Shown here: in pieces, positions 1 through 64,000 of the stretch | Layout: each line of letters begins with the position of its first letter | Position numbering within the stretch: the first letter of the stretch is position 1 | Assembly (NCBI GenBank): GCA_021740585.1 | Contig: JAIOZM010000001.1 | Span: 43,747-107,746 of the forward strand | Direction: 5' to 3' | Length of the DNA stretch: 64,000 nucleotides | Source of the DNA: Bacteroidales bacterium | GTDB taxonomy: Bacteria; Bacteroidota; Bacteroidia; Bacteroidales; GCA-2748055 | Program-made: the position numbers and the translations under genes | Notes under the pieces: generated by a model | Databases searched by the model: none | The model's input: only the letters and a program-made list of their open reading frames with translations | Told to the model about the DNA's origin: nothing

Positions 1-994
1 TGAATCCAAGATTGGAACTGCTGTATTCCGGAACTTCATAATTTCTGCTAAATATGGTGCAGTGACTGGCTGACATATTGAAGGCGCCTCCCCTAATTAC
101 ACGGGTTGATCCGCTTGGGGGACCTTGTGGATTTGTTGTCGGGCTTGAAATATAGTATGTAGGACTGTAAAAATCCATACACCACTCCTGTACGTTTCCG
201 CTCATATCATAACAACCATATGCGTTAGGTAATTTTTTACCAACTTCCTGAGTTTTACGATTGGAATTTGTATTATACCACGCAACCGAATTAATAAGGT
301 TGCTGCCTGCATAAGGATTTTGATTTTTTAAGCTATTATCGCCAGCAGCATATTCCCACTCAGCTTCTGTAGGTAAGCGATAAGTAGTTCCGCTGCTTCT
401 GTTTATTTTCCCAATAAATTCAAGCACATCCACATAACTCACTCTTTCAACAGGACATTGTGGGCAGGAATTATTTTCAGCAGGATTTGTACCCATTACC
501 TGAAACCACTGAGCCTGAGTTATTTCGTATTTACTTAGGTAAAAATCATCAACAGTTATTTTATGAATGGGTTTTTCATCATTTTCACCAGACTTTGAGC
601 CCATATTAATGCTTCCCCCGGTTACAAAAACAAATTCAATATCAAAATTTAATTTTTGACTACCTCTTATTTCGAATACGATCTCATTGGAAAAGAGGTC
701 CTGAAATTCTTCTAAAACACGCCAGGTAATCTGTCTGTTTGAACCCGAATAAATTTTAGCGCCAACATCACCCGAAACTTTCTGAAGAGGACCTGAAAAG
801 GTTCTGCCACCGTCTGTAGAAACATATAATTCAATTTCAAAGCTTTCTAACTGGTTATAATAATTGAAATCATAATTAACTATAATAAAATCACCTTTTT
901 GTACCGCCCGTATATTTGAAATGGATTGGGTAAAACAAATGGCTGGTGTCAGAAATAAAAATACGACTAAAGACTTTCGAATAAAACTAATCAT
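1..994 (-). CDS. Secreted FGE-sulfatase (SUMF1/formylglycine-generating-enzyme-like) domain protein; N-terminal 331 codons only, C-terminus lies left of the window
   Basis: Own translation of the minus strand from ATG 994..992: MISFIRKSLVVFLFLTPAICFTQS (signal peptide), a ~100-aa beta-rich N-domain, then FGE-type motifs YLSKYEITQAQW, RLPTEAEWEYAA, YGCYDMSGNVQEWCMDFY, RVIRGGAF, SSSNLGF. The frame is open to base 1. It is absent from the ORF track because no stop lies in the window. Confidence 0.8.
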   Translation of the reverse strand, partial: MISFIRKSLVVFLFLTPAICFTQSISNIRAVQKGDFIIVNYDFNYYNQLESFEIELYVSTDGGRTFSGPLQKVSGDVGAKIYSGSNRQITWRVLEEFQDLFSNEIVFEIRGSQKLNFDIEFVFVTGGSINMGSKSGENDEKPIHKITVDDFYLSKYEITQAQWFQVMGTNPAENNSCPQCPVERVSYVDVLEFIGKINRSSGTTYRLPTEAEWEYAAGDNSLKNQNPYAGSNLINSVAWYNTNSNRKTQEVGKKLPNAYGCYDMSGNVQEWCMDFYSPTYYISSPTTNPQGPPSGSTRVIRGGAFNMSASHCTIFSRNYEVPEYSSSNLGF

Positions 995-1249
995 TCTTAG
1001 TATATAATTGATTTCGGCTCTAAACCAAATTTAGTGAAAAAATTATTAATCCCAAAAAGTATTTAACAATCTATGCGCTACGTAATTTTTAAATGGCTTT
1101 TTTCAAAATAATTCCGCATAACAGTTTTGTAAGGCTATATAAGGTTTTCATGGAAAACTCAATAGGATTGACGGAAATAGGAGGCATTATTTTTGGACTT
1201 TGTTTTTTCTTTTAGATAATATTTTATAATTTGGTTAAGAATTAACCAT

Positions 1250-2218
1250 ATGCTAAAAACTATGAACCTGAAGAAACCCTTAATTTTCGCCCTGTCTGGG
1301 GCCGTTATTTTCGCGAACTCATGTTCCTCACCTCAAAAAATTCAGCAAACACAACCTGAACAATATGAGGTAAGTCCTGTACTTGAAGAACAAGCGAGCA
1401 CTTTAAAACGAAAAGTTGCCATCGCCAGATTTTCAAACGAGACTAAATACGGAAAAAGCATTTTTTATGACAAGGAAAATGATCCTCTTGGGAAGCAAGC
1501 TATGGATATTCTTACAGCAAAGCTTGCATCTACAGGAAAATTTATGCTTTTCGAAAGATCTGATCTGGATAAAATTATGGAAGAGATGAATCTGGGAGGT
1601 AATAATGATTCCGTTGTTATTAATGCAGATTATCTGATCATTGGGTCGGTATCTGAATTCGGACGGAATGTGGAGGGTGATGTTGGAGTTGTTAGCCGAA
1701 CCAAAACACAAACAGCCAGAGCCACAGTTAATATTCGCCTGGTTGATGTATATTCCGGACAAATTATTTATTCAGAGGAAGGTACCGGAGAAGCTACCTC
1801 AGAAGCCAAACAGGTTATGGGAGTTGGAGGCCAGGCTGGATATAACGAAACATTGAACGACCGGGCTATCTCTGCGGCCATCTCCAAACTTGTTAATGAT
1901 ATTATCCAAAACCTGTTGGATAAACCATGGCGGTCATATATTTTAGATATGGAGGATGGTAATATTATTATCTCAGGTGGTGAAAGTCAGGGCCTTACCA
2001 CTAATAAAGTTCTTGCCGTTATTGAAAAAGGTAAAAAAGTTAAAAACCCTCAAACCAATATGTATATTGAATTGCCCGGAAGAGAAGTGGGGAGAATAAG
2101 GGTGCTAAGTATGTTTGGAGATAATGAGTTGAACGAGGTATCTATTTGTGTGGCGGAAAGCGGAACCATTCCCACCTCTGATTTCGGGAAATACTTTATC
2201 CAGGAAATAGAAAAATAA
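1250..2218 (+). CDS. CsgG/LpoB-like outer-membrane lipoprotein with extra C-terminal domain
   Basis: Lipobox FANSC. KRKVAIARFSNETKYG ... GKQAMDILTAKLASTGKFMLFERSDLDKIMEEMNLGG matches the CsgG/HfaB-type core (VAV.pF.n ... l.t.L..sg.f.vveR..l..v..E). First gene of a four-gene lipoprotein operon with 1-50 nt gaps. Confidence 0.7.
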   Translation: MLKTMNLKKPLIFALSGAVIFANSCSSPQKIQQTQPEQYEVSPVLEEQASTLKRKVAIARFSNETKYGKSIFYDKENDPLGKQAMDILTAKLASTGKFMLFERSDLDKIMEEMNLGGNNDSVVINADYLIIGSVSEFGRNVEGDVGVVSRTKTQTARATVNIRLVDVYSGQIIYSEEGTGEATSEAKQVMGVGGQAGYNETLNDRAISAAISKLVNDIIQNLLDKPWRSYILDMEDGNIIISGGESQGLTTNKVLAVIEKGKKVKNPQTNMYIELPGREVGRIRVLSMFGDNELNEVSICVAESGTIPTSDFGKYFIQEIEK

Positions 2219-2219
2219 C

Positions 2220-2582
2220 ATGAAAAAATTATTAGTTTATTTAGTAGCAATTACACTTGTCTTTGGTATGTCATGTGCCGGAAACCGAACCATGGTAACT
2301 CAGGTATCGGATGCCAGCTATCTCGTTTTTTACGGGAAGAAATCCATGACAGCAGATGAGTATGGTCATTTTGTCGAGAATATGTATGAAGCGAAAATTG
2401 ATGACGTTACTACATTTAAAGTTGAATTGACCAAGAAGAGAAAGGACAACTTATTCGGAAGCAAAGTTTATCAGGTTGCGCCCGGAAAACACACAATTAA
2501 AGTTTATAAAAATGGGAATCTGATTATTAATAAGGTAATCTTTATTTCTAATCAGGAAACCATGGAGTTTGAATTATTATAG
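2220..2582 (+). CDS. Small lipoprotein, PEGA-like beta-sandwich (tentative)
   Basis: Signal/lipobox VFGMSC. The C-terminal pattern VAPGKHTIKVYKNGNLIINKVIFISNQETMEFEL resembles PEGA-type domains. The start is 1 nt after the CsgG-like stop. Confidence 0.45.
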   Translation: MKKLLVYLVAITLVFGMSCAGNRTMVTQVSDASYLVFYGKKSMTADEYGHFVENMYEAKIDDVTTFKVELTKKRKDNLFGSKVYQVAPGKHTIKVYKNGNLIINKVIFISNQETMEFELL

Positions 2583-2632
2583 CACTTTCTAACCAAATTA
2601 TAATTGTTTATTTCAAGACTAAACCTAAATCT

Positions 2633-2980
2633 ATGAGAAAATTATTTAAGTTAACTTTTTTGTTGTTAGGTGTATTTATACTTAGCAACTGTTCCGCTCC
2701 TAAACCACTCTATTATTGGGGTAACTATCAAGATACCTACTATAAGAATATGAAAAAGGCCGATGAGAAAGCCTACGACAATCACATAGCTACATTAGAT
2801 TTCATTCTAACAACTTCAGCAGAAAATGAGGTCAGGGTACCTCCTGGAATATATGCCGAGTATGGTTATATTAAACTTGCTGAAGGTAATCCAACTGAGG
2901 CCAGAAAGTTTTTCGAACTTGAGATGGCAACATATCCTGAATCGGCCCAGTTAATGACATTACTATTAGATAATCTTTAA
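2633..2980 (+). CDS. DUF4810-like lipoprotein
   Basis: Lipobox LSNC. Motifs PLYYWGNYQDTYY and VPPGIYAEYGYI...A.KFFELEMATYPES match my recollection of the DUF4810 family, which travels with CsgG-like and DUF799 genes. Confidence 0.7.
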   Translation: MRKLFKLTFLLLGVFILSNCSAPKPLYYWGNYQDTYYKNMKKADEKAYDNHIATLDFILTTSAENEVRVPPGIYAEYGYIKLAEGNPTEARKFFELEMATYPESAQLMTLLLDNL

Positions 2981-2992
2981 AAAATTATAGCT

Positions 2993-3715
2993 ATGAAACG
3001 ATATATCATATTTGGAATATTTCTAATCCCTTTTTTGTTTAGTTCCTGTACAACAACAAAGCTGACTAAACAACAGGCTTATCCTAAAATGTATGAGGAG
3101 AACCCATTGTCGCTGGTTGTTGCTCCACCAATAAATAATGAAACAGCCGCAGATGCCGGCGAATATTACCTTTCCACTATAGCCATTCCTACTACTTTGC
3201 AAGGCTTTTATATTTTCCCAATTCCTATCGTAATGGATATACTTAAGGATGAAGGAGCATACAATACAATTCATGAAATCCCTCAGCCGGTTATTGCACA
3301 AAAGATGTATGAATTATTTGGTGCCGATGCCACTTTATTTACAAATATTCTGAAGTGGGATAAAAAGTACAGGGTTACAGCTGCTTCTGTGGTAGTCTTG
3401 ATTGATTATAGAATTGTTTCTGGTAAGACAGGAGAAATCCTTTGGTCTCATGCAAAAGAAGTGGCAGTTGATACTTCGGTTGATACCGGGGCAGGCGGAA
3501 TAGCCGGATTGATAGCCGATGCTGTATTAACGGCTGCTAGCACGGCTCTTACAGATTACGTACCGGTTGCCAGAGCGGCAAACAATTATGCAATGATTCC
3601 TTTGCCTTATGGAAAGTATCATCCTTCCTTTGGCCTTGATAAGGAAACAAAAGTTGTTGTTTATAAGTCCAAAATTGAAGAATCCGGCGGCGGTCTGGAA
3701 CCGGATACAGAATAA
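2993..3715 (+). CDS. DUF799 (GNA1162-like) lipoprotein
   Basis: Lipobox FSSC. LVVAPPINNETAADAGEYYLSTIAIPTTLQGFYIFPIPIV and LFGADATLFTNILKWDKKY fit the DUF799 pattern (vlPp.N.s ... GYYVfP ... fGADAvLy..I..w). Confidence 0.7.
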   Translation: MKRYIIFGIFLIPFLFSSCTTTKLTKQQAYPKMYEENPLSLVVAPPINNETAADAGEYYLSTIAIPTTLQGFYIFPIPIVMDILKDEGAYNTIHEIPQPVIAQKMYELFGADATLFTNILKWDKKYRVTAASVVVLIDYRIVSGKTGEILWSHAKEVAVDTSVDTGAGGIAGLIADAVLTAASTALTDYVPVARAANNYAMIPLPYGKYHPSFGLDKETKVVVYKSKIEESGGGLEPDTE

Positions 3716-3737
3716 ACCTTTATTAAATTTTGTAAAC

Positions 3738-4289
3738 ATGATTAAATTCTTAAAAAAATCAGGTAAAGTCCTGCTAATTGCGGGTTTGATGGTAACCGGA
3801 TTTGCTTTTACAGCAAATTCTCAAATATTGCTTGGACCCGATTATGGACTTGAGGCAGCCAGTTTGAATGGCAATTCTCATACAAGAAGTGGAGGTCAGT
3901 TGAGCGCCAGCTATTTTATTAATCCGAATATCGCGTTTCGATTAACAATTTCTGCTTTTAGTAAGGAATTGGTGGATGCCGATTTTGCAACTATTGCCAA
4001 CTGGACAGTTGTTTCACAATTGTTTTCTGTGAATTATTATTTTCTGACATCAAATTTGCGACCTTATGTCAGCTTTGGCGGAGGTTTGTATAATGATAAA
4101 ATCAGTGATGAAAATGTTGTCGGGTATTACAATGATAACAGGCTTTATGTTGCACCGGAAGTTGGATTTTTAGCTAGTGTCTCACCAAAGCTTAAGCTGA
4201 ATGGGGGCATCAGGTATAATGTGGTTTTTGATACCGACGGTTCTCTGCTTACCTTCATAGGCCTTAAAGTGCCTCTGGTTTCGCATTAA
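3738..4289 (+). CDS. Small outer-membrane beta-barrel protein (OmpW/OprF-N-like porin family)
   Basis: Track ORF 3609..4289 trimmed to the in-frame ATG at 3738, which gives the signal peptide MIKFLKKSGKVLLIAGLMVTGFAFTANSQ. Alternating hydrophobic strands, with a C-terminal LTFIGLKVPLV-type strand. Confidence 0.6.
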   Translation: MIKFLKKSGKVLLIAGLMVTGFAFTANSQILLGPDYGLEAASLNGNSHTRSGGQLSASYFINPNIAFRLTISAFSKELVDADFATIANWTVVSQLFSVNYYFLTSNLRPYVSFGGGLYNDKISDENVVGYYNDNRLYVAPEVGFLASVSPKLKLNGGIRYNVVFDTDGSLLTFIGLKVPLVSH

Positions 4290-4307
4290 CAGTGCTGAAT
4301 AAAATAT

Positions 4308-4345
4308 AAATCAACGTTGGTGGATTTTTCCACTTTCGTTGATTT
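4308..4345. terminator. Bidirectional hairpin between convergent genes
   Basis: aaatcaacg (4308-4316) pairs with cgttgattt (4337-4345). An inner gtgga/tccac pairing is also present, followed by a T-rich tail. It sits between the stop at 4289 (+) and the stop at 4412 (-). Confidence 0.6.
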
Positions 4346-4411
4346 TATATTGTTGTGAAGAAATAGAAACAACAGCTTTCTAATTTTTCTGACGGAATAT
4401 GACCTTAGGTT

Positions 4412-6091
4412 TTATTCCGTTTTTCTGTTGACGAATACAAAATCACCTCCCTGATCGCCACTATTTTTAATTTTCCCAAATTGCGGAATGTTTTCGGTCG
4501 ATTCCATTACAGGGATTTTCAATTTGTAATAAAAGTCCTCAGCCGTAACGAATTTCTCCCTGTTTTCTTTAAGGTATTTAATCATATAAAACATAAAGGC
4601 ACTTTTATCCGGTACTTCATTAAGGTCTCCTGATGTCATCGCATTCCGGCTTGGACTTTCATATTTCTGAAGTATATCCATTCCGGCACCAGAAGGGAGC
4701 CCTCTTGTTCTGAATATTCCTCCGCTAAAACAGGCATCGGCAATAACAAGTGTGTGTTTCGTGGGCAGACTGCTAACAATGGCAGTAATTTTTGAATTGC
4801 TTAACCACAAAAGATTATTACCGGCTTCCGCATCTGCCGGCAGCCAGTAGCCTTTGCTACTTGCCTCATCCCAAACGCCATGACCTGAAAATACAATAAT
4901 CAAATTATCGTCGGGAGTTAAAGTTTTTTCCAGGTATTTTAAAGTGTCGATAATATCAAATGAAGTGGCATTATACATCTTAAATATATTCTCATCTTTA
5001 AAATTGTATTGTTCATTAAGAACCTGACTTAATTTAGTGAGATCTTCAACAGGTCCCTTTAGGTCGTTTACCATGGGGTCTTTGTATTCTGTTACACCAA
5101 TCAAAACCGCAAAAAATGACGCAGTCGATTCTTCAGGAGTTTTTTCAACAGTCTTTTCAGGTCTGTAATCGACAGAGATAATTCTTTCACTCCTATTGTG
5201 AAACTCATCGAATGCTTCCACCAGGATTGAATTTTCACCTACTTCCAGTATTGTTTTTGCAGAAAAACTCCCATCCACATTAAGGTGAGCTTCCTCTCCA
5301 TTTACAGCCACGGTAAATACTCCCGACAAATCTGTAGCTTTTCCATATATCATGCATTCCGGAGAGCCCAGAATATCCTCGTTTACCGGACTTTCAATAA
5401 TAAGATCAGGAGCTTTATAATCTTCCTTATCAATTTCTGTTTTCAGTGCATTTCTGTAATTTCTAATGGAATTGCTTCCTGCTAAAAAGATATTTATTTC
5501 AGCCTTATGATTGCCGGGAGGAATCATTTCCTCCCCTAAAGAACTAAGCAGGCTCTCAGTTTTTTTATTACCTGCTTTTGTTGCATCCACGAAAATCCAG
5601 GCTTTTGCGATTTCTGCATCGTCAATTCTGTCACACAGTTCATCAACCGACATCGAAAAGAAGAATTCGTTTTCTGTGGCGTCTATAGGAACCAGATAAA
5701 GTTTGCCTTTCTCATCATACGATATTTTCCCATTGAAATAGACAATTAGCTCAGCTTTTATTTTATCCTGATCCTGCGATTTGAGTTTAACAATCCGGCT
5801 AAGCATCAATTTAATGTGTGTGCTGAGGGCATCAGGGTAAAAGGAAATATTTGATTTTGCAACCAGTTTATTCCGTTCAAGAATCATCCTGAACTTTTCA
5901 GCATCATAAATGGAATGTAATACATCATCGGTATATCTGTCTGCATAGATCTGATAATTCTCGTTCCCAATTACCAATGCATATCTGTAGGTCAGATCGT
6001 TGGTGGGAGGAATAATCTTCCATGCAGGTTGGGCGCTGAGTTGAAAATGCGCAATGAAAAAGAAGGCAAAAGAAAGCACAGGTATTTTCAT
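4412..6091 (-). CDS. Secreted tandem caspase-fold protein: N-terminal pseudo-caspase, Ig-like linker, C-terminal active-looking peptidase C14 domain
   Basis: Signal peptide MKIPVLSFAFFFIAHFQLSAQ. C-domain: FAVLIGVTEYK ... LIIVFSGHG (His404, codon 4882..4880) ... TLVIADACFSG (Cys454, codon 4732..4730). N-domain is alignable (YALVIGNENYQ ... LIVYFNGKI ... WIFVDATKAG) but has Lys and Thr at the dyad positions. Confidence 0.8.
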   Translation of the reverse strand: MKIPVLSFAFFFIAHFQLSAQPAWKIIPPTNDLTYRYALVIGNENYQIYADRYTDDVLHSIYDAEKFRMILERNKLVAKSNISFYPDALSTHIKLMLSRIVKLKSQDQDKIKAELIVYFNGKISYDEKGKLYLVPIDATENEFFFSMSVDELCDRIDDAEIAKAWIFVDATKAGNKKTESLLSSLGEEMIPPGNHKAEINIFLAGSNSIRNYRNALKTEIDKEDYKAPDLIIESPVNEDILGSPECMIYGKATDLSGVFTVAVNGEEAHLNVDGSFSAKTILEVGENSILVEAFDEFHNRSERIISVDYRPEKTVEKTPEESTASFFAVLIGVTEYKDPMVNDLKGPVEDLTKLSQVLNEQYNFKDENIFKMYNATSFDIIDTLKYLEKTLTPDDNLIIVFSGHGVWDEASSKGYWLPADAEAGNNLLWLSNSKITAIVSSLPTKHTLVIADACFSGGIFRTRGLPSGAGMDILQKYESPSRNAMTSGDLNEVPDKSAFMFYMIKYLKENREKFVTAEDFYYKLKIPVMESTENIPQFGKIKNSGDQGGDFVFVNRKTE

Positions 6092-6191
6092 GCCGTTTTG
6101 AGTGAATAAGGTGTGGATAATCCTAAAAAACTAATTTATTAGTCAGCTAAACAGAATTGACTAGTTCAGGAGAAAACAGAAAAAATCGCTT

Positions 6192-6836
6192 TTAATTAAT
6201 TCCCATAAGAGTCTCAAGCTTCTCCTCATTGAGTTTTAGCTTGTTCTTTAATTCCTCACGAACAACTTTTTTAGCTATCTGGAGAGATTGATCAGTATCG
6301 TAAAATAAGCGTGACTGAACCTCAATCGTTCCTTTTTTCACATCCCGGTATAGCTTGAAAGATGGGTTTACATAACCAAGTTCCGTAGCGATAATATTCT
6401 TTGCAGAGGCTACTATTTCAGTTACCGATGCCGCTTCTTCAGTACTTAGCTGAGCATTCCCTACATTTGCACTAATAAGAGCGTTCATCTGGGTTTCAAT
6501 CTGACCGGCCAGCAATAACTTTCCAAGTTCAATGGATTGCATTTCTGCTGCAGACTTGGATTCTGCCACACCATTGCCGTCAGCATAAATATAACGTTGA
6601 GAACCATCTTCCTTGGTTTCGAGCTGTTTAAGCCAGGAGCTCTCAACTAATTTAGCCATAGGCAAGGATCCGGGAGGAACATACCAACCGTCTTTTTCCA
6701 GACTTTTAGCTTCCTTTCTTGCTTCTTTAATGGCCTTTTCTTTCAGCTCTTTTGTTAATTCCTTGTTCGTGTTTTGGGCATAAGATGAAAAAGAGAACAA
6801 GATAACAGCAATCACAAGCAAATTAAGTTTTTTCAT
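6192..6836 (-). CDS. Secreted coiled-coil / LPP20-like protein (tentative)
   Basis: Signal peptide MKKLNLLVIAVILFSFSSYAQ. A lysine/glutamate-rich helix is followed by GNGVAESKSAAEMQSIELGKLLLAGQIETQMNALIS, which resembles the LPP20-type A..A...A..eLa.qi core. Confidence 0.4.
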   Translation of the reverse strand: MKKLNLLVIAVILFSFSSYAQNTNKELTKELKEKAIKEARKEAKSLEKDGWYVPPGSLPMAKLVESSWLKQLETKEDGSQRYIYADGNGVAESKSAAEMQSIELGKLLLAGQIETQMNALISANVGNAQLSTEEAASVTEIVASAKNIIATELGYVNPSFKLYRDVKKGTIEVQSRLFYDTDQSLQIAKKVVREELKNKLKLNEEKLETLMGIN

Positions 6837-6953
6837 GTGTTTTAGGGTTTGGATTATAGGACAAGTTAATAAAAATGTAATTCTAAATGAAATTTAATCA
6901 GGTATTTATGAAAATATTATGTAACTTTATTTGCATTCTAATTCTATTCAGAA

Positions 6954-7871
6954 ATGTTAAGATCGGCTCTTATTCTAATCTTTTATACTCTTCTGACAAG
7001 TCCATTATTTTCTCAGGACAGAGTTCGCACCCGCGGTGAAGCACAGTTAGAGTGGTATAGCAGTATGTCGAGACTCGAAGTGGAAAAGCAGGCTAAAGAA
7101 TTAGCCACAATCGATGCTCTTGAAAGGGCATTCGGTAGAGTCGTGGTGCAGGGAAACGCTACTTTTATTGAAAATGTTCAATCGGGACAGACTGTTGAAA
7201 CTAATTCTGTGTTTAACATGATTGCCAACACCTCAGTAAGAGGTGAGGTTTATGAAGAGATAAGCTGTAGTTTTGAAGAAATTAAGGGTGTTAAGCTGGT
7301 TGAAGGCAATAAAATTGAGGTAACGGACATTCGGTGTAACATAACAATTATTGCCGTTCAGATAGAAACTCCTCCAATAAGTTTTGAAGGAAATGCTATG
7401 AATTGCCTTCACCGGGGATGTATTTCGGAAGTGTTTAATAGTGGAGATGATTTGTATTTTCAATTTAAATCGCCGGTATCAGGCTATTTAAGTATTTTCC
7501 TTGATGATGGGGAAACTGCTTCCCGTCTGTTACCATACAGAAATATGATCGATGAATTTGAGTCTGCAGTACCGGTTTCTGCAGATGTAAATTATGTATT
7601 TTTTAGTGAAGAAAATAACCAGCTTAAGATACCCTCTTTCATCATTGATGAATATATTCTGACCACTGATTCCCCTCAGGAGTTAAATCGATTATTTGTT
7701 ATTTTTTGCTCGGAGTCATTCCTAAAACCCAATCTCAATAGAGGTGAGCAGGATGCATTATTACCCGACGGAATTTCTTCTGAAGATTTCCAAAAATGGC
7801 TGCATAAAAACAGAGGCTATTTTAAAAATAAGATGCAGGTGGAAATTATCGACTTGCAGATTTTAAGATGA
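6954..7871 (+). CDS. Secreted protein with C-terminal DUF4384-like domain
   Basis: Signal peptide. FNSGDDLYFQFKSPVSGYLSIFLDDGETASRLLPY ... NRLFVIFCSE fits the DUF4384 pattern (Gd.v.l.v....dgYlyvf..d..G.v..LfP), a domain often found with caspase-fold proteins. Confidence 0.6.
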   Translation: MLRSALILIFYTLLTSPLFSQDRVRTRGEAQLEWYSSMSRLEVEKQAKELATIDALERAFGRVVVQGNATFIENVQSGQTVETNSVFNMIANTSVRGEVYEEISCSFEEIKGVKLVEGNKIEVTDIRCNITIIAVQIETPPISFEGNAMNCLHRGCISEVFNSGDDLYFQFKSPVSGYLSIFLDDGETASRLLPYRNMIDEFESAVPVSADVNYVFFSEENNQLKIPSFIIDEYILTTDSPQELNRLFVIFCSESFLKPNLNRGEQDALLPDGISSEDFQKWLHKNRGYFKNKMQVEIIDLQILR

Positions 7872-7997
7872 GAATAGAAAATGAGTCTGTTTTAGTAAGA
7901 ACCTGATATTTTCAAAAATTTATTTTCCCTTTTTGATTTTCCTTTAGCCTTGTCATATACTATTAATATGCTATTTTCGTAAAAAAAATAATATATA

Positions 7998-8630
7998 ATG
8001 AAAACTACACACAAGAATTTCCTGTTGATTTTTTCAATAATGATATTGTTTACCTCCTGCAAGGAAAAATCTTTGGTAAAGGAAGCTTCACAAGCAAGCA
8101 GTTCTGTTGATGAAGTTGTATCTGTTCAGGGAACAGATAATATGCCTGTGGAGGAAGACTTGCTTCGAAATGCAGGTTTAGATGGAGATATAGAAACAGT
8201 GAAAGAAATGATTGCAAGGAATGTGAATGTAAATGCATTGGATCAGGACGGTAGATCGGCTCTTATGTTTGCTTCCTTTAACGGTCATCTGGAAATTGTA
8301 AGGACTCTGAAAGAAAAGGGGGCGAAAATTAATCTGCAGGATTATGTTGGACGAACGGCTCTTATGTTTGCCTCTTCAGGAAAATTTCCTGAAACAGTGA
8401 AGTTTTTGCTTGAGAATGAGGCTGACCCAAATCTTATCGATCGGGAGGAAAACTTCACAGCCATTATGTTTGCTGCAGCAGAAGGAAATATGGAAGTGGT
8501 AAAGATATTACTTACTTATGGCGCCGATCCTAATCTGAAAGATGTTGATGGGGAAACGGCTGAATTGTTTGCACGCACCAATGGTCATCTTGAAGTGGCT
8601 GATTTTTTAAAGGAATGGACCGAAAAATAA
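7998..8630 (+). CDS. Ankyrin-repeat lipoprotein
   Basis: Lipobox FTSC. Four or more ANK repeats are visible (DGRSALMFASFNGHLEIVRTLKEKGAKIN, GRTALMFASSGKFPETVKFLLENEADPN, FTAIMFAAAEGNMEVVKILLTYGADPN, GETAELFARTNGHLEVADFL). Confidence 0.85.
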   Translation: MKTTHKNFLLIFSIMILFTSCKEKSLVKEASQASSSVDEVVSVQGTDNMPVEEDLLRNAGLDGDIETVKEMIARNVNVNALDQDGRSALMFASFNGHLEIVRTLKEKGAKINLQDYVGRTALMFASSGKFPETVKFLLENEADPNLIDREENFTAIMFAAAEGNMEVVKILLTYGADPNLKDVDGETAELFARTNGHLEVADFLKEWTEK

Positions 8631-8793
8631 AAATGCGTATGGGCAAGTCTTATCAGGAAGTATTTATAATCCTTTTTTTATAAAGACTGCTGAAAAAATT
8701 GTTTGTAAGCCCCTAAATTCTTCCCTCAAAATATTTCTTATTGGTCTCCCGATGTTGTAATTTTATTCTTTAAACATTTAAAACCATTTTTAT

Positions 8794-9108
8794 ATGATCA
8801 TTTCTACTACAGATTACATCCCGGGAAGGGAGATTTCTGAAATAGTCGGCGTAGCCAGAGGCAGCACTGTAAGGGCCCGAAACATTGGAAGAGATATTTT
8901 TGCAGCTCTAAAGAATGTTGTGGGAGGTGAAATAGAAGAATATACAAAATTACAGGCCTATTCGCGTGAGCAGGCATTGCAGCGAATGGAGGCCGATGGG
9001 AAAAAGCTTGGAGCTGATGCCATTATAAACGTAAGACTGGCAACATCCATGATAGTTCAAGGTGCAGCTGAGATTTTGGCTTACGGTACCGCTGTCAAAT
9101 TAAAATAA
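8794..9108 (+). CDS. YbjQ/UPF0145 family protein
   Basis: Full-length similarity to the UPF0145 pattern: TTDYIPGREI..VGVARGSTVRARNIGRDIFAALKNVVGGEI.EYT ... GADAIINVR. Confidence 0.8.
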   Translation: MIISTTDYIPGREISEIVGVARGSTVRARNIGRDIFAALKNVVGGEIEEYTKLQAYSREQALQRMEADGKKLGADAIINVRLATSMIVQGAAEILAYGTAVKLK

Positions 9109-9109
9109 T

Positions 9110-9244
9110 ATGGATCCGGTTGCGAAAGTAATTCTATGGATATATGGCACAGCCGCTGCTATAGTGATTGTGCTATTGATCTACCTTATCAGAAGAAGGA
9201 TTGAAATAAAGAAGAAGGAGAATTTTGAAGACAGGGATAATTAA
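9110..9244 (+). CDS. Possible 44-aa single-pass membrane peptide
   Basis: ATG lies 2 nt after the ybjQ-like stop. MDPVAKVILWIYGTAAAIVIVLLIYLIRRRIEIKKKENFEDRDN has one hydrophobic helix plus a basic tail. It is below the ORF-track length cutoff. Confidence 0.3.
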   Translation: MDPVAKVILWIYGTAAAIVIVLLIYLIRRRIEIKKKENFEDRDN

Positions 9245-9266
9245 AATCCTTCTTTTAAATCACTCA

Positions 9267-10295
9267 TTATTGCTTCATAAATTTTGTGATATGTGAGCTA
9301 TTGTCCTGCCCTGAAAGTTTAATGAAATACAATCCCGGTTTTAGAGATTCAATGCTTATTTCATTTCCTTCAGTTTGGAGGATCAGCTTACCTAATGCAT
9401 CATATATTTCCTTACTTCCCTGATAAAAACCGGGGATTTTAAGTACATCTTTTGCCGGATTTGGATAGATTGAATATTGAGGAAAAGTATCAGAATTACT
9501 CTTTGGTATACCCGTATTATCCCTGTAAATATAATCCACAAACTCGGGTCTGTCGATAAAGGGATTGCGGTTATGCTGGTAGCTGTATATTACATCGTTA
9601 CGATTTTTCTCGAAGTCATCAACCGGATCGAGATCGTGCCATTCCAGCAGTGTGCTTAATAAGGCGTGAACCGGTTCAGATGTGTGATCATCGGCAGGGA
9701 AATAATCGATTACTTCTAAATCAGGATCCCCATTTTCGCCCTCGTATCGGGTAGCCATATAAAAAATGATCCGCGCCACATCGCCTTTTACAGCTGCTCT
9801 GGGTTCCCATGTGTAATTGGCGTCGGAATAGAAACATCCTGTAGCCCCATCAGGGTCAGTATATGCAACACCGCCATTATCAAACCAGCGACTGTCGCGT
9901 TTGCTGTTAACGGTAATATCGGTAGGTCTGAGATGGTGTGCGTCTCTTCCCGGAATATCATCTTCATCGAATGCTCCATGCGACTTAGCCCATACATGTT
10001 CACGGTTCCAGCCGGTGTTGTTATTATATTCCTGAGCGGCATTTACGCTCCAGCCGGTATAAAAGAGAATTACATTCGCTGAATTGTTTGGATCGCGATC
10101 TGAAACTTTAAGTATATCCCATATATCGGTTGAGGAGCCGGAATAAGGATATGCAGTGTGTCCTTTTATGATGTTATGCAAAGCGGTTTTAAGTTCTTCG
10201 GCTTTTAGACCTTCAGCTGAATCATAATATCCGGTTGGAATTTGGGCTAACAAGCTTAGTGGCAGGAAGAATAGAATGTAGAATATATATCTCAT
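9267..10295 (-). CDS. Secreted endonuclease I family nuclease with T9SS C-terminal sorting domain
   Basis: Signal peptide. NREHVWAKSHG and DAHHLRPTDITVNSKRDSRWFD fit the endonuclease I / extracellular nuclease family. The C-terminal ~80 aa (YSIYPNPAKDVLKI ... GLYFIKL) looks like a Por secretion tail. Confidence 0.75.
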   Translation of the reverse strand: MRYIFYILFFLPLSLLAQIPTGYYDSAEGLKAEELKTALHNIIKGHTAYPYSGSSTDIWDILKVSDRDPNNSANVILFYTGWSVNAAQEYNNNTGWNREHVWAKSHGAFDEDDIPGRDAHHLRPTDITVNSKRDSRWFDNGGVAYTDPDGATGCFYSDANYTWEPRAAVKGDVARIIFYMATRYEGENGDPDLEVIDYFPADDHTSEPVHALLSTLLEWHDLDPVDDFEKNRNDVIYSYQHNRNPFIDRPEFVDYIYRDNTGIPKSNSDTFPQYSIYPNPAKDVLKIPGFYQGSKEIYDALGKLILQTEGNEISIESLKPGLYFIKLSGQDNSSHITKFMKQ

Positions 10296-10447
10296 GTTTA
10301 CTGTTTTTTTATAAATAAAGTCTGCAAAGATAGAAAAAAGGTTTTTTTATGATCGTTTTTAATGGCTTATTTACATTAAGGGGTGAGGAATGGAGGATCT
10401 CAGAGAGGTCATCTGATTTCTGAATATTGAGATACCCTGTTTATATA

Positions 10448-10615
10448 CAGCCAAAATATGTCAATTATTTTTTAAATGGCTGGAAAATATAAATAATAAA
10501 TTAGCCAAAAAGTTAAAAATATTTTAAAAATGGCTAAATAAAATATTATTAAACTAGCCAAAAAGAATATAATATACTATATTTGGCTGAATATAAAATT
10601 TTAAAAACAGCCAAA
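10448..10615 (+). repeat. Degenerate 53-bp tandem array (3.1 units), each unit carrying an AGCCA...TGGCT inverted pair
   Basis: AGCCA at 10449, 10503, 10556 and 10609. TGGCT at 10477, 10531 and 10584. The last unit (acagccaaaATG) contains the ATPase start codon; the first unit has the near-copy acagccaaaatATG. Confidence 0.7.
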
Positions 10616-12064
10616 ATGTTAACAAATATTGCCGGAAGACAGATAGAACAGCAAAAACTACAACGGGCATTGGAATCTGATAAGGCTGAGTTTATAGCCG
10701 TTTATGGGAGGAGGCGAATTGGAAAGACTTTTTTAATAAGGGAGTTTTTTAGTGAGAAGATCATATTTGAATTAATTGGTATTTACAATGCAAGCTTAAA
10801 AGAGCAGTTAGACAATTTTGCATATTCAATGTGTGAAGCATTGAAGACGAATATTCCTGTTAAATCACCATCTTCATGGCAAGAAGCATTCTCTATGTTG
10901 AAGATTTTCCTGGATGAGAATAAGGGTAAAGCAAAAAAAGTAGTGTTTTTGGATGAGTTACCCTGGCTAAATTCTTCCAGATCAGGATTTCTAAAGCAGC
11001 TTGAACATTTTTGGAATAGTTATGGTTCAAAGAAAAAGGATTTAATACTTATTGTTAGCGGTTCTGCGGCTTCATGGATGATACAGCATGTAGTTTATTC
11101 AAAAGGAGGCTTGCATAATCGTTTAACTCAGCAAATCAGATTGCTACCCTTTACACTTACTGAAACGGTTGATTATCTAAGATTACGAAGAATAGGGAAT
11201 CTTGATCATTATCAAATTCTACAGCTTTATATGGCTATTGGAGGGGTTCCATATTATTGGTCTTTCGTGCAAAAGGGTTTGTCTGCGGCACAAATAATAG
11301 ATGATTTGATATTTTCGGATTCTGCTGAATTTCGAAATGAATACAATCTGTTATTCGCGTCTCTTTTCGATAATAACTATTTACATAAGAAGGTGGTTGA
11401 GGCACTTGCCGGAAAACGAAAGGGGCTAAATCGTAATGAGCTTTTAGATGTAATGAAGCTGAAATCAGGAGGAACAGCAACGAATATTATTAGTGGGCTG
11501 GAGGAGTCAGGTTTTATTGAATCAATTATTCCATTTGGGAAGAGTTCTAATGATGCAAGTTTTATACTTTCAGATGAATTCACATTATTTCACCTGTATT
11601 GGATTGCGCCAATTGGGAAAAGAAAACCTGGGAATGCTTATTGGATTAAAATGCAGGAAGGATCAAAATTCAAAGCCTGGTCAGGCCATAGTTTTGAGGC
11701 GATCTGTTTAAAACATATTGAGAAGATTAAATATCATTTGCGAATTGATAAAATTCAATCCAATGAGGCCCCTTGGGAATATAGAGCCGGTAAAGACAGT
11801 AACGAAACTGGTGCGCAAATCGATCTGCTGATTGACAGGAAAGATATGGTGATAAATTTGTGTGAGATGAAATTTTATCAATCGGAATTTACGATTGATA
11901 AAAGCTATGCAGATGAACTTAGAAGGAAAATAGATGTTTTTAAGACTCGGACTAATACAAGGAAATCAATATTTCTTACCATAGTAACGACCTTTGGGTT
12001 AAAACAGAATATTCATTCGAACTCCTTAAATGCGATTGGTGTTTCAATGGATGCATTGTTTTAA
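10616..12064 (+). CDS. AAA-type ATP-binding protein, archaeal-ATPase/DUF234 architecture
   Basis: Walker A at VYGRRRIGKTFL and Walker B at KVVFLDELPW. The C-terminal third is typical of DUF234-like proteins. The start was moved from the track's TTG (10583) to the in-frame ATG at 10616 (MLTNIAGRQIE). Confidence 0.7.
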   Translation: MLTNIAGRQIEQQKLQRALESDKAEFIAVYGRRRIGKTFLIREFFSEKIIFELIGIYNASLKEQLDNFAYSMCEALKTNIPVKSPSSWQEAFSMLKIFLDENKGKAKKVVFLDELPWLNSSRSGFLKQLEHFWNSYGSKKKDLILIVSGSAASWMIQHVVYSKGGLHNRLTQQIRLLPFTLTETVDYLRLRRIGNLDHYQILQLYMAIGGVPYYWSFVQKGLSAAQIIDDLIFSDSAEFRNEYNLLFASLFDNNYLHKKVVEALAGKRKGLNRNELLDVMKLKSGGTATNIISGLEESGFIESIIPFGKSSNDASFILSDEFTLFHLYWIAPIGKRKPGNAYWIKMQEGSKFKAWSGHSFEAICLKHIEKIKYHLRIDKIQSNEAPWEYRAGKDSNETGAQIDLLIDRKDMVINLCEMKFYQSEFTIDKSYADELRRKIDVFKTRTNTRKSIFLTIVTTFGLKQNIHSNSLNAIGVSMDALF

Positions 12065-12108
12065 TTTAAATTGATATAATCTATCTCCCAATCTATCCCC
12101 CAAAACAA

Positions 12109-12144
12109 AAACCGCTGGCTCATTTACTTATGAAACAGCGGTTT
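12109..12144. terminator. Hairpin shared by the ATPase gene (+) and tRNA-Glu (-)
   Basis: aaaccgctg (12109-12117) pairs with cagcggttt (12136-12144), followed by atttatttt. Confidence 0.6.
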
Positions 12145-12158
12145 ATTTATTTTACCTG

Positions 12159-12230
12159 TAGTCCGTACGAGAATCGAACTCGTGTTACCAGGATGAAAAC
12201 CTGGCGTCCTAACCCCTAGACGAACGGACC
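12159..12230 (-). tRNA. tRNA-Glu (anticodon UUC)
   Basis: Hand-folded cloverleaf of GGTCCGTTCGTCTAGGGGTTAGGACGCCAGGTTTTCATCCTGGTAACACGAGTTCGATTCTCGTACGGACTA. It has a 7-bp acceptor stem, 4-bp D stem, 5-bp anticodon stem with loop TT-TTC-AT, 4-nt variable loop and TTCGATT T-loop. CCA is not encoded. Confidence 0.9.
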
Positions 12231-12257
12231 ATTATTCAAACTTACAGTTTGGGTGTG

Positions 12258-12288
12258 CAAAGATAAAATTTGTTTTTAAATTGTCAAA
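12258..12288 (-). promoter_or_regulatory. Bacteroidota sigma-A type promoter for tRNA-Glu
   Basis: Minus strand reads TTTG (12288..12285), then 19 nt, then TATCTTTG (12265..12258). The -7 element ends 28 nt before the mature tRNA 5' end. Confidence 0.55.
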
Positions 12289-12601
12289 AAAAATTGCTTG
12301 TTGAGGGAAATATTTTTTATTCATCAATTAAATTATATCCAATCAGCCAAAATTCCCTGAAGATCTAAGAAGCAATTTCCCTGTATTATCAAGGGCTTTC
12401 ACGAAGTCTGGATTTAAGTTCAGGGAAATTATTTAGAATCTTTATTTCTTAGCTGTTGAAGTGTTTTTTGATGAAGTTCTTGTTTAATTCGGGTAAATAA
12501 TTGTGCATTACGGCACTTCCGATGGCTATGAAGTGGATTTTTATTTGTCATCCAAAATAATATCAAGAAGAAGTTTCATGTATATGTTTGATTACAAGCG
12601 T

Positions 12602-13111
12602 TTATTTCATGAAATTTAAAAGATCTTTTTCAATAGATTTGACCGGAGTTTCAATTATCCTCCCAATCTCTGCTTCAGAACGAAAAACGATAAGCGTAGG
12701 TACTCTAAGTATATTTAATGATTCAAGTTTAGTTCCCGGAGCTTGTTTTCGGGTATCAACAGCTATCATATGGATGTTCTCCATATCAACGCCAATTTCA
12801 GAGAGAACCTTAAGCATTCTTGGCACTTCTCTTTTGGTATCGCCACACCAGGTTCCAAGAACAATAGTGTAGCTAAAGCCAGGAGCCCGGCTTTTAATTA
12901 GTTTTTCTATTATGGAACTTTCGGACTTGTAGGAATCAAATTCTTTATGGTAATATTCTCCAAATACAGAGCCCTTAATTCCGTCCATATCGATTTCTCC
13001 GATTAGGATTTCTCTATTTATTCTTGCATCCACTATGGTCTGATTCATATTTTGTCCGAAGCTTATTAATGAAATTAATCCAAGAAATGATAATAAAACA
13101 ATCTTTTTCAT
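12602..13111 (-). CDS. Secreted thioredoxin-fold protein (TlpA/thiol-disulfide oxidoreductase-like)
   Basis: Trimmed to ATG 13111, giving the signal peptide MKKIVLLSFLGLISLISFGQ. VLGTWCGDTKREVPRM (WCxxT/S-type thioredoxin-fold motif) and VPTLIVF are present. Confidence 0.6.
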   Translation of the reverse strand: MKKIVLLSFLGLISLISFGQNMNQTIVDARINREILIGEIDMDGIKGSVFGEYYHKEFDSYKSESSIIEKLIKSRAPGFSYTIVLGTWCGDTKREVPRMLKVLSEIGVDMENIHMIAVDTRKQAPGTKLESLNILRVPTLIVFRSEAEIGRIIETPVKSIEKDLLNFMK

Positions 13112-13136
13112 ATCTATTTTAGATAAAATATTCAAA

Positions 13137-13398
13137 AAAGAATACCACGGAGACACGGATTACACAAAGAAACACGGAGAAAGAAAAATATTAGAAGAAT
13201 ATTTAACCAGTTGTAGCGGACTTTGGTAATTAGTAAAAATACGTAAAATCACCCTCCGTGACCCTCCATGTAATCTGTGTCTCCGTGGTATTCTTTAATG
13301 TTGTTTCAATTAATTTGGTTTGAATTTACACAAAACATTTAACTCTGTGACCCTCCGTGTAATCCGTGTCTCCGTGGTATTCTTCAATATTGTTTCTA
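13137..13398. repeat. Three copies of a ~50-bp CTCCGTG-rich element (one inverted, two direct)
   Basis: Core tgtaatc(c/t)gtgtctccgtggtattctt occurs at 13268-13296 and 13358-13386. Its reverse complement (aagaataccacggagacacggattaca) is at 13137-13163. Flanking ctccgtg / ccctccgtg heptamers accompany all copies. Confidence 0.75.
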
Positions 13399-15555
13399 CT
13401 AGGCCTTAATACTACTTATTAGTATTTCAAGAATCTTCTTAGCTGCAACAGATACCGATGTGCCCGGACCAAAAATAGCCATTACCCCCTCTTTATAAAG
13501 GAAATCATAATCCTGAGCAGGAATAACCCCACCGGCAATGACTAAAATATCTTCACGACCAGCTTTCTTTAGTTCCTGAATTACCTGCGGAACCAAAGTT
13601 TTATGTCCGGCTGCAAGGCTCGACACCCCAAGCACATGCACATCATTTTCAATGGCTTGTCGGGCTGCTTCGGCCGGTGTTTGGAAAAGGGGTCCGATAT
13701 CTACATCGAATCCGATATCGGCATATCCGGTTGAAACTACTTTTGCCCCACGATCGTGACCATCCTGTCCCATTTTGGCGATCATTATTCTTGGCTGGCG
13801 GCCTTCCAATTGGGCAAATTCCTTAGCGAGCTCACAGGCTCTTTTAAAATTAGCATCTTTCATTGATTCAGAAGAATATATACCGGAAATAGATCGGATT
13901 ACTGCTTTGTATCTGCCTGAAACTTCCTCAATTGCATCAGAAATTTCACCTAAAGTAGCCCGGTTTTTTGCTGCTTCAACAGAAAGTTCCAGTAAATTTC
14001 CTGTTCCTGTTTTTACGGCATGGGTAATATCCTTTAAGGATTTAATCACATCAGTTTCATTCCGTTCAGATCTTAGTTTTTGAAGTCTTTTGATCTGATT
14101 TTCCCTCACAACGGTATTGTCAACTTCCAGAATATCCATAGGTTCTTCCTGAGATAATTTGAAACGGTTAATTCCAACTATGGTATCTTTTCTTGAATCG
14201 ATTCTGGCTTGTTTCCTTGCAGCAGCTTCTTCAATCCTCATTTTAGGTAATCCGGTTTCAATGGCCTTTGACATTCCGCCCAGTTTTTCAACCTCTTCAA
14301 TAAGAGCCCAGGCTTTATGTGCTATCTCATGAGTTAGGCTTTCAATATAATATGAACCTCCCCAGGGATCTACAGAATTACAAATCCCGGTTTCTTCCTG
14401 AAGATAAATTTGTGTATTTCTGGCTATTCGTGCCGAGAAATCGGTAGGTAAGGCTATTGCTTCATCGAGGGCATTGGTATGCAGAGACTGGGTGTGTCCT
14501 AAACCTGCAGCCAAAGCTTCCACACAGGTTCGGGCAACATTGTTAAAGGGATCTTGCTCGGTTAAGCTCCAACCCGAAGTTTGAGAGTGAGTTCTGAGAG
14601 CCATGGATTTCGGATTCTTAGGATTGAACTGTTTCACAATCTTCGCCCAAAGCAATCTGGCTGCTCTCATTTTGGCAATTTCCATAAAGTGATTCATTCC
14701 AACGGCCCAGAAAAATGATAAGCGAGGTGCAAATGCGTCGATATCAATTCCGGCAGCTATACCCGTACGAATATACTCAAGACCATCGGCCAGGGTATAA
14801 GCCAGTTCGAGATCGGCAGTAGCCCCTGCTTCCTGCATATGGTATCCTGAAATACTTATAGAGTTGAATTTTGGCATTTTTTTCGAAGTATATTCGAAAA
14901 TATCTGCAATTATCCTCATTGAAGTTTCGGGTGGATAAATGTATGTATTCCTAACCATGAATTCCTTCAGAATATCGTTTTGAATGGTTCCGCTAAGTTC
15001 TTCCAGTTTTGCACCCTGTTCCAGGGCAGTAACTATATAAAAGGCCATTATCGGAAGTACGGCTCCGTTCATTGTCATTGAAACCGACATTTTATTCAGA
15101 GGAATTTCATCGAACAGAATTTTCATGTCGAGGATAGAGTCGATAGCCACCCCTGCTTTTCCAACATCACCTTCCACTCTTTCATGATCGGAATCGTAGC
15201 CACGGTGAGTAGCCAGGTCGAAGGCAACGGAAAGTCCTTTTTGTCCTGCAGCAAGATTTTTACGGTAAAAGGCATTCGATTCTTCCGCAGTAGAAAATCC
15301 GGCATACTGCCTGATGGTCCAGGGACGGGTAACATACATAGTGGAGTAGGGTCCCCGCAGGAAAGGAGCTTTCCCGGCAATAAAATCCAGATGCTCCATT
15401 TTTTCAAGATCTTCCTGTGTATAAACCGGCTTTACAAGTATATGCTCAGGTGTTTCCCATTCATTTTCAATGAGATTTTCTTTTACCCGGCTTTCACTAT
15501 CTTTTCCTGATAGGCTTGCCTTTTTGGGATTTATTTTTTTAAAATCGGGCTTCAT
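13399..15555 (-). CDS. mutB: Methylmalonyl-CoA mutase large (catalytic, B12-binding) subunit
   Basis: 718 aa. Contains [23 protein letters not shown] and [17 protein letters not shown], plus the C-terminal B12 domain [11 protein letters not shown]. Confidence 0.95.
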
Positions 15556-15567
15556 AATTGAATATTT

Positions 15568-17436
15568 TTAAACTATTCCAAGAAGTTGATTAAACTTTTT
15601 CAATTCTTCGAACAGGTTTGACTTTACATGAATAAAATGCTCTATTCCCATGCTTTTCAGCTCATCGATGCTATCTTTTGGGTAACCTGCAATTACAGGT
15701 ATCTGATCTTCTTTTAATTCTGCTAAAACGGCAGCTGTAATTTGTGGATATTCATCATCGCTACTGCAAAGCACCACGATATCAGCATCGCACTTTCTCA
15801 ATTCCCTGAGACCTTCATTTACATCGCTAAATCCACTATTATCAACAATAGTATAACCGGCACAGGCAAAAAATTCGCTCGCAAAACCAGCTCTTGCCTT
15901 TCTCCAAACCAGATTGCCGTAATTGAATAAAAATACAAGAGGTGTTTTCCCTGATATTTCTGTGCTTAAACGAAGCTCCTCAAAAGATTGTGAGCCTCTG
16001 TATTCAGGAATTGGTTTAATTGGTAAAGATTCAAGGTCAGTTATTTTCGGGAAAACTTTATCCGTTTTAATATCTGAGGAATGCTGTTCTTTGGAATTTG
16101 CATATTGATTTGTACCCAGAAGGACTTCTCTACGTGTAGCAATATTTGTATTTCGAATTTCGGCGGTTTCAGCAATTAATGTCTGAATATAATTTGATTT
16201 TAAAGCCGCAAGGTATCCGCCTTTTTCCTCAATTGTTAGAAACAATTCCCAGGCTTTTTCAGCTATTGAATGGGTAAGACTTTCGACATACCAGGAACCT
16301 GAGGCAGGGTCAACTACCTTGTCGAGGTGTGCTTCTTCCTTAAGAATTATCTGTGTATTTCTGGCCAGTCTTTCAGAGAAGCGGGTTGTTTCCCTAAAAG
16401 ATTTATCGAAAGGAGAAACGCTTAAAGAATTTGTGCCACCCAATATCGCAGACATACTTTCCGTTGTTCCTCTTAATAAATTAATGTAGGGATCATAAAT
16501 AGTCTGATTCCATTCGGAGGTGGTGGTATGGATGAAAACTTTTTGGGAGTCGGTATTCTTTGCTTCATAAGCCTTAATAATATTGGCGTAAAGTACACGA
16601 GCAGCCCTTATTTTTGCAATTTCCATGAAATAGGAAGATCCTGCTGAAAAATTAAATTGGAAATGGGGAGCGATTTCGTCAATATTCAAAACATTTTCAG
16701 TTAACTGATCGATGTATTCTACCATTTTAGACAAGCTTAAAGCCAATTCCTGAATGGCAGAAGATCCACCATTATGGTAGATACTTCCATTTAAAGATAA
16801 ACATCTTAATGCAGGAAAGATTTTGGCACTTGTCTGAATTAAAGTTGCGAGATTTTTAAAATCAATACTAATATCCGATTCTTTAGATCCTTTTTTACTT
16901 AGTTCACCTATTGGATCGGTATTCAGACAGCCATTAATTTTCTTCTTGTCCAAATCTCTTTTTGTAGTTTCGTGGAGGAGTAAATTCAGGATAAGATCTT
17001 CCTTTCCGGGGGCGTTAAAACTAAGCTGAATACAATCGAATATTATCCCATCCATCAGGGCCTGAAAATTAATCTCATTTAATATAACTTCTTCAGCGAT
17101 TATAAACTTAATAGCCGAAGCACCCTTGCCCAGCGCATGAAGGGCATTTTTGTTGGCTTCTCTGACATCCTTCACGAAAATATCCTGTTGTATTTCCCAT
17201 TCGTTAAGGTGAATTTTTGAACTTCGCACAAAAGGAAATTCATTGGGGAGCACATTAAGGTATTCGAGTCCGGATACGTCTTCTTTTGAATAATATGGTT
17301 TCAGGTCAATGCCTTCAATTGTTTTTGTAATAAGTTTATTATAAGGAGCTCCTTTTAGATCGGAATGAATTATTTCTTCCCATTCTTTCTTTGAGGAGGG
17401 AGTGAATTCATTAAAAATCTTTTCGTATTTTGCCAT
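15568..17436 (-). CDS. mutA: Methylmalonyl-CoA mutase small subunit
   Basis: 622 aa paralogue lying immediately upstream of mutB. It has the mutase-fold core (MEIAKIRAARVLYA) but lacks the DxHxxG B12 motif. Confidence 0.85.
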   Translation of the reverse strand: MAKYEKIFNEFTPSSKKEWEEIIHSDLKGAPYNKLITKTIEGIDLKPYYSKEDVSGLEYLNVLPNEFPFVRSSKIHLNEWEIQQDIFVKDVREANKNALHALGKGASAIKFIIAEEVILNEINFQALMDGIIFDCIQLSFNAPGKEDLILNLLLHETTKRDLDKKKINGCLNTDPIGELSKKGSKESDISIDFKNLATLIQTSAKIFPALRCLSLNGSIYHNGGSSAIQELALSLSKMVEYIDQLTENVLNIDEIAPHFQFNFSAGSSYFMEIAKIRAARVLYANIIKAYEAKNTDSQKVFIHTTTSEWNQTIYDPYINLLRGTTESMSAILGGTNSLSVSPFDKSFRETTRFSERLARNTQIILKEEAHLDKVVDPASGSWYVESLTHSIAEKAWELFLTIEEKGGYLAALKSNYIQTLIAETAEIRNTNIATRREVLLGTNQYANSKEQHSSDIKTDKVFPKITDLESLPIKPIPEYRGSQSFEELRLSTEISGKTPLVFLFNYGNLVWRKARAGFASEFFACAGYTIVDNSGFSDVNEGLRELRKCDADIVVLCSSDDEYPQITAAVLAELKEDQIPVIAGYPKDSIDELKSMGIEHFIHVKSNLFEELKKFNQLLGIV

Positions 17437-17608
17437 ATTTAAGATCTTATATTGGATTTGTAAAGTAAGTGATTTTCAATCAAAAGGCGAATGATTTATC
17501 TCACTTGTATTTTAGATTATAGAATTTGTATTGTAAATGTATTGTTTGAACTTCTGTTTTTTTTTAAAGAATAGGGAAGCGGATATTAATAAATAGTTAA
17601 TTGAAATA

Positions 17609-18028
17609 TTATCGAGTAAATCGGGCAAAAAACTCAAGCACAATATTACCATCATCAGTTGTATAGAACCATTCAATATTATTAAGGTCCTGATTAACTT
17701 TTCCGGAACCATTTATAAAAACACTTGAGATGACCTGATTTTCAATTCTAAGAGTGTCATTAAATAAAGAGGCATATAGAAATTCCAAGTTTCCCAGATT
17801 ATTAAAATTGCTAATTATATAGAGATTTTCCTGGGAACTAACTTTGTCTATTTCGACAAGAAACTTCTTATAGCCAGAATAGGGAGAATTTTCTTCACAG
17901 GAATAGGCTCCCGTCAAATCTGGATAGATTTTACCTTCCTTGTTTAATTCGCAGCCTGTTGGAAACAGACAGATAATAATAACGGAAAAGATAAAGCTAA
18001 AATATTTTCTTCTCTTCATCGTTTTCAT
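17609..18028 (-). CDS. Small lipoprotein, unknown function
   Basis: ATGs at 18028 and 18019 give MK(TMK)RRKYFSFIFSVIIICLFPTGC (lipobox). Its 5' end overlaps the stop of the upstream MORN-repeat gene (17997), indicating the same operon. Confidence 0.55.
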   Translation of the reverse strand: MKTMKRRKYFSFIFSVIIICLFPTGCELNKEGKIYPDLTGAYSCEENSPYSGYKKFLVEIDKVSSQENLYIISNFNNLGNLEFLYASLFNDTLRIENQVISSVFINGSGKVNQDLNNIEWFYTTDDGNIVLEFFARFTR

Positions 18029-19190
18029 ATATGGATTTTTGTACAATATTACCATCTTTATCATAGGCTTTTGCTAAGCCATTTCTTTCACCATTTGTAA
18101 AATATATTTCGGTCATAATTTCACCTGTTTCATAATAAGTTTGCCACAAACCTTCTTTGTTATTATTTGCATATTGCCCGGAGTTTTTAAGTTTACCAGA
18201 CTCATAAAATAGTAAAAACTTTCCTGTAGCATCTCCCTGCTCAAAGTTACCCTTTTGCTTCATTTTGCCGTTGTCATAATAAATCAGCCATTCTCCGTGG
18301 AAGCTACCATTTTTATAAGCACCGAATGTGTATAGCTGACCGTTCATGTAAAAAGTCTTCCATTTCCCATTTTTTACTCCTTTTTGATATTCCCCCAATT
18401 CATAAAGACTTCCCTGCTTGTTTTCTAGTTCCGATTCATAATACTTAGAGAAATCACCTGATAAAGTGTCATTAATATAATTAGATCGCAACATTATTGC
18501 TCCGGAAGGATAGAAGCCTGTGAACTCACCATTTATTTTACCTTCCTGATAAAAACACTCCTTTTGTATAGCTCCATCTTCAAATTCTTTGTAAAAGCTT
18601 TGAAATTTACCCTCATATAAATTTTCCTTCATAAAAGATTTCTCTCTTATTATTCCGTTTTCATAATAGATCTCCTGAATTCCATTAAGCATTCCATTTA
18701 AGTAATTTTTCCTAAAACGCAATTTTCCGTCTTGAAAATAAGCAATAACCTCCCCCTCTAACAGCCCCAAAGAATAGTAAGCGATTTCGCTTGGCTGACC
18801 GTCTTGATAAAATATTTTTGAAAAACCATCATTCAAATCATCTTTGTATTCAACCTGTTGGGAAAGAATGCTATCTGGATAGAAAAACTCATATACTCCG
18901 GTCATCTTACCAGTTGAATAAGGCATAATTTGTTTGATCTTACCATCAGGATAATAATCTTTCCAAACTCCATCCAATTCATTTTCCAGGAAGTTACCTT
19001 CTTGCCAAAGGACGCCATTTTCATAATATATCTTATATACACCTTGTTTAATAGTGTCATTTTTTAGAATTATAGCCTGATATTTTTCTTTTATTTGATC
19101 ATTACTATTGTATTTTGTAATAATCCATTCTTGTCCGAAAAGAGAATTACCGAACATTAAAAAAGTAAAAGCTATAATAATTTTTAGCAT
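17997..19190 (-). CDS. Secreted MORN-repeat-variant (YwqK-like) protein
   Basis: Signal peptide MLKIIIAFTFLMFGNSLFGQ, followed by about 14 repeats of the G.w..yY.nG.l type. Its ATG overlaps the TAA of the upstream gene (TAATG at 19192..19188). Confidence 0.75.
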   Translation of the reverse strand: MLKIIIAFTFLMFGNSLFGQEWIITKYNSNDQIKEKYQAIILKNDTIKQGVYKIYYENGVLWQEGNFLENELDGVWKDYYPDGKIKQIMPYSTGKMTGVYEFFYPDSILSQQVEYKDDLNDGFSKIFYQDGQPSEIAYYSLGLLEGEVIAYFQDGKLRFRKNYLNGMLNGIQEIYYENGIIREKSFMKENLYEGKFQSFYKEFEDGAIQKECFYQEGKINGEFTGFYPSGAIMLRSNYINDTLSGDFSKYYESELENKQGSLYELGEYQKGVKNGKWKTFYMNGQLYTFGAYKNGSFHGEWLIYYDNGKMKQKGNFEQGDATGKFLLFYESGKLKNSGQYANNNKEGLWQTYYETGEIMTEIYFTNGERNGLAKAYDKDGNIVQKSIYENDEEKKIF

Positions 19191-19993
19191 TATTCTACCT
19201 CCAGTAAAATTTGAGAACCTTCAATAGCTGTATTATTTCCGTAGTCCATTAAAAAAGCCAGAGCGTAGGTTCCGGGTTCAATTTTTCTAGGCAAAGTAAG
19301 GCTAACTTTCCTTTCAAAACCAGGATAAACAGATACTGTTTGGGGAGTAAACTGTTCTTCTGAAGCAGTTTCGAGATTAGCCAGCGCTAAGAATATTTTT
19401 GCGTTGATCACTTTATCACCCAGATTAACAATAACGGCTTCATAATGTCTTAACTCATCGTCCGGCTTGGTAATATCAATTAAATCCTTAATACTGGCTT
19501 TGTAATTTTGGTTAGCACGTGGACTTTGGTTTACAAGAACCACAATACGAGGAACAATAATAACACCTGTAGCGAGCTGTTTATCTGCTGCTGAAGGAAC
19601 CTGTTCTTTAGCGAGCTGAACCCGAATCATTCCCCACCTTGTATTATATCCATCCCTTGGAACATTCATTATTAACTCAACTTCCGCGCTCTCATTAGGG
19701 TTTAGTTCGACTAATGATGGATTTATGTTTATCCAGTTGAACAGAGTTCGGGAAGAGCTTCCAGCCTCCATTTGTGATTTTCCACCATCTGGGCTTGGTT
19801 CATAGTCAGAAAGGCTAAGAATAAATTTTTGTCTTTCAGGATTGTGATTTCTAATGGTGAGTATTTTAGACTGGGATTCTCCGGGGTTAGCATCAAAGTT
19901 TATCAATACAGGTGCCACTTCAAAATCCTGACCTGATAATGACAATAAAGAGAGAAAAAAAATATTTGTTAATAAAATATAAACTTTTTTCAT
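19190..19993 (-). CDS. Periplasmic two-domain Ig-fold protein, putative PapD/DUF916-like assembly chaperone
   Basis: Trimmed to ATG 19993 (MKKVYILLTNIFFLSLLSLSGQ). DFEVAPVLINFDANPGESQSKILTIRNHNPERQKFILSL ... INPSLVELNPNESAEVELIMNVP shows the strand pattern of pilus-chaperone/MSP-like Ig domains. A second beta domain follows. The assignment is by pattern only. Confidence 0.4.
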   Translation of the reverse strand: MKKVYILLTNIFFLSLLSLSGQDFEVAPVLINFDANPGESQSKILTIRNHNPERQKFILSLSDYEPSPDGGKSQMEAGSSSRTLFNWININPSLVELNPNESAEVELIMNVPRDGYNTRWGMIRVQLAKEQVPSAADKQLATGVIIVPRIVVLVNQSPRANQNYKASIKDLIDITKPDDELRHYEAVIVNLGDKVINAKIFLALANLETASEEQFTPQTVSVYPGFERKVSLTLPRKIEPGTYALAFLMDYGNNTAIEGSQILLEVE

Positions 19994-20208
19994 ACTAATT
20001 TGGTTGTTAACATGAAGTAAATGAGGAACAAATGAAAATATTTTGATTGAAGATTTATAAAAAATAATATTTTTAGTCAATGAAATGTAACCTTTAGTAA
20101 TCAAATATCGTTACAACGTCAAAATTAACCATGTAAGGAATTATTAAATTTTTCTTCGTTTCAAAATTAAAAAAAAATTGGGATTATTAATTTATTAAAT
20201 TTAAAAGT

Positions 20209-20910
20209 ATGAAAAAGAATGTAGTTTTATTATTAGCAATTATGTTTACTGGTAGTCTGTTTGCACAGGCTGTAAAAGACAGACAAGTTATCCCTGTAGC
20301 TGTTACTTTGAATCAGGTTTTAAGAATGACCATAACCAACGGTGGAAATATAGAATTTGTTTTTAACTCTATTGATGATTATAGGGATGGTTTATCAGCT
20401 GTTGTTGGAGCCGCCAACCCACTAGCTTCAATAGGTTTTTATCAAACTGATTTTACTGTTGCTTCTTCAACCCGTTGGTTAATTAACTATGGTTCTGAAC
20501 AAGCTACATTTATTGGAACCGACAATCCGGGAAATCAGCTTGCTTTAGACAATGTAGGTTTTTCTATCACTAATTCTGGCACTAATACTTTTGATCCTGT
20601 TGCAAAGGGTAATACAGCAGGTAGTCAACTCTGGAGTGCTTCTACTGCTGGCGCAACTGAAGTTGCAGCTCTTGAAGTTTATCCGGTTGTGTTAATTGAA
20701 GATAACGATGACGTTGAGGTTGCTGGTGTTGGTGGTGCTAACGCTGGTGATGGTACTGACAATTCCTTCAGTCTTTTATGGAGATGTGGAACAGGTGAAG
20801 ATGCTGGTACTGTACCTATGAGCACGGAATCAATACTTAATCAAAGTCCAAGTCCAAACCCAGATAGGTATGTAACAAACGTTCTTTTTGAATTGGCAGT
20901 AGATAATTAG
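20209..20910 (+). CDS. Secreted beta-rich putative fibre subunit A
   Basis: Signal peptide MKKNVVLLLAIMFTGSLFAQA. The protein is Gly/Thr/Asn/Ala rich and has no Cys except in LLWRCGTGE. It is paralogous to the next gene (NIEFVFNSIDDYRDGL vs SIPFNFNSIEKYEKGI; LALDNVGFSITN vs LSLDKIRVRADN). Confidence 0.5.
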   Translation: MKKNVVLLLAIMFTGSLFAQAVKDRQVIPVAVTLNQVLRMTITNGGNIEFVFNSIDDYRDGLSAVVGAANPLASIGFYQTDFTVASSTRWLINYGSEQATFIGTDNPGNQLALDNVGFSITNSGTNTFDPVAKGNTAGSQLWSASTAGATEVAALEVYPVVLIEDNDDVEVAGVGGANAGDGTDNSFSLLWRCGTGEDAGTVPMSTESILNQSPSPNPDRYVTNVLFELAVDN

Positions 20911-20936
20911 AAGATCCTATTAGAATATTTTCTTTA

Positions 20937-20965
20937 GAAATAGTCAACTTATCGTTGACTATTTC
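20937..20965 (+). terminator. Rho-independent terminator/attenuator between subunit genes A and B
   Basis: Perfect 12-bp stem gaaatagtcaac / gttgactatttc with loop ttatc, followed by tattttta. Confidence 0.7.
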
Positions 20966-20996
20966 TATTTTTACATTTTGTGTCTTAAATCATAAA

Positions 20997-21461
20997 ATGA
21001 AAAAGCCATTATTTATCGTTTTCGTTATTTTTATTATGTGCTCGGCTTACGGCCAGGAGTGGAATTATGCGAGACTTTCTGTTTTGTATGGTGGAAGCAT
21101 TCCATTTAATTTTAATTCAATCGAGAAATATGAAAAGGGAATTGAAATTTTGGATGGTACCATTTTGGGGATTACGCTTGCAGATTCCTCAGCTTTAGGC
21201 ACCATATTGGAGGGATTTGTTTTAAATATCAGGACTTTCAATGGAGCCACTGAAATTTTGGGGGATGTAAGTACGCTTAGTCTGGACAAAATTAGAGTTA
21301 GGGCCGATAATTATTTAGGACTTGGTGCTGGAACGTCATATGGATACCAGGATTTAAGTGCTGTTTGGAATGCCATATTTTCATATTCTAATTTATCATT
21401 TACCGATTTAACTTGGGATAGTCACCAATTAAGTATATCATATGGTGCGGAAAGCCATTAA
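20997..21461 (+). CDS. Secreted putative fibre subunit B (apparently frameshifted; homologous C-terminus continues in the -1 frame to 21556)
   Basis: Trimmed to ATG 20997 (MKKPLFIVFVIFIMCSAYGQ). Paralogue of subunit A. See the frameshift finding. Confidence 0.5.
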   Translation: MKKPLFIVFVIFIMCSAYGQEWNYARLSVLYGGSIPFNFNSIEKYEKGIEILDGTILGITLADSSALGTILEGFVLNIRTFNGATEILGDVSTLSLDKIRVRADNYLGLGAGTSYGYQDLSAVWNAIFSYSNLSFTDLTWDSHQLSISYGAESH

Positions 21462-21839
21462 TTGAAGGGGGAAATGGTTCAATGCTTGGGGAGGAACCGG
21501 ATTATTATACTGTTGAAATAGAAATAGAAATTGTCCCAACAGGGCTTGGCTTTTAATAAGAGAGATTTTCATTTTGTGAAGCAAAACTAAATAAGTGGAT
21601 TTATGCTGAATATTGTTCAGTACTAATCCCAAGCGAAGACGCAGGAATTATTGGCTTATATTATCTGTCTTTATACAGGCAGGCTCGTCATTGGATCGGA
21701 AAAAATACAATCCATCAAGATACTTCCTCACTTCTCGGTTGGGGCTTCATTTTTTTGATGGAATAATATGACAATAAATTATAATAAGTAAATAATTGTG
21801 TTAAAACCCTGGTTCAATATCGATAGTAATAGGTGTTGG

Positions 21840-24800
21840 ATGTACTTATTTGGCGGATATTACAGGGAATCTCCATTAATTTCTTCATCAAACATTAGCG
21901 AGTTATCTGCAAGATTATCCTCTATACAGCTTAGTTTATCTCATAGCCTTTCCAATAAATTCTTTATTTTTGTTTTTCTATTTTTCTCTTTCCCCAATCT
22001 TTTATTTTCCCAATCTCAGGTTGAAGAAAGTGAAGTGTTAATTTCCTTTGCAAAAAAAAGTGTAATCCTACCTCAATCATCTACATTTTTTAATGTTGTT
22101 ATTATTGAAAACAAAGGTAGTGAAGTTCTCTCTGGAACTGTCGTGTTTAATAAGCCCAGTCCATGGTCTTTTATCGGCAGTCCTGAGTTTGATGTATCTA
22201 TTGAACCGGGGAAGAAGGAATATTATCCGGTGAGAGTTGGTATTCCAAGGAACACCATTGGCGGAGTGTCATTCATAGTTCAGGTTGAGCTTTTAACTAA
22301 AACTAGCACGTATTCTACGATTTCTTATGTTTCAATTGAAAAGAATTCTCATTGGGATATGAAAGTTCTCAATACTAACCTTTATTTGAGCGATTTCAGG
22401 CCTGTTGGTGACTTTGATCTTAAGCTTGAAAATACTGGGAATTCAAAAGAAATGATAAAGCTTAATTTTGATATTGGACAATTGTTACAGTTCAAAACTT
22501 TTATTGAAGCTGATAGCATTTTGTTTATTGAACTGCCAGCCTATTCAGATACAACAATTAAATTTGAGGTTTTTAGAAGAAAGGATCTTTCTTATGCAGA
22601 AATCAGAACTCAAATCACTAATTGGAAATCAACAAGTATATATATTGAGGCCTCCACTCCATACTATAAGACTTATGCCGGATTAAGAGTTATTCCTCTT
22701 GAAAGCAAGATTATTAATGATACGCCTATTAGAAATTCACCGTTAAATGTGGATATGACGCTATATAATTTATTATCCTTTCAGAAACCTAAAGCAGCAC
22801 TTAAATTACATGGAAAATTAATATTTCCTGAAAACCAACAGTTACAATACTCCTTTGGGATAAACAGCCTTTATTTTAATAAGGATCTTTATCAAAACTT
22901 TGATTTAGCTCAACAAATGCGCTATATGGTAAGGTACAATGACTCCAAAACTCAGGTAATGCTCGGTGATAGGCTTGGAGTGGGGAGTTTACATACTATG
23001 TCGGGTAATGCCTTAAAAGCTCAACATTCTCTCGATGCTAACCAGTTGGTAAGCTTAAATTTAGTCCAGAATCCATATGGATCAAGTTTTGGTTCTTTTT
23101 TAGGTTATAGGACAAGGATTGGCAGAACAGGGGTAAACACAGGGGTCACTCTTGAATCTGCGAATAGATCAAATGCAAATTATTATACTTTTCATTTGGG
23201 CGGAACTTATAATTTCTTGAAGCATCATACTTTACAATTGCAAACTGCGACCAGCTTGAATAATTTTTCTAAAGGGGCATTTCTTCAAAATGATACAACA
23301 ACAATTGGATTTGCCTATAGAGCAAGTTATCATTATAGTAACGAAAAGTTTAAATTCCGGATTGATAATACCAATACTACATTCACTCAACTAAAAAATT
23401 CAGGAAGAAATTTTATTAATACTGATTTGTATTATCAGATCAATTCAAAGAGTCGTTTTTTGGGAAGGTATTACAGAAGTTCTTATTTATCGAACCTATA
23501 TCCCTATAGTTTCTACTTCTCAGGAAATAGCTCGAGAAATGAAAATGGGCGGCTTTTGTATTCATATTCCGATGGAAAAATGGTCTATAATATGGGTGCT
23601 CAGTTTTCTGGGGCAATGAGAAATTCCTACAATCAAGCAACAGATTTTTCAACGAAATATACTAATTATCAACCGGGCTTGATAGGCTCGGTTACATTTC
23701 GTTTGGGGGGTATGAGAAACATTACTCCTAATATAGCTATAAATTCGATGTACTTTAATTACAATACAAATATAGAAGGTGATGAGCCCTATAGTATTTC
23801 TGGCAGATTGCATTACACTGTTGGACTAAGTTATTTTGATCAAGCTTTCAGAATAAATGCCTATTATAGTAGTGGCGATGCATCTGAAATATACCGGAGT
23901 GCTGTTTCTGATGAAGAACCAGCTATAGGGCAAGCAGTGCAAATAAGACCTAGTTATGAACGATATTTTAAAGATGATAAAATAAGGCTGAATGTCTATT
24001 ATAATTATTCATATTTTATACCCTCTTTGAGGGAAAATACCGTCCTCAATATTACTTCAAATTTTATGATGGACAAAGGATGGAGTGTTTATGGTAGTTT
24101 AAATTTGTTCAAGAATTCCAGAAATGACAATGACTATGGAAGAGTAATCACGAGAGATCTCAATCTAATGTTAGGATTTCGGAAAGCTTTCGATATTCAG
24201 CAGCCAGGAATGAAGTATTATAATGTAGCAGTCATAGGTTTTAATGATCAGGATGGGGATGGCGTTAAAGATGATGATGAGAAACCCGTGTCAAATGTTT
24301 TGATCAATTTAAAAAGGGATCCAAAGAAAAATAAGGAGGACAAGGCCTTATTCCAGGAAACAAAACTTGTTACTGATCCTAATGGGGAGATCTTTTACGG
24401 GAAAATGCCCGGGGGCGTTTATGATCTTGAAATTACACCACTTACTAACCTGGAGGATCTTTTTTTTCTCGATGGCAGGAATCAACAAATGACATCAGAT
24501 GAAGATAAGATTCATTATTTACCCTTGGTGGAGAGTTATAAAGTCAGAGGTAAGATAATTGTAGACAGAGACCCGAATAGTACACATGGAAGAATTAATC
24601 TGGAAGGAATAAGAGTTTCAGGTACAGCAGAGAACGGATCAAGCTATTCAACTCTCACAAATAGTAATGGTCAATATGTTTTGAACTTACCAAAAGCAAA
24701 TATTTATACAATTAAGATTTATAATGTCTTCGGTGAAACTTTTATGTTGCAAAAAGGAGAATTTGAAGTTCAATTTATGGAAGACAAGGCCCTAAATATT

Positions 24801-24884
24801 GATTTTCAATTTACTGAACAAAAAAGAGAAATCAAATTTAAAGAAGGTCAGCAACTATTTGATTTTCAAATTGATAAGAAATAA
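21840..24884 (+). CDS. Large outer-membrane protein: 2 Ig-like (CARDB/NEW3-like) domains + ~550-aa beta-barrel region + 2 Cna-B/SdrD-like C-terminal domains; putative usher-like pore
   Basis: The first ATG is at 21840; the track start at 21798 is GTG. A hydrophobic segment FFIFVFLFFSFPNLLFSQ is present. The middle region is rich in alternating Y/N/S/G strands (YYTFHLGGTYNF, IGFAYRASYHYS, LNVYYNYSYF). The C-terminus has GFNDQDGDGVKDDDEKPVSNVLINL ... GGVYDLEI and GIRVSGT..NGSSYSTLTNSNGQYVLNLP. Confidence 0.5.
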   Translation: MYLFGGYYRESPLISSSNISELSARLSSIQLSLSHSLSNKFFIFVFLFFSFPNLLFSQSQVEESEVLISFAKKSVILPQSSTFFNVVIIENKGSEVLSGTVVFNKPSPWSFIGSPEFDVSIEPGKKEYYPVRVGIPRNTIGGVSFIVQVELLTKTSTYSTISYVSIEKNSHWDMKVLNTNLYLSDFRPVGDFDLKLENTGNSKEMIKLNFDIGQLLQFKTFIEADSILFIELPAYSDTTIKFEVFRRKDLSYAEIRTQITNWKSTSIYIEASTPYYKTYAGLRVIPLESKIINDTPIRNSPLNVDMTLYNLLSFQKPKAALKLHGKLIFPENQQLQYSFGINSLYFNKDLYQNFDLAQQMRYMVRYNDSKTQVMLGDRLGVGSLHTMSGNALKAQHSLDANQLVSLNLVQNPYGSSFGSFLGYRTRIGRTGVNTGVTLESANRSNANYYTFHLGGTYNFLKHHTLQLQTATSLNNFSKGAFLQNDTTTIGFAYRASYHYSNEKFKFRIDNTNTTFTQLKNSGRNFINTDLYYQINSKSRFLGRYYRSSYLSNLYPYSFYFSGNSSRNENGRLLYSYSDGKMVYNMGAQFSGAMRNSYNQATDFSTKYTNYQPGLIGSVTFRLGGMRNITPNIAINSMYFNYNTNIEGDEPYSISGRLHYTVGLSYFDQAFRINAYYSSGDASEIYRSAVSDEEPAIGQAVQIRPSYERYFKDDKIRLNVYYNYSYFIPSLRENTVLNITSNFMMDKGWSVYGSLNLFKNSRNDNDYGRVITRDLNLMLGFRKAFDIQQPGMKYYNVAVIGFNDQDGDGVKDDDEKPVSNVLINLKRDPKKNKEDKALFQETKLVTDPNGEIFYGKMPGGVYDLEITPLTNLEDLFFLDGRNQQMTSDEDKIHYLPLVESYKVRGKIIVDRDPNSTHGRINLEGIRVSGTAENGSSYSTLTNSNGQYVLNLPKANIYTIKIYNVFGETFMLQKGEFEVQFMEDKALNIDFQFTEQKREIKFKEGQQLFDFQIDKK

Positions 24885-24915
24885 AACTCTTAATAAAAAT
24901 TATTCGCCTTTCATA

Positions 24916-25953
24916 TTACTCCTGAGGCATTCCGCCTATGGAAATTAGTTGGTAACCTTTGGTTGATAGTGTGGCAGATTGATTTTCATTCACCTCCTTA
25001 ACCAGCATATAGACACGGTCCTGAGAATTTTTATCCTGTTGATCCATTTCCATAACAAATCCGCCATAAAAACCCATAGCGTTACCAGACATAACGTTAG
25101 CGCTGAACATATTCGCCCATAAATCGGCAGGCAACTGATCGGTCATCCACATTTGAACATTGGTTTCTTCGTCCTCGTAAATGTATTCATCGCATTTATA
25201 TCCTGCGATAGTTTTTGATTTTCCTGTTTTTTTCATTCCTTCCCGATACTCGCTATAATCTGTTACCTCATCTGTTTCAGAATTTTCATCAGCATTTTCA
25301 ACAGCCTCTGTCATTTTCTCTGCCATTCCAGCGTATTCGGTAACCATTCCAGACTTTGTTTCGCCATCGTCGCTGAGGATAATCATCTTTTCATTTTTAT
25401 AGTCGAATATCATCACTGCTTTTTCTTTATTTTCCTCTTTAAATTCCATGGCAAAACCAGAGTTATCTTTAGTTATAAATGATTTGTATTCAACAATACC
25501 TTCGGTTTTCCCCTTATCATCCCACGACTGGACATTCATAAGTATATTACCTGAATAATCGTAGGTTTCATTAACATTAACCGGGGCCATATTTATACCC
25601 ATAGCCTTAAGCATGGCATTTGCACGGGCATCGTCGGAGGAAGAACCCGATCCTTTGGGTGGTGTTGAACTTTGGTTATTTGTTGAGTTAACAGAGTCAG
25701 CATTTGAATCTGAGTTTTCTGTCCCGGGATTTGCTTCTTTTTTTTCGTCGCCAAACAAATTATTAAAGACTTTTTCCACCCCTTTATCCACTTCTTTATT
25801 CATTTCTTTGGTAACCTTTTCATCCGATTTTTGTCCAGCTCGTTGGCTTGCCTGTTTTGCTTTATTCATTAAATAATTTCCGGCTTGAGCCTGGATTTGG
25901 AACAATACAGACGATAATATTATTATACTAAGGAGACTGAGGAACTTTTTCAT
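24916..25953 (-). CDS. Secreted DUF4412-like protein with low-complexity linker
   Basis: Signal peptide. A K/E/S/N-rich region is followed by KTIAGYKCDEYIYEDEETNVQMWMTDQLPADLW, as I recall for DUF4412. Confidence 0.45.
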   Translation of the reverse strand: MKKFLSLLSIIILSSVLFQIQAQAGNYLMNKAKQASQRAGQKSDEKVTKEMNKEVDKGVEKVFNNLFGDEKKEANPGTENSDSNADSVNSTNNQSSTPPKGSGSSSDDARANAMLKAMGINMAPVNVNETYDYSGNILMNVQSWDDKGKTEGIVEYKSFITKDNSGFAMEFKEENKEKAVMIFDYKNEKMIILSDDGETKSGMVTEYAGMAEKMTEAVENADENSETDEVTDYSEYREGMKKTGKSKTIAGYKCDEYIYEDEETNVQMWMTDQLPADLWANMFSANVMSGNAMGFYGGFVMEMDQQDKNSQDRVYMLVKEVNENQSATLSTKGYQLISIGGMPQE

Positions 25954-26163
25954 AATAGAAAAGTTTTTAGGGTTAGGTGAGAAAGATTAATAATCAAAAT
26001 TAGTTGAATTGCATATAAATTTATGCAATAAAGTTTATATTTTGACTAATTATATACAATAATGGATAAAAGATAATGGCAAGGGTATTATTTTAACAGG
26101 TGTGGGCATTTGAGTTTTTATTGGAATTTTGAAATGCTATTGTATTTGTCAGATATTTTTTTA

Positions 26164-26203
26164 TTTTAGACCTCGGAGGTTTATAGACCTCCGAGGTCTA
26201 AAA
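26164..26203. terminator. Perfect 17-bp stem hairpin downstream of the 26220..26771 gene
   Basis: ttttagacctcggaggt (26164-26180) and acctccgaggtctaaaa (26187-26203), with loop ttatag. The T run is on the 5' side and the A run on the 3' side of both strands, so it is not a textbook intrinsic terminator. Confidence 0.45.
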
Positions 26204-26219
26204 AAATAATCTAAACTTT

Positions 26220-26771
26220 CTACCCATACTTCCCCAATCCCCTTAAAACCATCCTGCCCCTGGATTTAAACCCCACAGAATTTCTTTCCCATTGATCTTC
26301 AATTACCTCTCTTAACTCATAAGCCAATTCGGGATAAAGTTTTAAGTGATTTTCAATAATTTGCATAGCATAAACCTTTATCGCTACCGGTTGATCATTG
26401 CCCGATAACCATTGAAAGCAAATGTCGATCAAAGGGCCCTGAAGTTTTTCCGGGATTTCGGTTCTCATTAATATTTTCAGTGCATTTCTACGACTCCCGG
26501 GATGTGTGAAACCGGGCAATTTTTTAACGATTTGCTTAAGATATGGCTGTATCAGTTCCGGATAAATGGAGCTCACAATTTCAGCTACCCATGCAGCTTT
26601 TTGAGGAAAAGGATCTTCTCCATCAAGATAAATATTCATCAGGACAGCAAATTTTTCTTTATCACCGGATATTTCATGGGCGATATAATCTGCGTTGAAG
26701 CGAGAAGTTTCCTGCAAAAGTTGTTTGCGTATATCAAGCATATTTGAGAAACAGTATTGAGTAAGCGACAT
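26220..26771 (-). CDS. Hypothetical all-helical (HEAT/ARM-like) protein
   Basis: Clean 183-aa ORF with a helical repeat character. No motif that I recognise. Confidence 0.4.
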   Translation of the reverse strand: MSLTQYCFSNMLDIRKQLLQETSRFNADYIAHEISGDKEKFAVLMNIYLDGEDPFPQKAAWVAEIVSSIYPELIQPYLKQIVKKLPGFTHPGSRRNALKILMRTEIPEKLQGPLIDICFQWLSGNDQPVAIKVYAMQIIENHLKLYPELAYELREVIEDQWERNSVGFKSRGRMVLRGLGKYG

Positions 26772-26836
26772 GCTTATCTACATCCATTTGTGGTTTATCG
26801 CATCTCCGACCAATATGACTGTAAGCAAATGAAAAA

Positions 26837-28225
26837 CTAGCGTCCGATCATTTTCGACGGATCCACCCATTCATCAAATTCTTTTTCTGTTAAATATTTT
26901 AACTTGAGCGCAGCTTCTTTTAGAGTCAGATTTTCTTTATAAGCCTTTTTTGCAATTTCGGCGGCTTTTTCATAGCCAATATGAGTATTCAAAGCTGTAA
27001 CCAGCATTAAGGAATTATCAAGATTTTTCTTGAGATTAACTTTATTGGGCTCAATTCCAATGGCACAATTCTCATTAAACGACATGCAGGCATCACCGAT
27101 TAAGCGTGCTGATTCAAGGAAATTCTTAATCATCATGGGCTTGAATACATTCAACTCAAAATGTCCGTTGCTTCCTCCTATATTAATGGCAACATCATTA
27201 CCCATAACCTGAGCACATACCATTGTAAGAGCTTCTACCTGTGTTGGATTTACTTTCCCAGGCATAATTGATGACCCGGGTTCATTTGCCGGAATGGTTA
27301 TTTCGCCAATGCCACTGCGAGGTCCGGAGGATAAAACCCTGATATCATTGGCAATTTTCATTAGACTCACAGCCAGTGTTTTTAATGCTCCGGAGGCTTC
27401 AACTATGGCATCGTGAGCTGCAAGTGATTCGAATTTATTGGCTGCGGTAATGATAGGAAGCCCGGTTAATTCAGCAATTTTTTTGGCAACTAATTCTGAA
27501 TACCCTTTTGGTGTGTTTATTCCTGTTCCAACAGCCGTTCCTCCCAATGCAATTTCCGAAAGATGACTGAGTGTATTCTTTACAGCTTTAATTCCCCAAT
27601 TTAACTGAGCAACATAACCACTGAATTCTTGTCCTAAGGTCAATGGAGTTGCGTCCATCCAATGGGTACGACCTATTTTTACAATGGAATCAAAATCATT
27701 TGCTTTTTTCTTCAGTGTATCACGCAATACTTCAACCCCGGGAATGGTAACTTCTACAATCATTTTGTATGCAGCAATATGCATGGCTGTTGGGAAAGTG
27801 TCGTTTGAAGACTGCGATTTGTTGACGTCGTCGTTTGGGTGAATCAGGTTCTTACCTTCACCTAATTTGCCCCCATCCAACACATGTGCCCGGTTTGAAA
27901 TCACCTCATTAAGATTCATATTTGACTGAGTGCCTGATCCGGTTTGCCATACAACCAGTGGAAACTGATCGTCAAGCTTTCCTGCGAGAATTTCATCACA
28001 AACAGCAGCAATCAGGTCGGCTTTTTTCTTATCCAGAACACCCAATTCATAGTTGGTATAGGCAGCTGACTTTTTCAGATAAGCGAAAGCATAAATTATT
28101 TCTTTTGGCATTTGGCCATCACCAATTTTGAAATTATCTCTGGATCTTTGTGTTTGCGCTGCCCAATACTTGTCGGCAGGGACTTCCACCTGTCCCATGG
28201 TGTCTTTTTCAATGCGGTATTTCAT
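26837..28225 (-). CDS. fumC: Class II fumarate hydratase
   Basis: 462 aa. Contains the [13 protein letters not shown] signature and [16 protein letters not shown]. Confidence 0.95.
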
Positions 28226-28264
28226 TGTAATATACTGTTTAGTTAGTTTCGTTTTTTAGAAAGA

Positions 28265-28744
28265 TTAGTTTGGAATATTTACAAAAACATGGCAAATATG
28301 GTATAAACCTTCAATGCTTTTGGAAACTCCAACTCCCGATTGTGTAAATTCACTTTCAACTAAAACCACAACAGAAGGAACGTTAAGCATGGCATTAACA
28401 ATAGAATCAGCATTTTCAATATTAGATGTCATAATAACATGACCATTGGAAGTGCCGCCCAAAAGAACAGAAAAATCATCAATGGCCGATTGAATTTCCG
28501 GGTCACCGTATTCATAGGTTCCATCGGCAAGCTTATTGCTTATTTTTCTGGCTTCTTCAAAATACAGGAATTGCTCCACCAAAGGGTTTAATCCCTTGGA
28601 TACTCTATATTCATTTATTTTGTTGTGAATTGCCCGTTCCACATTCGAAATACTATGAAAATTGTCGTCTTTTTTACATGATGGAAGGGAAAAGGATAAA
28701 ATGAAGATGGTCAGGAGCAGGCTTATTAAATATTTTTTTTTCAT
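28265..28744 (-). CDS. Lipoprotein with degenerate CAP/SCP (YkwD-like) domain (tentative)
   Basis: Lipobox LPSC. ERAIHNKINEYRVSKGLNPL ... SGVGVS resembles CAP-domain ends. Confidence 0.35.
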   Translation of the reverse strand: MKKKYLISLLLTIFILSFSLPSCKKDDNFHSISNVERAIHNKINEYRVSKGLNPLVEQFLYFEEARKISNKLADGTYEYGDPEIQSAIDDFSVLLGGTSNGHVIMTSNIENADSIVNAMLNVPSVVVLVESEFTQSGVGVSKSIEGLYHICHVFVNIPN

Positions 28745-28756
28745 GGGAATGTTATT

Positions 28757-29113
28757 TTAGCTTCTGTGATTAAATAATTGATTAATATTATCAGGCGGAT
28801 CGGCAAGAACGGCTTTTCCTTCCTTAATAACGATGGGGCGCTGCAGAAGTTTCGGATTCTCAGAAATACTTTTTATCAGAACTTCATCAGACAGTAGTTT
28901 CCCTTTCAGATTTTTTTTATAATATTCTTCCTGTGAGCGAATAATATCGAGAACAGAAAGCCCTGAAATCTTTAAAATAAATTTTATCTGTTCAATGCTG
29001 ATCCCTGTCTTTAAATAATCTATAACCTCAATATCCTCGTCAATAGAGCGCAAATACTCCAGGCCCTTGCGGCTTTTCTTACATCTAGGGTTATGATAAA
29101 TTTGCACGCTCAT
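28757..29113 (-). CDS. ArsC/Spx family thioredoxin-fold protein
   Basis: VQIYHNPRCKKSRKGLEYL at the N-terminus and LLQRPIV near the C-terminus. Confidence 0.75.
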   Translation of the reverse strand: MSVQIYHNPRCKKSRKGLEYLRSIDEDIEVIDYLKTGISIEQIKFILKISGLSVLDIIRSQEEYYKKNLKGKLLSDEVLIKSISENPKLLQRPIVIKEGKAVLADPPDNINQLFNHRS

Positions 29114-29566
29114 TTTTATTAAAAATTGAGATAATTAAAGCTAATTCTTTTAAGAAGAGGATATTGTCTACACACAGTTTTCATTTCAGATTCTCACAAA
29201 TGGTAAAAGATCCTCAGAGTATTAATTATCCATCATTAATCTTAGCACTCAAATTTATTAAAAATCTGAAGAAGTATCGAAATTTTAGCAAAGTTGTTTT
29301 GATATTTATTGCTTGGAATTGCCATTTAAAGATAATATTTTTGTGGTACTTTAGACTTTGCTTACAAAGCAAAAGGTAATTTCTCCGGTTTACCCATATC
29401 TTTTGGATAATTTATTAGACTCACAGACGTTCTAATATCATTTATATTTATTAGACCGACTGGATATGATTAAAATGGAACAGGAGTATATTATAAAAAT
29501 TATTTCTGTTTTTTAATTTGGATAAGCCTGATATATAGCATTATATGATTATTTGAATAAAAACCT

Positions 29567-30787
29567 ATGAAAAAAACCATTTACTACATTGGAATTGTTG
29601 CTGTGATTTTATTGATGATTTTTGCAGCCTATTATACCTTCCGTTATGTAATTCCTACGCGTCTGGTTGAAGGAGAATATAAGGTTTACACTGTGGATTA
29701 TGGAGCGGTAACAAAAACGATTGAAGCACAGGGAATTGTTGTGCCTGAAAATGAAGTTTTAATTCGTAGTGTTTCCAATGGAGTTATTAAGAAAATTATT
29801 AATTCACCGGGAAGCGAAGTCAGACATGGCGAAATTATACTGATTATGGATACTGTTCCGATAAAAAGGGATATTGAAAGTGCCGAGGATCAGCTTGATG
29901 TAATGAGGAATAATCTTCGGAAAAACAAGTTAAATGCCAGATCTACAGAAGTCGATCTCGATTATAATGTTGAGACTAAGAAACTAAGAATTGCATCGGC
30001 AAAATCGGAATTGTCCGATCAGGAACAATTACTTGAAGTGGGGGGTATTTCTCCTGCTAAGATTGAGAAAACAAAGCAAGAACTGGTATTGGCAGAAAAA
30101 GAACTGGAAAGTATTTTAGAGAAAAATTCAATAAGGATAAAACAACTGGAAGCGGAAGAAGAAGGATTATTATTACAGATTACTATCAAAGAAAAGGAAC
30201 TGGAAAATAAAAGAGAAATTCTTAAGGATATGATTGTCAGAGCCCCTTCTTCAGGACTTGTATTAAATATTTATGGGAATGAAGGGGATAAGTTTAATGC
30301 CGGTGATGTGCTGGTCCAGGTATCAAATCTGAATTCCTATAAAATTACAGGAAGCATTGATGAGAAGTTTGCAGATGTAATAAAAACCGGGGGCTCTGTG
30401 TATACCAAACTCGATAAAAGATCTCTTCCGGGAAAAATTGGCAGGGTAAAACCGGTGATAGAAAATAATAAAGTAAATTTTGATGTTTTTCTCGAGGAGA
30501 GTTCACATCCAAAACTAATTCCAAATATGAAAGTGGAACTCGAAGTTGTAAGGGCTTTCCGGGATAGTGTTCTTCGCGTTAAAATTGGGGATGCGTTTGA
30601 AGGAGCCAGGCTAACGAATGCTTTTGTGATCGAGGATGGAAAAGCTATTCGAAAAGAAATTCAAATTGGTCTCATTGGATCCAGATATTTTGAAGTTCTT
30701 CGCGGACTTGAAGCTGGTGAAAAGGTTATTGTCTCAGATGTCCAATCTTTCAGACACATGAAAGTGGTTGAAATTGAGAATCATTAA
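29567..30787 (+). CDS. Membrane-fusion (HlyD/MacA-like) periplasmic adaptor
   Basis: N-terminal TM helix, a lipoyl-like half (GEIILIMD), a long coiled-coil hairpin, and the second half IVRAPSSGLVLNI. Confidence 0.8.
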   Translation: MKKTIYYIGIVAVILLMIFAAYYTFRYVIPTRLVEGEYKVYTVDYGAVTKTIEAQGIVVPENEVLIRSVSNGVIKKIINSPGSEVRHGEIILIMDTVPIKRDIESAEDQLDVMRNNLRKNKLNARSTEVDLDYNVETKKLRIASAKSELSDQEQLLEVGGISPAKIEKTKQELVLAEKELESILEKNSIRIKQLEAEEEGLLLQITIKEKELENKREILKDMIVRAPSSGLVLNIYGNEGDKFNAGDVLVQVSNLNSYKITGSIDEKFADVIKTGGSVYTKLDKRSLPGKIGRVKPVIENNKVNFDVFLEESSHPKLIPNMKVELEVVRAFRDSVLRVKIGDAFEGARLTNAFVIEDGKAIRKEIQIGLIGSRYFEVLRGLEAGEKVIVSDVQSFRHMKVVEIENH

Positions 30788-30797
30788 GAATAGAATC

Positions 30798-32285
30798 ATG
30801 ATTAGAATATTTCTGTTTGCTGTTTTTTTATTTGGCTTGTCTCTAAATTCACTGCGCGCTCAGGAGGAAGATGGCTTTATTACAAATTTAAGCCTGCGAA
30901 ATGTCGTTGACCTGGCTATCTATCAGTCGGCCTCAGTAAGGTATGCTCAGAATACCAATGTTAATTATTATTGGAGATGGCAGAATTTCAGAACCAGATT
31001 CAGGCCTCAATTGACCCTTTCTGGCGATTTACCCAATTATGGTAATTCTATTACAGAAAATTTGCAAGACGATGGAAGTACAAGTTTTACACGTGTTGAA
31101 AAACTTAAAACCTCAGCACAGCTTTCTTTAAATCAAAATATAGCAAGAACCGGAACCTATGTGTATGCGGCAAGTTATGTAAATCGTATTCAGGATTATA
31201 ATAATTCAACTATTGACTTTGCCGGAACTCCTTTCTCGGTTGGTTTTGTTCAACCCATTTTCGCTTATAACTGGGCAAAATGGGCAAAGAAATCGGAGCC
31301 CCTTTTATATGAAGAGGCAAATAAAGATTTTATTCAGCAACTTGAAGAGATTTCAAAAGAGGCTACCCGCAGATTTTTCAGGTATTTAACTGTGCAAACA
31401 AATTTTAAGCTCGCAGAAAGTAACCTTTCAAACAGCAGGGATAATCTGAAAATAGCAGATGCTAAAAAGATCTTAGGTCAGATTTCTGAAAATGATTATA
31501 GCAGGATCAAACTTTCCGTTTTAAACGCTCAGAAATCGTTAAACACTGCCCGGATGGATCTTAAAAATGCCGATTTTGAGTTAAAATCATACATCGGACT
31601 TGAGCAGGATCAAAAAATTGCACTTACCATACCACTTAATATGGTTCTTTTTGAAATAGATCCGGAAAGAGCTTTACAAGAGGCTTTTGAAAATCGAAAG
31701 GAAACCCCGCGATTTGAGCGACGACTCATTGATGCTGACAGAGAATTAGAGGAAGCCAAACGAAACTCAGGCCTTAGCGCAACTTTACGGGGAAGTTATG
31801 GGGTGTCAAATTCTGCATACGATTTCCCCGGTGTGTACGAATCCCCTGATATTGAACAGGTAGTCAGACTCAACCTCAGCATTCCCATTCTCGACTGGGG
31901 GCGCTCGGCATCTGCAATAAAACTGGCAGAGTCGGAAAGAGATCTGACTATTTTTGATGTGGAGAAGGATAAAAAAGATTTCGAGAGAAGTGTTATCGTA
32001 CAAGTTGAGCAGTTTAGTTTGCTCAAGGATCAGATGATTACTGCTGAGGAGGCTGACAAAGTAGCAGAGAATGGTTACCTGATTGCCCTCAAGAAATTCC
32101 AAAATGGGGAAATAAGTATCACAGATCTGAATATTTCATTGGGTGAAAGGGAAAAAGCCAAAAGAGATTATATCGATTCACTGCAAGATTATTGGAGGGC
32201 ATATTACAACCTTCGTATTTTAACCCTTTACGATTTTGAGCTCGATCAGAAAATCAGTTATGTGAATCCTTTGTTGGAGGAGTAG
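30798..32285 (+). CDS. TolC-family outer-membrane efflux protein
   Basis: Trimmed to ATG 30798 (MIRIFLFAVFLFGLSLNSLRAQ). Two-repeat helical/beta architecture, with L.LRNVVDLAIYQS and DYWRAYYNLRILT at the ends. Confidence 0.75.
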   Translation: MIRIFLFAVFLFGLSLNSLRAQEEDGFITNLSLRNVVDLAIYQSASVRYAQNTNVNYYWRWQNFRTRFRPQLTLSGDLPNYGNSITENLQDDGSTSFTRVEKLKTSAQLSLNQNIARTGTYVYAASYVNRIQDYNNSTIDFAGTPFSVGFVQPIFAYNWAKWAKKSEPLLYEEANKDFIQQLEEISKEATRRFFRYLTVQTNFKLAESNLSNSRDNLKIADAKKILGQISENDYSRIKLSVLNAQKSLNTARMDLKNADFELKSYIGLEQDQKIALTIPLNMVLFEIDPERALQEAFENRKETPRFERRLIDADRELEEAKRNSGLSATLRGSYGVSNSAYDFPGVYESPDIEQVVRLNLSIPILDWGRSASAIKLAESERDLTIFDVEKDKKDFERSVIVQVEQFSLLKDQMITAEEADKVAENGYLIALKKFQNGEISITDLNISLGEREKAKRDYIDSLQDYWRAYYNLRILTLYDFELDQKISYVNPLLEE

Positions 32286-32392
32286 TTGGTGTGGCGGTAT
32301 GTTGGTGAGGTGGTGATGTTTAAGTATGCTAATTGGTACTAAAATGATTTTTTTTAATTATCGGGAAATCTAATTCAAAGCTCGGTTTAACT

Positions 32393-32413
32393 CCTCCCCA
32401 CTTTAGGGGGAGG
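32393..32413. terminator. GC-rich hairpin between convergent tolC-like and prfB
   Basis: cctcccc (32393-32399) pairs with ggggagg (32407-32413), with a 7-nt loop. No clear U tract. Confidence 0.35.
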
Positions 32414-32448
32414 CGGGGTGGGGGTTTGCCTCTCTACAGAAAAAAATC

Positions 32449-33535
32449 CTACCTCCCAAACTCCATTAAAAATGCCTTAATAAAAGGATTCAGATTTCCG
32501 TCTAAAACATCCTGAACGTTTCCGGTTTCATAATTAGTACGAAGATCTTTGGCTAATTTATATGGGTGAAGCACGTAATTCCTGATTTGAGATCCCCATT
32601 CAATTTTTTTCTTCGTGCTTTCAATCTCCTGCTGTTTTTCCATCTTTTTTCTCAGTTCCATTTCATACAAATGAGACCGTAGAATTCGCATGGCATTTTC
32701 TTTATTCTTGCCCTGTGATCTGGTTTCAGTGTTTTCGACCGTTATTCCGGTAGGAAGGTGTCTGACACGCACCCCCGTTTCAACTTTGTTTACATTCTGC
32801 CCACCTGCGCCTCCGGAGCGGAAGGTGTCCCAGCTCAGATCGGAAGGATTAATAACTATTTCAATATCATCATCTACTACCGGAGAAACAAATACAGAGG
32901 CAAAGGAAGTATGTCGACGTGCATTGGAATCGAAAGGGGAGATTCTTACCAGACGGTGAACACCATTTTCTGCCTTAAGAAATCCATAAGCATAATCACC
33001 CGTAAATTCCAGAGTAACTGACTTGATCCCAGCCTCATCGCCATATAGGAGACTGATTTCTTTGACTTTAAAGTCGTTTCTTTCACCGTATCGCAAATAC
33101 ATTCTCATGAGCATTTCTGCCCAATCCTGACTTTCTGTACCCCCCGCACCGGCATTGATTTTTAAAATAGCTCCAAATTCATCCTCCTCTTTTCCAAGCA
33201 TATTTCTGAATTCCAAAGCTTCAATACGCTCAATGGTAGTAGTATGCTGAGCTATTACTTCATCTTCCTCGGCTTCTTTTTCCTGGTAGAATTCAAATAA
33301 AACCTGCAAATCTTCAATACTGCGTTCTATGGCTTCAAAAGAATTGGTCCAGCTTTTCAGGCGTGAAATTTCTTTGAGTTTGAGCTCGGCTTTTTTGGCA
33401 TCATCCCAAAATCCGGGTTCCTGGGTAACTCTTTCCTGTTCTAAAATATCTTTTAATTTATTATCGATGTCAAAGATGCCTCCTTAACGCATCCCGGCGA
33501 TCAATAACAGATTTCATTTCGTCATTGTTTATCAT
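32449..33535 (-). CDS. prfB: Peptide chain release factor 2, requires programmed +1 frameshift (segments 33535..33473 and 33471..32449)
   Basis: Frame 0 from ATG 33535 reads MINNDEMKSVIDRRDALRRHL and then UGA (33472..33470). The +1 frame continues DIDNKLKDILEQERVTQEPGFWDD... into track ORF 32449..33309, which carries the SPF and GGQ motifs (RSGGAGGQNVNKVETGV). Confidence 0.95.
33469..33486 (-). promoter_or_regulatory. RF2 autoregulatory +1 frameshift site
   Basis: Minus strand reads UAAGGAGGCAUCUUUGAC: an SD-like AGGAGG, 3 nt, then the CUU UGA C slippery/stop context. Confidence 0.9.
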
Positions 33536-33673
33536 AAGCTGATTTTAAATTATTTCCAAAGTTAGTTAACTAATTTGTGCCAGAAAGAAAACTTCTGTGT
33601 TTTTAAGTCTCTGCAGAGACTAATTAGTTTCCCTTTAAATTACCCTTCTTTAGTCATTTAAAAACTAAAACTT

Positions 33674-34153
33674 CTATTCATCATTCAGAACCTCAGCAAT
33701 TGCCTTATAAATTAAATCGCTTTCAAAACCTTTAGAGCCGAGGAATCTAAAAATTTTACCTTTTCGGCTGTAGATATTACTATCGGTAATTTTTCTATTT
33801 TTTTCCCGAACAAGTTCTAGAATTAATTCGTAGTATGCATCATCATCAATAAGCGACAAACCTTCTTCAATGATGTCGGAATCCACCTTCTTAATCTTTA
33901 ATGATTGTCGAATTTTAATCTTCCCCCAGTGATTGAACCTGAATTTGTCGCGACAAAAGAATGTGCTGTACCTCCTGTCGTCGATGAATTTGTCTCTTTT
34001 CAGACTTTCTAAAATTCCTGAAATCTCATTTTCATTTAAGGAATAGGATTTAAGTTTTTCGACGATTTCTCCACTGCATTTTTCTGATTTAGAACAGATA
34101 ATCTGCATGCGATCGAGGGCTGATTTTATGATTTCTTCGCGTTCCCGGCTCAT
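33674..34153 (-). CDS. recX: RecX-like regulatory protein
   Basis: 159 aa with three helical repeats. ALDRMQIICSKSEKCSGEIVEKL and RRYSTFFCRDKFRFNHWGKIKIRQSL are typical of RecX. Confidence 0.7.
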   Translation of the reverse strand: MSREREEIIKSALDRMQIICSKSEKCSGEIVEKLKSYSLNENEISGILESLKRDKFIDDRRYSTFFCRDKFRFNHWGKIKIRQSLKIKKVDSDIIEEGLSLIDDDAYYELILELVREKNRKITDSNIYSRKGKIFRFLGSKGFESDLIYKAIAEVLNDE

Positions 34154-34998
34154 TTTTTCTGAGCTTTAATTATTCTGTTTTTACCATGAATATCCTGTAA
34201 AAGGCATATATTATCAAAACCATTCTGCAAAAGTATAACTTTCATTTCTTCTCCAAACATTTCATTAATTTCAAAATACAATCTTCCTTTTTTATTGAGT
34301 TTATTATTGGAGAATGTTATAATTGCTTTATAAAAAACCAGTGGATCATCGTTGGGAACAAAAAGGGCGATAGAAGGTTCGTAATTTAGAACATGGGGAA
34401 GCATTTGTTCTTTTTCCTGCATTCTAACATATGGGGGATTGCTGACAATTACATCAAATGACGGATATTTTGATACGTCAGGAGATAAGATATTATCAGG
34501 AATAAACCTAATATTACTTTTATACAGAACAGAATTTCTTTCTGCCATATTTATTGCTTCTGATGAAATATCTGAGGCGTAAACCCGGGCAAGCTTTAGC
34601 TCACCGGCGAGACTTACAGCTATACAGCCTGATCCGGTTCCAATATCAAGAATATTCAGTTTTAAAGTTCTATCAGTTTCCTTTAAAATTTCAATAACCA
34701 ACTCTTCAGTTTCCTGTCTTGGAATAAGACAATGTTCATTCACATAAATCTTCTTGTCCATAAACCAGGTATATCCAAGAATATATTGGATGGGTTTATT
34801 TTTAAGTAATTCCCTGATCCATAATTCCAATTGTAATAATTGCTTTTCTGAAAGAAATGGATTCTCAAGCATGGCGACCGGACTAAGGTCGTATTCCAAA
34901 TGTTCAAGCATAAGTCTGGCAACAGAACGCCCTTCCTGTTCAGAATAAACAGGTTTAAGCTTCTTAATAATATATCTTATGCTTTCAGTTAAATTCAA
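34150..34998 (-). CDS. prmC: Release-factor glutamine N5-methyltransferase
   Basis: Motifs LIPRQETE, ILDIGTGSGCIA and the catalytic SNPPY. The track ATG at 35085 would overlap ribD by 55-61 nt. A TTG at 34998 gives the typical N-terminus (M)NLTESIRYI. Confidence 0.8.
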   Translation of the reverse strand: MNLTESIRYIIKKLKPVYSEQEGRSVARLMLEHLEYDLSPVAMLENPFLSEKQLLQLELWIRELLKNKPIQYILGYTWFMDKKIYVNEHCLIPRQETEELVIEILKETDRTLKLNILDIGTGSGCIAVSLAGELKLARVYASDISSEAINMAERNSVLYKSNIRFIPDNILSPDVSKYPSFDVIVSNPPYVRMQEKEQMLPHVLNYEPSIALFVPNDDPLVFYKAIITFSNNKLNKKGRLYFEINEMFGEEMKVILLQNGFDNICLLQDIHGKNRIIKAQKK

Positions 34999-35030
34999 AT
35001 CCTTATTTTTGTTAAAATTAACAATTGAAA

Positions 35031-36095
35031 ATGGAAACCATAACTTCCGATGTGAAATATATGCGCAGGTGTTTAGAACTTGCACGAAAAGCTAAGGGAA
35101 AAACCGGCATAAATCCCTTGGTTGGTTGTGTAATTGTGCATAAAGACCGGATAATTGGGGAAGGTTATCACGAAAGCTTTGGTGGCCCACATGCAGAAGT
35201 AAATGCTATTTCTTCGGTTAAAAACCAGAATCTTCTTTCAGAATCAACACTATATGTAAATCTGGAACCTTGCTCTCATTATGGGAAAACCCCTCCTTGT
35301 TCTTTGTTGATTCGTAAAATGAAAATCCCATGCGTTGTGATTGGCGTCATAGATCCAAATCCAAAAGTTTCAGGCAATGGAGTCGCCGGTCTCGAAGAGG
35401 CGGGAATTAATGTCATAACCGGTGTTCTTGAAAAAGAATCGATAGAACTTAATCGCAAGTTTTTTACAAATATTCTAAAGAAACGACCTTATATTATCTT
35501 AAAATGGGCAGAAAGCAAGGATGGTTTCATTGATAAAATACGCGATCAGAATTCTCCCATTGAACCAACATGGATTACAAATACCACCGCCAGAAAGCTG
35601 GTTCATAAATGGAGAGGAGAGGAAGACGCCATATTTACCGGCGTTAATACTGTTTTAATGGATGATCCCGCTTTAAACCTTCGCGATTGGAGTGGGAATC
35701 AGCCTGTCAGAATTTCCATAGACAGACACAACAGGATTAGCCCTAATGCGAAAATCAAAAACGGGAAGCAGGAAACCATTATTTTTTCATATCAAAAAAC
35801 GAGCAGTGACACTTTTAATCAGGAAATGCCGGGTGAATTTTCAATTTCAGATATGCTTGATTTTTTATATAAAAAGCAAATTGCATCTGTAATTGTGGAG
35901 GGAGGAGCAAAAATAATAAATAGTTTTATAAGAGATGGTTTGTGGGATGAAGCCCGCGTTTTTAAAGGGAAAAGTGTTTTTGGGAATGGGATTATCTCTC
36001 CTGTAATAACTTTTCCTCCAAATGAAAGGATTCCTTATTGTAACAGCTTATTATTAATCACGTATAACAGAATTAATTGGCAGAAAAATATTTAA
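35031..36095 (+). CDS. ribD: Bifunctional riboflavin biosynthesis deaminase/reductase
   Basis: Deaminase motifs HAEVNA and PCSHYGKTPPCS, followed by the reductase half (ILKWAESKDGFI). ATG at 35031; the track start at 35025 is TTG. Confidence 0.9.
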   Translation: METITSDVKYMRRCLELARKAKGKTGINPLVGCVIVHKDRIIGEGYHESFGGPHAEVNAISSVKNQNLLSESTLYVNLEPCSHYGKTPPCSLLIRKMKIPCVVIGVIDPNPKVSGNGVAGLEEAGINVITGVLEKESIELNRKFFTNILKKRPYIILKWAESKDGFIDKIRDQNSPIEPTWITNTTARKLVHKWRGEEDAIFTGVNTVLMDDPALNLRDWSGNQPVRISIDRHNRISPNAKIKNGKQETIIFSYQKTSSDTFNQEMPGEFSISDMLDFLYKKQIASVIVEGGAKIINSFIRDGLWDEARVFKGKSVFGNGIISPVITFPPNERIPYCNSLLLITYNRINWQKNI

Positions 36096-36365
36096 ATTTT
36101 GGTGTAATTATTGTATATTTGTTCATGTTCATTTAAATAAAGAGTTTTGTTACTGAATAACAATAAGTTGAAAGTAAATAACATAAAGAATTTCTTAGTC
36201 ATTTAATACCAGATAAACGTGTTAAAGCCTAATGACATAAACATTGAGTAATAAACTTTTCGATTCGGTTTGCTTACTAACAAATTTATATACGAGATTA
36301 GCAAATGAGCAGGATTTAAGAATTTATTACATAAAGAAACATTTTGATAAAATAAATTAACCGCT

Positions 36366-38708
36366 ATGAAACGATACATAATCACTGCAATAATACTGGT
36401 GTTTTTTGGGACAACCTATGCCTCTTCGCAAAATGCCAAACAGTTCTACAAAGTAGGCGAGCAATTCTTTGAGAATAAAATGTATGATGATGCCATCGAA
36501 CAATTTACTGCTGCCATCAACTTTGATCCTGAAATGGATAAAGCCTATTTGTTCAGGGCTCAGGTGTATGAGAAACAAAGAAATTATGCATCTGCCCTTC
36601 TCGATTATAATAAACTTTGCATTTTTGATGAAGGTGAGGAAGAATATTTCTATAAAAGTGCTGAAATGAGTTACAATTTGAAGGATTATTCTAAATGCCT
36701 GACTACAGTTGAAAAAGCCCTTAAATTGAACAGCAGCTATTCACAGGCATTGGAATTAAAATTTAATGCACTATTTGCTCTGGAACAATATGCTGAAGCT
36801 TTGGATGTGTCAAAAAGAGCATTGAGGTACAAGGAAAGTGAAGTAAACTTTTATAATTATGGCAGAATTAACGAGGTGATGGGGCTCAATGATGATGCTA
36901 TTGATGCCTATACAAAGGCCCTTCGTAAAAACAGCTCTTTTCTGGAAGTTTATGTTAAACTGGCTGATTTATACCGCCGTCAGGCAAATCTGACATCGGC
37001 TATGGAAACCATTAATAATGCAATTGGAATAAGTAATAATTTTATCCCGGCATATGAGGTAAGAAGTGCAATTTATTCAGATCAACTTAACTATACAAAA
37101 GCTATTGAAGATATTTCAACCATTCTATCCCTTGATCCTTCCAACACGAAAATGTTCTTTTTAAGAGGAAAATATTATCAGGGATATGCTCAGCATATGA
37201 ATGCCATTACTGATTTTACCAAAGTAATAAGTCTGGATCCTGCATTTGTTGAAGCTTATTTTAACAGAGCCCAATCATACGAACAGGTTCAAATGTTGGA
37301 TAATGCTATTAATGATTATAAGCAGTTAGCATTGATTGCTGAAGATAATGAAGAGGCAATGGAAATGTTAGCACAGGCTGAAGGCCGGCTATTTGAATTG
37401 AACAGGGAAAATAAAAAACCAAAATTAGTACTTTCAACCCCGGAGGAGCAATTGGGAAGGGTTCTTCATATTCCCAGATCTGAAAATGTTGTACCTATTG
37501 TTGGAACAGCCACAGATGATAGCGAAATAAAATCTATTAAGGTTAATGATTTGACTACTCCTTTTACGAAAAAAGATAAGGGCTTTGAATTTTTGACTTC
37601 AGTTAACGTTAACGGATTGAAAAATTTAAAGGTTGAAGTTACCGACGTATACGATAATACAGAATTGGTTTTGTTCGACATTTTGAGGACTGAGGTTGAA
37701 AAACCGGTGGTTAAAATAATAGCGCCTTATGCTTCTGACAATAATGTAATTTATTTAGATACTCAGGATCCAATGATTTATGTAGAAGGCGTTATTTCTG
37801 ATGAAAGTCTGATAAAGGGAATTTATATCGATGGTGTTGTGGCAAGTTATGTCCCCAGCGATCTGAATCCAACCTTTGGAGCTATGATTTCAATTAAAAA
37901 TAAGAATCAGTTCACCATTAAAGCTACTGACGGATTTGGAAATGTCTCCGAAACCACTTTTTCTCTAAACCGGGAGTCAGCTAATTTGCAGGCTGACAAT
38001 CCCATGGGAAAAACCTGGGTTGTGTTTATTGAAAATTCCAATTATCAAAGTTTTGCTAGTTTGGAAGGACCAACCAAGGACATTTTACTTATGAAAACGG
38101 CTCTGGCGAATTATAGTATTCATAACTTTATACATAAGAAAGATATGACGAAGCAGGATATGGAGAGGTTCTTCGCTATTGAACTTCGTGATCTTCTTAG
38201 TAGCAACAGGGTAAACTCCTTACTTGTTTGGTACGCCGGTCATGGGAAATTTGTTAATGAAACCGGTTACTGGGTCCCTGTCGATGCTAAAAGGGATGAC
38301 GAATTTACTTACTTCAATATTAATGCACTAAAGGCTTCCATGCAATCATACCCAACCAATGTTAATCACACCCTTATTATTACAGATGCCTGTGAATCGG
38401 GTCCTTCTTTTTATCAGGCCATGAGATCGGGTTTGCAGGATAGAAATTGCAATGATGTTTCTGCAGTAAAATTAAAATCTTCTCAGGTATTCTCATCTGC
38501 AGGTTATGAGCTGGCTGTCGACAATAGCCAGTTTACCAGAACATTTGCTAACTCCTTGGCCAACAATGTAGATGCTTGCATTCCAATTGAAAGTATCGTT
38601 CAAAAAGTTACAGATGCTGTGGTTAATTCAAAACAGCAAAAACCTCAGTTTGGCAAAATTGCCGGTCTTGAGGATGAAAATGGCACATTCTTTTTTATAA
38701 CAAAATAA
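36366..38708 (+). CDS. Secreted TPR - 2x Ig-like - caspase (peptidase C14) protein
   Basis: Signal peptide MKRYIITAIILVFFGTTYASSQ, followed by about 9 TPRs (aa 25-345) and two Ig-like modules. The caspase domain has WVVFIENSNYQ ... LLVWYAGHG (His626, 38241-38243) ... LIITDACESG (Cys676, 38391-38393). The C-terminal QFGKI..(E/D).G.F(F/V)F tail is shared with the 4412..6091 protein. Confidence 0.8.
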   Translation: MKRYIITAIILVFFGTTYASSQNAKQFYKVGEQFFENKMYDDAIEQFTAAINFDPEMDKAYLFRAQVYEKQRNYASALLDYNKLCIFDEGEEEYFYKSAEMSYNLKDYSKCLTTVEKALKLNSSYSQALELKFNALFALEQYAEALDVSKRALRYKESEVNFYNYGRINEVMGLNDDAIDAYTKALRKNSSFLEVYVKLADLYRRQANLTSAMETINNAIGISNNFIPAYEVRSAIYSDQLNYTKAIEDISTILSLDPSNTKMFFLRGKYYQGYAQHMNAITDFTKVISLDPAFVEAYFNRAQSYEQVQMLDNAINDYKQLALIAEDNEEAMEMLAQAEGRLFELNRENKKPKLVLSTPEEQLGRVLHIPRSENVVPIVGTATDDSEIKSIKVNDLTTPFTKKDKGFEFLTSVNVNGLKNLKVEVTDVYDNTELVLFDILRTEVEKPVVKIIAPYASDNNVIYLDTQDPMIYVEGVISDESLIKGIYIDGVVASYVPSDLNPTFGAMISIKNKNQFTIKATDGFGNVSETTFSLNRESANLQADNPMGKTWVVFIENSNYQSFASLEGPTKDILLMKTALANYSIHNFIHKKDMTKQDMERFFAIELRDLLSSNRVNSLLVWYAGHGKFVNETGYWVPVDAKRDDEFTYFNINALKASMQSYPTNVNHTLIITDACESGPSFYQAMRSGLQDRNCNDVSAVKLKSSQVFSSAGYELAVDNSQFTRTFANSLANNVDACIPIESIVQKVTDAVVNSKQQKPQFGKIAGLEDENGTFFFITK

Positions 38709-38715
38709 TTTAGCA

Positions 38716-41700
38716 ATGACATATATGCCTATAAGATTTTTAGTGAAGAATATTCGTCTGTTTAGACGAATATTTTTTTTATCATGTCTGTTTCTTTCAT
38801 TGAATGTTGAAGGACAGAATTATTTTTTCGATTCATATAGTGTTGCCGAAGGTCTGGCACAATCGACAGTTTTTGATATTCTGCAGGATCAGAACGATTA
38901 CGTATGGCTTGGAACCCGGGCGGGAGTAAGTCGGTTCGACGGACAGGAATTTATTAATTTCACTGCAGAAGACGGACTCGCAGTGAACAGCGTTCGGATT
39001 ATTTTTCAGCAGAAGAATAGTAATAATATTTGGTTTGGTCATGTGGGAGGAGGGATAAGTTTTTATGATGGACATGTTTTTCATGAATTTTCCAAAGGAG
39101 AAACCTTTACTTCCGATATTACAGGATTTGTATTTGATTCGGATGGAAATTTCTGGATAAGTTCCGAAGGATCAGGGGCTGTAAAGATTAAAAGTATTAA
39201 GAAAACGTTGGAGGAATCGGTCTTTGAAATCTATAAAGGGAATGATTTAAGCGACAGAATCTTCGGGATTTTGAAAACTTCAGATAATAAACTATTATTT
39301 CTTACCGATGCTTTTGTAAAGAAATATGATGCTGAAAAAAATGTTTTTGAAAGCTTCAATATGGATGGGATGCCTACTTTTTTCCAAATAACATCTTTGT
39401 ATGAGGATAGTAAGAAGAATTTATGGTTCGGCACATTCCATGGTGGCTTATACAAATATGATGCGGAACTTGGAAGCTTTAAGATTTATGATATCAGGGA
39501 CGGATTAAGCTCAAACTGGATCAGCAATGTAGGAGAAGATCGGAATGGAAACACATGGGTGGGCACCTGGGGTGGCGGGATTACCCTTATTTCACCTGAT
39601 GGCTTGAAAATTTATAATCAGGAAAATGGTTTGCCCGATACCAAAATCAGAAGGGTCTTGGAAGACAGGGAAGGGAATATGCTAATTGGGAGTAATGAGA
39701 ACGGACTGGTAATTTATAAGGGGGATGAGTTTATTTCATATTTTGTTGAAGATGGACTTGTAAATTCACAAGTGTGGGCTATTGAGCAGGATGAAACGGG
39801 AAAATACTGGTTTGGAACCAACCAGGGAATTAGTATACTAAATCCTAAAAATAAACAATTCACTAATTTTTATAAGCTAAAGGAAAACGGAATCAGATTC
39901 CTGAAGAAAGATTCTAAAAACAGAATGTGGATAGCTACTGATAATCAGGGCATCTTTACACAGAATTTGAACAACGGCGTATTTACCTATGAGCCCGGTT
40001 TAAACTCATATTTATCCTCTTTAATTGTTACCGCTCTTGAAGCAGATAATCGGGGTATTATTTGGGTTGGGGCTCTTGATGCATTGGTTGGTTACGATTA
40101 CGATACCAGAACGGCAGTTTATTTTACTCAAACTTCCGGTCTCTCAACCAATGAAGTTACCGCTTTATATTTTTCAGAGAAGAGTGAGCGCTTATGGATT
40201 GGAACCCGCGATGGCGGTTTAAATTATTACGAAGGAGATAGTATTTATCAATTAAATCTTGAGGAGACCTTTACTCCAACTTCCATCACAAGCGATAATG
40301 ATGGGAGTTTATGGCTTGGCACAGAAGCAAAAGGAGTCCTGAAAATAGATACTGAGAACTCAAAAATTTTGAAGGATTTTAAAGTGTCGGATGGATTACT
40401 GGCCAATCTTATAAACCTCGTAGAGGTGGATGAAATGAATAATGTGTATATCGGTACAAACAAGGGATTAAATATTTATGATCAGAACAGGGACAAGTTA
40501 TTGACTTATAACAATAAAAATGGCTTTGTTGGGATTGAAACAAAGCCATCTGCGGTTCATAAGGATACTGAAGGGAATCTTTGGTTTGGAACCGTTCTGG
40601 GAGCTACAAGATATGATCCCGACAAAATGAAAAAGCAGGTTACTGATCCTCTCACACACATAATCAGCATTAAAGTTAACCTTCAGGACAGAGATCTTAC
40701 ACCTGGACTTACATTGAAATATACAGAGAATGATGTAGTTATCGATTATATCAGCATGTGTTTAACTAACCCTGATGCTGTTGCATATAAGATAATGTTG
40801 GAAGGTGCTGAAAATGACTGGCGACCGGTTACACGTCAAACACGGGTAACATATCCTTCACTGGCTCCCAGAAAGTACACTTTCAAGGTTATTGGAAGGA
40901 ATAATGAAGGGACATGGAATTCTGAGCCCATTAGCTTCTCATTTCAAATCAGACCACCTTTCTATCTGACGGTTTGGTTTATCATAACAGTTTTAACTCT
41001 GATTACAGCTGCAATTATTTCATATATCAAAATACGGGAAAGAAATCTTTTAATTGAGAAAAGAATTCTTGAGGACAAAGTAAGAGAAAGAACTGCGGAA
41101 GTGGTGGCTCAAAAAGAGGAGCTTGCTGAGAAAAATAAGGATATCACAGATTCAATCAGATACGCAAAACGTATTCAGGTTGCAATACTTCCGCCAAAAA
41201 TACCTTTCGACGACACATTTGTCTTATTCAAACCAAAAGATATTGTAAGTGGCGATTTTTATTGGTTTGAAGTTGTTGGGGATCGTGAATTTATGGCGGC
41301 AGTGGATTGCACCGGACATGGTGTTCCTGGAGCATTTATGTCAATAATAGGTACAAACCTTTTAAATAAAATTGTGAAAGAGCGTGGCATTTATAAACCT
41401 TCAGAAATTATTGACACACTGAACGAAGAGGTTATACACAATCTTAAGAGCGGGGATGAGGGGAGTAAGGTTTATGATGGTATGGATCTTGCGCTTGTGT
41501 GCTATAACCGACGCACCGGACAACTGGAATATGCCGGTGCCTATAATCCATTGTTAATAGTGAGGAATAACGATATCGAAGAAATTAAAGCCGACAGATT
41601 TGGTGTAGGGAGATCGTCGAGGGTGGAGGAAGCCAGAAAGTTTACCAACAATGAAGTTCAAATCAATAAAGGAGAGACGATTTATATTTTCTCCGATGGT

Positions 41701-41886
41701 TTTGCTGATCAATTTGGAGGAGATACAGGTAAGAAGTTTAAATCCAAGCCAATGAAAGAGCTATTTCTGGCTGTATATGAAAAGCCCTTGGATGTTCAGC
41801 AGGAAATTCTTGAAAAAACGCTTGAAGCCTGGAGAGGCAATATTGAACAGGTTGATGATGTGCTGATTATTGGGCGGCGATTTTGA
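38716..41886 (+). CDS. Sensor phosphatase: periplasmic two-component-regulator propeller repeats + Y_Y_Y domain, one TM helix, coiled coil, PP2C/SpoIIE phosphatase
   Basis: Repeated W.GT..GL..(Y/F)D blades. The Y_Y_Y region has AYKIMLEGAENDW. The TM helix is FYLTVWFIITVLTLITAAIISYI. The SpoIIE domain has SGDFYWFE ... AAVDCTGHGVPGAF ... DGFADQFGG ... QVDDVLIIG. Confidence 0.85.
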   Translation: MTYMPIRFLVKNIRLFRRIFFLSCLFLSLNVEGQNYFFDSYSVAEGLAQSTVFDILQDQNDYVWLGTRAGVSRFDGQEFINFTAEDGLAVNSVRIIFQQKNSNNIWFGHVGGGISFYDGHVFHEFSKGETFTSDITGFVFDSDGNFWISSEGSGAVKIKSIKKTLEESVFEIYKGNDLSDRIFGILKTSDNKLLFLTDAFVKKYDAEKNVFESFNMDGMPTFFQITSLYEDSKKNLWFGTFHGGLYKYDAELGSFKIYDIRDGLSSNWISNVGEDRNGNTWVGTWGGGITLISPDGLKIYNQENGLPDTKIRRVLEDREGNMLIGSNENGLVIYKGDEFISYFVEDGLVNSQVWAIEQDETGKYWFGTNQGISILNPKNKQFTNFYKLKENGIRFLKKDSKNRMWIATDNQGIFTQNLNNGVFTYEPGLNSYLSSLIVTALEADNRGIIWVGALDALVGYDYDTRTAVYFTQTSGLSTNEVTALYFSEKSERLWIGTRDGGLNYYEGDSIYQLNLEETFTPTSITSDNDGSLWLGTEAKGVLKIDTENSKILKDFKVSDGLLANLINLVEVDEMNNVYIGTNKGLNIYDQNRDKLLTYNNKNGFVGIETKPSAVHKDTEGNLWFGTVLGATRYDPDKMKKQVTDPLTHIISIKVNLQDRDLTPGLTLKYTENDVVIDYISMCLTNPDAVAYKIMLEGAENDWRPVTRQTRVTYPSLAPRKYTFKVIGRNNEGTWNSEPISFSFQIRPPFYLTVWFIITVLTLITAAIISYIKIRERNLLIEKRILEDKVRERTAEVVAQKEELAEKNKDITDSIRYAKRIQVAILPPKIPFDDTFVLFKPKDIVSGDFYWFEVVGDREFMAAVDCTGHGVPGAFMSIIGTNLLNKIVKERGIYKPSEIIDTLNEEVIHNLKSGDEGSKVYDGMDLALVCYNRRTGQLEYAGAYNPLLIVRNNDIEEIKADRFGVGRSSRVEEARKFTNNEVQINKGETIYIFSDGFADQFGGDTGKKFKSKPMKELFLAVYEKPLDVQQEILEKTLEAWRGNIEQVDDVLIIGRRF

Positions 41887-42483
41887 TCAATGCTTCTTAA
41901 CAGCGGCAAATTTAATGGCTTCGGCATCCCATGGAGGACTTTCAATTATTGCATCAATTACTTCAGATGGATCTGAAACTACTGTCCAGATTTCGGAATG
42001 TGAATCGCGCATAAATTTTTGACTGATCATTCTGGCGAGTAATTCGAAAAGAGGATCGTAAAAGCCATTGGTATTCACAATAATAATGGGCTTGGTGAAC
42101 TGTCCGAGTTGTTTAAGACTTATAAATTCCATTAACTCGTCCATTGTACCAACACCACCGGGAAGGGTAATTATAGCATCAATATCTTTCTTAAGGCGAT
42201 ACTTTCTTTCGTGCATGTCCCTCACAAGAATCATGTCTTTGACACCTTTGTGGGCCCATTCCATTTCCTTCATAAAAACTGGAATAATTCCTTTAATATT
42301 CCCGCCCATTTCGAGTGCTGTATCTGCTATTTTGCCCATCAGCCCTATACCTCCACCACCGTAGTTTATAGCAATGTCATTATTAATAAGCTCCCGTGTA
42401 AGATTTTCGGCTACATCAAAATATATATCATCGACACCCGGACTTGAGGCACAAAATATGGCAACCCGCTTTATATTTTTCAT
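41887..42483 (-). CDS. LOG family (TIGR00730-type) nucleotide phosphoribohydrolase
   Basis: Motifs GGGGIGLMG and PGGVGTMDEL. Confidence 0.85.
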   Translation of the reverse strand: MKNIKRVAIFCASSPGVDDIYFDVAENLTRELINNDIAINYGGGGIGLMGKIADTALEMGGNIKGIIPVFMKEMEWAHKGVKDMILVRDMHERKYRLKKDIDAIITLPGGVGTMDELMEFISLKQLGQFTKPIIIVNTNGFYDPLFELLARMISQKFMRDSHSEIWTVVSDPSEVIDAIIESPPWDAEAIKFAAVKKH

Positions 42484-42541
42484 AAATGGTTAAAAAAGGC
42501 AGAAAGCTAAAGGAGAGATCCCAAGCCTAAATTTTCAAATT

Positions 42542-42859
42542 CTAGAATAAAACTTCTAATTTTTTAACAAGTACAGATTTTGGGACAGCACCAACCTGCT
42601 TGTCTACAACTTCTCCGTTCTTAAAGAATAAAATAGTAGGAATGTTTCTTATACCATATTTCATAGTAACATCAGGATTGCTATCAACATCCAGCTTGCC
42701 AACAACGGCTTTTTCAATAAAATCTTCACCAATTTCCTGAACAATTGGGCCAACCATACGACATGGACCACACCATTCTGCCCAGAAATCAACGATAACG
42801 GGCTTACCTGATTTAAGAACTAATTCTTCAAAATTACTGTCTGTAAACTCGAGTGCCAT
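42542..42859 (-). CDS. trxA: Thioredoxin
   Basis: 105 aa, with the WAEWCGPCR active site. Confidence 0.95.
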   Translation of the reverse strand: MALEFTDSNFEELVLKSGKPVIVDFWAEWCGPCRMVGPIVQEIGEDFIEKAVVGKLDVDSNPDVTMKYGIRNIPTILFFKNGEVVDKQVGAVPKSVLVKKLEVLF

Positions 42860-42900
42860 AATTATTTTATTTAAAGTTTTAAAAAATTTATTTCGGTTTG

Positions 42901-42930
42901 CAAATATAAGTAAAAAGTTACCGGTTGCAA
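42901..42930 (-). promoter_or_regulatory. Bacteroidota-type promoter for trxA
   Basis: Minus strand reads TTG (42930..42928), then 19 nt, then TATATTTG (42908..42901), ending 41 nt upstream of the ATG. Confidence 0.5.
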
Positions 42931-43057
42931 GTTTCAGGTTTGCTCCTTTCAGTCGCGTTTCAGGTTTAACTCCCTTCAGTTGTTGAGCTCACCGCTAGAA
43001 AGCGGACCGGTTCAGGTTTGCGACAGGCCCAACCTGAAACCTTTTCAACCTGAAACC
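42931..43057. repeat. TTTCAGGTT / AACCTGAAACC repeat cluster between dnaE stop and trxA promoter
   Basis: Direct copies are (t)ttcaggttt at 42932, 42958 and 43011, the first two inside a 26-27-bp tandem (gtttcaggttt..ctcc.ttcagt...). Inverted copies aacctgaaacc are at 43031 and 43047. There is also a ccgct-agaa-agcgg mini hairpin at 42992-43005. Confidence 0.7.
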
Positions 43058-43084
43058 TTTTAACTTTTTAACCTTCACCCAGCC

Positions 43085-46000
43085 TCAATTCAAATTGTAT
43101 TCAATTTCAGTATTATCATTAATAAAGCTGAAAAAATCGTCAGAGATCTCTATATATTGATTTCTGGAAAACAGGTCCAGCATTATATTTGTATCCTTAT
43201 CAACAATGGTAAATCGCAAAAGTTTTCCGGGATGATTCTTTTCAGGCTTTTTTATAAAAACACTTACATTTTCAATAAGTTCATCACTTAGATTTTCAAC
43301 ATTTACTTTCAAGGTTACCTGCTTAACTAATTCAGTTCTTGCTTCCGAGAGTAAATGGATAGATTTTAATCGAAGCGAGATACCTTTCCTCCCGTCTTTG
43401 GTCTCCCATTCTTCAACAACAGCCTTAATCAACAGGGCAATTCCGGGGGTAAAATAAGACTTAAATGACACAAAGTCGTTCCTCCATAAACCCAATCGAT
43501 AACTATCGGTATAATCTTCTAAAACAGCATTCCCAAAAGGCTTATTGTTTTTAGCAATGCCTTCACGGAATGATTTTACCATCCCGGCAAAAACGACTTC
43601 CCTGCCCACCAAAGCTTCTATATTATTATTCAGTTTATCAAGATCGGTATTGCAAAGATTTATAATTTCGGGTTTGAACCGGTCCAGAGGGTGAGCTGTA
43701 AGGTAAATTCCAATCAGCTCTTTTTCTTTCGCTATTTTTTCCATTAAATCCCATTCGGGCGCATCTGTGGGCTCCGGCTTATGAATGGTTTCTGATGTGG
43801 ATTCTCCGAAAAGAGACTGTTGACTACTGCTTTTTTCAACTTTTAATCGATTCCCGTATCTTATTAATGCTTCAATAAAAGTGGGTTCGTTATTGGACGG
43901 AAGAAAATACTGAGATCGGTGATAGGGAGGAAAACAGTCGAAAGAGCCTGAATACGCGAGCCCTTCCAGACTTTTTTTATTCACACTTTGAAGATCAATC
44001 CTTTCAGCAAAATCGTATAAACTTTTAAATTCTCCATTCTTTTTTCTCTCCTCAATAATGCTTACAACCGCACTTTCACCCACGCCTTTTATAGCTCCCA
44101 ATCCAAATCTGATATTACCTTTTTTATTTACGGTAAACTTTAATTTACTTTCATTTACATCAGGACCTAAAACTAAAATTCCCATTCGCAAACATTCATC
44201 CATAAAAAATCCAATTTTTTTGATGTCTGAAAAATTCCGGCTAAGTACCGCAGCCATAAATTCAGCAGGATAATGCGCTTTAAGATAAGCTGTTTGAAAG
44301 GAAATATAAGCATAGCAGGTTGAATGAGATTTATTAAAAGCATATTGAGCAAATGCTTCCCAATCTTGCCATATCTGAAGAACAATTTTTTCGTCGTGAT
44401 TATTCTTCTTACAACCAGCAATAAACTTTTCCTTCAGCTCGTCCATCATTTTCTTTATCTTCTTACCCATGGCTTTCCTCAGGGAATCTGCCTCACCCCG
44501 GGTAAATCCGGCTAATTTCCTCGATAGGCGCATCACCTGTTCCTGGTAGACCGTAATGCCATAGGTTTCCTTCAGCTCCTCTTCCATTTCGGGAAGTGAA
44601 TATTTAATTACTTCTCTTCCGTGTTTTCTGGCAATGAAATTGGGGATATATTCCATAGGTCCCGGTCTGTATAAAGCATTCATCGCAATCAAATCCTCAA
44701 AACGGTTTGGCTCTAAATTTCGCAAATGCTTCTTCATTCCCGGCGATTCAAACTGAAAAAGACCAGTGGTATCGCCCCGGCTAAAAAGTTCATAGGTTTT
44801 AGGATCGTCGAGGGGAATAGAATCGAAATCAATATCAATTCCCTTCGATTCTTTAACATTAGCTATGGCATCTTTGATAATGGACAGTGTTTTTAAACCC
44901 AGGAAGTCCATTTTCAACATCCCCACATCTTCAATATGCTTGCCGTCGAATTGGGTTACCAGTAAATCAGATTCTTTTGATTTGCACACAGGAACATGTT
45001 CAATCAAATCATCTTTTCCAATAATAATTCCACAAGCATGAAGACCGGTATGTCGCACCGAACCTTCGAGAATCTCAGCATATTTTAGTGTTGAGGCTAT
45101 CAATTCATTGTCTGAGGTTTGTTCTTTTTTCAGTTCCGGCACCTCCTTAAAAGCATCTTTAAGTGACGTACCGGGTCTTTCCGGCACTAATTTCGAGAGC
45201 CGGTCAGCAATGGAAAGCGGAAGTTTCTGAATTCTGGCAACATCGCGAATAGACATCTTAGCTGCCATCGTACCAAAAGTGATGATATGCGCTACCCGTT
45301 CCTTACCGTATTTATTTACCACCCATTTAAGTACATCGTCCCGGCCATCTTCATCAAAATCGATATCGATATCAGGCATTGACACCCGGTCCGGATTCAG
45401 GAACCGCTCAAAAAGGAGATTGTATTTCAAGGGATCTATATCGGTTATTTTGGTGCAATACGCTACCACAGATCCTGCTGCCGATCCACGTCCGGGTCCC
45501 ACCGATACGCCCATATTCCGGGCCTCTTGTATAAAGTCCTGAACAATAAGAAAATAGCCCGGGAAGCCCATCTTTTTGATGGTCTCAAGCTCAAAATCTA
45601 TCCTTTCAGTAATTGTTTGGTCGATTTCTTTATATCTTTTTTTCGCACCCTCAAGGGTGAGGTGTCGTAAATAATCGTCTTCGTTCTCAAATCCCTCAGG
45701 AATAGGGAATTCCGGCAAAAGAGGCTTCCGGTTTAATTCGTAGGATTCAATTTTATCAACTATTTCCTGTGTATTTATTAAAACTTCAGGAATGTCGGAA
45801 AATAAAGCGGCCATCTCCTCCCTCGTTTTAAACCATTCCTGCTCGGTATAGCTTAAACGTTTGGGATCGTCAATATCGCTATTTGTACTCAGGCAAATTA
45901 AGCGATCGTGAGCTCCGGCATCTTCAGCATTAATAAAATGAACATCGTTGGTGGCAATGCATTTTATATTGTGTTTTTTTCCTAGTTTAAGGAGAACCTG

Positions 46001-47329
46001 ATTCACATATACCTGATCGTTGAATACTTTTTCATTCATCCCGGTTTTATCAGAAGGATGCCGTTGAAGCTCAAGATAAAAATCCTCTCCAAAAATATCT
46101 TTGTATTCCAGAACGACCAATTCCCCAGCTTCCTCGCCTTCGTTTACAATGGTCTGAGGAATTTCTCCTCCAAGGCAGGCCGAAGAGGCAATAATCCCTT
46201 CATGATACTTCTTTAAAAGTTCCTTATCAATCCTGGGTTTGTAATAAAAGCCTTCCGTCCATCCAAGAGAAACCAGTTTCACGAGATTATTGTAGCCTTT
46301 TTTATTTTTTGCAAGAAGAATGAGGTGATCTCCACCGCCATCTGATTTTTCATCCTTATCGAAACGACTTCTCCGGGCAACATACATCTCACAGCCAAGA
46401 ATGGGAATCAGGTCGTTTTTTAAGGCTTCATTATGAAAAACTTTTGATCCGAACATGTTTCCATGGTCGGTTAATGCTATGGCTTTCATCCCGTCTTGTT
46501 TGGCTTTTTTTATCAAGTCAGATATGGAAGCAGCTCCATCGAGAATGGAATACTGGGAGTGTACGTGAAGATGGGTGAAATTATAATCTTCCGAATTTAT
46601 TGATTCCGTGGTATTTTCTATGGAATCGGCTTCCTTTTCAAGCGGATTAAAATTTGACTCGATTTCTATTTGAAAAGCAGGGATAATTTCCGGATTTTTA
46701 AGAATAAAATCTTCATAATCAGTGCTCGTAATATTCAATTTCTTTTCATCCAGAACTTTTAAACGGTAAAGCTCAAAAAAACATCTGGCTGTTGCAGCTA
46801 CATCGGCAGAAGCATTATGAGCCTCATCAAATTCTTCATTGAACAGCTTTTTGTGTAGTTCAAAAAGCGTGGGCCATTTATAGCTTCCTCCTCTTCCTCC
46901 GGGCAGCTGACAGAAATCGGTGCTTTCATCCTTGGTGCATAATTGGGTGGTGCTTTTTAAAGGATTCTCCATAGTAAGACGAAGATATTCAGCAGCCAGA
47001 ATATTTAAATCGAATTCAATATTATGTCCGATTACAAGAAAAGAGTTTTTTACATCTTCAGAAAATTCCAGCATTACTGTTTTTAATTCCTTGCCATCCT
47101 CTAAGGCTTTTTGTGTGGTGATGCCATGAACCTTTTCGGCACCAAAGGGAATGGTAAAACCTTCCGGCTTTACAATATGATTTTTTGCTGCAATTAATTT
47201 CCCTTCTTTGTCATGTATTTCCCACGCAAGCTGAACCAACCGGGGCCAGTTATCCAAATCCTCAATGGGAGCATTGTAATTTTTGGGTAATCCCGTTGTT
47301 TCTGTGTCAAATATTAAAAACCACTGCAC
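43085..47329 (-). CDS. dnaE: DNA polymerase III alpha subunit with fused N-terminal DEDDh 3'-5' exonuclease (DnaQ-like) domain
   Basis: 1414 aa with a GTG start. Exo motifs are FDTETTG, GHNIEFDLNIL and HNASADVAAT (aa 1-196). These are followed by the PHP domain (HLHVHSQYSILDGA), palm/fingers (MPDIDIDF, GLLKMDFLGLKTL) and an OB fold. Confidence 0.95.
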   Translation of the reverse strand: MQWFLIFDTETTGLPKNYNAPIEDLDNWPRLVQLAWEIHDKEGKLIAAKNHIVKPEGFTIPFGAEKVHGITTQKALEDGKELKTVMLEFSEDVKNSFLVIGHNIEFDLNILAAEYLRLTMENPLKSTTQLCTKDESTDFCQLPGGRGGSYKWPTLFELHKKLFNEEFDEAHNASADVAATARCFFELYRLKVLDEKKLNITSTDYEDFILKNPEIIPAFQIEIESNFNPLEKEADSIENTTESINSEDYNFTHLHVHSQYSILDGAASISDLIKKAKQDGMKAIALTDHGNMFGSKVFHNEALKNDLIPILGCEMYVARRSRFDKDEKSDGGGDHLILLAKNKKGYNNLVKLVSLGWTEGFYYKPRIDKELLKKYHEGIIASSACLGGEIPQTIVNEGEEAGELVVLEYKDIFGEDFYLELQRHPSDKTGMNEKVFNDQVYVNQVLLKLGKKHNIKCIATNDVHFINAEDAGAHDRLICLSTNSDIDDPKRLSYTEQEWFKTREEMAALFSDIPEVLINTQEIVDKIESYELNRKPLLPEFPIPEGFENEDDYLRHLTLEGAKKRYKEIDQTITERIDFELETIKKMGFPGYFLIVQDFIQEARNMGVSVGPGRGSAAGSVVAYCTKITDIDPLKYNLLFERFLNPDRVSMPDIDIDFDEDGRDDVLKWVVNKYGKERVAHIITFGTMAAKMSIRDVARIQKLPLSIADRLSKLVPERPGTSLKDAFKEVPELKKEQTSDNELIASTLKYAEILEGSVRHTGLHACGIIIGKDDLIEHVPVCKSKESDLLVTQFDGKHIEDVGMLKMDFLGLKTLSIIKDAIANVKESKGIDIDFDSIPLDDPKTYELFSRGDTTGLFQFESPGMKKHLRNLEPNRFEDLIAMNALYRPGPMEYIPNFIARKHGREVIKYSLPEMEEELKETYGITVYQEQVMRLSRKLAGFTRGEADSLRKAMGKKIKKMMDELKEKFIAGCKKNNHDEKIVLQIWQDWEAFAQYAFNKSHSTCYAYISFQTAYLKAHYPAEFMAAVLSRNFSDIKKIGFFMDECLRMGILVLGPDVNESKLKFTVNKKGNIRFGLGAIKGVGESAVVSIIEERKKNGEFKSLYDFAERIDLQSVNKKSLEGLAYSGSFDCFPPYHRSQYFLPSNNEPTFIEALIRYGNRLKVEKSSSQQSLFGESTSETIHKPEPTDAPEWDLMEKIAKEKELIGIYLTAHPLDRFKPEIINLCNTDLDKLNNNIEALVGREVVFAGMVKSFREGIAKNNKPFGNAVLEDYTDSYRLGLWRNDFVSFKSYFTPGIALLIKAVVEEWETKDGRKGISLRLKSIHLLSEARTELVKQVTLKVNVENLSDELIENVSVFIKKPEKNHPGKLLRFTIVDKDTNIMLDLFSRNQYIEISDDFFSFINDNTEIEYNLN

Positions 47330-47443
47330 AATCTTTCCTTTCTTTATTGTAAATGTCTAGTAATCAGGGAAAAAATAAATCCCTTTGGGATTTATAAAAT
47401 TAGGGATTTTTTGGGGGAATTTGGTGGGTTGTTGATAAGTTTT

Positions 47444-47605
47444 GGATGGGAGGTTGGGTGGGAGGTTGGATGGGACGTTGCATGCAACGTCCGTACTGCT
47501 ATTGATGAGGTATAATCTGCTGCTGTGCCATTGCATGCAACGTCCGTACTGCTATTGATGAGGGATAATCTGCTGCTGTGCCATTGCATGCAATGGCACA
47601 GCAGC
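47444..47605. repeat. Composite repeat: 3 x 12 bp (ggatgggaggtt), 20-bp palindrome, 2.4 x 53-bp tandem ending in a perfect 34-bp palindrome
   Basis: 12-mers at 47444, 47456 and 47468. ggacgttgcatgcaacgtcc at 47473-47492. 53-bp units begin at 47478, 47531 and 47584, with one mismatch between the full units. gctgctgtgccattgcatgcaatggcacagcagc at 47572-47605. Confidence 0.85.
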
Positions 47606-47687
47606 AAAAAAAATCCAAATTCCCCTACGATTTTTCAGCCTTTTTTATATTAATAGATGGAGCTGTTGCAGACAAGGGCTCCACAAA

Positions 47688-48209
47688 ATGATTAATATGA
47701 AAAAAAGATACAACAGGAAATCGATGAGACTAAAAGGATATGATTACAGATCCCCAGGATTTTATTTCATTACCATTTGCACAAAAAACCGCAGACAATT
47801 TTTCGGCCATATCAAAGATGAGAAAATGCATTTATCAAAAATTGGATTATTGGCCGATAAATTCTTTCGGGAAATCCCCGATCATTTTCCAAATGCACAA
47901 TTGGGAGAATATGTGGTGATGCCGGATCATGTGCATGGGATTGTGGAATTATTGGATATTGCTTGTAGGGCCGTTGCATGCAACGGCCCTACAGCAATAT
48001 CCCATTCCTCAATATCCCCAAAATCCGGATCCCTATCCGCCCTGATCCGATCCTATAAATCGGCAGTAACCAAAGATTCTCGGCCATTTGAGCCGCAATT
48101 TGAATGGCAGGAAAGATTTCATGACCGAATTGTTAGAATAAGTGATCCGGGTCATAAATACCGAATAGCTCAGTATATTATAAATAATCCAAAAAATTGG
48201 AGAAAATGA
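47688..48209 (+). CDS. REP-associated tyrosine transposase (RAYT, IS200/IS605 Y1 family)
   Basis: RLKGYDYRSPGFYFITICTKNR, the HUH motif VVMPDHVHGIV, and the C-terminal ERFHDRIVR...YRIAQYIINNPKNW containing the catalytic Tyr context. Confidence 0.8.
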   Translation: MINMKKRYNRKSMRLKGYDYRSPGFYFITICTKNRRQFFGHIKDEKMHLSKIGLLADKFFREIPDHFPNAQLGEYVVMPDHVHGIVELLDIACRAVACNGPTAISHSSISPKSGSLSALIRSYKSAVTKDSRPFEPQFEWQERFHDRIVRISDPGHKYRIAQYIINNPKNWRK

Positions 48210-48249
48210 TTTTATTGAGACGTTGCATACAACGTCCCAACAAAATAAA

Positions 48250-48281
48250 TTTGCACACCAAATTCTAAAAACCTACCTTTG
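48250..48281 (+). promoter_or_regulatory. Bacteroidota-type promoter for rpsP-rimM
   Basis: TTTG (48250-48253), then 20 nt, then TACCTTTG (48274-48281), ending 45 nt upstream of the ATG. Confidence 0.55.
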
Positions 48282-48326
48282 CGTCCTCTTTGAAATAAAG
48301 TAAGTTAATTTAAAATTAAAAATGAG

Positions 48327-49037
48327 ATGCCTGTAAAAATCAGAATGACAAGACAAGGGCGTAAGAGAAAGCCCTTTTATCACATTGTAGTTGCTGATAG
48401 CAGAGCGCCACGAGATGGTAGACAAATCGACCAATTAGGGTCCTACAATCCAAACACCAATCCTGCAACCATCGAATTAGATTTCGAGAAAGCATTGGAG
48501 TGGTTACAAAAAGGCGCTCAACCTACAGATACCTGTAGAGCTATTTTATCTTACAAAGGTGTATTAATGAAAAAACACCTTCTTGAAGGCGCAAAAAAAG
48601 GTGCCTTTACAGAAGAAGAAGCCGAAGCACGTTTCCAAAATTGGTTAACTGAGAAAGAATCTGGTATTCAAGCCAAGAAAGAATCAATAGCCAGAAAAAT
48701 TGCAGACGCTGAAAAAGCTGCTCTGGCAAGAGAAACTGAAATTAATCTGGCTCGTGCAGCTGCGATTGAGAAGAAGAAGCAAGCTGTAATTGAAGCTGCT
48801 AATGCTCCTGCTGAAGAAGAAGCTGAAGAAGTTGAAGTTGCTGAAGAAGCTCCTGTTGCTGAAGTTACTGAAGAAGCTCCTGTTGCTGAAGTTGCTGAAG
48901 AAGCTCCTGTTGCTGAAGTTGCTGAAGAAGCTCCTGTTGCTGAAGTTGTAGAAGAAGCACCTGCTGCTGAGGTAGTTGAAGAAGCTCCTGTAGCTGAAGC
49001 TCCGGCAGAAGAAGAAAAGAAAGATTCTGACGCATAA
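48327..49037 (+). CDS. rpsP: 30S ribosomal protein S16 with long repetitive acidic C-terminal extension
   Basis: N-terminal [32 protein letters not shown] is canonical S16. Residues ~90-236 form a helical K/E/A region plus EEAPVAEV(A/T/V) repeats. Confidence 0.95.
48840..49001 (+). repeat. Six in-frame 27-bp tandem repeats inside rpsP
   Basis: Units begin at 48840, 48867, 48894, 48921, 48948 and 48975 (gctgaagaagctcctgttgctgaagtt). Units 1-4 are nearly identical; units 5-6 have diverged. Confidence 0.9.
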
Positions 49038-49043
49038 TATTGA

Positions 49044-49550
49044 ATGATCAGAGAAGAATGTTCGGAGATAGGATTTATTGCTAAACCTCACGGAATAGAG
49101 GGAAACCTTATCGTAAGGCTGAACGGAAACTTTGCTGATGAAATTGAACCCGGGGAACCATTGTTCGTTGAGCACGACGGAACATTGGTGCCCTTTTTTA
49201 TTTTAGAAATAAGCCCTTTAGAGAATCGTGCAATTGTTAAACTTGAGTTTGTTAACTCAGAACCAGAAGCGAAAAAGCTCGTTTCCAGAAAAGTATTTGC
49301 TAAAATCGATTTTTCAGATATCGGTCAGGCAGATGCTTCATTTTTTGAATCTTTCCGCATTTTTGATAAAAACTCAAACCGGGAAGGAATTATTTTGGAA
49401 TATATTTCAGAAGAACGAAATCCTTTATACAGAACCGAATTTGACAGCAAGGAGCTGCTGATTCCTGCTACATCTGATTTTATTGTCTCCGTCGATAAAG
49501 AAAGAAAAATTGTATACATGAACCTTCCCTCAGGTTTGTTAGATATTTAA
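49044..49550 (+). CDS. rimM: 16S rRNA processing protein RimM
   Basis: 168 aa lying directly after rpsP. GFIAKPHGIEGNLIV and the PRC-barrel C-terminus fit RimM. Confidence 0.85.
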   Translation: MIREECSEIGFIAKPHGIEGNLIVRLNGNFADEIEPGEPLFVEHDGTLVPFFILEISPLENRAIVKLEFVNSEPEAKKLVSRKVFAKIDFSDIGQADASFFESFRIFDKNSNREGIILEYISEERNPLYRTEFDSKELLIPATSDFIVSVDKERKIVYMNLPSGLLDI

Positions 49551-49669
49551 TTTTCTCCATCCTTTCTCCCGAAAACTTCATACAATATTTTCTTTACTTC
49601 ATTCTACATTCAAAGATTAATCCCAAGAGGTAATAATTTTACTTATCTTGCAAAATAAATAATACAGAT

Positions 49670-51853
49670 ATGGCCCGAAAAGGTAAAAACAAAAAAAGGG
49701 AAAGAACGTATTCCCGAAATGAATTGATTAATAAATGTTTGGGTATTTTCTCAAGTGAGCCTACTAAAACATTCAACTATAAACAGTTGTCGAAAATACT
49801 TGAGATAAAAAATGATCCTGAGCGCCAATTGGTTGTGAGGATACTACGCGATTTGAAAGATAATGATCATCTGGAAGAAATGAGTCCGGGAAAATACCGC
49901 CTAAAATCCAGAGCGGGCTATGTTGTCGGGAAAATAGATATTGCCCAGGCCGGCTATGGATTCCTTGTTAGTGAGGATATGGATGAGGATATTATGATTC
50001 CCAGAAATCTGCTACATACAGCACTCGATGGCGATACGGTAAAGGTTTATGTGTACCCTGTGCGAAAAAAGAGGGGCAGACCTGAGGGTGAAGTGGTGCA
50101 GATACTTGAACGCTCGAGGACCAATTTTGTGGGAACCATCGAAATATCTGATCAGTTTGCGTTTCTGATTATCGACAGTAAAAAAATGCCTTACGATTTA
50201 TTTATTCCTCTCGAGAAATTGAAAGGAGCGAAAAATGGACAGAAAGCAATTGCCCGGATAACTTCCTGGCCAGAAAAAGTGAAAAATCCCTTTGGTGAAG
50301 TCGTTGAAGTTTTGGGTAATCCGGGAGAAAACGATGTGGAAATGCACGCTATTCTTGCAGAATTTGATTTACCCAATCATTTTCCGGATGAGATAAATGC
50401 TGCAGCTGAATTGATCAGTGACAAAATTACTTCGGAAGATATTGCAGAAAGACGCGATTTCAGAGGAGTGCCTACTTTCACCATCGACCCTCACGATGCC
50501 AAAGATTTTGATGATGCCCTTTCAATAAAGAAATTAAAAAATGGCAATTATGAAGTGGGAGTGCATATTGCAGATGTAACCCATTATGTTAAGACAAACT
50601 CCGACATAGAGGATGAGGCTTTTGAACGGGCAACTTCTGTTTATCTGGTCGACAGAGTTGTTCCCATGCTTCCTGAAAGATTGTCAAATTATATTTGTTC
50701 CTTACGTCCAAATGAAGAAAAGCTTTGTTTTTCGGCTGTTTTTGAAATAAATGAAGAGGCCGTTGTTATTAATGAATGGATTGGTCGCACCATTATTTTA
50801 TCAGATCAGCGATATAGCTACGAAGAAGCTCAGAAAATTATTGAGGGTGGAGAGGGGAAATTGAAGAATGAGATTCTTATACTTCATAAGTTAGCCCAGA
50901 TTTTAAGAGGGAAACGATATCAGAAAGGTGCCATTTCATTCGATAGTATTGAAGTGAAATTCAATCTGGATGACAAGGGGAAACCTATTGGCGTGTATTT
51001 CAAGGAACAGAAAGAATCCAATCAGCTTATTGAAGAATTTATGCTTCTTGCCAACAGAACAACGGCAGAATTCGTACATAACAAGGGTAAGTATATTCAG
51101 GAAAGGAAAGTGTCACAAACCGATTATGGAAAACCAAAAACCTTTGTATATAGAATTCATGCTGAACCAAATCCTGAGAAACTGGAAACTTTTAACCGGT
51201 TTATTTCAAAATTCGGACATAGCATTGAACTGGCAGCGGGAGTGAAAATGTCAAAATCTATTAATAAACTATTAGATAAGGTTGAAGGATCACCGGAACA
51301 ACATCTCATCGAAACTCTGGCGGTGCGGTCAATGGCGAAAGCCAAGTATTCAACAGATAATATCGGGCATTATGGTCTCGCTTTCCCCTTTTATACCCAT
51401 TTTACCTCCCCAATCAGGCGTTATCCCGACATGATGGTTCACAGAATGCTGGCTTCATATCTGGCAAAAGGGGAATCGAAGAATAAGAAAAAATACGAGC
51501 AAAAATGCTTGCATAGTTCGGAAATGGAAAAAAGAGCCATGGACGCAGAACGTGCCTCTGTGAAATATAAACAGGCCGAATTTATGCAGGATAAAGTAGG
51601 CAGGGAATTCGATGCCATTATTTCCGGCTTAACAGAATGGGGGATTTATGCTGAGATTATTGAGAATAAATGCGAAGGAATGATTTCTGTTCAAAGTCTG
51701 CAGGACGATTTTTACGAATTTGATGAAGATAATTATCAGCTCAAAGGAAGAAATACCCGGAAAGTTTTTCAGCTTGGAGATCCCATTAAAATTGAAGTAA
51801 GATCTGTGAATCTTGCTAAAAGACTGATAGATTACTCCTTGGCGGAGGATTGA
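49670..51853 (+). CDS. rnr: Ribonuclease R
   Basis: 727 aa. Contains the RNB domain (TIDPHDAKDFDDALS, HIADVTHYV, YLVDRVVPMLPE, HYGLAFPFYTHFTSPIRRYPD) and a C-terminal S1 domain. Confidence 0.95.
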   Translation: MARKGKNKKRERTYSRNELINKCLGIFSSEPTKTFNYKQLSKILEIKNDPERQLVVRILRDLKDNDHLEEMSPGKYRLKSRAGYVVGKIDIAQAGYGFLVSEDMDEDIMIPRNLLHTALDGDTVKVYVYPVRKKRGRPEGEVVQILERSRTNFVGTIEISDQFAFLIIDSKKMPYDLFIPLEKLKGAKNGQKAIARITSWPEKVKNPFGEVVEVLGNPGENDVEMHAILAEFDLPNHFPDEINAAAELISDKITSEDIAERRDFRGVPTFTIDPHDAKDFDDALSIKKLKNGNYEVGVHIADVTHYVKTNSDIEDEAFERATSVYLVDRVVPMLPERLSNYICSLRPNEEKLCFSAVFEINEEAVVINEWIGRTIILSDQRYSYEEAQKIIEGGEGKLKNEILILHKLAQILRGKRYQKGAISFDSIEVKFNLDDKGKPIGVYFKEQKESNQLIEEFMLLANRTTAEFVHNKGKYIQERKVSQTDYGKPKTFVYRIHAEPNPEKLETFNRFISKFGHSIELAAGVKMSKSINKLLDKVEGSPEQHLIETLAVRSMAKAKYSTDNIGHYGLAFPFYTHFTSPIRRYPDMMVHRMLASYLAKGESKNKKKYEQKCLHSSEMEKRAMDAERASVKYKQAEFMQDKVGREFDAIISGLTEWGIYAEIIENKCEGMISVQSLQDDFYEFDEDNYQLKGRNTRKVFQLGDPIKIEVRSVNLAKRLIDYSLAED

Positions 51854-52208
51854 TATGAAATGAGTTTTGCTCGTCCACCTGCCCCATATCTGTCAGGATT
51901 TACCCCTCCCAAGCTAACCCCCGTCTTTACGAGCGTAGCGAAGCAATCTCATATTTTTACCGGACACTAATGATTTGAAATATTATTAATTACTCAATTC
52001 TCTTAATACAGTTTCGTATTTGCCCTCTGAAGAGCTCAAACAATCAATTGTAATACTTAACTATTTGTTTATTTTCATACAATATTTTCAACTATTTAAA
52101 AATAAAATTAGACTCTCAATATTTTCAACCTTGTTAAGCATCACATAATGAGGATAATAAGTGTTCGAATAATTTTAACGAATTTCAGACCATTTTATTC
52201 GATAAATA

Positions 52209-52240
52209 TTTGGCATTAGAATCTTCGCTGAGTATTTTTG
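52209..52240 (+). promoter_or_regulatory. Bacteroidota-type promoter for the TetR gene
   Basis: TTTG (52209-52212), then 20 nt, then TATTTTTG (52233-52240), ending 36 nt upstream of the ATG. Confidence 0.5.
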
Positions 52241-52276
52241 ATGCTTATTATTTTACGATTTAAATAAATTTAGAAT

Positions 52277-52861
52277 ATGGTTGTTTTAAAGGATCAGGTT
52301 CGGGACGATATAATAAATGTAGCGGCTAAAATTTTTACTCGTTTTGGCTATAAGAAAACTACTATGGAAGAAATTGCGATGGCTTCGCGAAAGGGTAAAA
52401 GCTCCATTTATTATTATTTTAGTTCCAAGGAGGATATTTTCCGTGCAGTTGTGGAGAAGGAGGCAGAGGAGCTTCGAAAGGATCTGAAAGTAGCCATTAA
52501 TGAAATGGATAATCCAATAAGTCAGTTAAAGAATTTCATTCTTTTTAGAATTCAAAAACTCAAAACCCTTAACAATTTTCATGCTGCTTTAAAGTCGGAT
52601 CATTTGGCTCATTTTGAATTTATTGAAAATATCAGAAAAGAATATGATAGGGACGAAATTGAGTTGGTGACCAGAATATTAAAGATAGGTGTTGAAAAGG
52701 AAAAATTTGTTATTGACGATCCCGATCTTGCTGCTGTTGCATTGGTTACAGCTTTGAAAGGATTGGAAATACCCTTATTTATCAATAAAAAACATGGCAG
52801 AATCGAAGACCGGCTGGAAAATTTGATACAATTTTTATTTTATGGATTGATAAAGCGGTAA
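52277..52861 (+). CDS. TetR/AcrR family transcriptional regulator
   Basis: N-terminal HTH: AAKIFTRFGYKKTTMEEIAMASRKGKSSIYYYFSSKEDIF. Confidence 0.85.
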   Translation: MVVLKDQVRDDIINVAAKIFTRFGYKKTTMEEIAMASRKGKSSIYYYFSSKEDIFRAVVEKEAEELRKDLKVAINEMDNPISQLKNFILFRIQKLKTLNNFHAALKSDHLAHFEFIENIRKEYDRDEIELVTRILKIGVEKEKFVIDDPDLAAVALVTALKGLEIPLFINKKHGRIEDRLENLIQFLFYGLIKR

Positions 52862-52900
52862 AGCATAAAAATCCATTTAAATTTAAAATCAACCTTGACC

Positions 52901-53545
52901 CTACTCAGAATCTGCTACGGAGGCTTCTGGAACTTCCTCTGCTTCAGCAAAAAATCGTTTCTGGAAAATTAAAATGCTTAATACCCCAATAGTAATGGAG
53001 GAATCGGCAATGTTAAAGATGGGCCTGAAGAACTCGAATGCATCTCCACCTTTCCATGGAATCCAGTCGGGATAATAGCCCCTTAAAATTGGGAAATAAA
53101 ACATATCCACCACATGACCGTGCATAAAGCTACCGTACCCACCTCCTTTAGGGAACATAGTGGCTGCAGCAAATGGGGTGCTTTCAGAAAAGATATTTCC
53201 ATAAAACACACTGTCAATAATATTCCCCGTAGCGCCGGCAAATATTAATGAAATGGCGACGATAAGCCCGGTAGGGGATTTAATTTTAATAAGATGTTTG
53301 AGATAAAAGGAAATCCCGATTAAGGCGATGATTCTGAAAATGGTTAAAGATAATTTACCATAATTACCCGGTAAATCAAAACCAAAAGCCATACCATCGT
53401 TTTCAATAAATTTAATTATAAACCAATTTCCAAGAACATGAATATCCTGATAAAGAAGCATATTGGTTTTAACAATAATTTTTAATACCTGATCAACTAT
53501 AAGTACAGCTACTATTATTAGAATTGATTTTTTTGTAATGCTCAT
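52901..53545 (-). CDS. lspA: Lipoprotein signal peptidase II
   Basis: Trimmed to ATG 53545 (MSITKKSILIIVAVLIVDQ). Contains ENDGMAFG and FNIADSSITIGV. Confidence 0.9.
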   Translation of the reverse strand: MSITKKSILIIVAVLIVDQVLKIIVKTNMLLYQDIHVLGNWFIIKFIENDGMAFGFDLPGNYGKLSLTIFRIIALIGISFYLKHLIKIKSPTGLIVAISLIFAGATGNIIDSVFYGNIFSESTPFAAATMFPKGGGYGSFMHGHVVDMFYFPILRGYYPDWIPWKGGDAFEFFRPIFNIADSSITIGVLSILIFQKRFFAEAEEVPEASVADSE

Positions 53546-53560
53546 ATTTGTGAAATTAAA

Positions 53561-53611
53561 AAACCGCAAACTTTTAGAAGATTGGCTAACTTCCTGTTAG
53601 TTTTGCGGTTT
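53561..53611 (-). terminator. Hairpin with T tail between the dksA-like gene and lspA (possible partial terminator inside the ileS-dksA-lspA string)
   Basis: aaaccgcaaa (53561-53570) pairs with tttgcggttt (53602-53611). An inner ctaac/gttag hairpin is present. On the minus strand it is followed by TTTAATTTC. It ends 16 nt before the lspA ATG. Confidence 0.55.
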
Positions 53612-53629
53612 GTACTATTCTGTAATGAC

Positions 53630-54010
53630 TTACTTTATACCCATATCTTTTGCTTCAATCGAAAGTGTTGCATGAGGAACAGCGCGAAGTCTTTCCTTTT
53701 GTATAAGCTTCCCTGTTTCACGACAGATGCCGTAAGTTCTGTTCTCAATCCGCACTAAGGCAGCTTGTAAATGTTGTATAAATTTTGACTGACGTTGGGC
53801 AAGCTTGCCTGCCTCTTCTTTTGATAGTGTGGCGGCACCTTCTTCCAGAACTTTAAAAGTCGGTGAAGTATCCTGTGTATCATTATTGTCACTCATAGTG
53901 ACACTACTTTTTAGGATTTCATAATCTTCTTTAGCTTTTTCAAGCTTTTGTAAAATGAGCTCTTTAAACTCCGCCAGCTCTTCATCTGTGTACCTGGTCT
54001 TTTCCTCCAT
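53630..54010 (-). CDS. DksA/TraR-family protein (degenerate zinc finger)
   Basis: Coiled-coil N-terminal half, then RIENRTYGICRETGKLIQKERLRAVPHATLSIEAK. This is the DksA C-terminal pattern, with only one Cys retained. Confidence 0.75.
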   Translation of the reverse strand: MEEKTRYTDEELAEFKELILQKLEKAKEDYEILKSSVTMSDNNDTQDTSPTFKVLEEGAATLSKEEAGKLAQRQSKFIQHLQAALVRIENRTYGICRETGKLIQKERLRAVPHATLSIEAKDMGIK

Positions 54011-54067
54011 GGCTTTAAGTATTAATATTTTCTAAAAATAGCAAAATTTTAATTACAAAAGACTGTT

Positions 54068-57000
54068 TTACGATACTCGTATAATTTTTATTTGCGTTTT
54101 TATTTCATCATCTATTTCCAACTCCTTACTTTCAGGCCCCAGATTATCATATAACTCAATACTTGCAGCTAAAGTTTGAGTTGCTATATAGTCTTTGTGA
54201 ATGGAAATAGCATTATTTATAGCATCATTTTTTTGAATGCTTACTCTGATTTTATCGGTAACGTCGAAATTACTTTCTTTCCTTAAATTCTGAATTCTGT
54301 TCACAAATTCTCTGGCAACTCCTTCATTCCTGAGATTTTCATTTATAGTTATGTCCAGAGCTATGGTTAATTTACCTTCATTAGCTACCAGCCATCCGGG
54401 GATGTCTTCAGAAATGATCTCCACATCGCTAATATCTATAAGGATATCCTCTGAGTTAAGATGGAGTTTCATCTCCTGATTTCTCTCAAATTCCAAAATT
54501 TCTTCCTGACTCATTTTTGTTATTGCAACAGCAATCTCCTTCATCAACTTTCCATATTTTGGACCAAGACTTTTAAAATCAGGTTTAACTTTTTTAACTA
54601 AAACTCCTGCATCTTCTGCAATATATTCAACTTCCTTTACATTAACCTCTGAAAGGATAAGGTTTTTAACCGCATCGAATTTCTTCTCAAATCCCGGTTC
54701 CGGAATAGGAATCATCATTTTCTGAAGAGGTTGTCTTACCTTAATATTTACCTTCCTTCGTAAGCCAAGCACCATCGATGAAGCGGTCTGGGCAATTTGC
54801 ATTCTTTCCTCAAGATTCTTGTCGATAGATTCATCTGAATACGACGGGAAGCTGGCAAGGTGAACCGAACCCTCAGTATGACGATTAGTAGCAAGGTTCA
54901 GGTCGCAGAATAACCTGTCGCTGTAAAATGGAGCAATTGGAGAGGAAAGAATGGCTACTGTTTCAAGACAATAATATAAAGTCTGGTACGCAGATATTTT
55001 ATCTTCATCATATTTGCCACCCCAAAATCTCTTCCTGTTTAGACGTACATACCAGTTACTGAGATTTTCTGTAACGAAATCCTGAATTAACCTGCCTGCA
55101 CGTGTAATTTCATAATTATCGTAATTTTCTTTTACTTCTTTAATCAGGGAATTCAATAAAGAAATTATCCAGCGATCAATCTCCGGTCTGTCTTTTACAG
55201 GGATTTCTTTATCCTTGTATGTAAAACCGTCAATATTTGCATAAAGAGTAAAGAATGAATAGGTATTATAGAGTGTTCCAAAGAATTTTCTTTTTACTTC
55301 ATCGATGCCGGAAAGATCAAATTTCAGATTATCCCAGGGTTGAGCATTGGTTACCAGATACCATCTAAGCGGATCGGTACCATGTTCTTCGATGGTGGTA
55401 AATGGATCGATAGCATTTCCAAGTCGTTTCGACATTTTATTTCCATTCTTATCCAGAACCAGTCCGTTTGAGATAATATTCTTAAAGGAGACCTTATCAA
55501 AAAGCATGGTGGCAATGGCATGAAGGGTAAAGAACCATCCGCGGGTCTGGTCAACACCTTCAGCAATAAATTCAGCAGGAAAAAGTTTATCAAATCCTTC
55601 CTTGTTCTCGAATGGGTAATGCCATTGCGCATAGGGCATGGCTCCGGAATCAAACCAAACATCGATAAGATCAGGTTCTCTGTACAACTTTTTACCATTT
55701 TCTGAAACCAGAATAATGTTATCTACAAAAGGTCTGTGCAAATCAAAACTATCGTAATTTTCTTTGGTATTCACTCCTGCAACATAGTTTGCAAATGGAT
55801 TTTCAGACATAAAACCTGCCTGAACTGATTTTTCCGTTTCGCTTTTTAATTCTTCAACCGATCCAATACATTTGATTTCTTTTTTATCCTCAGAAACCCA
55901 TATCGGTAAAGGGGTTCCCCAATATCTTGATCGTGATAAATTCCAGTCAACCAGATTTTCCAGCCACTTTCCAAAACGACCGGTACCTGTCGATTCAGGT
56001 TTCCAGTTAATGGTTTTATTCAGTTCAATCATTTTATCCTTCATGGCAGTGGTTCTGATAAACCAGGAATCTAAAGGATAGTATAAAATGGGCTTGTCGG
56101 TTCTCCAGCAGTGAGGATAATTATGTACATACTTTTCTATGCGAAAAGCCTGATTATTCAGTTTAAGATAGACTGCAATATCAATATCTGTTGAAGTGGC
56201 ATCAGCCTCAATACTTTCATCATATTCATTTTTAACGAAACGACCTGAAAATTCTTTGTAAGTATCGGGATTTACAAAATCTGTGACGAATTTCTTATCA
56301 AGATCATCTATGGCATAAAAACGTCCTTTTTTATCAACGAGCGGCTGTTTTTTACCTTCAGTATCAACCACAAGTAAAGCCGGAATATCATTTTGATTAG
56401 CCACTCTGTAGTCGTCAGCACCAAAAGTTGGAGCAATGTGAACAATCCCGGTTCCATCTTCTGTAGTAACAAAATCGCCAACTACCACACGAAACGCACC
56501 TTCACCCGGATTAATCCAGTTCAGCAACTGTTCATACTGAATGTCTTTCAAATCACTACCTTTGTACTCACCAATTACCTGAAAAGGAATATTTTTATCC
56601 TTTTCCTTGTAATCTTCAAGACTCAGTCCAGCATTTTTTTCAGGAAAAAAACTGGCTTGCAAATCTTTAGCCAGAATAACTGTTATTGGCTTTGAAGTAT
56701 AAGGATTAAAACTTCTGATTTTTACATATTTTATATCTTTCCCTACCGCAAGTGCAGTATTGGAAGGCAGTGTCCACGGTGTGGTTGTCCATGCAAGAAA
56801 AAACAAATCGGTATCCACATCTTTGAAGAGAAAATCAGATTTCTGATTCCTGATAACTTTAAATTGAGCCACAGCGGTAGTATCTGTAACATCCCTGTAA
56901 CATCCAGGCTGATTCAGTTCGTGTGTGCTAAGTCCGGTACCTGCAGCCGGAGAATAAGGTTGAATAGTATATCCTTTATAGAGAAGATCTTTTTCAAAAA

Positions 57001-57502
57001 ATTGCTTTAACAGCCACCATAAAGTTTCTATATACCTGTTGTCGTAAGTGATGTAAGGGTCTTCCATATTGATCCAGTATCCCATTTTATCGGTAAGATC
57101 CTCCCACTCTTTGGTGTATTTCATTACCTCCTGACGGCACTTATTATTGTATTCTTCAATTGATATTTTTTTTCCGATATCTTCCTTGGTAATACCCTCC
57201 ATTTTTTCAACAGCAAGTTCAACAGGGAGCCCGTGAGTATCCCAACCGGCTTTTCGATCAACCCGATAACCATCCAATGTCTTATACCTACAAACCACAT
57301 CCTTAATGGTTCTCGCCATTACGTGATGAATTCCCGGCTTGCCATTTGCTGAGGGAGGTCCTTCAAAAAAGACAAAATTTTTGCCGCTATTTCTACTGGA
57401 AAGACTTTTCTCAAAGGCATTTTCTTCCTGCCACTTTTTCAGGATTTCCTTATTAATTTTAGAAAGATTAAGATCTTTATATTCAGGGAATTTGGTACTC
57501 AT
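54068..57502 (-). CDS. ileS: Isoleucine--tRNA ligase (type 2, long C-terminus)
   Basis: 1144 aa, with the HIGH motif (PSANGKPGIHHV) and the KMSKS motif (GNKMSKRLGN). Confidence 0.95.
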   Translation of the reverse strand: MSTKFPEYKDLNLSKINKEILKKWQEENAFEKSLSSRNSGKNFVFFEGPPSANGKPGIHHVMARTIKDVVCRYKTLDGYRVDRKAGWDTHGLPVELAVEKMEGITKEDIGKKISIEEYNNKCRQEVMKYTKEWEDLTDKMGYWINMEDPYITYDNRYIETLWWLLKQFFEKDLLYKGYTIQPYSPAAGTGLSTHELNQPGCYRDVTDTTAVAQFKVIRNQKSDFLFKDVDTDLFFLAWTTTPWTLPSNTALAVGKDIKYVKIRSFNPYTSKPITVILAKDLQASFFPEKNAGLSLEDYKEKDKNIPFQVIGEYKGSDLKDIQYEQLLNWINPGEGAFRVVVGDFVTTEDGTGIVHIAPTFGADDYRVANQNDIPALLVVDTEGKKQPLVDKKGRFYAIDDLDKKFVTDFVNPDTYKEFSGRFVKNEYDESIEADATSTDIDIAVYLKLNNQAFRIEKYVHNYPHCWRTDKPILYYPLDSWFIRTTAMKDKMIELNKTINWKPESTGTGRFGKWLENLVDWNLSRSRYWGTPLPIWVSEDKKEIKCIGSVEELKSETEKSVQAGFMSENPFANYVAGVNTKENYDSFDLHRPFVDNIILVSENGKKLYREPDLIDVWFDSGAMPYAQWHYPFENKEGFDKLFPAEFIAEGVDQTRGWFFTLHAIATMLFDKVSFKNIISNGLVLDKNGNKMSKRLGNAIDPFTTIEEHGTDPLRWYLVTNAQPWDNLKFDLSGIDEVKRKFFGTLYNTYSFFTLYANIDGFTYKDKEIPVKDRPEIDRWIISLLNSLIKEVKENYDNYEITRAGRLIQDFVTENLSNWYVRLNRKRFWGGKYDEDKISAYQTLYYCLETVAILSSPIAPFYSDRLFCDLNLATNRHTEGSVHLASFPSYSDESIDKNLEERMQIAQTASSMVLGLRRKVNIKVRQPLQKMMIPIPEPGFEKKFDAVKNLILSEVNVKEVEYIAEDAGVLVKKVKPDFKSLGPKYGKLMKEIAVAITKMSQEEILEFERNQEMKLHLNSEDILIDISDVEIISEDIPGWLVANEGKLTIALDITINENLRNEGVAREFVNRIQNLRKESNFDVTDKIRVSIQKNDAINNAISIHKDYIATQTLAASIELYDNLGPESKELEIDDEIKTQIKIIRVS

Positions 57503-57792
57503 ATAAACCTGCTTTATTATGCTTTTGTAAATGAATTTGCAAAGGTAGTAAAATTCATTAAAAGTGGAAGCACTTAGAATTATCTATGCAAGTTCCCGGT
57601 ATATAAAAAACCGGGGTTAAGAAAGCATTCATTACGGATTTATATTTTGCTGCATCTAATGAGAATATTTATTCTCCCTGTCCCTGAAATACTGATAATC
57701 ATTATAAAAATTTTTGGCTCCCTGATATCTAATAAACTCTTAGCATTTTCGGGAACGTAAAATCTTTGCTACATTCGCAAAAAAATAAATTT

Positions 57793-58392
57793 ATGTTTTC
57801 AGGAATCGTTGAAGAAGCAGCAAAAGTTATAAGACTGCAAAAAGAAAAGGAAAATCTGCACATTTCAATGGAGTGTAGTTTTGTAAAAGAACTTCAAATT
57901 GATCAAAGTATTTCTCATAATGGGGTTTGTCTTACAGTTGTTCAAAAGGATGATAAATCGTATACCGTTACAGCTATTAAGGAGACCCTTGAAAAATCCA
58001 ATCTTGGCGATCTCAAAATAGGAGATAAAGTGAATCTGGAGAGGAGTGCCAGCTTAAATGGGAGACTCGACGGACATATTGTTCAGGGGCACGTTGATCA
58101 GACGGCAATTTGCACAGAAGTGAGAGAAGCTGATGGCAGCTGGTATTTTAAATTTGAATACGAGCCAGTTCAGGACGATTATATTACTGTGGAAAAGGGA
58201 TCTGTTTCAGTGAACGGAGTAAGTCTGACCGTTGTTAATTCCCGTGATCGCTCTTTTGAGGTAGCAATTATTCCTTTTACTTATGAGATGACAAATTTTC
58301 ATCAGATCAAACCGGGGAGTACTGTTAATCTTGAGTTTGACATAATAGGGAAATATATCGCAAAAATCTTAAGACAGCAACAAGGGAAATAA
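57793..58392 (+). CDS. ribE: Riboflavin synthase alpha chain
   Basis: Trimmed to MFSGIVEE. An internal duplication is visible (SISHNGVCLTV / SVSVNGVSLTV). Confidence 0.9.
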   Translation: MFSGIVEEAAKVIRLQKEKENLHISMECSFVKELQIDQSISHNGVCLTVVQKDDKSYTVTAIKETLEKSNLGDLKIGDKVNLERSASLNGRLDGHIVQGHVDQTAICTEVREADGSWYFKFEYEPVQDDYITVEKGSVSVNGVSLTVVNSRDRSFEVAIIPFTYEMTNFHQIKPGSTVNLEFDIIGKYIAKILRQQQGK

Positions 58393-58406
58393 TACTTTTG
58401 CACGTT

Positions 58407-58838
58407 ATGAATGAATTGAATCCGCGTATCACAGAATTCTTACATAAACATCATGTATTGACTCTTGCTACCTGTTCTGATAACTTACCCTGGTGTGCAA
58501 ACTGTTTTTATGTGTGGATTGAAGAAGAGGCCGGCTTTGTTTTTACTTCAGATGATACTACTAAACACATACAGGATTTATTACAAGGCAATAATGTTGC
58601 AGGGAGTGTTGTTCTGGAAACCGAAACCATTGGTAAAATAAGAGGGATACAATTTAGGGGTAGATTATCGAAACCTGAAGGTGAGTTAGCGAAAAGATCA
58701 AAAAAAAGCTACCTGAAAAGATTTCCTTATGCCATGCTGATGCAGACCAATATATGGCTGCTGGAAGTAGATTATATTAAAATGACAGATAATCGTCTGG
58801 GTTTTGGAAAAAAATTAATCTGGGAAAGAGGAAAGTAG
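58407..58838 (+). CDS. YhbP/UPF0306, pyridoxamine-5'-phosphate-oxidase-like fold protein
   Basis: FLHKHHVLTLATCSDNLPWCANCFY and the length fit the YhbP family. Confidence 0.6.
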   Translation: MNELNPRITEFLHKHHVLTLATCSDNLPWCANCFYVWIEEEAGFVFTSDDTTKHIQDLLQGNNVAGSVVLETETIGKIRGIQFRGRLSKPEGELAKRSKKSYLKRFPYAMLMQTNIWLLEVDYIKMTDNRLGFGKKLIWERGK

Positions 58839-58980
58839 AATACAGATGTACTGTTCATTAGAAGCATATTAAAAGCCGAATGATTTGTAGCCGTTTTTAA
58901 TTAATTTAAAAAATAATTCTCTTCAGACTACGTTTTTTTCGTCATTTTTCCATTAAGGGTATAATTAATACCCCACAGAA

Positions 58981-59298
58981 ATGGAAAAAAAATATTATCA
59001 GAATTGGAATCGCCTTGTTTACTACGTTTCGGATGTTTATGCCGCAACAAGTAAATTCAAAACAGGAAAAGCAAAGGATCTAAGTCAGAAAATCAGAAAA
59101 ACAGCTGTCTCTATTACGGTTGATCTAAACCGGCCTCAGGAAATAGAAAAGTCAAAGATTTATCCGCTGTTATCAAGCGTTTCAGTGCTTGAAACCTATT
59201 TACAACTGGCAAAAAAGTATAAGTTTCTAAAAGACACTTCGGTTCTGGATTATAAATTGAAAGAGTTAAAGACCATTCTGAATCAGATGCTGGAATAA
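58981..59298 (+). CDS. Possible diverged four-helix-bundle (23S rRNA IVS protein-like) protein
   Basis: 105 aa, all helical. DLSQKIRKTAVSITVDL resembles the L.sQlrRAavSI..NI segment of that family. Weak. Confidence 0.3.
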   Translation: MEKKYYQNWNRLVYYVSDVYAATSKFKTGKAKDLSQKIRKTAVSITVDLNRPQEIEKSKIYPLLSSVSVLETYLQLAKKYKFLKDTSVLDYKLKELKTILNQMLE

Positions 59299-59532
59299 AA
59301 ACCGGCTGATATTTAATCCCTTTTGCTTTCCATTAACCGAATAACCCATACCTGTTTGGATTGAGACAAGCATAGGATATTTTTTATTTATCATTCCTAA
59401 AGCTGAATGGATGAGTTTTAGCTTGTTTTAGGCTCCATTTTTAGTTTTTTTCACTCGAAAATGTATAAGTAAATTGTTGAAATACATGAAGAAGATCATA
59501 TATTTCTTATTTTTGTGCAACAATTTTCAAGA

Positions 59533-60573
59533 ATGAAATCATCAACTCCACGCCAATTAGCTTTCTATCTTGCCTTGATTGCATCTGTACTTTTTGGTGG
59601 GGCACTTCTTACTCTTAAATATATCAGGTTTAACGACCAATTTGTATTTATTATTATTTTTGCTGCCATCTTCTTTATCCTGATAGATCTTATTGCTTTA
59701 AGGATCTTTAACGATTTTATTTTCAACAAAATACAACCTATTTATAAAAGTATTTATAAGCATGCCATAAGTCAAAAAGCATTTAAAAAGCAAATTGTCA
59801 AAAATGATATGATATCCGGGGCTAATATGGAGCTTGAAAACTGGGTTAAAACAAAGGCACACGAGATCAATAAGCTAAAACAAATTGAGGAATACCGGAA
59901 AGATTTTCTGGGGAATGTATCTCATGAACTAAAAACACCCATATTTAATATCCAGGGCTATATTCTTACCCTTTTGGATGGAGGTCTGGAAGACGAGTCA
60001 ATAAATAAACTCTATTTGCAAAGAGCTGAGAAAAGCATCAACAGAATGATTTCTATTGTTGACGACCTTGAGTCGATTTCTCATCTTGAGTCAGGTGAGA
60101 TGGCATTGGAATTAGAGAAGTTCAATATAGTAAAAATGACTGAGGAGGTATTTGAGGCACTTGAGAAAAGAGCCAGAGATCATCAGATTTCTCTAACTAT
60201 TAATACAGGCGGTCAAAAGGCAATTCAGGTTTATGGAGATCGGAAACGTATTTTTGAAGTACTGAGTAATTTAATTCTGAATTCAATTAATTATGGTAAG
60301 AAAAGAGGGAAAACTACAGTTTCCTTTATGGATATGGGGAATAAAATATTAATAGACGTTAATGATAACGGCTCAGGCATTGCAGAGAAAGATATCCCAA
60401 GGATTTTCGAGAGATTTTATCGGACTGATAAAGCCAGGAGTCGTGAGGAGGGAGGAACCGGACTGGGTCTTGCAATAGTTAAGCATGTGATTGAAGCCCA
60501 TAAACAAAGTATTAGCGTGCGATCGAAACCCGGAAAGGGAAGCTCGTTTGTTTTTACATTGAAAAAAGCCTGA
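59533..60573 (+). CDS. Sensor histidine kinase (PhoR-like), no cognate response regulator adjacent
   Basis: Two TM helices, the H-box FLGNVSHELKTP, the N box LILNSINY, and the G boxes DNGSGI and GGTGLGLAIVK. Confidence 0.85.
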   Translation: MKSSTPRQLAFYLALIASVLFGGALLTLKYIRFNDQFVFIIIFAAIFFILIDLIALRIFNDFIFNKIQPIYKSIYKHAISQKAFKKQIVKNDMISGANMELENWVKTKAHEINKLKQIEEYRKDFLGNVSHELKTPIFNIQGYILTLLDGGLEDESINKLYLQRAEKSINRMISIVDDLESISHLESGEMALELEKFNIVKMTEEVFEALEKRARDHQISLTINTGGQKAIQVYGDRKRIFEVLSNLILNSINYGKKRGKTTVSFMDMGNKILIDVNDNGSGIAEKDIPRIFERFYRTDKARSREEGGTGLGLAIVKHVIEAHKQSISVRSKPGKGSSFVFTLKKA

Positions 60574-60678
60574 GAAGAAATATGGAATAATTTGTATTGA
60601 AGTGCTGAAAATATATTTTCAATCCTTTTCCCTAACCTCCGGCAAAATTTATACTTTTACTCGAAGCAATAAAATATT

Positions 60679-62196
60679 ATGAATAAACGTGGCCTAGTAA
60701 TGCTTATCACAGATCAGATCATTCTGATGATGGCTTTTTTATTTATGGTCGCTTATAAACCGGGATCATTAAACTACCTCACTACAAGATATTTTGCAGG
60801 CTTTGGGCTTTTGTTTTTTTCATGGGCATTAACTTCCATCCTTTTCAAGAAATATAGTTTTAAGAGGAAACATAGCTTCTCTGTGCTGATGAACAGGATT
60901 ATTATTTCAGATCTTGCAGCCCTTTCCATTGTTTCTGTTTTTATAATTGCTTTTTCAATTACCGGTTACTCCCGCTTAATATTTTTCGGTACTGTTGGTA
61001 TAGCAGCTGTCGTGGAAATCTTTATTGGCAATCTGTATTTTTTTCTTATTCACACGATAAATGGGAAAACTGATCTGGTAAATCCACCGCCAAAAGCATC
61101 AGATTTGGCAAAGGCTTATCGGGCTATTGATTATCATGAAAAAATATTTTCCGAAGAGGCCATTGCAAATGCCATTATTCTTGAATGTGGACAGACAGCT
61201 CTCGAATTTATTCAAAAACATAATGATTTAACAAATCCTAAGGTTCTTACAGTATCAACTTCCACTCGTTTTAATATTGAGTTTCAGCCTATAAATTATT
61301 TTGAAAAGATAATTAACCTGAAAAGAACAAACGATCTGCAGTATATTAATAAGTTTTTTGAAAGTATTAATCGAAAAATACCATTGGGCGGATATTATAC
61401 CGGCTGTGTTGAACCTAAAAATCAGAGAAAAGAAAGGATACTCAGGAAATATCCCCCGGTAATGAATTGGATTATGTATTCTTTTGATTTTATTATAAAA
61501 AGAGTCTTTCCTAAATTCATCCTCACCAAAAAGATATATTTTATACTTACCCGGGGCAATAACAGGGTGATAACCCGTGCAGAGACATTGGGCAGACTTT
61601 ATTCTTGTGGGTTTGAAGTCGTTGAAGAACGAGATATTGACAATTACTTTTATTTTGTGGTGAAAAAAATTGGAGAACCGGTTTACGATATGAATCCATC
61701 TTACGGACCCTTTGTTAAATTGAAAAGAATAGGTAAAGATGGTAAACTCATTAAGGTTTATAAATTGAGGACCATGCACCCCTATTCAGAATATCTTCAG
61801 GATTATATATATAAAATGCATCAACTTCAAAGTGGCGGAAAGTTTAAAAACGATTTCAGGATTTCAACAATAGGGAAGTTTTTTAGAATATTCTGGCTGG
61901 ATGAATTACCGATGACACTCAATCTTTTAAAAGGTAATTTGAAGCTGGTCGGTGTGAGACCAATAAGTAAACATTATTTTGACCTTTACAGTGCGGAGCT
62001 GCAACAGAAAAGAATTAAAAATAAACCCGGGCTGGTACCTCCTTTTTATGCCGATTTACCCAAAACACTTGAAGAAATACAGGCTTCAGAGTTGAGGTAT
62101 CTGGATGAATATGATAAGAAACCTTTTCGTACCGACTGGAAGTATTTCTGGAGAGCTATATGGAATATTCTTTTTAAGAAAGCGAGAAGTAAATAA
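60679..62196 (+). CDS. Polyprenyl-phosphate sugar phosphotransferase (bacterial sugar transferase family), large WbaP-like form
   Basis: 4-5 N-terminal TM helices. C-terminal KVYKLRTM ... RISTIGKFFRIFWLDELPMTLNLLKGNLKLVGVRP. Confidence 0.75.
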   Translation: MNKRGLVMLITDQIILMMAFLFMVAYKPGSLNYLTTRYFAGFGLLFFSWALTSILFKKYSFKRKHSFSVLMNRIIISDLAALSIVSVFIIAFSITGYSRLIFFGTVGIAAVVEIFIGNLYFFLIHTINGKTDLVNPPPKASDLAKAYRAIDYHEKIFSEEAIANAIILECGQTALEFIQKHNDLTNPKVLTVSTSTRFNIEFQPINYFEKIINLKRTNDLQYINKFFESINRKIPLGGYYTGCVEPKNQRKERILRKYPPVMNWIMYSFDFIIKRVFPKFILTKKIYFILTRGNNRVITRAETLGRLYSCGFEVVEERDIDNYFYFVVKKIGEPVYDMNPSYGPFVKLKRIGKDGKLIKVYKLRTMHPYSEYLQDYIYKMHQLQSGGKFKNDFRISTIGKFFRIFWLDELPMTLNLLKGNLKLVGVRPISKHYFDLYSAELQQKRIKNKPGLVPPFYADLPKTLEEIQASELRYLDEYDKKPFRTDWKYFWRAIWNILFKKARSK

Positions 62197-62199
62197 TAA

Positions 62200-62646
62200 T
62201 TACTCTGAATACTTATATTCAACTTCTGTTTCATAAGCGAATATTTTTTCCTTCCAGATGGCCGGTATGGGCATGGTTTGTTTCAATCTGGGAGAATAAC
62301 CAACCATTGTGGCCTGATTGCAGGATTTTGTCTCACCCGTAAGGGGATTATAAATTTCCTGAACCATTAAAAGACTCTTCTCTCCAATCTTTTTCATCCG
62401 GCTTCTGATCCATACCGTTTCGTTCATTTGAATAGGAAATTTATACTCGATCTTAATCGAAGCCATAATAACAGAAAAATCAAGCCAGTCAATGTTTGCG
62501 CCTATTACATCCTTAAAATAACGTATCCTTGCAAAATCGTAATAGTGCTGGTAAACAGCATTGTTAACATGACCCAGAACGTCAAAATCGTTAAATCTTG
62601 ACTGAATTTCAACGGCATGTATGAATTTGGATGTTTCTTCTGACAT
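62200..62646 (-). CDS. 4HBT/YbgC-type acyl-CoA thioesterase
   Basis: RFNDFDVLGHVNNAVYQHYYDFAR is the hot-dog fold thioesterase N-terminal motif. Confidence 0.7.
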   Translation of the reverse strand: MSEETSKFIHAVEIQSRFNDFDVLGHVNNAVYQHYYDFARIRYFKDVIGANIDWLDFSVIMASIKIEYKFPIQMNETVWIRSRMKKIGEKSLLMVQEIYNPLTGETKSCNQATMVGYSPRLKQTMPIPAIWKEKIFAYETEVEYKYSE

Positions 62647-62654
62647 ATTATTTT

Positions 62655-63242
62655 TTATTTTACTTTTCTTAGGATTTCAATCTCTCCTCCGATACCTATT
62701 TTAATAATTTCTGAAACGGCCGACCGTGAAAGTTCATCTTGCCTGTATTTTACTACATAGTCAACCGAATCAACAATAGTAGCTGAAATTTCATTAAAGC
62801 TTCCAGGCGATAATTCTCCGGAAATATTTGCAGATGTTGAAACGATAGGTTTCCTGAAATTTCTTATTAATTCAGAACTGAATGCCTCCCGGGTAATCCT
62901 GATGCCAATGCTTCCATCACCAGCAATCAGGTTTTTAGCCAGATTTTTAGCTCCGGGGTAAATTATTGTTATGGGTCGGTTAGATACCTCTATTAAATCC
63001 CAGGCTATATCTGGAATTTCTTTGATGTATGAACGCAGTAAATTTTCGTTTTCGAGTAAAACCAACATAGTCTTGCTGTCGGTTCTTTTTTTAAGCTTAT
63101 AGATTTTTTCTACCGCAGCCTGATTTGTTGCGTCGCATCCAATTCCCCAAATGGTGTCGGTAGGGTATAATATTATGCCTCCATTTTTTAGCACTTCAAT
63201 GCATTGGTGGATATCATCCCTGAAATCAGCAAATTGACTCAT
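62655..63242 (-). CDS. tsaC: L-threonylcarbamoyladenylate synthase (YrdC/Sua5 family)
   Basis: GGIILYPTDTIWGIGCDA and PIVSTSANISG. Confidence 0.85.
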   Translation of the reverse strand: MSQFADFRDDIHQCIEVLKNGGIILYPTDTIWGIGCDATNQAAVEKIYKLKKRTDSKTMLVLLENENLLRSYIKEIPDIAWDLIEVSNRPITIIYPGAKNLAKNLIAGDGSIGIRITREAFSSELIRNFRKPIVSTSANISGELSPGSFNEISATIVDSVDYVVKYRQDELSRSAVSEIIKIGIGGEIEILRKVK

Positions 63243-64000
63243 AAATAGTATATAATGATTTTATAGTTGTTTCTGGTAAAAATGCTTTTGAAAATTCATA
63301 ACCATGAGATTTCATTTTTTTTCTAAGTTCGGAATTTCCCAAAACCATATTAATGGCTTCGGAGAACTCCCCGGTATTGAATGGGTTTATATAAATTGAT
63401 TCCTTACCGCCTGTTTCCTCAAGACAACTTCCTTTTGCTGCAATTACGGGCGTTCCCGATTGTAATGCTTCAAGAACAGGCAAGCCGAAGCCTTCGAAAG
63501 AGGAGGGATAAACAAATAAACTTGCAAGCTGATAAATAGCCGGTAAATCCTCTGTAGGAACATTTTTAAGAAAATAAGTGTCTGACATTTGATTCTTTGC
63601 AATGTAAGAGAAGACTTCCTTTGCATATTCTTTTTCTTTTCCAATCACGATTATCGGGATACCAGACTTTGAATGATGGACTGCTTTTACCAATTCAAGA
63701 AGATTTTTCCTTTTCTCAATAGTGCCAACCGATAAAACAAATTCTGATGGCAGATCGTATTTTTCCTTAATTTGACTTAGCTGACTTTGTGTATATTTGG
63801 TGTTAAAAATAGGGTTTGACGATTGATAAACAACCTCAATTTTTGATTCATCAACTCCTAAAAACTCTACAATATCTCTCTTAGTTTGCTCGCTTATTGC
63901 AATAATTTTGTCAGCCACCTTTACAGAATGAGCATATTTTTTCTTATATATTTTTCGGTCGAAAGCTTTGTATAATTCAGGGTATCTGTAGAAAATAAGA
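63226..64000 (-). CDS. Glycosyltransferase family 1/4, C-terminal part (N-terminus beyond window)
   Basis: SFEGFGLPVLEALQSGTPVIA is the GT-B E(x7)E region. The frame stays open upstream of the track start (GVG-free GTG codon at 63918) all the way to base 64000 (..YRYPELYKAFDRKIYKKKYAHSVKVADKIIAIS). Confidence 0.8.
   Translation of the reverse strand, partial: LIFYRYPELYKAFDRKIYKKKYAHSVKVADKIIAISEQTKRDIVEFLGVDESKIEVVYQSSNPIFNTKYTQSQLSQIKEKYDLPSEFVLSVGTIEKRKNLLELVKAVHHSKSGIPIIVIGKEKEYAKEVFSYIAKNQMSDTYFLKNVPTEDLPAIYQLASLFVYPSSFEGFGLPVLEALQSGTPVIAAKGSCLEETGGKESIYINPFNTGEFSEAINMVLGNSELRKKMKSHGYEFSKAFLPETTIKSLYTIYESIC

Follow-up and report, generated by a model that had tools for sequence, protein, structure and literature searches.

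An exported Bacteroidales protein that joins a dyad-less caspase-fold domain to an Ig-like spacer and a predicted active caspase

The locus and its conserved neighbours

The window (the whole 64,000-nt stretch of Bacteroidales DNA analysed) carries on its minus strand a complete gene (4412–6091; stop codon at 4412–4414) for an exported protein of 559 residues, which contains a pseudo-caspase domain, an Ig-like domain and a caspase domain. The protein corresponds to the identical NCBI entries MCF8378820.1 and MCF8389082.1, annotated as 'caspase family protein [Bacteroidales bacterium]'. All of its features lie on the minus strand. The N-terminal signal peptide (residues 1–20, MKIPVLSFAFFFIAHFQLSA; 6032–6091) is of the predicted Sec/signal peptidase I type, with cleavage before Gln21. 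The pseudo-caspase domain (residues 30–205; 5477–6004) has an N-type fold, contains strands b1–b5 only and lacks the catalytic dyad. An Ig-like β-sandwich spacer (residues 228–310; 5162–5410), assigned to the Glucodextran_B type by Pfam, separates it from a predicted active C-type C14 caspase domain (residues 325–559; 4415–5119) that includes the p10-like region.

An earlier note on this DNA had described a dead/live caspase tandem in one exported polypeptide, and the profiles, the fold of the N-half and the dyad survey bear out this architecture. The Ig-like module that it placed between the halves is confirmed by a match of residues 228–308 to Glucodextran_B (PF09136, E 8.9e-13), and the spacer is all-beta in the full-length model. 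The linkers on either side are of low confidence in that model (pLDDT <50 at residues 207–222 and 315–322). The four residues named in that note are also present: Lys122 (5726–5728) and Thr171 (5579–5581) in the dead domain, and His404 (4880–4882) and Cys454 (4730–4732) in the live one, with the coordinates checked on the window. Mean pairwise identity across orthologues is highest in the live domain (0.62), followed by the dead domain (0.47), the Ig domain (0.44) and the linkers (0.22).

The gene lies in a conserved cluster. Immediately upstream is p214 (6192–6836, minus strand), which encodes an exported 214-aa protein and is a probable operon partner; p305 (6954–7871, plus strand), which encodes an exported 305-aa protein, is divergently transcribed. 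Homologues of p214 (55–77% identity, usually directly upstream) and of p305 (38–47% identity) each occur in 16 of 19 tandem loci, and the gap between p214 and the caspase gene is 7–100 nt. Searches of Pfam, NCBIfam, PADLOC and PDB sequences return no match for p214 and only a sub-threshold DUF4384 hit for p305 (E 0.1). A scan of 4200–7100 for sigma-70 promoters and terminators gives 9 sites against 8.1 expected, which is background; since this consensus is unsuited to Bacteroidota, the operon structure is proposed from spacing and synteny.

An exported FGE-sulfatase-domain protein, cut by the start of the window (2–994, minus strand), is a possible further member of the cluster. It shares 32% identity with the product of an FGE-sulfatase gene that precedes an active N-type caspase in another tandem locus (L004), FGE-sulfatase genes occur in 7 of the 19 loci, and its N-terminal module is common to Ig-caspase proteins; the link to the caspase gene of the window is uncertain. 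Among the PADLOC models, the caspase protein matches only the generic 'caspase' HMM (E 5.7e-14) and nothing is matched by p214, p305 or the FGE-sulfatase protein; membership of a known defence system of those models is therefore rejected.

Fold, dyad loss and origin of the N-terminal domain

The two halves of the protein are homologous. BLASTP aligns them with 23% identity over 156 residues (E 4e-5), with the motifs picked out in the earlier note in register, and hhalign of the N-half and C-half family sub-profiles gives 97% probability (E about 7e-11). The N-half alone reaches the Pfam Peptidase_C14 profile (PF00656) only marginally, with 21.8 bits against a cut-off of 21.4. Structure prediction nevertheless shows that it does adopt the caspase fold: the AF2 model has a pLDDT of 84.6 and a pTM of 0.82, and its best PDB matches in Foldseek are all caspase-fold proteins, namely MALT1 (E 1.4e-5, TM 0.55), metacaspases, caspase-9 and -3, and Raptor. 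When the N-half profile is searched against PDB sequences, MALT1 alone is matched, weakly (E 0.64). In the predicted models, the dead domain is without helices a4 and a5 and strand b6, and the p10-like part is missing. Strand b6 is the canonical caspase dimer strand.

The dyad was surveyed in 80 full-length orthologues. His404 and Cys454 are present in all of them. At the His-site of the N-half, 79 have Lys, one has Arg and none has His, and Lys also occupies this site in 22 of 22 tandem ORFs drawn from genomic and metagenomic loci. The degenerate D-x-C motif of the dead domain (Asp169-Ala170-Thr171; 5579–5587) keeps its Asp in 80/80 but has lost the Cys, and position 171 varies (Q22, L16, T10, C6, I6, S4 and others); Thr171 is therefore not a conserved feature, unlike Lys122. 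The loss of the dyad is thus kept throughout the family, and judged as a peptidase the N-half has no dyad, with Cys at the site in only 6 of 80 orthologues. The invariant or near-invariant residues of the dead domain gather after strands b1, b2, b3 and b4. The S1-equivalent Asp63 is unconserved (Q39, D22, K8, E6), so that the old cleft is partly degraded and may not bind peptides in the manner of a caspase.

Resemblance between the halves does not make one a copy of the other, as they come from different caspase subfamilies. On stand-alone active N-type caspases the profile of the N-half scores about 80–135 bits, but on the C-halves of its own family only 12–42 bits. With C-type domains as the outgroup, the pseudo-domains are monophyletic beside active N-type domains in 193 of 200 bootstraps of a neighbour-joining tree, which was built from sequences aligned to the pseudo-domain HMM and is indicative rather than definitive. 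On the profile scores and the tree we reject a simple intragenic duplication of the C-half; by these sequence comparisons, the dead half arose once, from the N-type ('partner-type') caspase lineage. The tandem clade spans MAGs labelled Bacteroidales, Rikenellaceae, Bacteroides and Bacteroidia, and all tandem loci come from uncultured MAGs. N-type domains located upstream of an Ig-caspase are all dead, and among the stand-alone N-type domains in which both motifs are readable, 80 of 81 keep the dyad. Such an active N-type partner caspase lies within ~3 kb in 12 of the 19 tandem loci; L002 and the contig of P0070 probably have one as well. Neither the 64-kb window nor the surrounding ±10 kb in L013 contains a caspase of the partner type.

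Predicted catalysis and export of the live domain

The window protein is a predicted clan-CD cysteine protease of family C14. Its C-terminal domain matches Peptidase_C14 (PF00656) with E 2.7e-18 and 66.9 bits (cut-off 21.4); searched by itself, the C-half scores 49.9 bits. The C-half carries the motifs SGHG, with His404, and DAC, comprising Asp452, Ala453 and Cys454 (4730–4738), each of which is invariant in the 80 orthologues. Foldseek matches of the full-length model are to MALT1, GSU0716 and metacaspases (E 2.5e-9 to 1e-7, ~240–320 aligned columns) and probably come from the C-half, because the N-half alone matches more weakly. The NCBIfam model caspase_w_EACC1 scores 67.6 bits, below its cut-off of 140.

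The S1 pocket appears acidic. Asp452 and the second acidic residue, Asp350 (5042–5044), are present in 80/80 orthologues and Glu492 in 77/80. Asp350 aligns with the Asp of 'CVND' in AtMC4 and is the counterpart of MALT1 Asp365. From a HMMER alignment of the Asp169 motif of the N-half to MALT1 LLDMC, taken together with the alignment of the halves, we infer that Asp452 is the counterpart of MALT1 Asp462, both being two residues before the catalytic Cys; MALT1 Asp462 is an S1 residue (PMC4626109). The acidic residues D365, D462 and E500 of the MALT1 pocket would then correspond to D350, D452 and E492. Given the intact His404/Cys454 pair and this pocket, cleavage after Arg or Lys at P1 would be expected, as for metacaspases, orthocaspases and MALT1. 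The loop that follows Cys454 (pLDDT <50 at residues 456–471 in the full-length model) bears the motif G-G/S-I-F-R/K-T-R (residues 457–463; 4703–4723), in which G457, I459, F460, T462 and R463 are invariant and position 461 is Arg or Lys in 78/80; it is a candidate autoprocessing site.

The N-terminus (MK, a hydrophobic core and LSA|Q) has Gln at +1, as do 75 of the 80 orthologues, which fits the Q-rule described for Bacteroidetes signal peptides (PMC5837995). A lipobox Cys at +1 is absent from the window protein, and Pfam finds no T9SS tail (Por_Secre_tail, PF18962) at its C-terminus, which ends in the conserved caspase strand GGDFVFV. Lipoprotein anchoring and T9SS secretion are thereby ruled out, and the protein is probably periplasmic since both signals are missing. 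The endonuclease I encoded nearby (9267–10295) does carry a T9SS tail.

The earlier note had regarded export of a caspase-fold enzyme as unusual, a view that does not hold. Signal peptides and extracellular caspase homologues were already reported in earlier surveys (PMC3501461), and the same phylum exports the gingipains, clan-CD proteases in which an inactivated subdomain A precedes an active subdomain B (PMC4626109). The Ig-caspase cassette itself is common in Bacteroidota. The Ig-like profile matches 120/120 among the relatives listed, and the 40 non-tandem relatives (P0081–P0120) all have active GHG...DAC motifs behind varied N-terminal modules, including β-propeller-like repeats, lipocalin-like domains and extra Ig domains; the second caspase of the window itself has TPR repeats in this position. 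Modules of these kinds are typical of binding, and their position, equivalent to that of the dead domain, is a circumstantial argument for a docking role. Paracaspases have been defined by a Pfam Ig, Ig_2 or Ig_3 domain before the p20 (PMC6426788). The spacer of the window protein has no match to PF00047, PF13895 or PF13927 and matches Glucodextran_B instead, so that its likeness to the paracaspase Ig domain is structural only.

Possible roles of the dead domain

We tentatively regard the dead domain as a non-catalytic docking or regulatory module, a reading to which we give slightly less than an even chance. The live domain and the Ig-like domain form a cassette that Bacteroidota pair with many N-terminal binding modules, and in this family the N-terminal slot is filled by a shortened dead caspase domain that appears to be retained under purifying selection; its constraint (0.47 mean identity, above the values of the Ig domain and the linkers) and the conserved Lys in place of His argue for docking. 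The face of the former active-site cleft, formed by the NE[DN]YQ loop, G-K122, P-x-D, D169 and the FYPDA-x-NTHIKLA motif, would hold a protein ligand, and binding would position or gate that ligand for the live domain. The ligand is probably encoded in the cluster itself, with p214, p305 and the partner caspase as candidates; we infer both its identity and the docking. Against this reading stand the unconserved Asp63 and the pTM of the full-length model (0.63), and the invariant K122–D169 pair could be a mere structural salt bridge.

The dead domain could instead pack on the live domain in cis and order its active-site loops as an intramolecular pseudo-dimer, an arrangement that the earlier note put forward, that would resemble gingipains or separase, and that we find plausible but doubtful. 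Caspase-family enzymes often need a second protomer for this ordering, and here both domains are on one chain. The pTM of the full-length model (0.63) is above the expectation for fully independent domains, so the domains may be packed in a partly fixed way, perhaps half against half; moreover, the loss of a4 and a5 probably leaves one sheet face of the dead domain in need of cover by a partner. However, the missing strand is precisely b6, the halves are kept apart by the Ig domain and two low-confidence linkers, and the dead half comes from another subfamily. The Ig-caspase paralogues without a caspase-like N-terminus further indicate that the live domain generally needs none.

Pairing in trans, in which the dead domain engages the nearby N-type caspase and activates it, restrains it or tethers it into a cascade, is an unlikely role. 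The proposal draws on ancestry and synteny: the dead domains branch as one clade from the N-type lineage, with the partner as their closest live relative, the partner is near in 12/19 loci, and every N-type domain upstream of an Ig-caspase has lost the dyad, which 80 of 81 stand-alone copies keep. It is countered by the lack of a partner-type caspase in the window and around L013, and by the absent b6 interface, so that a pairing between the dead domain and the N-type caspase would need a non-canonical interface. The comparison here is with cFLIP(L) and procaspase-8, where a paralogue without the catalytic residues has been kept to regulate a live caspase; the dead domain, too, is a derived paralogue of a live N-type caspase encoded nearby. 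cFLIP is, however, a separate cytosolic polypeptide with the full p20/p10 fold and DED domains, whereas the dead domain of the window protein has no p10-like part, is exported and has a caspase from a different subfamily as its fusion partner. More speculative, and rather improbable in our estimate, is a periplasmic two-caspase cascade in Bacteroidia under such pseudo-caspase control, with p214 and p305 as substrates, inhibitors or sensors. If this were true, bacteria would have independently evolved, outside the cytoplasm, a form of pseudo-caspase regulation in which paralogues pair.

We consider it very improbable that the dead domain is a removable pro-domain or inhibitor, with the live domain latent until the linker (residues 206–227) or the GGIF(R/K)TR loop is cut. 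Synthesis as a zymogen is known for gingipains and many other clan-CD enzymes, several Lys and Arg lie in the disordered linker (pLDDT about 34), and the basic motif after Cys454 is invariant; yet the linker is poorly conserved (identity 0.22), and there is no sign of active-site occlusion. The dead domain has lost both dyad residues and, in the majority of members, the S1 Asp, but a decaying, functionless remnant left by duplication or fusion of a caspase domain, or catalysis through other residues, is scarcely credible given a single clade retained across MAGs at 0.47 mean identity with several invariant residues and a near-invariant Lys, a confident and compact AF2 fold, and no conserved alternative nucleophile (Cys at 171 in 6/80).

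A dead/live caspase-like pairing is already known from gingipain R. The gingipains R and K (RgpB and Kgp; family C25) of Porphyromonas gingivalis are, like the window protein, exported clan-CD cysteine proteases of Bacteroidota, with an inactivated caspase-like subdomain A before the active B on one chain and an Ig-like domain as well; an Asp recognises P1 Arg/Lys (PMC4626109), as we propose for the window protein. The gingipain subdomains are contiguous with the Ig domain after them, whereas the Ig domain of the window protein lies between the halves, and the window protein has neither their T9SS C-terminal domain nor their N-terminal pro-domain. Its dead half derives from a separate subfamily of C14; Pfam and NCBIfam give no C25 match at E up to 10, and no gingipain is among the top 50 fold matches.

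MALT1 is the best structural match of both halves and also has an Ig domain adjoining its caspase domain. It differs in being cytosolic and eukaryotic, with a death domain, activation by homodimerisation and BCL10 filaments, and no dead caspase domain, and the Ig-like domain of the window protein is of the Glucodextran_B type. Separase (C50), in later structures, has been proposed to carry a dead caspase-like domain N-terminal to the live one on a single chain. It is eukaryotic, intracellular, of another family and securin-regulated, and has no Ig spacer; its second caspase-like domain has been disputed on modelling grounds (PMC4626109). Pseudo-orthocaspases are likewise prokaryotic C14 p20-type proteins retained with substituted dyads (Klemencic et al., 2019; PMC6426788). 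They are mostly stand-alone Tyr/Ser variants from Alphaproteobacteria and Cyanobacteria, and pseudo-variants make up 10 of 1078 Bacteroidetes sequences (PMC6426788); the window family, from Bacteroidia, has Lys at the His-site and a variable Cys-site and is always fused upstream of a live caspase. Three other bacterial tandem proteins (P0123, P0125 and P0126), of Bacteroidota type and exported or membrane-proximal, also hold a pair of caspase domains on one chain. Ser replaces Cys in the first domain of P0125 and P0126, the second being intact, and in P0123 both domains are active. Unlike the window protein, these have two full-length N-type domains, keep the His of the first domain and lack the cassette of Ig-like and C-type domains.

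Among the many exported caspase homologues of Bacteroidota, the family described here is a defined and conserved system, in which a live caspase is accompanied by two tightly linked proteins and by a dead domain, the live paralogue of which usually lies next door. It also offers a case of pseudo-enzyme evolution, with a single origin, Lys in place of His and loss of the p10-like part, comparable with gingipain subdomain A and with cFLIP. Should the dead domain neither dock substrates nor regulate a partner protease, the family is still a well-described architectural variant; if it does either, it would provide a first mechanistic handle on periplasmic proteolysis by caspase-family enzymes in gut and environmental Bacteroidia.

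Architecture and dyad loss of the tandem protein

The open reading frame at 4412–6091 (−) is real and encodes a 559-residue protein identical to GenBank MCF8378820.1 and MCF8389082.1, both of which are labeled merely 'caspase family protein [Bacteroidales bacterium]'. Pfam assigns Peptidase_C14 to residues 327–464 (E 2.7e-18) and the Ig-like β-sandwich Glucodextran_B to residues 228–308 (E 8.9e-13), which bears out the Ig-like module that the earlier note placed between the two halves. The isolated N-terminal half (residues 30–205) narrowly exceeds the gathering threshold of Pfam C14 (21.8 versus 21.4 bits). BLASTP aligns it with the C-terminal half (residues 325–559) at E 4e-5, with the motifs quoted earlier in register, and a profile-profile comparison of the halves over 80 orthologues gives a probability of 97% (E ~7e-11). 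These alignments indicate that the likeness claimed for the two halves is not due to chance.

An AlphaFold2 model of the full protein (80-sequence alignment; mean pLDDT 81.5, pTM 0.63) contains low-confidence linkers at residues 207–222 and 315–322, and its best PDB matches are the MALT1 paracaspase, Geobacter GSU0716 and metacaspases. Because these matches probably derive from the C-terminal half, the N-terminal half was modeled and searched by itself (pLDDT 84.6, pTM 0.82). Its best fold matches are caspase-fold proteins without exception, including MALT1 (E 1.4e-5, TM 0.55), fungal and plant metacaspases, caspase-9 and -3, and the Raptor caspase-like domain; the structure prediction proposed as a check thus gives this half a caspase fold. 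The model comprises strands β1 to β5 and three helices; the pair of long helices and the terminal strands located beyond β5 in the C-terminal half are absent from it. The dead half therefore has no p10-like part, including β6, which is the dimerisation strand of caspases and MALT1.

The residues had been read correctly, with Lys122 and Thr171 in the N-terminal half and His404 and Cys454 in the C-terminal half. A protein search returned ~80 full-length relatives with the tandem architecture (34–60% identity), which were aligned for residue counts. His404 and Cys454 are present in 80/80 orthologues. In the dead half, the His-equivalent position is occupied by Lys in 79 sequences and by Arg in one, and the Cys-equivalent position varies (Gln, Leu, Thr, Cys, Ile, Ser and others), so that dyad loss is conserved and His and Cys are not kept in both halves. 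Gly121 and Asp169 of the dead half are invariant, and the NE(D/N)YQ loop behind strand β1 is almost so. The mean pairwise identity of the dead half (0.47) is slightly higher than that of the Ig domain (0.44) and far higher than that of the linkers (0.22), which suggests that it is not decaying; the live half reaches 0.62.

Ancestry of the two halves

The dead-half HMM scores 12–42 bits on the live halves of the tandem family versus ~80–135 bits on the catalytic domains of N-type caspases, the subfamily of the dead half. An exhaustive search of 1.84 billion representative proteins with the dead-half profile revealed a clear score gap between tandem-family members and the remaining N-type proteins. 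Sixteen representatives score above ~160 bits, mostly tandem family (exceptions P0123, P0125 and P0126), and 134 among the best 150 listed fall at 118–141 bits (2,047 matches at E up to 1e-10). Among the matches listed, nearly all of the 118–141-bit proteins carry the N-type domain C-terminally, and the YYAGHG and DACFSGG motifs are intact in every one inspected.

A scan of 185,579 species-representative genomes for the dead-half pattern yielded 80 loci, which come from Bacteroidota MAGs except for two contigs. Loci L052 and L084 are binned as Clostridia and Faecalimonas MAGs, yet carry typical Bacteroidota N-type caspase genes, and this placement probably reflects mis-binning rather than transfer. 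In the fetched loci, Lys occupies the His site in 22/22 ORFs with an N-type domain upstream of an Ig domain and a C-type caspase (the live-half subfamily), whereas stand-alone N-type domains always lie at the C-terminal end of their proteins and, where both motifs are readable, retain His, Cys and the S1 Asp in 80 of 81 cases. The sole exception, in a Roseivirgaceae MAG (L037, 1553–3388 (+)), keeps GHG and has lost the catalytic Cys (LDTDGG).

A neighbor-joining tree of 126 domains places the pseudo-domains in a single clade (193/200 bootstraps) adjoining active N-type domains, with C-type domains as the outgroup (200/200); because the underlying alignment was fitted to the HMM of the pseudo-domains, the tree is indicative. 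Taken together, the profile scores, the dead/live split and the tree indicate that the tandem protein is chimeric, with a dead offshoot of one caspase subfamily joined to a live caspase from a second subfamily. Internal duplication is ruled out by the scores and the tree. The earlier view of the halves as paired copies thus holds for their homology and fails for their subfamilies, which are separate; overall, the earlier observation is confirmed and its interpretation partly supported.

The live cassette, export and gene neighborhood

The Ig-like profile matches 120/120 relatives listed, and active GHG...DAC motifs occur in 40/40 non-tandem relatives among them. The N-terminal modules of these 40 are β-propeller-like repeats, lipocalin-like PF13648 or extra Ig domains, and almost all full-length members start with a signal-peptide-like N-terminus. 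A second exported caspase in the window (36366–38705 (+); ~780 residues; dyad intact, WYAGHG ... TDACESG) has the identical cassette type behind another N-terminal module; it couples a signal peptide and TPR repeats with two Ig-like domains and a C-type caspase. Given these varied modules, the dead domain fills a slot where binding modules usually sit.

In the live half, Asp350 (after strand β1) and Asp452 (in the D-x-C motif) are invariant and Glu492 (post-β5 loop) is present in 77/80 orthologues. By position, through indirect alignments, they appear to correspond to the MALT1 S1 residues Asp365, Asp462 and Glu500 (PMC4626109), and cleavage after Arg or Lys is predicted on this basis. The invariant GGIF(R/K)TR site, of the form G-(G/S)-I-F-(R/K)-T-R (residues 457–463; 4703–4723 (−)), directly follows Cys454 in a disordered loop (pLDDT < 50) and may serve for autoprocessing or form part of the substrate groove. 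GGIFKTR is present in non-tandem Ig-caspase relatives too.

A typical Sec signal forms the N-terminus, and the presence of Gln21 in 75/80 sequences agrees with the Q-rule for substrates of signal peptidase I in Bacteroidetes (PMC5837995). At the cleavage site, the window's tandem protein lacks a lipobox cysteine, and the Pfam search found no T9SS C-terminal domain in it; the protein is probably periplasmic. The T9SS Por_Secre_tail of a nearby endonuclease I (9267–10295 (−)) implies that the organism has a T9SS, which the caspase protein does not use. Export of a caspase fold is not unusual, contrary to the earlier note: an early survey of prokaryotic homologues already described N-terminal helices as likely signal peptides and noted extracellular architectures as well as a frequent association with FGE-sulfatase (PMC3501461), and gingipains are exported clan-CD proteases (PMC4626109).

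Over 19 independent tandem loci, homologues of two exported proteins, p214 (6192–6836; 55–77% identity) and p305 (6954–7871; 38–47%), each occur in 16, p214 usually directly upstream of the tandem gene and in the same orientation, with 7–100 nt between the genes. An active N-type partner caspase lies within ~3 kb in 12/19 and an FGE-sulfatase gene occurs in 7/19, window copy counted; most of the absences concern genes at the edge of a contig. The window carries both p214 and p305, and no partner caspase was found within its 64 kb. Profile, PADLOC and PDB sequence searches gave no informative match for p214 or p305. Since PADLOC recognizes a generic caspase model alone, the cluster was rejected as a known defence system.

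The exported FGE-sulfatase-domain protein (2–994 (−)) is cut by the window start. Its residues 22–112, the first ~90 mature residues, are a module common to nine Ig-caspase proteins (P0091, P0093, P0095, P0100, P0102, P0103, P0105, P0110 and P0117; E 1.6e-6 to 2e-14), and in six other tandem loci the FGE-sulfatase gene precedes the partner caspase. Between the FGE-sulfatase and caspase genes lies a lipoprotein operon (1250–4289 (+)) with a CsgG-like gene (1250–2218 (+)), a 120-residue protein, DUF4810 (2633–2980 (+)) and GNA1162-like/DUF799 (2993–3715 (+)), followed by an outer-membrane β-barrel protein (ORF 3609–4289 (+), putative start); in the other tandem loci, the tandem gene has no such operon next to it. 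An exported ankyrin-repeat protein (7998–8630 (+)) adjoins p305. In tandem locus L005, the neighbors of the tandem gene include a short, 262-residue C-type caspase (6801–7589 (−)) and a WD40 β-propeller fused to an active N-type caspase (12353–14776 (+)). The N-terminal region of partner caspases appears to vary as much as that of the Ig-caspase family.

Possible roles of the dead domain

We tentatively favor a role of the dead domain as a non-catalytic docking or regulatory module, because it sits where paralogues have binding modules, is under selection and is linked by gene neighborhood to p214, p305 and, often, a partner caspase. Its conserved residues also lie on the live-caspase cleft side of the sheet (the NE(D/N)YQ loop, G-K122, P135-x-D137, D169 and the pseudo-domain-specific FYPDA-x-NTHIKLA motif). 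The earlier idea that it pairs in cis with the live domain of its own chain finds a direct parallel in gingipain R (PMC4626109), but the missing β6, the Ig spacer and flexible linkers between the halves, and the paralogues without any such dead domain make it less likely. A slimmer possibility is that the dead domain engages the partner caspase in trans, in the manner of FLIP, which fits the phylogeny and synteny but not the loci that are devoid of a partner caspase, the window among them. A pro-domain, a functionless relic or residual catalysis is unlikely.

Among caspase-like domains, pairs of a dead and a live member are established for cFLIP and proposed for separase. Gingipains provide a further known case (PMC4626109). 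Pseudo-orthocaspases are mainly stand-alone Tyr/Ser variants of Alphaproteobacteria and Cyanobacteria, rare in Bacteroidetes, and a few proteins with multiple p20 domains are mentioned in passing (PMC6426788). Among other bacterial tandems, P0123 consists of two N-type domains, both active by motif. P0125 and P0126 (~1020–1030 residues) have a long N-terminal region and two N-type domains, the first with GHG kept and Cys replaced by Ser (DASFSGG), the second intact. The caspase superfamily seems to have evolved dead/live pairing on more than one occasion. What the tandem family adds is a C14 example in which the replacement of His by Lys is conserved, together with its chimeric origin and a conserved exported gene cluster.

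Follow-up and report, generated by a model that had tools for sequence, protein, structure and literature searches.

In a 64,000-nt stretch of Bacteroidales DNA (the window), a gene for an exported caspase-like protease (gene A) lies directly ahead of a gene for a membrane sensor phosphatase (gene B), which raises the question of whether the two form a unit and, if so, whether it is one of expression, of function or of both. The sequences compared here indicate that in a clade of environmental Bacteroidales they constitute a conserved two-gene unit. A sequence-only reading of the window had placed both genes on the + strand at coordinates that match the ORFs; the gap of 8 nt that it gave between them is actually 7 nt.

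36366..38708, + strand: gene A, ORF for an exported TPR-Ig-Ig-caspase protein of 780 aa
38709..38715, + strand: A-B intergenic spacer of 7 nt
38716..41886, + strand: gene B, ORF for a receptor-type PP2C phosphatase of 1056 aa

Gene A encodes a predicted exported caspase-like protease

36366..36428, + strand: type I signal peptide of A (aa 1-21), predicted to be cleaved before Gln22, with MKRYIITAIILVFFGTTYASS before the cleavage and QNAK after it
36432..37400, + strand: TPR array of A (aa 23-345), 19 helices, about 9.5 repeats
37422..37970, + strand: two Ig-like beta-sandwich domains of A (aa 353-442 and 448-535)
38007..38705, + strand: C14 caspase-fold peptidase domain of A (aa 548-780)
38241-38243, + strand: codon of His626, catalytic dyad with Cys676
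38391-38393, + strand: codon of Cys676, catalytic dyad with His626

The product of gene A is predicted to be a Sec-exported soluble protein in which a C14 peptidase with intact catalytic residues follows a TPR array and two Ig-like domains. In all sampled orthologues the hydrophobic segment of the signal peptide stops right before a Gln; a Gln directly after the cleavage site is the Q-rule of Bacteroidetes (PMC5837995). The window protein has no lipobox Cys, no match to a T9SS C-terminal domain in a profile search and no hydrophobic segment beyond the signal peptide. The TPR array, the least conserved region of A (mean identity 0.375), matches Pfam TPR_1/2/11/16 with E-values down to 3e-23, and the AlphaFold model reaches a pLDDT of about 95 over helices 12-345. 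The Ig-like segments are all-beta (pLDDT about 87), and PF09136 is precomputed for several orthologues.

The peptidase domain is the most conserved region (mean identity 0.775), with D572, H626, D674 and C676 invariant in 80 of 80 loci. Since the window protein did not reach E<0.01 against Pfam PF00656 and its NCBIfam caspase match was sub-threshold (43.5 bits against a cut-off of 140), we base the caspase assignment on the orthologues, a paralogue, the fold and the catalytic residues. With the predicted model of the domain (pLDDT 90.2, pTM 0.90), Foldseek returned the MALT1 paracaspase as the best match (E 9e-12, TM 0.62-0.65), followed by caspases 1/3/8/9 and a metacaspase. As judged from sequence and fold model, the peptidase of A is thus of the paracaspase/metacaspase type: it has the caspase-hemoglobinase fold in common with the paracaspase-metacaspase-orthocaspase group (MEROPS C14; PDB 3uo8/3v4o), with His after beta3 and Cys after beta4. 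Its D674-x-C676 mirrors D462-x-C464 of MALT1 (PMC4626109), and Asp572, a putative S1 residue, aligns with MALT1 Asp365. The putative S1 residues Asp572 and Asp674 are acidic and conserved, correspond to Asp365 and Asp462 of MALT1, and make a basic (Arg/Lys) P1 specificity likely. A further likeness is the HG...(F/Y)(M/W)xPxDA segment after the His. The GYW(L/V)P.DA insert that the sequence-only reading had noted after the His belongs here: it is present, but it is not peculiar to this genome, aligning as it does with SFMVPVDA of MALT1. Ig-like domains stand directly N-terminal to the protease in both proteins, and few domains are fused to bacterial metacaspases more often than TPRs (PMC3501461). 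The likeness to MALT1 is known here from sequence and fold model, at a sequence identity of only about 16%. Unlike MALT1-type C14 peptidases, A carries a Sec signal peptide and no detected death domain or NTPase and, unlike known C14 systems, it shares its operon with a receptor phosphatase.

A second caspase in the window is paralogous to A:

4412..6091, - strand: paralogous exported caspase of 559 aa, with a signal peptide, a degenerate caspase domain, an Ig-like domain and an intact caspase domain

This protein scores 66.9 bits against Pfam PF00656 (cut-off 21.4) and aligns with A in BLASTP at E=9e-20 (25% identity over 357 aa), across the caspase domain and the second Ig-like domain of A, the counterpart of which in the paralogue is of Glucodextran_B type. 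The paralogy proposed earlier on the strength of GYW(V/L)P.DA, DAC(E/F)SG and PQFGKI...F(F/V)F is borne out, all three motifs being found in both proteins, and of the proposed family of exported caspases the window holds two members aligned across their Ig-like and caspase domains.

Caspases of this kind invite a reading of the locus as an anti-phage, conflict or programmed-cell-death module, with a TPR-caspase effector as in NTPase/EACC1-type systems under the control of the phosphatase. TPR-caspase fusions are common in conflict systems (PMC3501461, PMC7159879), A weakly matches the NCBIfam 'caspase, EACC1-associated type' (2.4e-11) and the paralogue matches the PADLOC 'caspase' model (5.7e-14). 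We regard such a module as very improbable. Both NCBIfam scores (43.5 and 67.6 bits) fall far below the cut-off of 140, neither A nor B has a PADLOC match of its own (the caspase model in the case of A), and no NTPase or EACC1 partner lies nearby. The signal peptide would also have A act outside the cytoplasm. Moreover, the pair is set between ribD on one side and trxA-dnaE on the other, with no signs of mobile elements, and is vertically inherited across the clade.

Gene B encodes a predicted receptor phosphatase

38716..38814, + strand: signal peptide of B (aa 1-33), predicted to be cleaved before Gln34, with ...RRIFFLSCLFLSLNVEG before the cleavage and QNYFF after it
38818..40950, + strand: periplasmic sensor of B: a pair of Reg_prop beta-propellers (aa ~35-650), then a Y_Y_Y domain (aa 684-745)
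40954..41037, + strand: single transmembrane helix of B (aa 747-774)
41065..41883, + strand: cytoplasmic linker and SpoIIE/PP2C phosphatase domain of B (aa 784-1056)

Gene B is predicted to encode a type I membrane receptor that joins a periplasmic sensor of the HTCS type, through one transmembrane helix, to a SiaA-like PP2C phosphatase. The Reg_prop repeats, Y_Y_Y domain, one strong transmembrane segment and SpoIIE/PP2C domain described earlier were all recovered, and a protein 100% identical to B (P0121) is annotated 'SpoIIE family protein phosphatase [Bacteroidales bacterium]'. Orthologues of B show the same Q-rule pattern at the signal peptide as the window protein, and the transmembrane helix is the sole 19-aa window with a Kyte-Doolittle mean of at least 1.6 (maximum 2.33); the topology of A and B follows from these Q-rule signal peptides and the single helix. 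A Tat motif in the signal peptide of B was ruled out, the twin Arg not being conserved (GR, ER and KR among orthologues).

The sensor matches Pfam Reg_prop (1.4e-45) and Y_Y_Y (6e-10), and its relatives in the PDB are the sensors of Bacteroides hybrid two-component systems (3v9f, 3e-55; 4a2l, 1e-46), in which Reg_prop propellers are likewise followed by Y_Y_Y and a transmembrane helix. By sequence it is thus homologous to the glycan sensors of these systems. Unlike them, B has a PP2C output in place of histidine kinase, receiver and AraC domains and does not lie beside a polysaccharide utilisation locus.

The phosphatase domain scores 63.3 bits against Pfam SpoIIE (cut-off 25) and matches the PP2C domain of SiaA (PDB 6k4e) at 1.9e-39. 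Its GDF (847), DCTGHG (864), SDGF (994) and VDD (1047) motifs are invariant wherever orthologue sequence is available. Like SiaA of the Pseudomonas aeruginosa SiaABCD partner switch, B is a membrane-anchored PP2C with intact metal-binding motifs and a homologous catalytic domain; the match to NCBIfam SiaA (NF038263, 1e-57) covers profile positions 385-657 only, that is, the C-terminal 273 positions. Unlike SiaA, which has two transmembrane segments and a HAMP domain, B senses through an HTCS-type double propeller with Y_Y_Y, and no siaB, siaC or siaD adjoins it. B was ruled out as a SiaA equivalog (196 bits against an equivalog cut-off of 700).

The pair is conserved, and B has been lost repeatedly

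GTDB species genomes contain 578 relatives of gene A. Its orthologues are 779-786 aa long in nearly all loci, and B lies directly after A in 70 of 79 assessable species-level genomes. The adjacency that the sequence-only reading had made its test thus extends well beyond this genome. The gap between the genes has a median of 5.5 nt in 66 measurable orthologous pairs and is at most 30 nt in 58; many pairs overlap (-4, -35, -41). Phosphatase orthologues sampled independently, at 48-100% identity, had A upstream in six cases out of six. The pair is intact despite a rearranged downstream flank (the clade L056/66/70/71/73-76/79/80, and L081/82), beside an inverted flank (L057) and where the upstream ribD is lost (L048/59); in none of about 4-5 independent flank rearrangements was the A-B junction broken. 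In L043 the caspase gene is tandemly duplicated and B overlaps the second copy.

Adjacency alone cannot show coupling. By the same criterion, the ribD-A junction is conserved in 68 of 68 loci, prmC-ribD in 65 of 67 and trxA-dnaE in 51 of 55, as against 62 of 73 for A-B; with unrelated neighbours equally syntenic, the conserved adjacency may be inertia. The pair may accordingly share an operon and no function, a Reg_prop-PP2C gene having been inserted behind an older, autonomous caspase gene in the ancestor of the clade and then carried or deleted. We take this to be a real possibility, if short of an even chance. Besides housekeeping junctions that are conserved at least as well, it draws on at least six independent clean deletions of B with no detectable effect on A, which kept its length and catalytic residues and, in B-less lineages, evolved no faster than control genes allow for. 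The ~780-aa caspase family likewise has two deeper members without B (P0452 and P0440), one of them, still next to ribD, being a pseudo-enzyme, and distant Reg_prop-PP2C paralogues (L086 and L087) have no caspase neighbour. Against this origin stand the tight, often overlapping spacing, which persists while the phosphatase has diverged to 48% identity, the failure of B ever to part from A in the six independent samples and all 70 pairs, the junction left whole by the flank rearrangements, and the exposure of the recognition domains of both proteins in the same compartment.

A common promoter region and a hairpin inside B

36114..36121, + strand: candidate -7 box of the Bacteroidota promoter type (TATATTTG), within the 270 nt between ribD and A
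38745..38778, + strand: conserved terminator-like hairpin, GAAGAATATTCGTCT-GTTT-AGACGAATATTTTTT and then TT, in the signal-peptide codons of B

The box upstream of A is the sole + strand match to TAnnTTTG between 36114 and 43184. Across species, a -7 box occurs within 300 nt upstream of A in 52 of 70 loci, mostly 40-100 nt from the ATG; that of the window is unusually remote, at 245 nt. Upstream of B a box was found in 7 of 60 loci (internal control, 5 of 73). These counts point to a conserved same-strand pair with one common promoter region, and a B without a promoter box of its own also speaks against an operon without common function.

The hairpin, which an earlier consensus scan had missed, starts 29 nt inside B and has 15 pairs followed by a U-tract (ΔG -15.1 kcal/mol); the folding z-score for 38650-38780 is -3.5. 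In a 35-species alignment 94.9% of cells pair, against 45-60% with the partners slid, and both sides have changed in 8 of the 15 pairs (41 cells versus 12.4±4.2 in shuffles). RNAalifold recovers essentially the same helix (14 of 15 pairs). Within 1.54 Mb a covariance model finds matches at this position alone, in 47 sources, including four loci outside its seed (L081, L082, L096 and L097); about 40% of B-containing loci have no copy that it detects. In both arms the compensatory substitutions change the encoded peptide (KII...RII, for instance, is QTI...RMV in L028), which argues for selection on nucleic-acid structure rather than on the peptide. The covariation thus supports a newly found hairpin of putative terminator type. 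Its A-tract encodes the Lys/Arg n-region of the signal peptide of B, and its U-tract the Phe/Ile/Leu core.

Similar to intra-operon terminators and attenuators, the element combines a GC-poor perfect stem with an A-tract before and a U-tract after it, between co-oriented genes that share a promoter. Unlike known examples it is embedded in the downstream coding sequence and kept by compensatory, partly non-synonymous changes, and its termination is putative. The hairpin may have a role other than termination, which we consider less likely than not: throttling the translation of B, stabilising the 3′ end of processed A mRNA or, as a DNA palindrome, binding a regulator. It lies about 30-65 nt from the start codon of B, where RNA structure can depress initiation, and its A-tract and U-tract make it symmetric, so that the minus strand, too, gives matches to the covariance model. 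A protein operator of fixed spacing is, however, hard to reconcile with a loop of 4 to 12 nt across species and compensatory pairing up to that loop, and the A-tract/stem/U-tract design is that of real gene-end hairpins in the window (4308-4345, 12109-12144 and 20935-20967). Throttle and stabiliser would in any case have the same net outcome as leaky termination, more A than B.

The co-transcription proposed in the sequence-only reading is therefore well supported by the tight gap and by a promoter box that recurs upstream of A and not of B, and the terminator-like hairpin at the start of B means that it is probably attenuated, hence partial. The statement that no hairpin separates the genes is literally true of the spacer but misleading. 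Partial uncoupling of A and B by the hairpin also fits an operon without common function.

How the two proteins may be connected

Our best explanation, held tentatively, is that A and B make up an envelope operon of two genes, passed on vertically as part of the core genome in a clade of uncultured Bacteroidales. B would be expressed only via read-through from A, with the hairpin acting as a leaky terminator or translational throttle that holds the receptor below the level of the protease. The proteins would probably be active in one common periplasmic process, the protease as its autonomous core and the phosphatase as a dispensable signalling accessory that may sense, for example, the protease or one of its products or substrates.

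The sequence-only reading had suggested a more direct connection, between an extracytoplasmic proteolytic event and Ser/Thr phosphatase signalling. In a specific form of this idea, the periplasmic caspase would switch the PP2C on or off by cutting either the ectodomain of B (propeller/Y_Y_Y) or a tethered inhibitor, by analogy with site-1 cleavage in regulated intramembrane proteolysis. DegS/RseP with sigma-E and SpoIVB with SpoIVFB, where an extracytoplasmic protease drives a cytoplasmic switch, are parallels by analogy only: their proteases are serine proteases and their anti-sigma factors are cleaved within the membrane, and the output proposed for A-B would be Ser/Thr dephosphorylation. 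The shared compartment, the operon link and a catalytic dyad that is intact and invariant within the B-carrying clade agree with such gating. Nevertheless, we judge it improbable: the sequence points to no conserved cleavage site and no shed fragment, and A is retained unchanged in the absence of B. HTCS-type (BT4663-type) sensors, to which B is linked by homology only, are gated by ligand rather than by protease. Direct cleavage of the sensor is thus one possibility within the two-gene envelope operon, and not the one we favour.

As to the output of B, the window contains no evident substrate, ligand or partner-switch gene for either protein. A Pfam scan of 30 further window ORFs gave no STAS, SiaC or RsbW-type family, the ORFs outside the scan look like housekeeping genes by translation, and the earlier remark that no anti-sigma antagonist or STAS gene lies nearby holds for the ORFs scanned. 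The PP2C domain of SiaA dephosphorylates SiaC-pThr68 in a partner-switch mechanism (PMC7647112). The phosphatase of B probably dephosphorylates a partner-switch protein of the SiaC/STAS type whose gene lies elsewhere in the genome, and one related genome does have a gene of the SiaC family.

A predicted operon of an exported caspase and a sensor phosphatase

Gene A, encoding an exported TPR-Ig-Ig-caspase, and gene B, encoding a propeller/Y_Y_Y-TM-PP2C sensor phosphatase, form a well-supported predicted operon that is old within its clade. Each is a new member of a known family; their association and a hairpin embedded in B are undescribed, and our full-text searches of the literature turned up neither a caspase-PP2C pairing nor this hairpin. 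The sequence-only reading, which had proposed co-transcription of the two genes, was largely right but missed the hairpin, and the gap that it had put at 8 nt is a spacer of 7 nt by ORF coordinates.

Features of the A-B locus (coordinates, strand, description)
36114-36121, + strand: candidate -7 box, the sole + strand TAnnTTTG between 36114 and 43184
36366-38708, + strand: gene A, ORF of 780 aa
38716-41886, + strand: gene B, ORF of 1056 aa
38745-38778, + strand: terminator-like hairpin, folding as GAAGAATATTCGTCT/GTTT/AGACGAATATTTTTT (15 pairs, -15.1 kcal/mol), followed by a U-tract

The upstream neighbours of A are the housekeeping genes prfB, recX, prmC and ribD, while a LOG-family gene, trxA and dnaE, also housekeeping and all convergent with the pair, lie downstream of B; the G+C content of the window is 36.8%. 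Protein B is 100% identical to a MAG protein annotated 'SpoIIE family protein phosphatase [Bacteroidales bacterium]'. B and the convergent LOG-family gene stop on neighbouring bases (41886/41887), and this intergenic distance of 0 nt leaves no space for a terminator after B. Among the upstream genes, the prfB ORF (32449-33309, - strand) is missing its N-terminal part and a CTTTGAC motif lies just upstream of it on the same strand (33469-33475), as the classical RF2 +1 programmed frameshift would predict.

Promoters were scored as matches to the Bacteroidota -7 box pattern, TAnnTTTG, up to 300 nt upstream of each gene. The box was present upstream of A in 52/70 loci, clustering 40–100 nt from the ATG, and upstream of B in 7/60, a frequency indistinguishable from that of an internal control (5/73). 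Since the box stands upstream of A and is at background level upstream of B, B seemingly relies on read-through from A. The pair thus has the predicted hallmarks of an operon: the same strand, a short spacer, a shared candidate promoter and no apparent promoter of B's own. Whether read-through from A into B would be complete is uncertain, given the terminator-like hairpin 29 nt into B. A scan for the sigma-70 promoter consensus was uninformative (27 promoter-like sites versus 23.4 expected), a terminator consensus scan returned 5 sites versus 4.0 expected and missed the hairpin at 38745-38778, and a search of 34800-42700 against Rfam gave no match to a known family.

Conservation of the pair

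Whole-protein searches with A are dominated by its TPR array, and the Ig-Ig-C14 module was used as the query instead. Scanning one genome per GTDB species with an alignment of this module yielded 578 relatives, of which the best 80 are all syntenic A orthologues from Bacteroidales and Bacteroidota MAGs. All carriers found are uncultured MAGs. B lies directly downstream of A in 69/79 assessable loci (tblastn), and in 70/79 once L043 is resolved, a locus (3037-8872) in which A is tandemly duplicated in one species, with a 1-nt overlap between the second copy and B. The distance from the A stop to the B start has a median of 5.5 nt over the A-B pairs of 66 species and is 30 nt or less in 58/66, with many overlapping. 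In the reverse check, A was found upstream of all six (6/6) independently chosen phosphatase orthologues, which are 48–100% identical. The pair is kept despite a rearranged downstream flank and despite a missing upstream ribD.

The whole block prmC-ribD-A-B-(LOG)-trxA-dnaE is, however, syntenic, and by the same criterion the A->B junction is conserved in 62/73 loci versus 68/68 for ribD->A, 65/67 for prmC->ribD and 51/55 for trxA->dnaE. As genes with no relation to each other keep their junctions at least as well, conservation of the pair is no proof of coupling. B is missing from 10 loci, which are spread over no fewer than 6 distinct positions of the A tree, and this scatter argues that B was ancestral and has been lost time and again. 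Each loss is a clean deletion, the A stop now lying 5–20 nt from the convergent gene, and in the lineages without B the length and catalytic residues of A are unchanged. A relative-rate test found no acceleration of A after B loss beyond the controls ribD, prmC, trxA and dnaE. A scan of metagenomes with B returned only 9 distant relatives, which were used as the outgroup, and these distant Reg_prop-PP2C proteins (31% identity) have no caspase neighbour. The repeated loss of B, the intact A left behind, the distant A relatives without B and the caspase-less Reg_prop-PP2C proteins together argue that A is the older, autonomous gene and B a clade-specific, dispensable addition.

In L098, another related locus, protein P0061 (532-2442) joins a HisKA-like N-terminus to a segment that runs from the last TPR through the Ig domains to the caspase domain, with B still downstream. 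We considered this fusion as a Rosetta-stone link and rejected it, as the contig has 2x coverage and is probably a chimeric assembly.

A terminator-like hairpin in the signal-peptide codons of B

The hairpin begins 29 nt inside B, in codons for the signal peptide: its arms encode K-I-I-R and R-I-I-F, the A-tract supplies codons of the basic n-region and the U-tract those of the hydrophobic core. In 39/67 loci the corresponding position carries a hairpin whose stem has at least 9 pairs. Across 35 aligned species, pairing holds in 94.9% of cells versus 45–60% with slid partners, a percentage inflated by the selection of these sequences for the hairpin; the position-specific compensatory changes are not inflated in this way. 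Changes on both sides were observed at 8/15 pairs, in 41 cells versus 12.4±4.2 in shuffles, and RNAalifold recovers essentially the same helix (14/15 pairs). In 1.54 Mb a covariance model matched at this site alone, the 47 sources being the window and 46 related loci, and it did so even in the most divergent orthologues, which lay outside the seed.

On each arm the compensatory changes also change the encoded residues, for example to Q-T-I...R-M-V in the related locus L028, and pair 25-40, which links two third-codon positions, covaries (UA 16, CG 9, UG 9). The rewriting of both peptides, together with covariation at pair 25-40, indicates selection on the nucleic-acid structure. The variable loop, 4 to 12 nt across species, argues against a protein operator of fixed spacing. 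With its stable stem-loop, U-tract and covariation, the element has the predicted design of an intrinsic (Rho-independent) terminator, and genuine gene ends of the window (4308-4345, 12109-12144 and 20935-20967) show the same arrangement of A-tract, stem and U-tract. We read the hairpin as a putative intrinsic terminator that leaks; a translational throttle is the less likely reading. Leaky termination and throttling at this position would alike set the level of B below that of A. The hairpin is a case of overlapping constraints, in that the RNA structure is kept while the signal peptide is rewritten on both arms, and it bears on how operons set unequal expression without intergenic space.

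Protein A is a predicted periplasmic peptidase of the caspase fold

The TPR array is the sole Pfam detection in protein A. With PF00656 at E<0.01 the window protein gives no match, and many of its orthologues carry precomputed PF00656 hits; the NCBIfam model NF047832 ('caspase, EACC1-associated type') matches A at 2.4e-11 and 43.5 bits, under its curated cut-off of 140. In the full-length AlphaFold model, 19 TPR helices (aa 12-345, pLDDT about 95) are followed by Ig-like beta-sandwiches at aa 353-442 and 448-535 (pLDDT about 87) and a poorly modelled caspase domain (pLDDT 35–70). Rebuilding the caspase-domain alignment with the paralogue's family added gave a confident model of this domain (pLDDT 90.2, pTM 0.90), for which the best Foldseek match is the MALT1 paracaspase (E 9e-12, TM 0.62–0.65), followed by caspases 1/3/8/9 and a fungal metacaspase. 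A sequence-profile search of solved structures returned only marginal MALT1 matches (E 0.018); it is the fold search that decides the assignment, and on the modelled structure the C-terminus of A is predicted to adopt the caspase-hemoglobinase fold of peptidase family C14.

The catalytic residues are where this fold would place them, with His626 after beta3 (strand 79-85 of the domain model) and Cys676 after beta4 (strand 129-135). His626, Cys676, Asp572 and Asp674 are unchanged in 80/80 orthologous loci, and the His626/Cys676 dyad is also invariant across the wider family alignment A3. In the HMM alignment with MALT1, Asp572 pairs with Asp365, 50 residues before the catalytic His, and Asp674-x-Cys676 mirrors MALT1 Asp462-x-Cys464. 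In MALT1 the P1-Arg is anchored by Asp365, Asp462 and Glu500 (PMC4626109), and from the two matching aspartates we infer that A is probably specific for a basic P1 residue. The GYWxPxDA stretch noted as an insert after the His is present; rather than being peculiar to this genome, it corresponds to the SFMVPVDA segment of MALT1 and is typical of the family.

Signal peptides of the Bacteroidetes Q-rule type, in which Gln directly follows a signal peptidase I signal peptide (PMC5837995), are found in A (36366-36431), B (38716-38817) and the paralogue (6029-6091, - strand), as well as in orthologues; that of A is a type I signal peptide ending right before Gln in all orthologues sampled. The window protein A showed no lipobox Cys, T9SS C-terminal domain hit or further hydrophobic segment, and with this combination A is most probably a soluble periplasmic protein. 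Mean identity of the orthologues to window protein A rises along the protein, from 0.375 for the TPR array to 0.39 for Ig1, 0.58 for Ig2 and 0.775 for the caspase domain.

Bacterial caspase homologues have mostly been discussed as cytoplasmic effectors of death or defence. A defence or cell-death module is an unlikely reading of this locus: A is exported and has no NTPase partner, PADLOC gives no support, and the locus belongs to the core genome and is vertically inherited. Export, the core-genome location and the protease domain being the most conserved part (about 78% mean identity) point instead to a housekeeping or regulatory role of A in the cell envelope.

Protein B and the partner-switch question

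Protein B starts with its Q-rule signal peptide (aa 1-33); a Tat signal was rejected, as the twin Arg is not conserved. The periplasmic part consists of Reg_prop blades (Pfam 1.4e-45) and a Y_Y_Y domain (6e-10), is homologous to the sensors of Bacteroides hybrid two-component systems (3v9f at 3e-55, 4a2l at 1e-46), and is followed by a single strong TM helix (aa 747-774). B thus shares the Reg_prop/Y_Y_Y periplasmic sensor with the hybrid two-component systems and differs from them in lacking HisKA/HATPase, receiver and AraC output, SpoIIE/PP2C being the sole cytoplasmic domain found. This C-terminal domain (PF07228) scores 63.3 bits versus a cut-off of 25, it is matched by the solved SiaA phosphatase domain 6k4e at E 1.9e-39, and the PP2C metal-binding motifs GDF, DCTGHG, SDGF and VDD are all invariant in B orthologues.

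The SiaA model NF038263 matches B at 1e-57 over profile positions 385-657 only (the C-terminal 273). We rejected B as a SiaA equivalog: it scores 196 bits versus the required 700, and siaB, siaC and siaD are not adjacent. SiaC exemplifies the phosphoprotein substrates of SiaA-like PP2C phosphatases. In agreement with the remark that no STAS gene is nearby, STAS, SiaC and RsbW-type proteins are absent among the 30 further window ORFs scanned. In a related genome (L081), a SiaC-family gene (PF09345; 19160-19195, - strand) is located downstream of the pair at a distance of about 8 kb. SiaA itself dephosphorylates SiaC-pThr68 within a partner switch (PMC7647112).

The operon link to a receptor PP2C provides a concrete hypothesis for what exported caspases may feed into, and the sensor phosphatases of Bacteroidota gain a candidate periplasmic partner. 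A functional coupling of periplasmic proteolysis to Ser/Thr phosphatase signalling, taken in a general sense, is a plausible reading, if a little short of probable. Direct cleavage of B by A is very improbable. The specific scheme we propose, itself unlikely in all its parts, is an undescribed trans-envelope module in which a putative periplasmic, Arg/Lys-specific caspase-like protease would make, destroy or be the cue, the HTCS-type propeller receptor would read it, the PP2C domain would drive a partner switch, and the terminator in the signal-peptide codons would set the protease:receptor ratio. A PorU/PorZ-like T9SS attachment complex was considered and rejected: neither A nor B gives a Por_Secre_tail hit, and B reaches 94.9 bits versus the PorZ equivalog cut-off of 260, with matches that reflect Reg_prop-type blades. 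The pair also differs from PorU/PorZ in having no gingipain-type (C25-like) peptidase, and B resides in the inner membrane with its PP2C domain in the cytoplasm.

The paralogue, the wider caspase family and other genes of the window

The kinship of A with the second exported caspase gene of the window (4412-6091, - strand), claimed from shared motifs, is borne out by BLASTP (E 9e-20 over Ig2 and the caspase domain, including the motifs quoted). The paralogue, which carries a signal peptide, scores 66.9 bits with PF00656 versus a cut-off of 21.4, and 67.6 bits with NF047832, under the cut-off of 140. Its N-terminal half (aa ~28-175) is a caspase domain in degenerate form, with catalytic His->Asn and Cys->Thr (hhalign probability 92.9%), making the protein a tandem of pseudo-caspase, Ig and caspase. 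No caspase genes besides A and the paralogue were found in the window. Convergent with the paralogue is a cluster of CsgG-like, DUF4810, GNA1162-like lipoprotein and outer-membrane beta-barrel genes (1250-4289, + strand), and a strong, bidirectional terminator-like hairpin at 4308-4345 lies between the two. This neighbourhood is not a conserved one, as two relatives of the paralogue are flanked by methylmalonyl-CoA mutase and fumarase.

At E<=1e-3 the wider caspase family counts 7908 cluster representatives, of which 101 remain at E<=1e-30, a size that agrees with the known expansion of caspase-type genes in Bacteroidota (PMC3501461). The catalytic dyad is lost in three distant members of ~780 aa: P0452 (L101, 6001-8349; H->L, Cys deleted), P0431 (H->N, C->A) and P0461 (H->A). 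P0452, with its lost dyad, still has ribD adjacent and no phosphatase downstream; P0440, also a distant ~780-aa member, lies in a different context without B. For P0420, an intermediate family member, the contig stops 38 codons into a co-oriented downstream gene.

Elsewhere in the window, an endonuclease I homologue (9267-10295, - strand) bears a C-terminal sorting domain of the T9SS type, suggesting the presence of a type IX secretion system in the organism. A gene at 21798-24884 (+ strand) encodes a 1028-aa protein with only weak SdrD_B and CarboxypepD_reg matches, near the C-terminus, and several ORFs neighbouring it, at 17609-21461, gave no family match.

Follow-up and report, generated by a model that had tools for sequence, protein, structure and literature searches.

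The 64-kb stretch of Bacteroidales DNA that we analyzed (here called the window) contains a genuine REP-associated tyrosine transposase gene (TnpA_REP, or RAYT) with palindrome copies before, inside and after it. The gene occupies positions 47688 to 48209 on the plus strand, encodes 173 amino acids, is assigned to subclass 2.4 (Group 4) by its motifs, alignment, profile and AF2 model, and is the only copy of its family in the window. On one side of it is dnaE (43085 to 47329, minus strand) and on the other is the gene for ribosomal protein S16 (rpsP, 48327 to 49037), followed by that for RimM. The original prediction had named dnaE and rpsP correctly, and it was also right about the 173-aa open reading frame (ORF) with its Y1 motifs, which are PDHVHG at aa 79 to 84 and AQYIINNP at aa 161 to 168, and about the positions of two palindromes, GGACGTTGCATGCAACGTCC at 47473 to 47492 and GACGTTGCATACAACGTC at 48219 to 48236. 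It did not include the hybrid copy, the 36-nt palindrome, the in-gene palindrome, the degenerate hairpin, or the 53-bp and 12-bp tandem repeats that are described below. In GenBank, the same protein is called from Met4 and is 170 aa long (K9H49_04695, a "hypothetical protein" of a Bacteroidales MAG).

Three motifs can be read from the ORF: a HuH motif, DHVH, at aa 80 to 83; WQ at aa 140 to 141 (in the context EWQERFHD); and YIINNP at aa 163 to 168. The protein ends 5 residues past the NP of YIINNP (NPKNWRK) and has no C-terminal tail domain. Its scores against general profiles are below cutoff (19.5 bits for Pfam Y1_Tnp, for which the cutoff is 23, and 43.9 bits for NCBIfam REP_Tyr_transpos, the REP-associated tyrosine transposase profile, for which the cutoff is 80), and a single-sequence phmmer search against the PDB gives no match. 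When a family profile is compared with the PDB, the sole match is E. coli TnpA_REP (4ER8; E = 3.6e-6). In this alignment, "WqerfhdriiRn" pairs with "WQPRFWEHAIRN", which is the W-Q...R segment that reads GTAG, and the counterparts of E. coli W94, Q95, and R104, the residues that contact the GTAG foot (Quentin 2018, PMC6006769), are W140, Q141, and R150 of the ORF. More than 4,000 relatives were found, including proteins from Labilibaculum, Flavobacterium, and Amniculibacterium and many metagenomic proteins, and the nearest of these besides the identical GenBank entry is 53% identical. Residues H81, H83, W140, Y163, I164, N167, and P168 are invariant in the family alignment. Among the 120 closest of the more than 4,000 homologues, the motifs are [ND]H[VTMI]H, WQ (in 105 of the 120), and YIxNNP, and the median length is 196 aa, in agreement with Table 1 of Quentin 2018 (PMC6006769). 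The Asp that stands in place of Asn before the first His in the ORF (DHVH) is also present in 23 of these 120 proteins. Alignment columns 130 to 225, which come after the HUH motif, are hypervariable and hold from 0 to ~90 aa.

The AF2 model of the protein has a mean pLDDT of 80 and a pTM of 0.75, with most of the core above 90. The loop at aa 93 to 110, between strand E81-88 and helix H116-131, has a pLDDT of <50. The best 30 PDB matches to the model found by Foldseek are all Y1 transposases (ISDra2, IS608, IS200, or 4ER8 chains), and the best superposition is on 4ER8, with a TM-score of 0.56 and an rmsd of 5.1 Å. The predicted fold is that of a Y1 transposase, with an IS200/TnpA_REP-like α/β core, the HUH motif on a β strand, and the Tyr on a C-terminal helix. 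The YxxxNP type of the Y motif (as in TnpA_REP, where IS200 has YxxxQ), the profile match to 4ER8, and the modeled Y1 fold all support the proposal, made from the sequence by the earlier reader, that the gene is a RAYT with cognate REP hairpins.

The palindromes share a core 10-mer, TTGCATGCAA, which is present in 4 exact copies in the 64-kb window, all of them in the interval 47478 to 47983, and in a fifth copy with one mismatch at 48223. Since only ~0.06 exact copies are expected by chance in 64 kb, the cluster is real. REP copy 1 (47472 to 47497, minus strand) consists of GGGACGTTGCATGCAACGTCC and then GTAC, and has a single-stranded DNA hairpin energy of −8.1 kcal/mol (z = −2.9). On the minus strand it reads 5′-GTAC-GGACG..., in which the foot is a variant, GTAC, of the GT[AG]G form. 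A 12-bp tandem repeat detected by TRF (TTGGATGGGAGG, 3.6 copies, 47442 to 47484) runs into the left arm of this first REP. A second TRF repeat, with a 53-bp unit in 2.2 copies and 98% matches, extends from 47478 to 47593, and each of its units begins at the TTGCATGCAA core, which makes a BIME-like cluster in the intergenic region between the divergent dnaE and RAYT genes. The hybrid REP copy (47525 to 47550, minus strand) has a left arm of the TGCCA type and a right arm consisting of CGTCC and GTAC; it folds no better than its shuffles, and its left flank pairs with 47584 to 47606. The 36-nt perfect palindrome TGCTGCTGTGCCATTGCATGCAATGGCACAGCAGCA (47571 to 47606; −20.2 kcal/mol, z = −6.8) has the apical core of the other copies with compensatory stem changes and is without a GTAG foot. 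A degenerate hairpin, TGGAGCTGTTGCAGACAAGGGCTCCA (47658 to 47683, plus strand; −8.4 kcal/mol, z = −3.3), ends 4 nt before the ATG and is 76% identical, in register, to the REP copy downstream of the gene. That downstream copy, GAGACGTTGCATACAACGTCCC (48217 to 48238, minus strand; −7.9 kcal/mol, z = −6.5), begins 7 nt past the stop codon and is a CATA loop variant with degenerate feet. The in-gene REP, TGTAGGGCCGTTGCATGCAACGGCCCTACA, is a 30-nt palindrome at 47964 to 47993 (−18.4 kcal/mol, z = −6.9).

All of the six elements except the hybrid copy form single-stranded DNA folds that are far more stable than those of shuffled sequences (−7.9 to −20.2 kcal/mol). The stems differ from copy to copy by compensatory changes (ACG/CGT, CCG/CGG, and CCA/TGG), and the apical TTGCATGCAA is constant. 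Canonical GTAG/CTAC feet are found in the in-gene copy only; the four related local copies are without a canonical foot, and upstream copies 1 and 2 have GTAC on the minus strand. The noncanonical feet of the flanking copies could mean that the local system is perhaps decaying. A reading of these elements as an RNA gene was dropped, as the only matches in Rfam were to generic miRNA hairpins, at scores below threshold, and no described RNA family was recognized. In many genomes, short tandem repeats of 7 to 12 nt lie directly against the REP foot, and part of the foot or arm sequence is often reused in them. Apart from the repeat at 47442 to 47484 in this window, tandem repeats lie beside the palindrome at loci L012, L021, L026, L052, L055, L089, L120, and L122. 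Short repeats within subclass 2.4 genes are mentioned in Fig. S6 of Quentin 2018 (PMC6006769).

REPs before, inside, and/or after the gene recur at the homologous loci of Labilibaculum, Amniculibacterium, Ignavibacteriales, Piscirickettsiaceae, and Saprospiraceae. Homologous loci from four phyla have the in-gene palindrome in nearly all cases and upstream or downstream copies in some, and where a downstream REP is present, it is usually 18 to 19 nt beyond the stop. These observations bear on the possibility that the palindromes are operators or terminators of the neighboring housekeeping genes and have nothing to do with the ORF. The REP cluster does lie in the divergent dnaE/ORF intergenic region, and the downstream copy resembles a terminator in its minus-strand score. 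However, the hairpins have no T-run toward the flanking genes, the palindrome is also found within coding sequence, and it accompanies homologues of the ORF in other phyla and among unrelated neighboring genes. This conserved association of palindrome and ORF across loci contradicts an operator or terminator role, which we regard as next to impossible.

The gene contexts themselves are varied. In Labilibaculum the family gene adjoins an ABC exporter, and in Labilibaculum antarcticum (L001, 13192 to 13557) a PF05635 gene is located 2.6 kb from the family gene. In Amniculibacterium (L003, L004, and L005, 10001 to 10615) the family gene is located within a type I CRISPR-cas operon, immediately ahead of cas4, which is separated from cas1 by a PF05635 (23S_rRNA_IVP) gene. 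No tnpB-like ORF is found beside the gene in the window, and no match to the Pfam tnpB family is found around homologues L001 to L005.

We scanned the 18-mer GACGTTGCATGCAACGTC against one genome per GTDB species. It is present in at least 120 genome stretches, compared with ~9 expected by chance, and the matches listed are from Cyanobacteria, Bacteroidota, Chloroflexota, Ignavibacteria, Desulfuromonadota, Fibrobacterota, Omnitrophota, Patescibacteria, and Gammaproteobacteria. Among the matches listed, 7 of 120 stretches hold a family gene and 113 hold none, which indicates that the palindrome is a dispersed repeat. This dispersal away from family genes, together with the absence of tnpB beside the gene and its homologues, further backs the reading of the gene as a RAYT. 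The flanks of the matches listed give a 30-nt consensus, TGTAGAGACGTTGCATGCAACGTCTCTACA, and the REP is of the double-foot type, with the consensus TGTAG(A/G)GACGTTGCATGCAACGTC(T/C)CTACA; 69 of the 123 occurrences among the matches listed have both a GT[AG]G and a C[TC]AC foot. The stem variant of the type found in the host, GGGCCGTTGCATGCAACGGCCC (GGGCCG...CGGCCC), is present in 24 metagenome stretches that are AT-rich and have GTA...TAC feet, none of which contains a family gene. In Runella defluvii (L062, 4945 and 7379), two REPs are 2.4 kb apart and have nearly identical 45-nt upstream flanks, which suggests that a gene or module has been duplicated and that the REP marks its end.

Within the 64-kb window, no REP copies are present outside the interval 47472 to 48238, so that at this scope the palindrome is confined to the locus, a result that the original prediction had said would count against it. 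Likewise, no copies away from the gene are found within ±10 kb of three homologues. Since the 16-mers that flank Group 4 genes occur on average ~14 times per replicon (Bertels et al. 2017, GBE 9:2110), one would expect to find no dispersed copies in 64 kb. The same absence could also be taken to mean that the locus is a decaying relic, in which the ORF is still open but the genome has lost its REP population and retains only inactive local remnants of it. The flanking copies, with their noncanonical feet (GTAC and GTTG), mutated loop (CATA), and one nonfolding hybrid, fit such a relic. Nevertheless, the ORF is uninterrupted and retains all of the residues that are invariant in the family, the GTAC foot and CATA loop variants occur in other genomes too, and zero copies in 64 kb is what ~14 per replicon would lead one to expect. 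We therefore consider it very unlikely that the locus is a relic.

A different possibility is that the gene and its flanking hairpins are an autonomous IS200-like insertion sequence, in which the palindromes are the left-end and right-end recognition hairpins rather than separate REPs. Several observations are consistent with this: the ORF is bracketed by hairpins at rather fixed distances, dispersed copies are absent from the 64 kb, the homologues are in contexts as unrelated as dnaE/rpsP, an ABC exporter (Labilibaculum), and a CRISPR-cas operon (Amniculibacterium), and the distribution of subclass 2.4 is patchy and resembles that produced by horizontal transfer (Quentin 2018, PMC6006769). 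In contrast, the Y motif is YIINNP and not Y[IV]ENQ, tnpB is absent, a second, nearly identical copy was not encountered (53% being the identity of the closest nonidentical homologue), and the palindromes are perfect and have GTAG feet, whereas the ends of IS200/IS605 elements are imperfect subterminal hairpins. In addition, the palindrome stands alone in 113 of 120 genome stretches among the matches listed. An insertion sequence of this kind is thus improbable, if somewhat less so than a relic. It is also not exclusive of a RAYT with separate REPs, since horizontal transfer may move such a unit, too, as one block.

Based on the protein motifs, the modeled fold, the positions of the palindromes, and comparisons with the earlier work described below, we conclude that the locus is very probably a "REPtron", that is, a Y1 HUH RAYT gene of subclass 2.4/Group 4 together with cognate REPs that are located upstream of it, in frame inside it, and past its stop codon. 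Subclass 2.4 of the TnpA_Y1 proteins, as defined by Quentin, Siguier, Chandler, and Fichant (2018; BMC Genomics 19:475; PMC6006769), is the same as RAYT Group 4 of Bertels. Its motifs are a HuH of the form NH[IFV]H, WQ, and YIxNNP, its median length is 194 aa, it has an insertion of variable length and sequence between β3 and αC, and its range is given as "Cyanobacteria, Bacteroidetes and various phyla" (PMC6006769). All of the subclass 2.4 features that we tested are present here (HuH, WQ, YIxNNP, the β3-αC insertion, the in-frame REP, and the tail-less C terminus), and a GT[AG]G or double-foot REP within ±1,000 nt of the gene is provided by one canonical copy. The protein is near the median length of the subclass, double-foot REPs (GT[AG]G...C[TC]AC) flank the gene and are in frame within it, and the occurrence in Bacteroidetes is also shared. 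The differences are that the ORF has DHVH (Asp for Asn), that its stems (GGCCG and TGCCA) are compensatory variants of the published GAGACG stem, that the upstream copies are in a 53-bp tandem, and that the feet of the flanking copies are GTAC or degenerate.

The original prediction had held that this arrangement was uncharacterized in Bacteroidota and that a palindrome centered on GCATGC was distinctive, and on both of these points it was wrong. The arrangement is that of subclass 2.4 (Quentin et al. 2018), or Group 4 (Bertels et al. 2017), and Table S1 of Quentin includes the exact palindrome, GTAGAGACGTTGCATGCAACGTCTCTAC, both with a gene of Cyanothece and with Emticicia oligotrophica, a member of the Bacteroidetes (PMC6006769). 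The same table lists the CATA-loop variant, which is the form found downstream of the stop here (PMC6006769). A full-text search for the palindrome string in the bodies of papers gave nothing, and the string was found only in this supplementary table. Since both the gene subclass and the exact palindrome were described in 2017 and 2018 in Bacteroidetes and Cyanobacteria, the locus is an ordinary new example of a known system.

Among better-known relatives, E. coli TnpA_REP/RAYT (YafM; 4ER8; subclass 2.2/Group 2) resembles the protein in its Y1 HUH fold, its YxxxNP motif, and its W-Q...R segment, and its gene is also flanked by cognate REPs. It differs in that it is only ~19% identical and has DHLH, YIHYNP, and a Ser-containing C-terminal tail. 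The REPs and BIMEs of E. coli have a single foot and a bulge, number in the hundreds of copies, and are not inserted in the gene, whereas those described here are perfect palindromes. Membership in the E. coli-type subclass 2.2/Group 2 was rejected on the basis of the different motifs, the lack of a tail, the perfect palindromes, and the REP_Tyr_transpos score (43.9, below 80). The TnpA proteins of IS200/IS605 elements (subclass 1.1; IS608, ISDra2, and IS200) share the fold (Foldseek E values down to 4e-6) and, if the analogy holds, would share a single-strand DNA chemistry that recognizes hairpins. They are characterized by Y[IV]ENQ, a frequent tnpB partner, many near-identical copies, and imperfect subterminal hairpins without a GTAG foot. 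Subclass 1.1 was also rejected, because the ORF has YIINNP, there is no tnpB in the neighborhood, and the nearest nonself homologue is 53% identical. A further likeness is to the GTAG-tagged REP superfamily, which consists of short GTAG-tagged palindromes from Cyanobacteria, Chloroflexi, and Proteobacteria, with some copies inside genes. Di Nocera, De Gregorio, and Rocco (2013; BMC Genomics 14:522) described GTAG repeats in Proteobacteria, Cyanobacteria, Chloroflexi, and the PVC superphylum, and reported only CGTC-tagged repeats for Bacteroidetes. That superfamily is set apart here by its described range.

The in-gene REP has the layout TGTAG-GGCCG-TTGCATGCAA-CGGCC-CTACA, with a double foot (GTAG...CTAC), and keeps the reading frame open. 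It encodes the peptide CRAVACNGPT, which is in a surface loop (aa 93 to 110) that is predicted from the model to be disordered and that lies between the HUH and Tyr motifs. The corresponding loops of homologues contain VACN, LHAT, LQCN, or HCD, often several times per protein; VACN and LHAT are one DNA core read in different frames. Such a loop-peptide signature is found in 94 of the 120 closest homologues, and an in-frame in-gene REP is also present at homologous loci L001, L002, L003, L024, L057, L077, L095, L112, and L117. The occurrence of the core in several frames points to the DNA sequence, rather than the peptide, being conserved or recurrently inserted. We had considered the in-gene palindrome as a candidate new feature and rejected this, as it is explicitly described for subclass 2.4 (Quentin 2018, PMC6006769).

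It is conceivable, but rather doubtful, that the in-gene REP is a selected cis element and not a tolerated accident, and any functional role for it is speculative. If it is selected, an ORF that carries a perfect copy of its own substrate would guarantee that enzyme and REP are transferred together, and the in-gene REP could serve to reseed a population of REPs once the gene had been transferred horizontally, or to autoregulate the gene. Such selection would go some way toward explaining why an identical 28- to 30-nt REP is found in at least 10 phyla, given that a classical REP is restricted to one species or genus.

The analogy with E. coli TnpA_REP suggests an enzyme that would bind the REP where it forms a hairpin in DNA that is single stranded, such as the lagging-strand template, and that would recognize the GT[AG]G foot with W140, Q141, and R150. 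The strand may then be cut and rejoined by the HUH-bound metal and Tyr163, and in the E. coli-like scheme this cleavage and rejoining would spread or rearrange REPs. Repeated cutting and rejoining of this kind, or recombination from core to core, would leave arrangements like the upstream tandem and the hybrid copy. The E. coli mechanism on which this analogy draws reportedly comes from the work of Ton-Hoang (2012) and of Messing (2012; PDB 4ER8). We know of no biochemical assay of any subclass 2.4 enzyme.

The proper annotation for the gene is TnpA_REP/RAYT of subclass 2.4 with REPs, in place of the GenBank "hypothetical protein", and CRAVACNGPT should be annotated as a REP-encoded peptide. 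Beyond annotation, the locus has little significance; it adds nothing unique, and any member of subclass 2.4 would serve as a model. As a whole, the subclass is a reasonable model for the recognition and spread of REPs by RAYTs, with its compact perfect palindromes, its in-gene REP, and a REP that is identical across phyla. What value remains is in this cross-phylum identity and in the question of the function of the in-gene copy.

Some further features of the region and its surroundings were observed. A scan for sigma-70 promoters gave no promoter, and such a scan is uninformative for Bacteroidota promoters. Between the REP cluster and the dnaE start codon, at 47375 to 47395 on the minus strand, there is a hairpin with a 9-bp stem followed by a T-run, which is terminator-like and may insulate dnaE. 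DnaE is 1,414 aa long and has an N-terminal RNase_T/DnaQ-like 3′-5′ exonuclease domain (aa 5 to 184) fused to PHP, pol III α, finger, and HhH domains. Ribosomal protein S16 has an acidic C-terminal tail of ~150 aa that is built of repeats with a periodicity of 9, 18, or 27 nt (EEAPVAEV ~6 times; 48765 to 49034). Finally, an intergenic cluster of a ~43-nt repeat (AAAGAATACCACGGAGACACGGATTACAC...), which is unrelated to the GCATGC palindromes, is found at 13137 to 13401 and contains two direct copies 89 nt apart and one inverted copy, with 84 to 88% identity.
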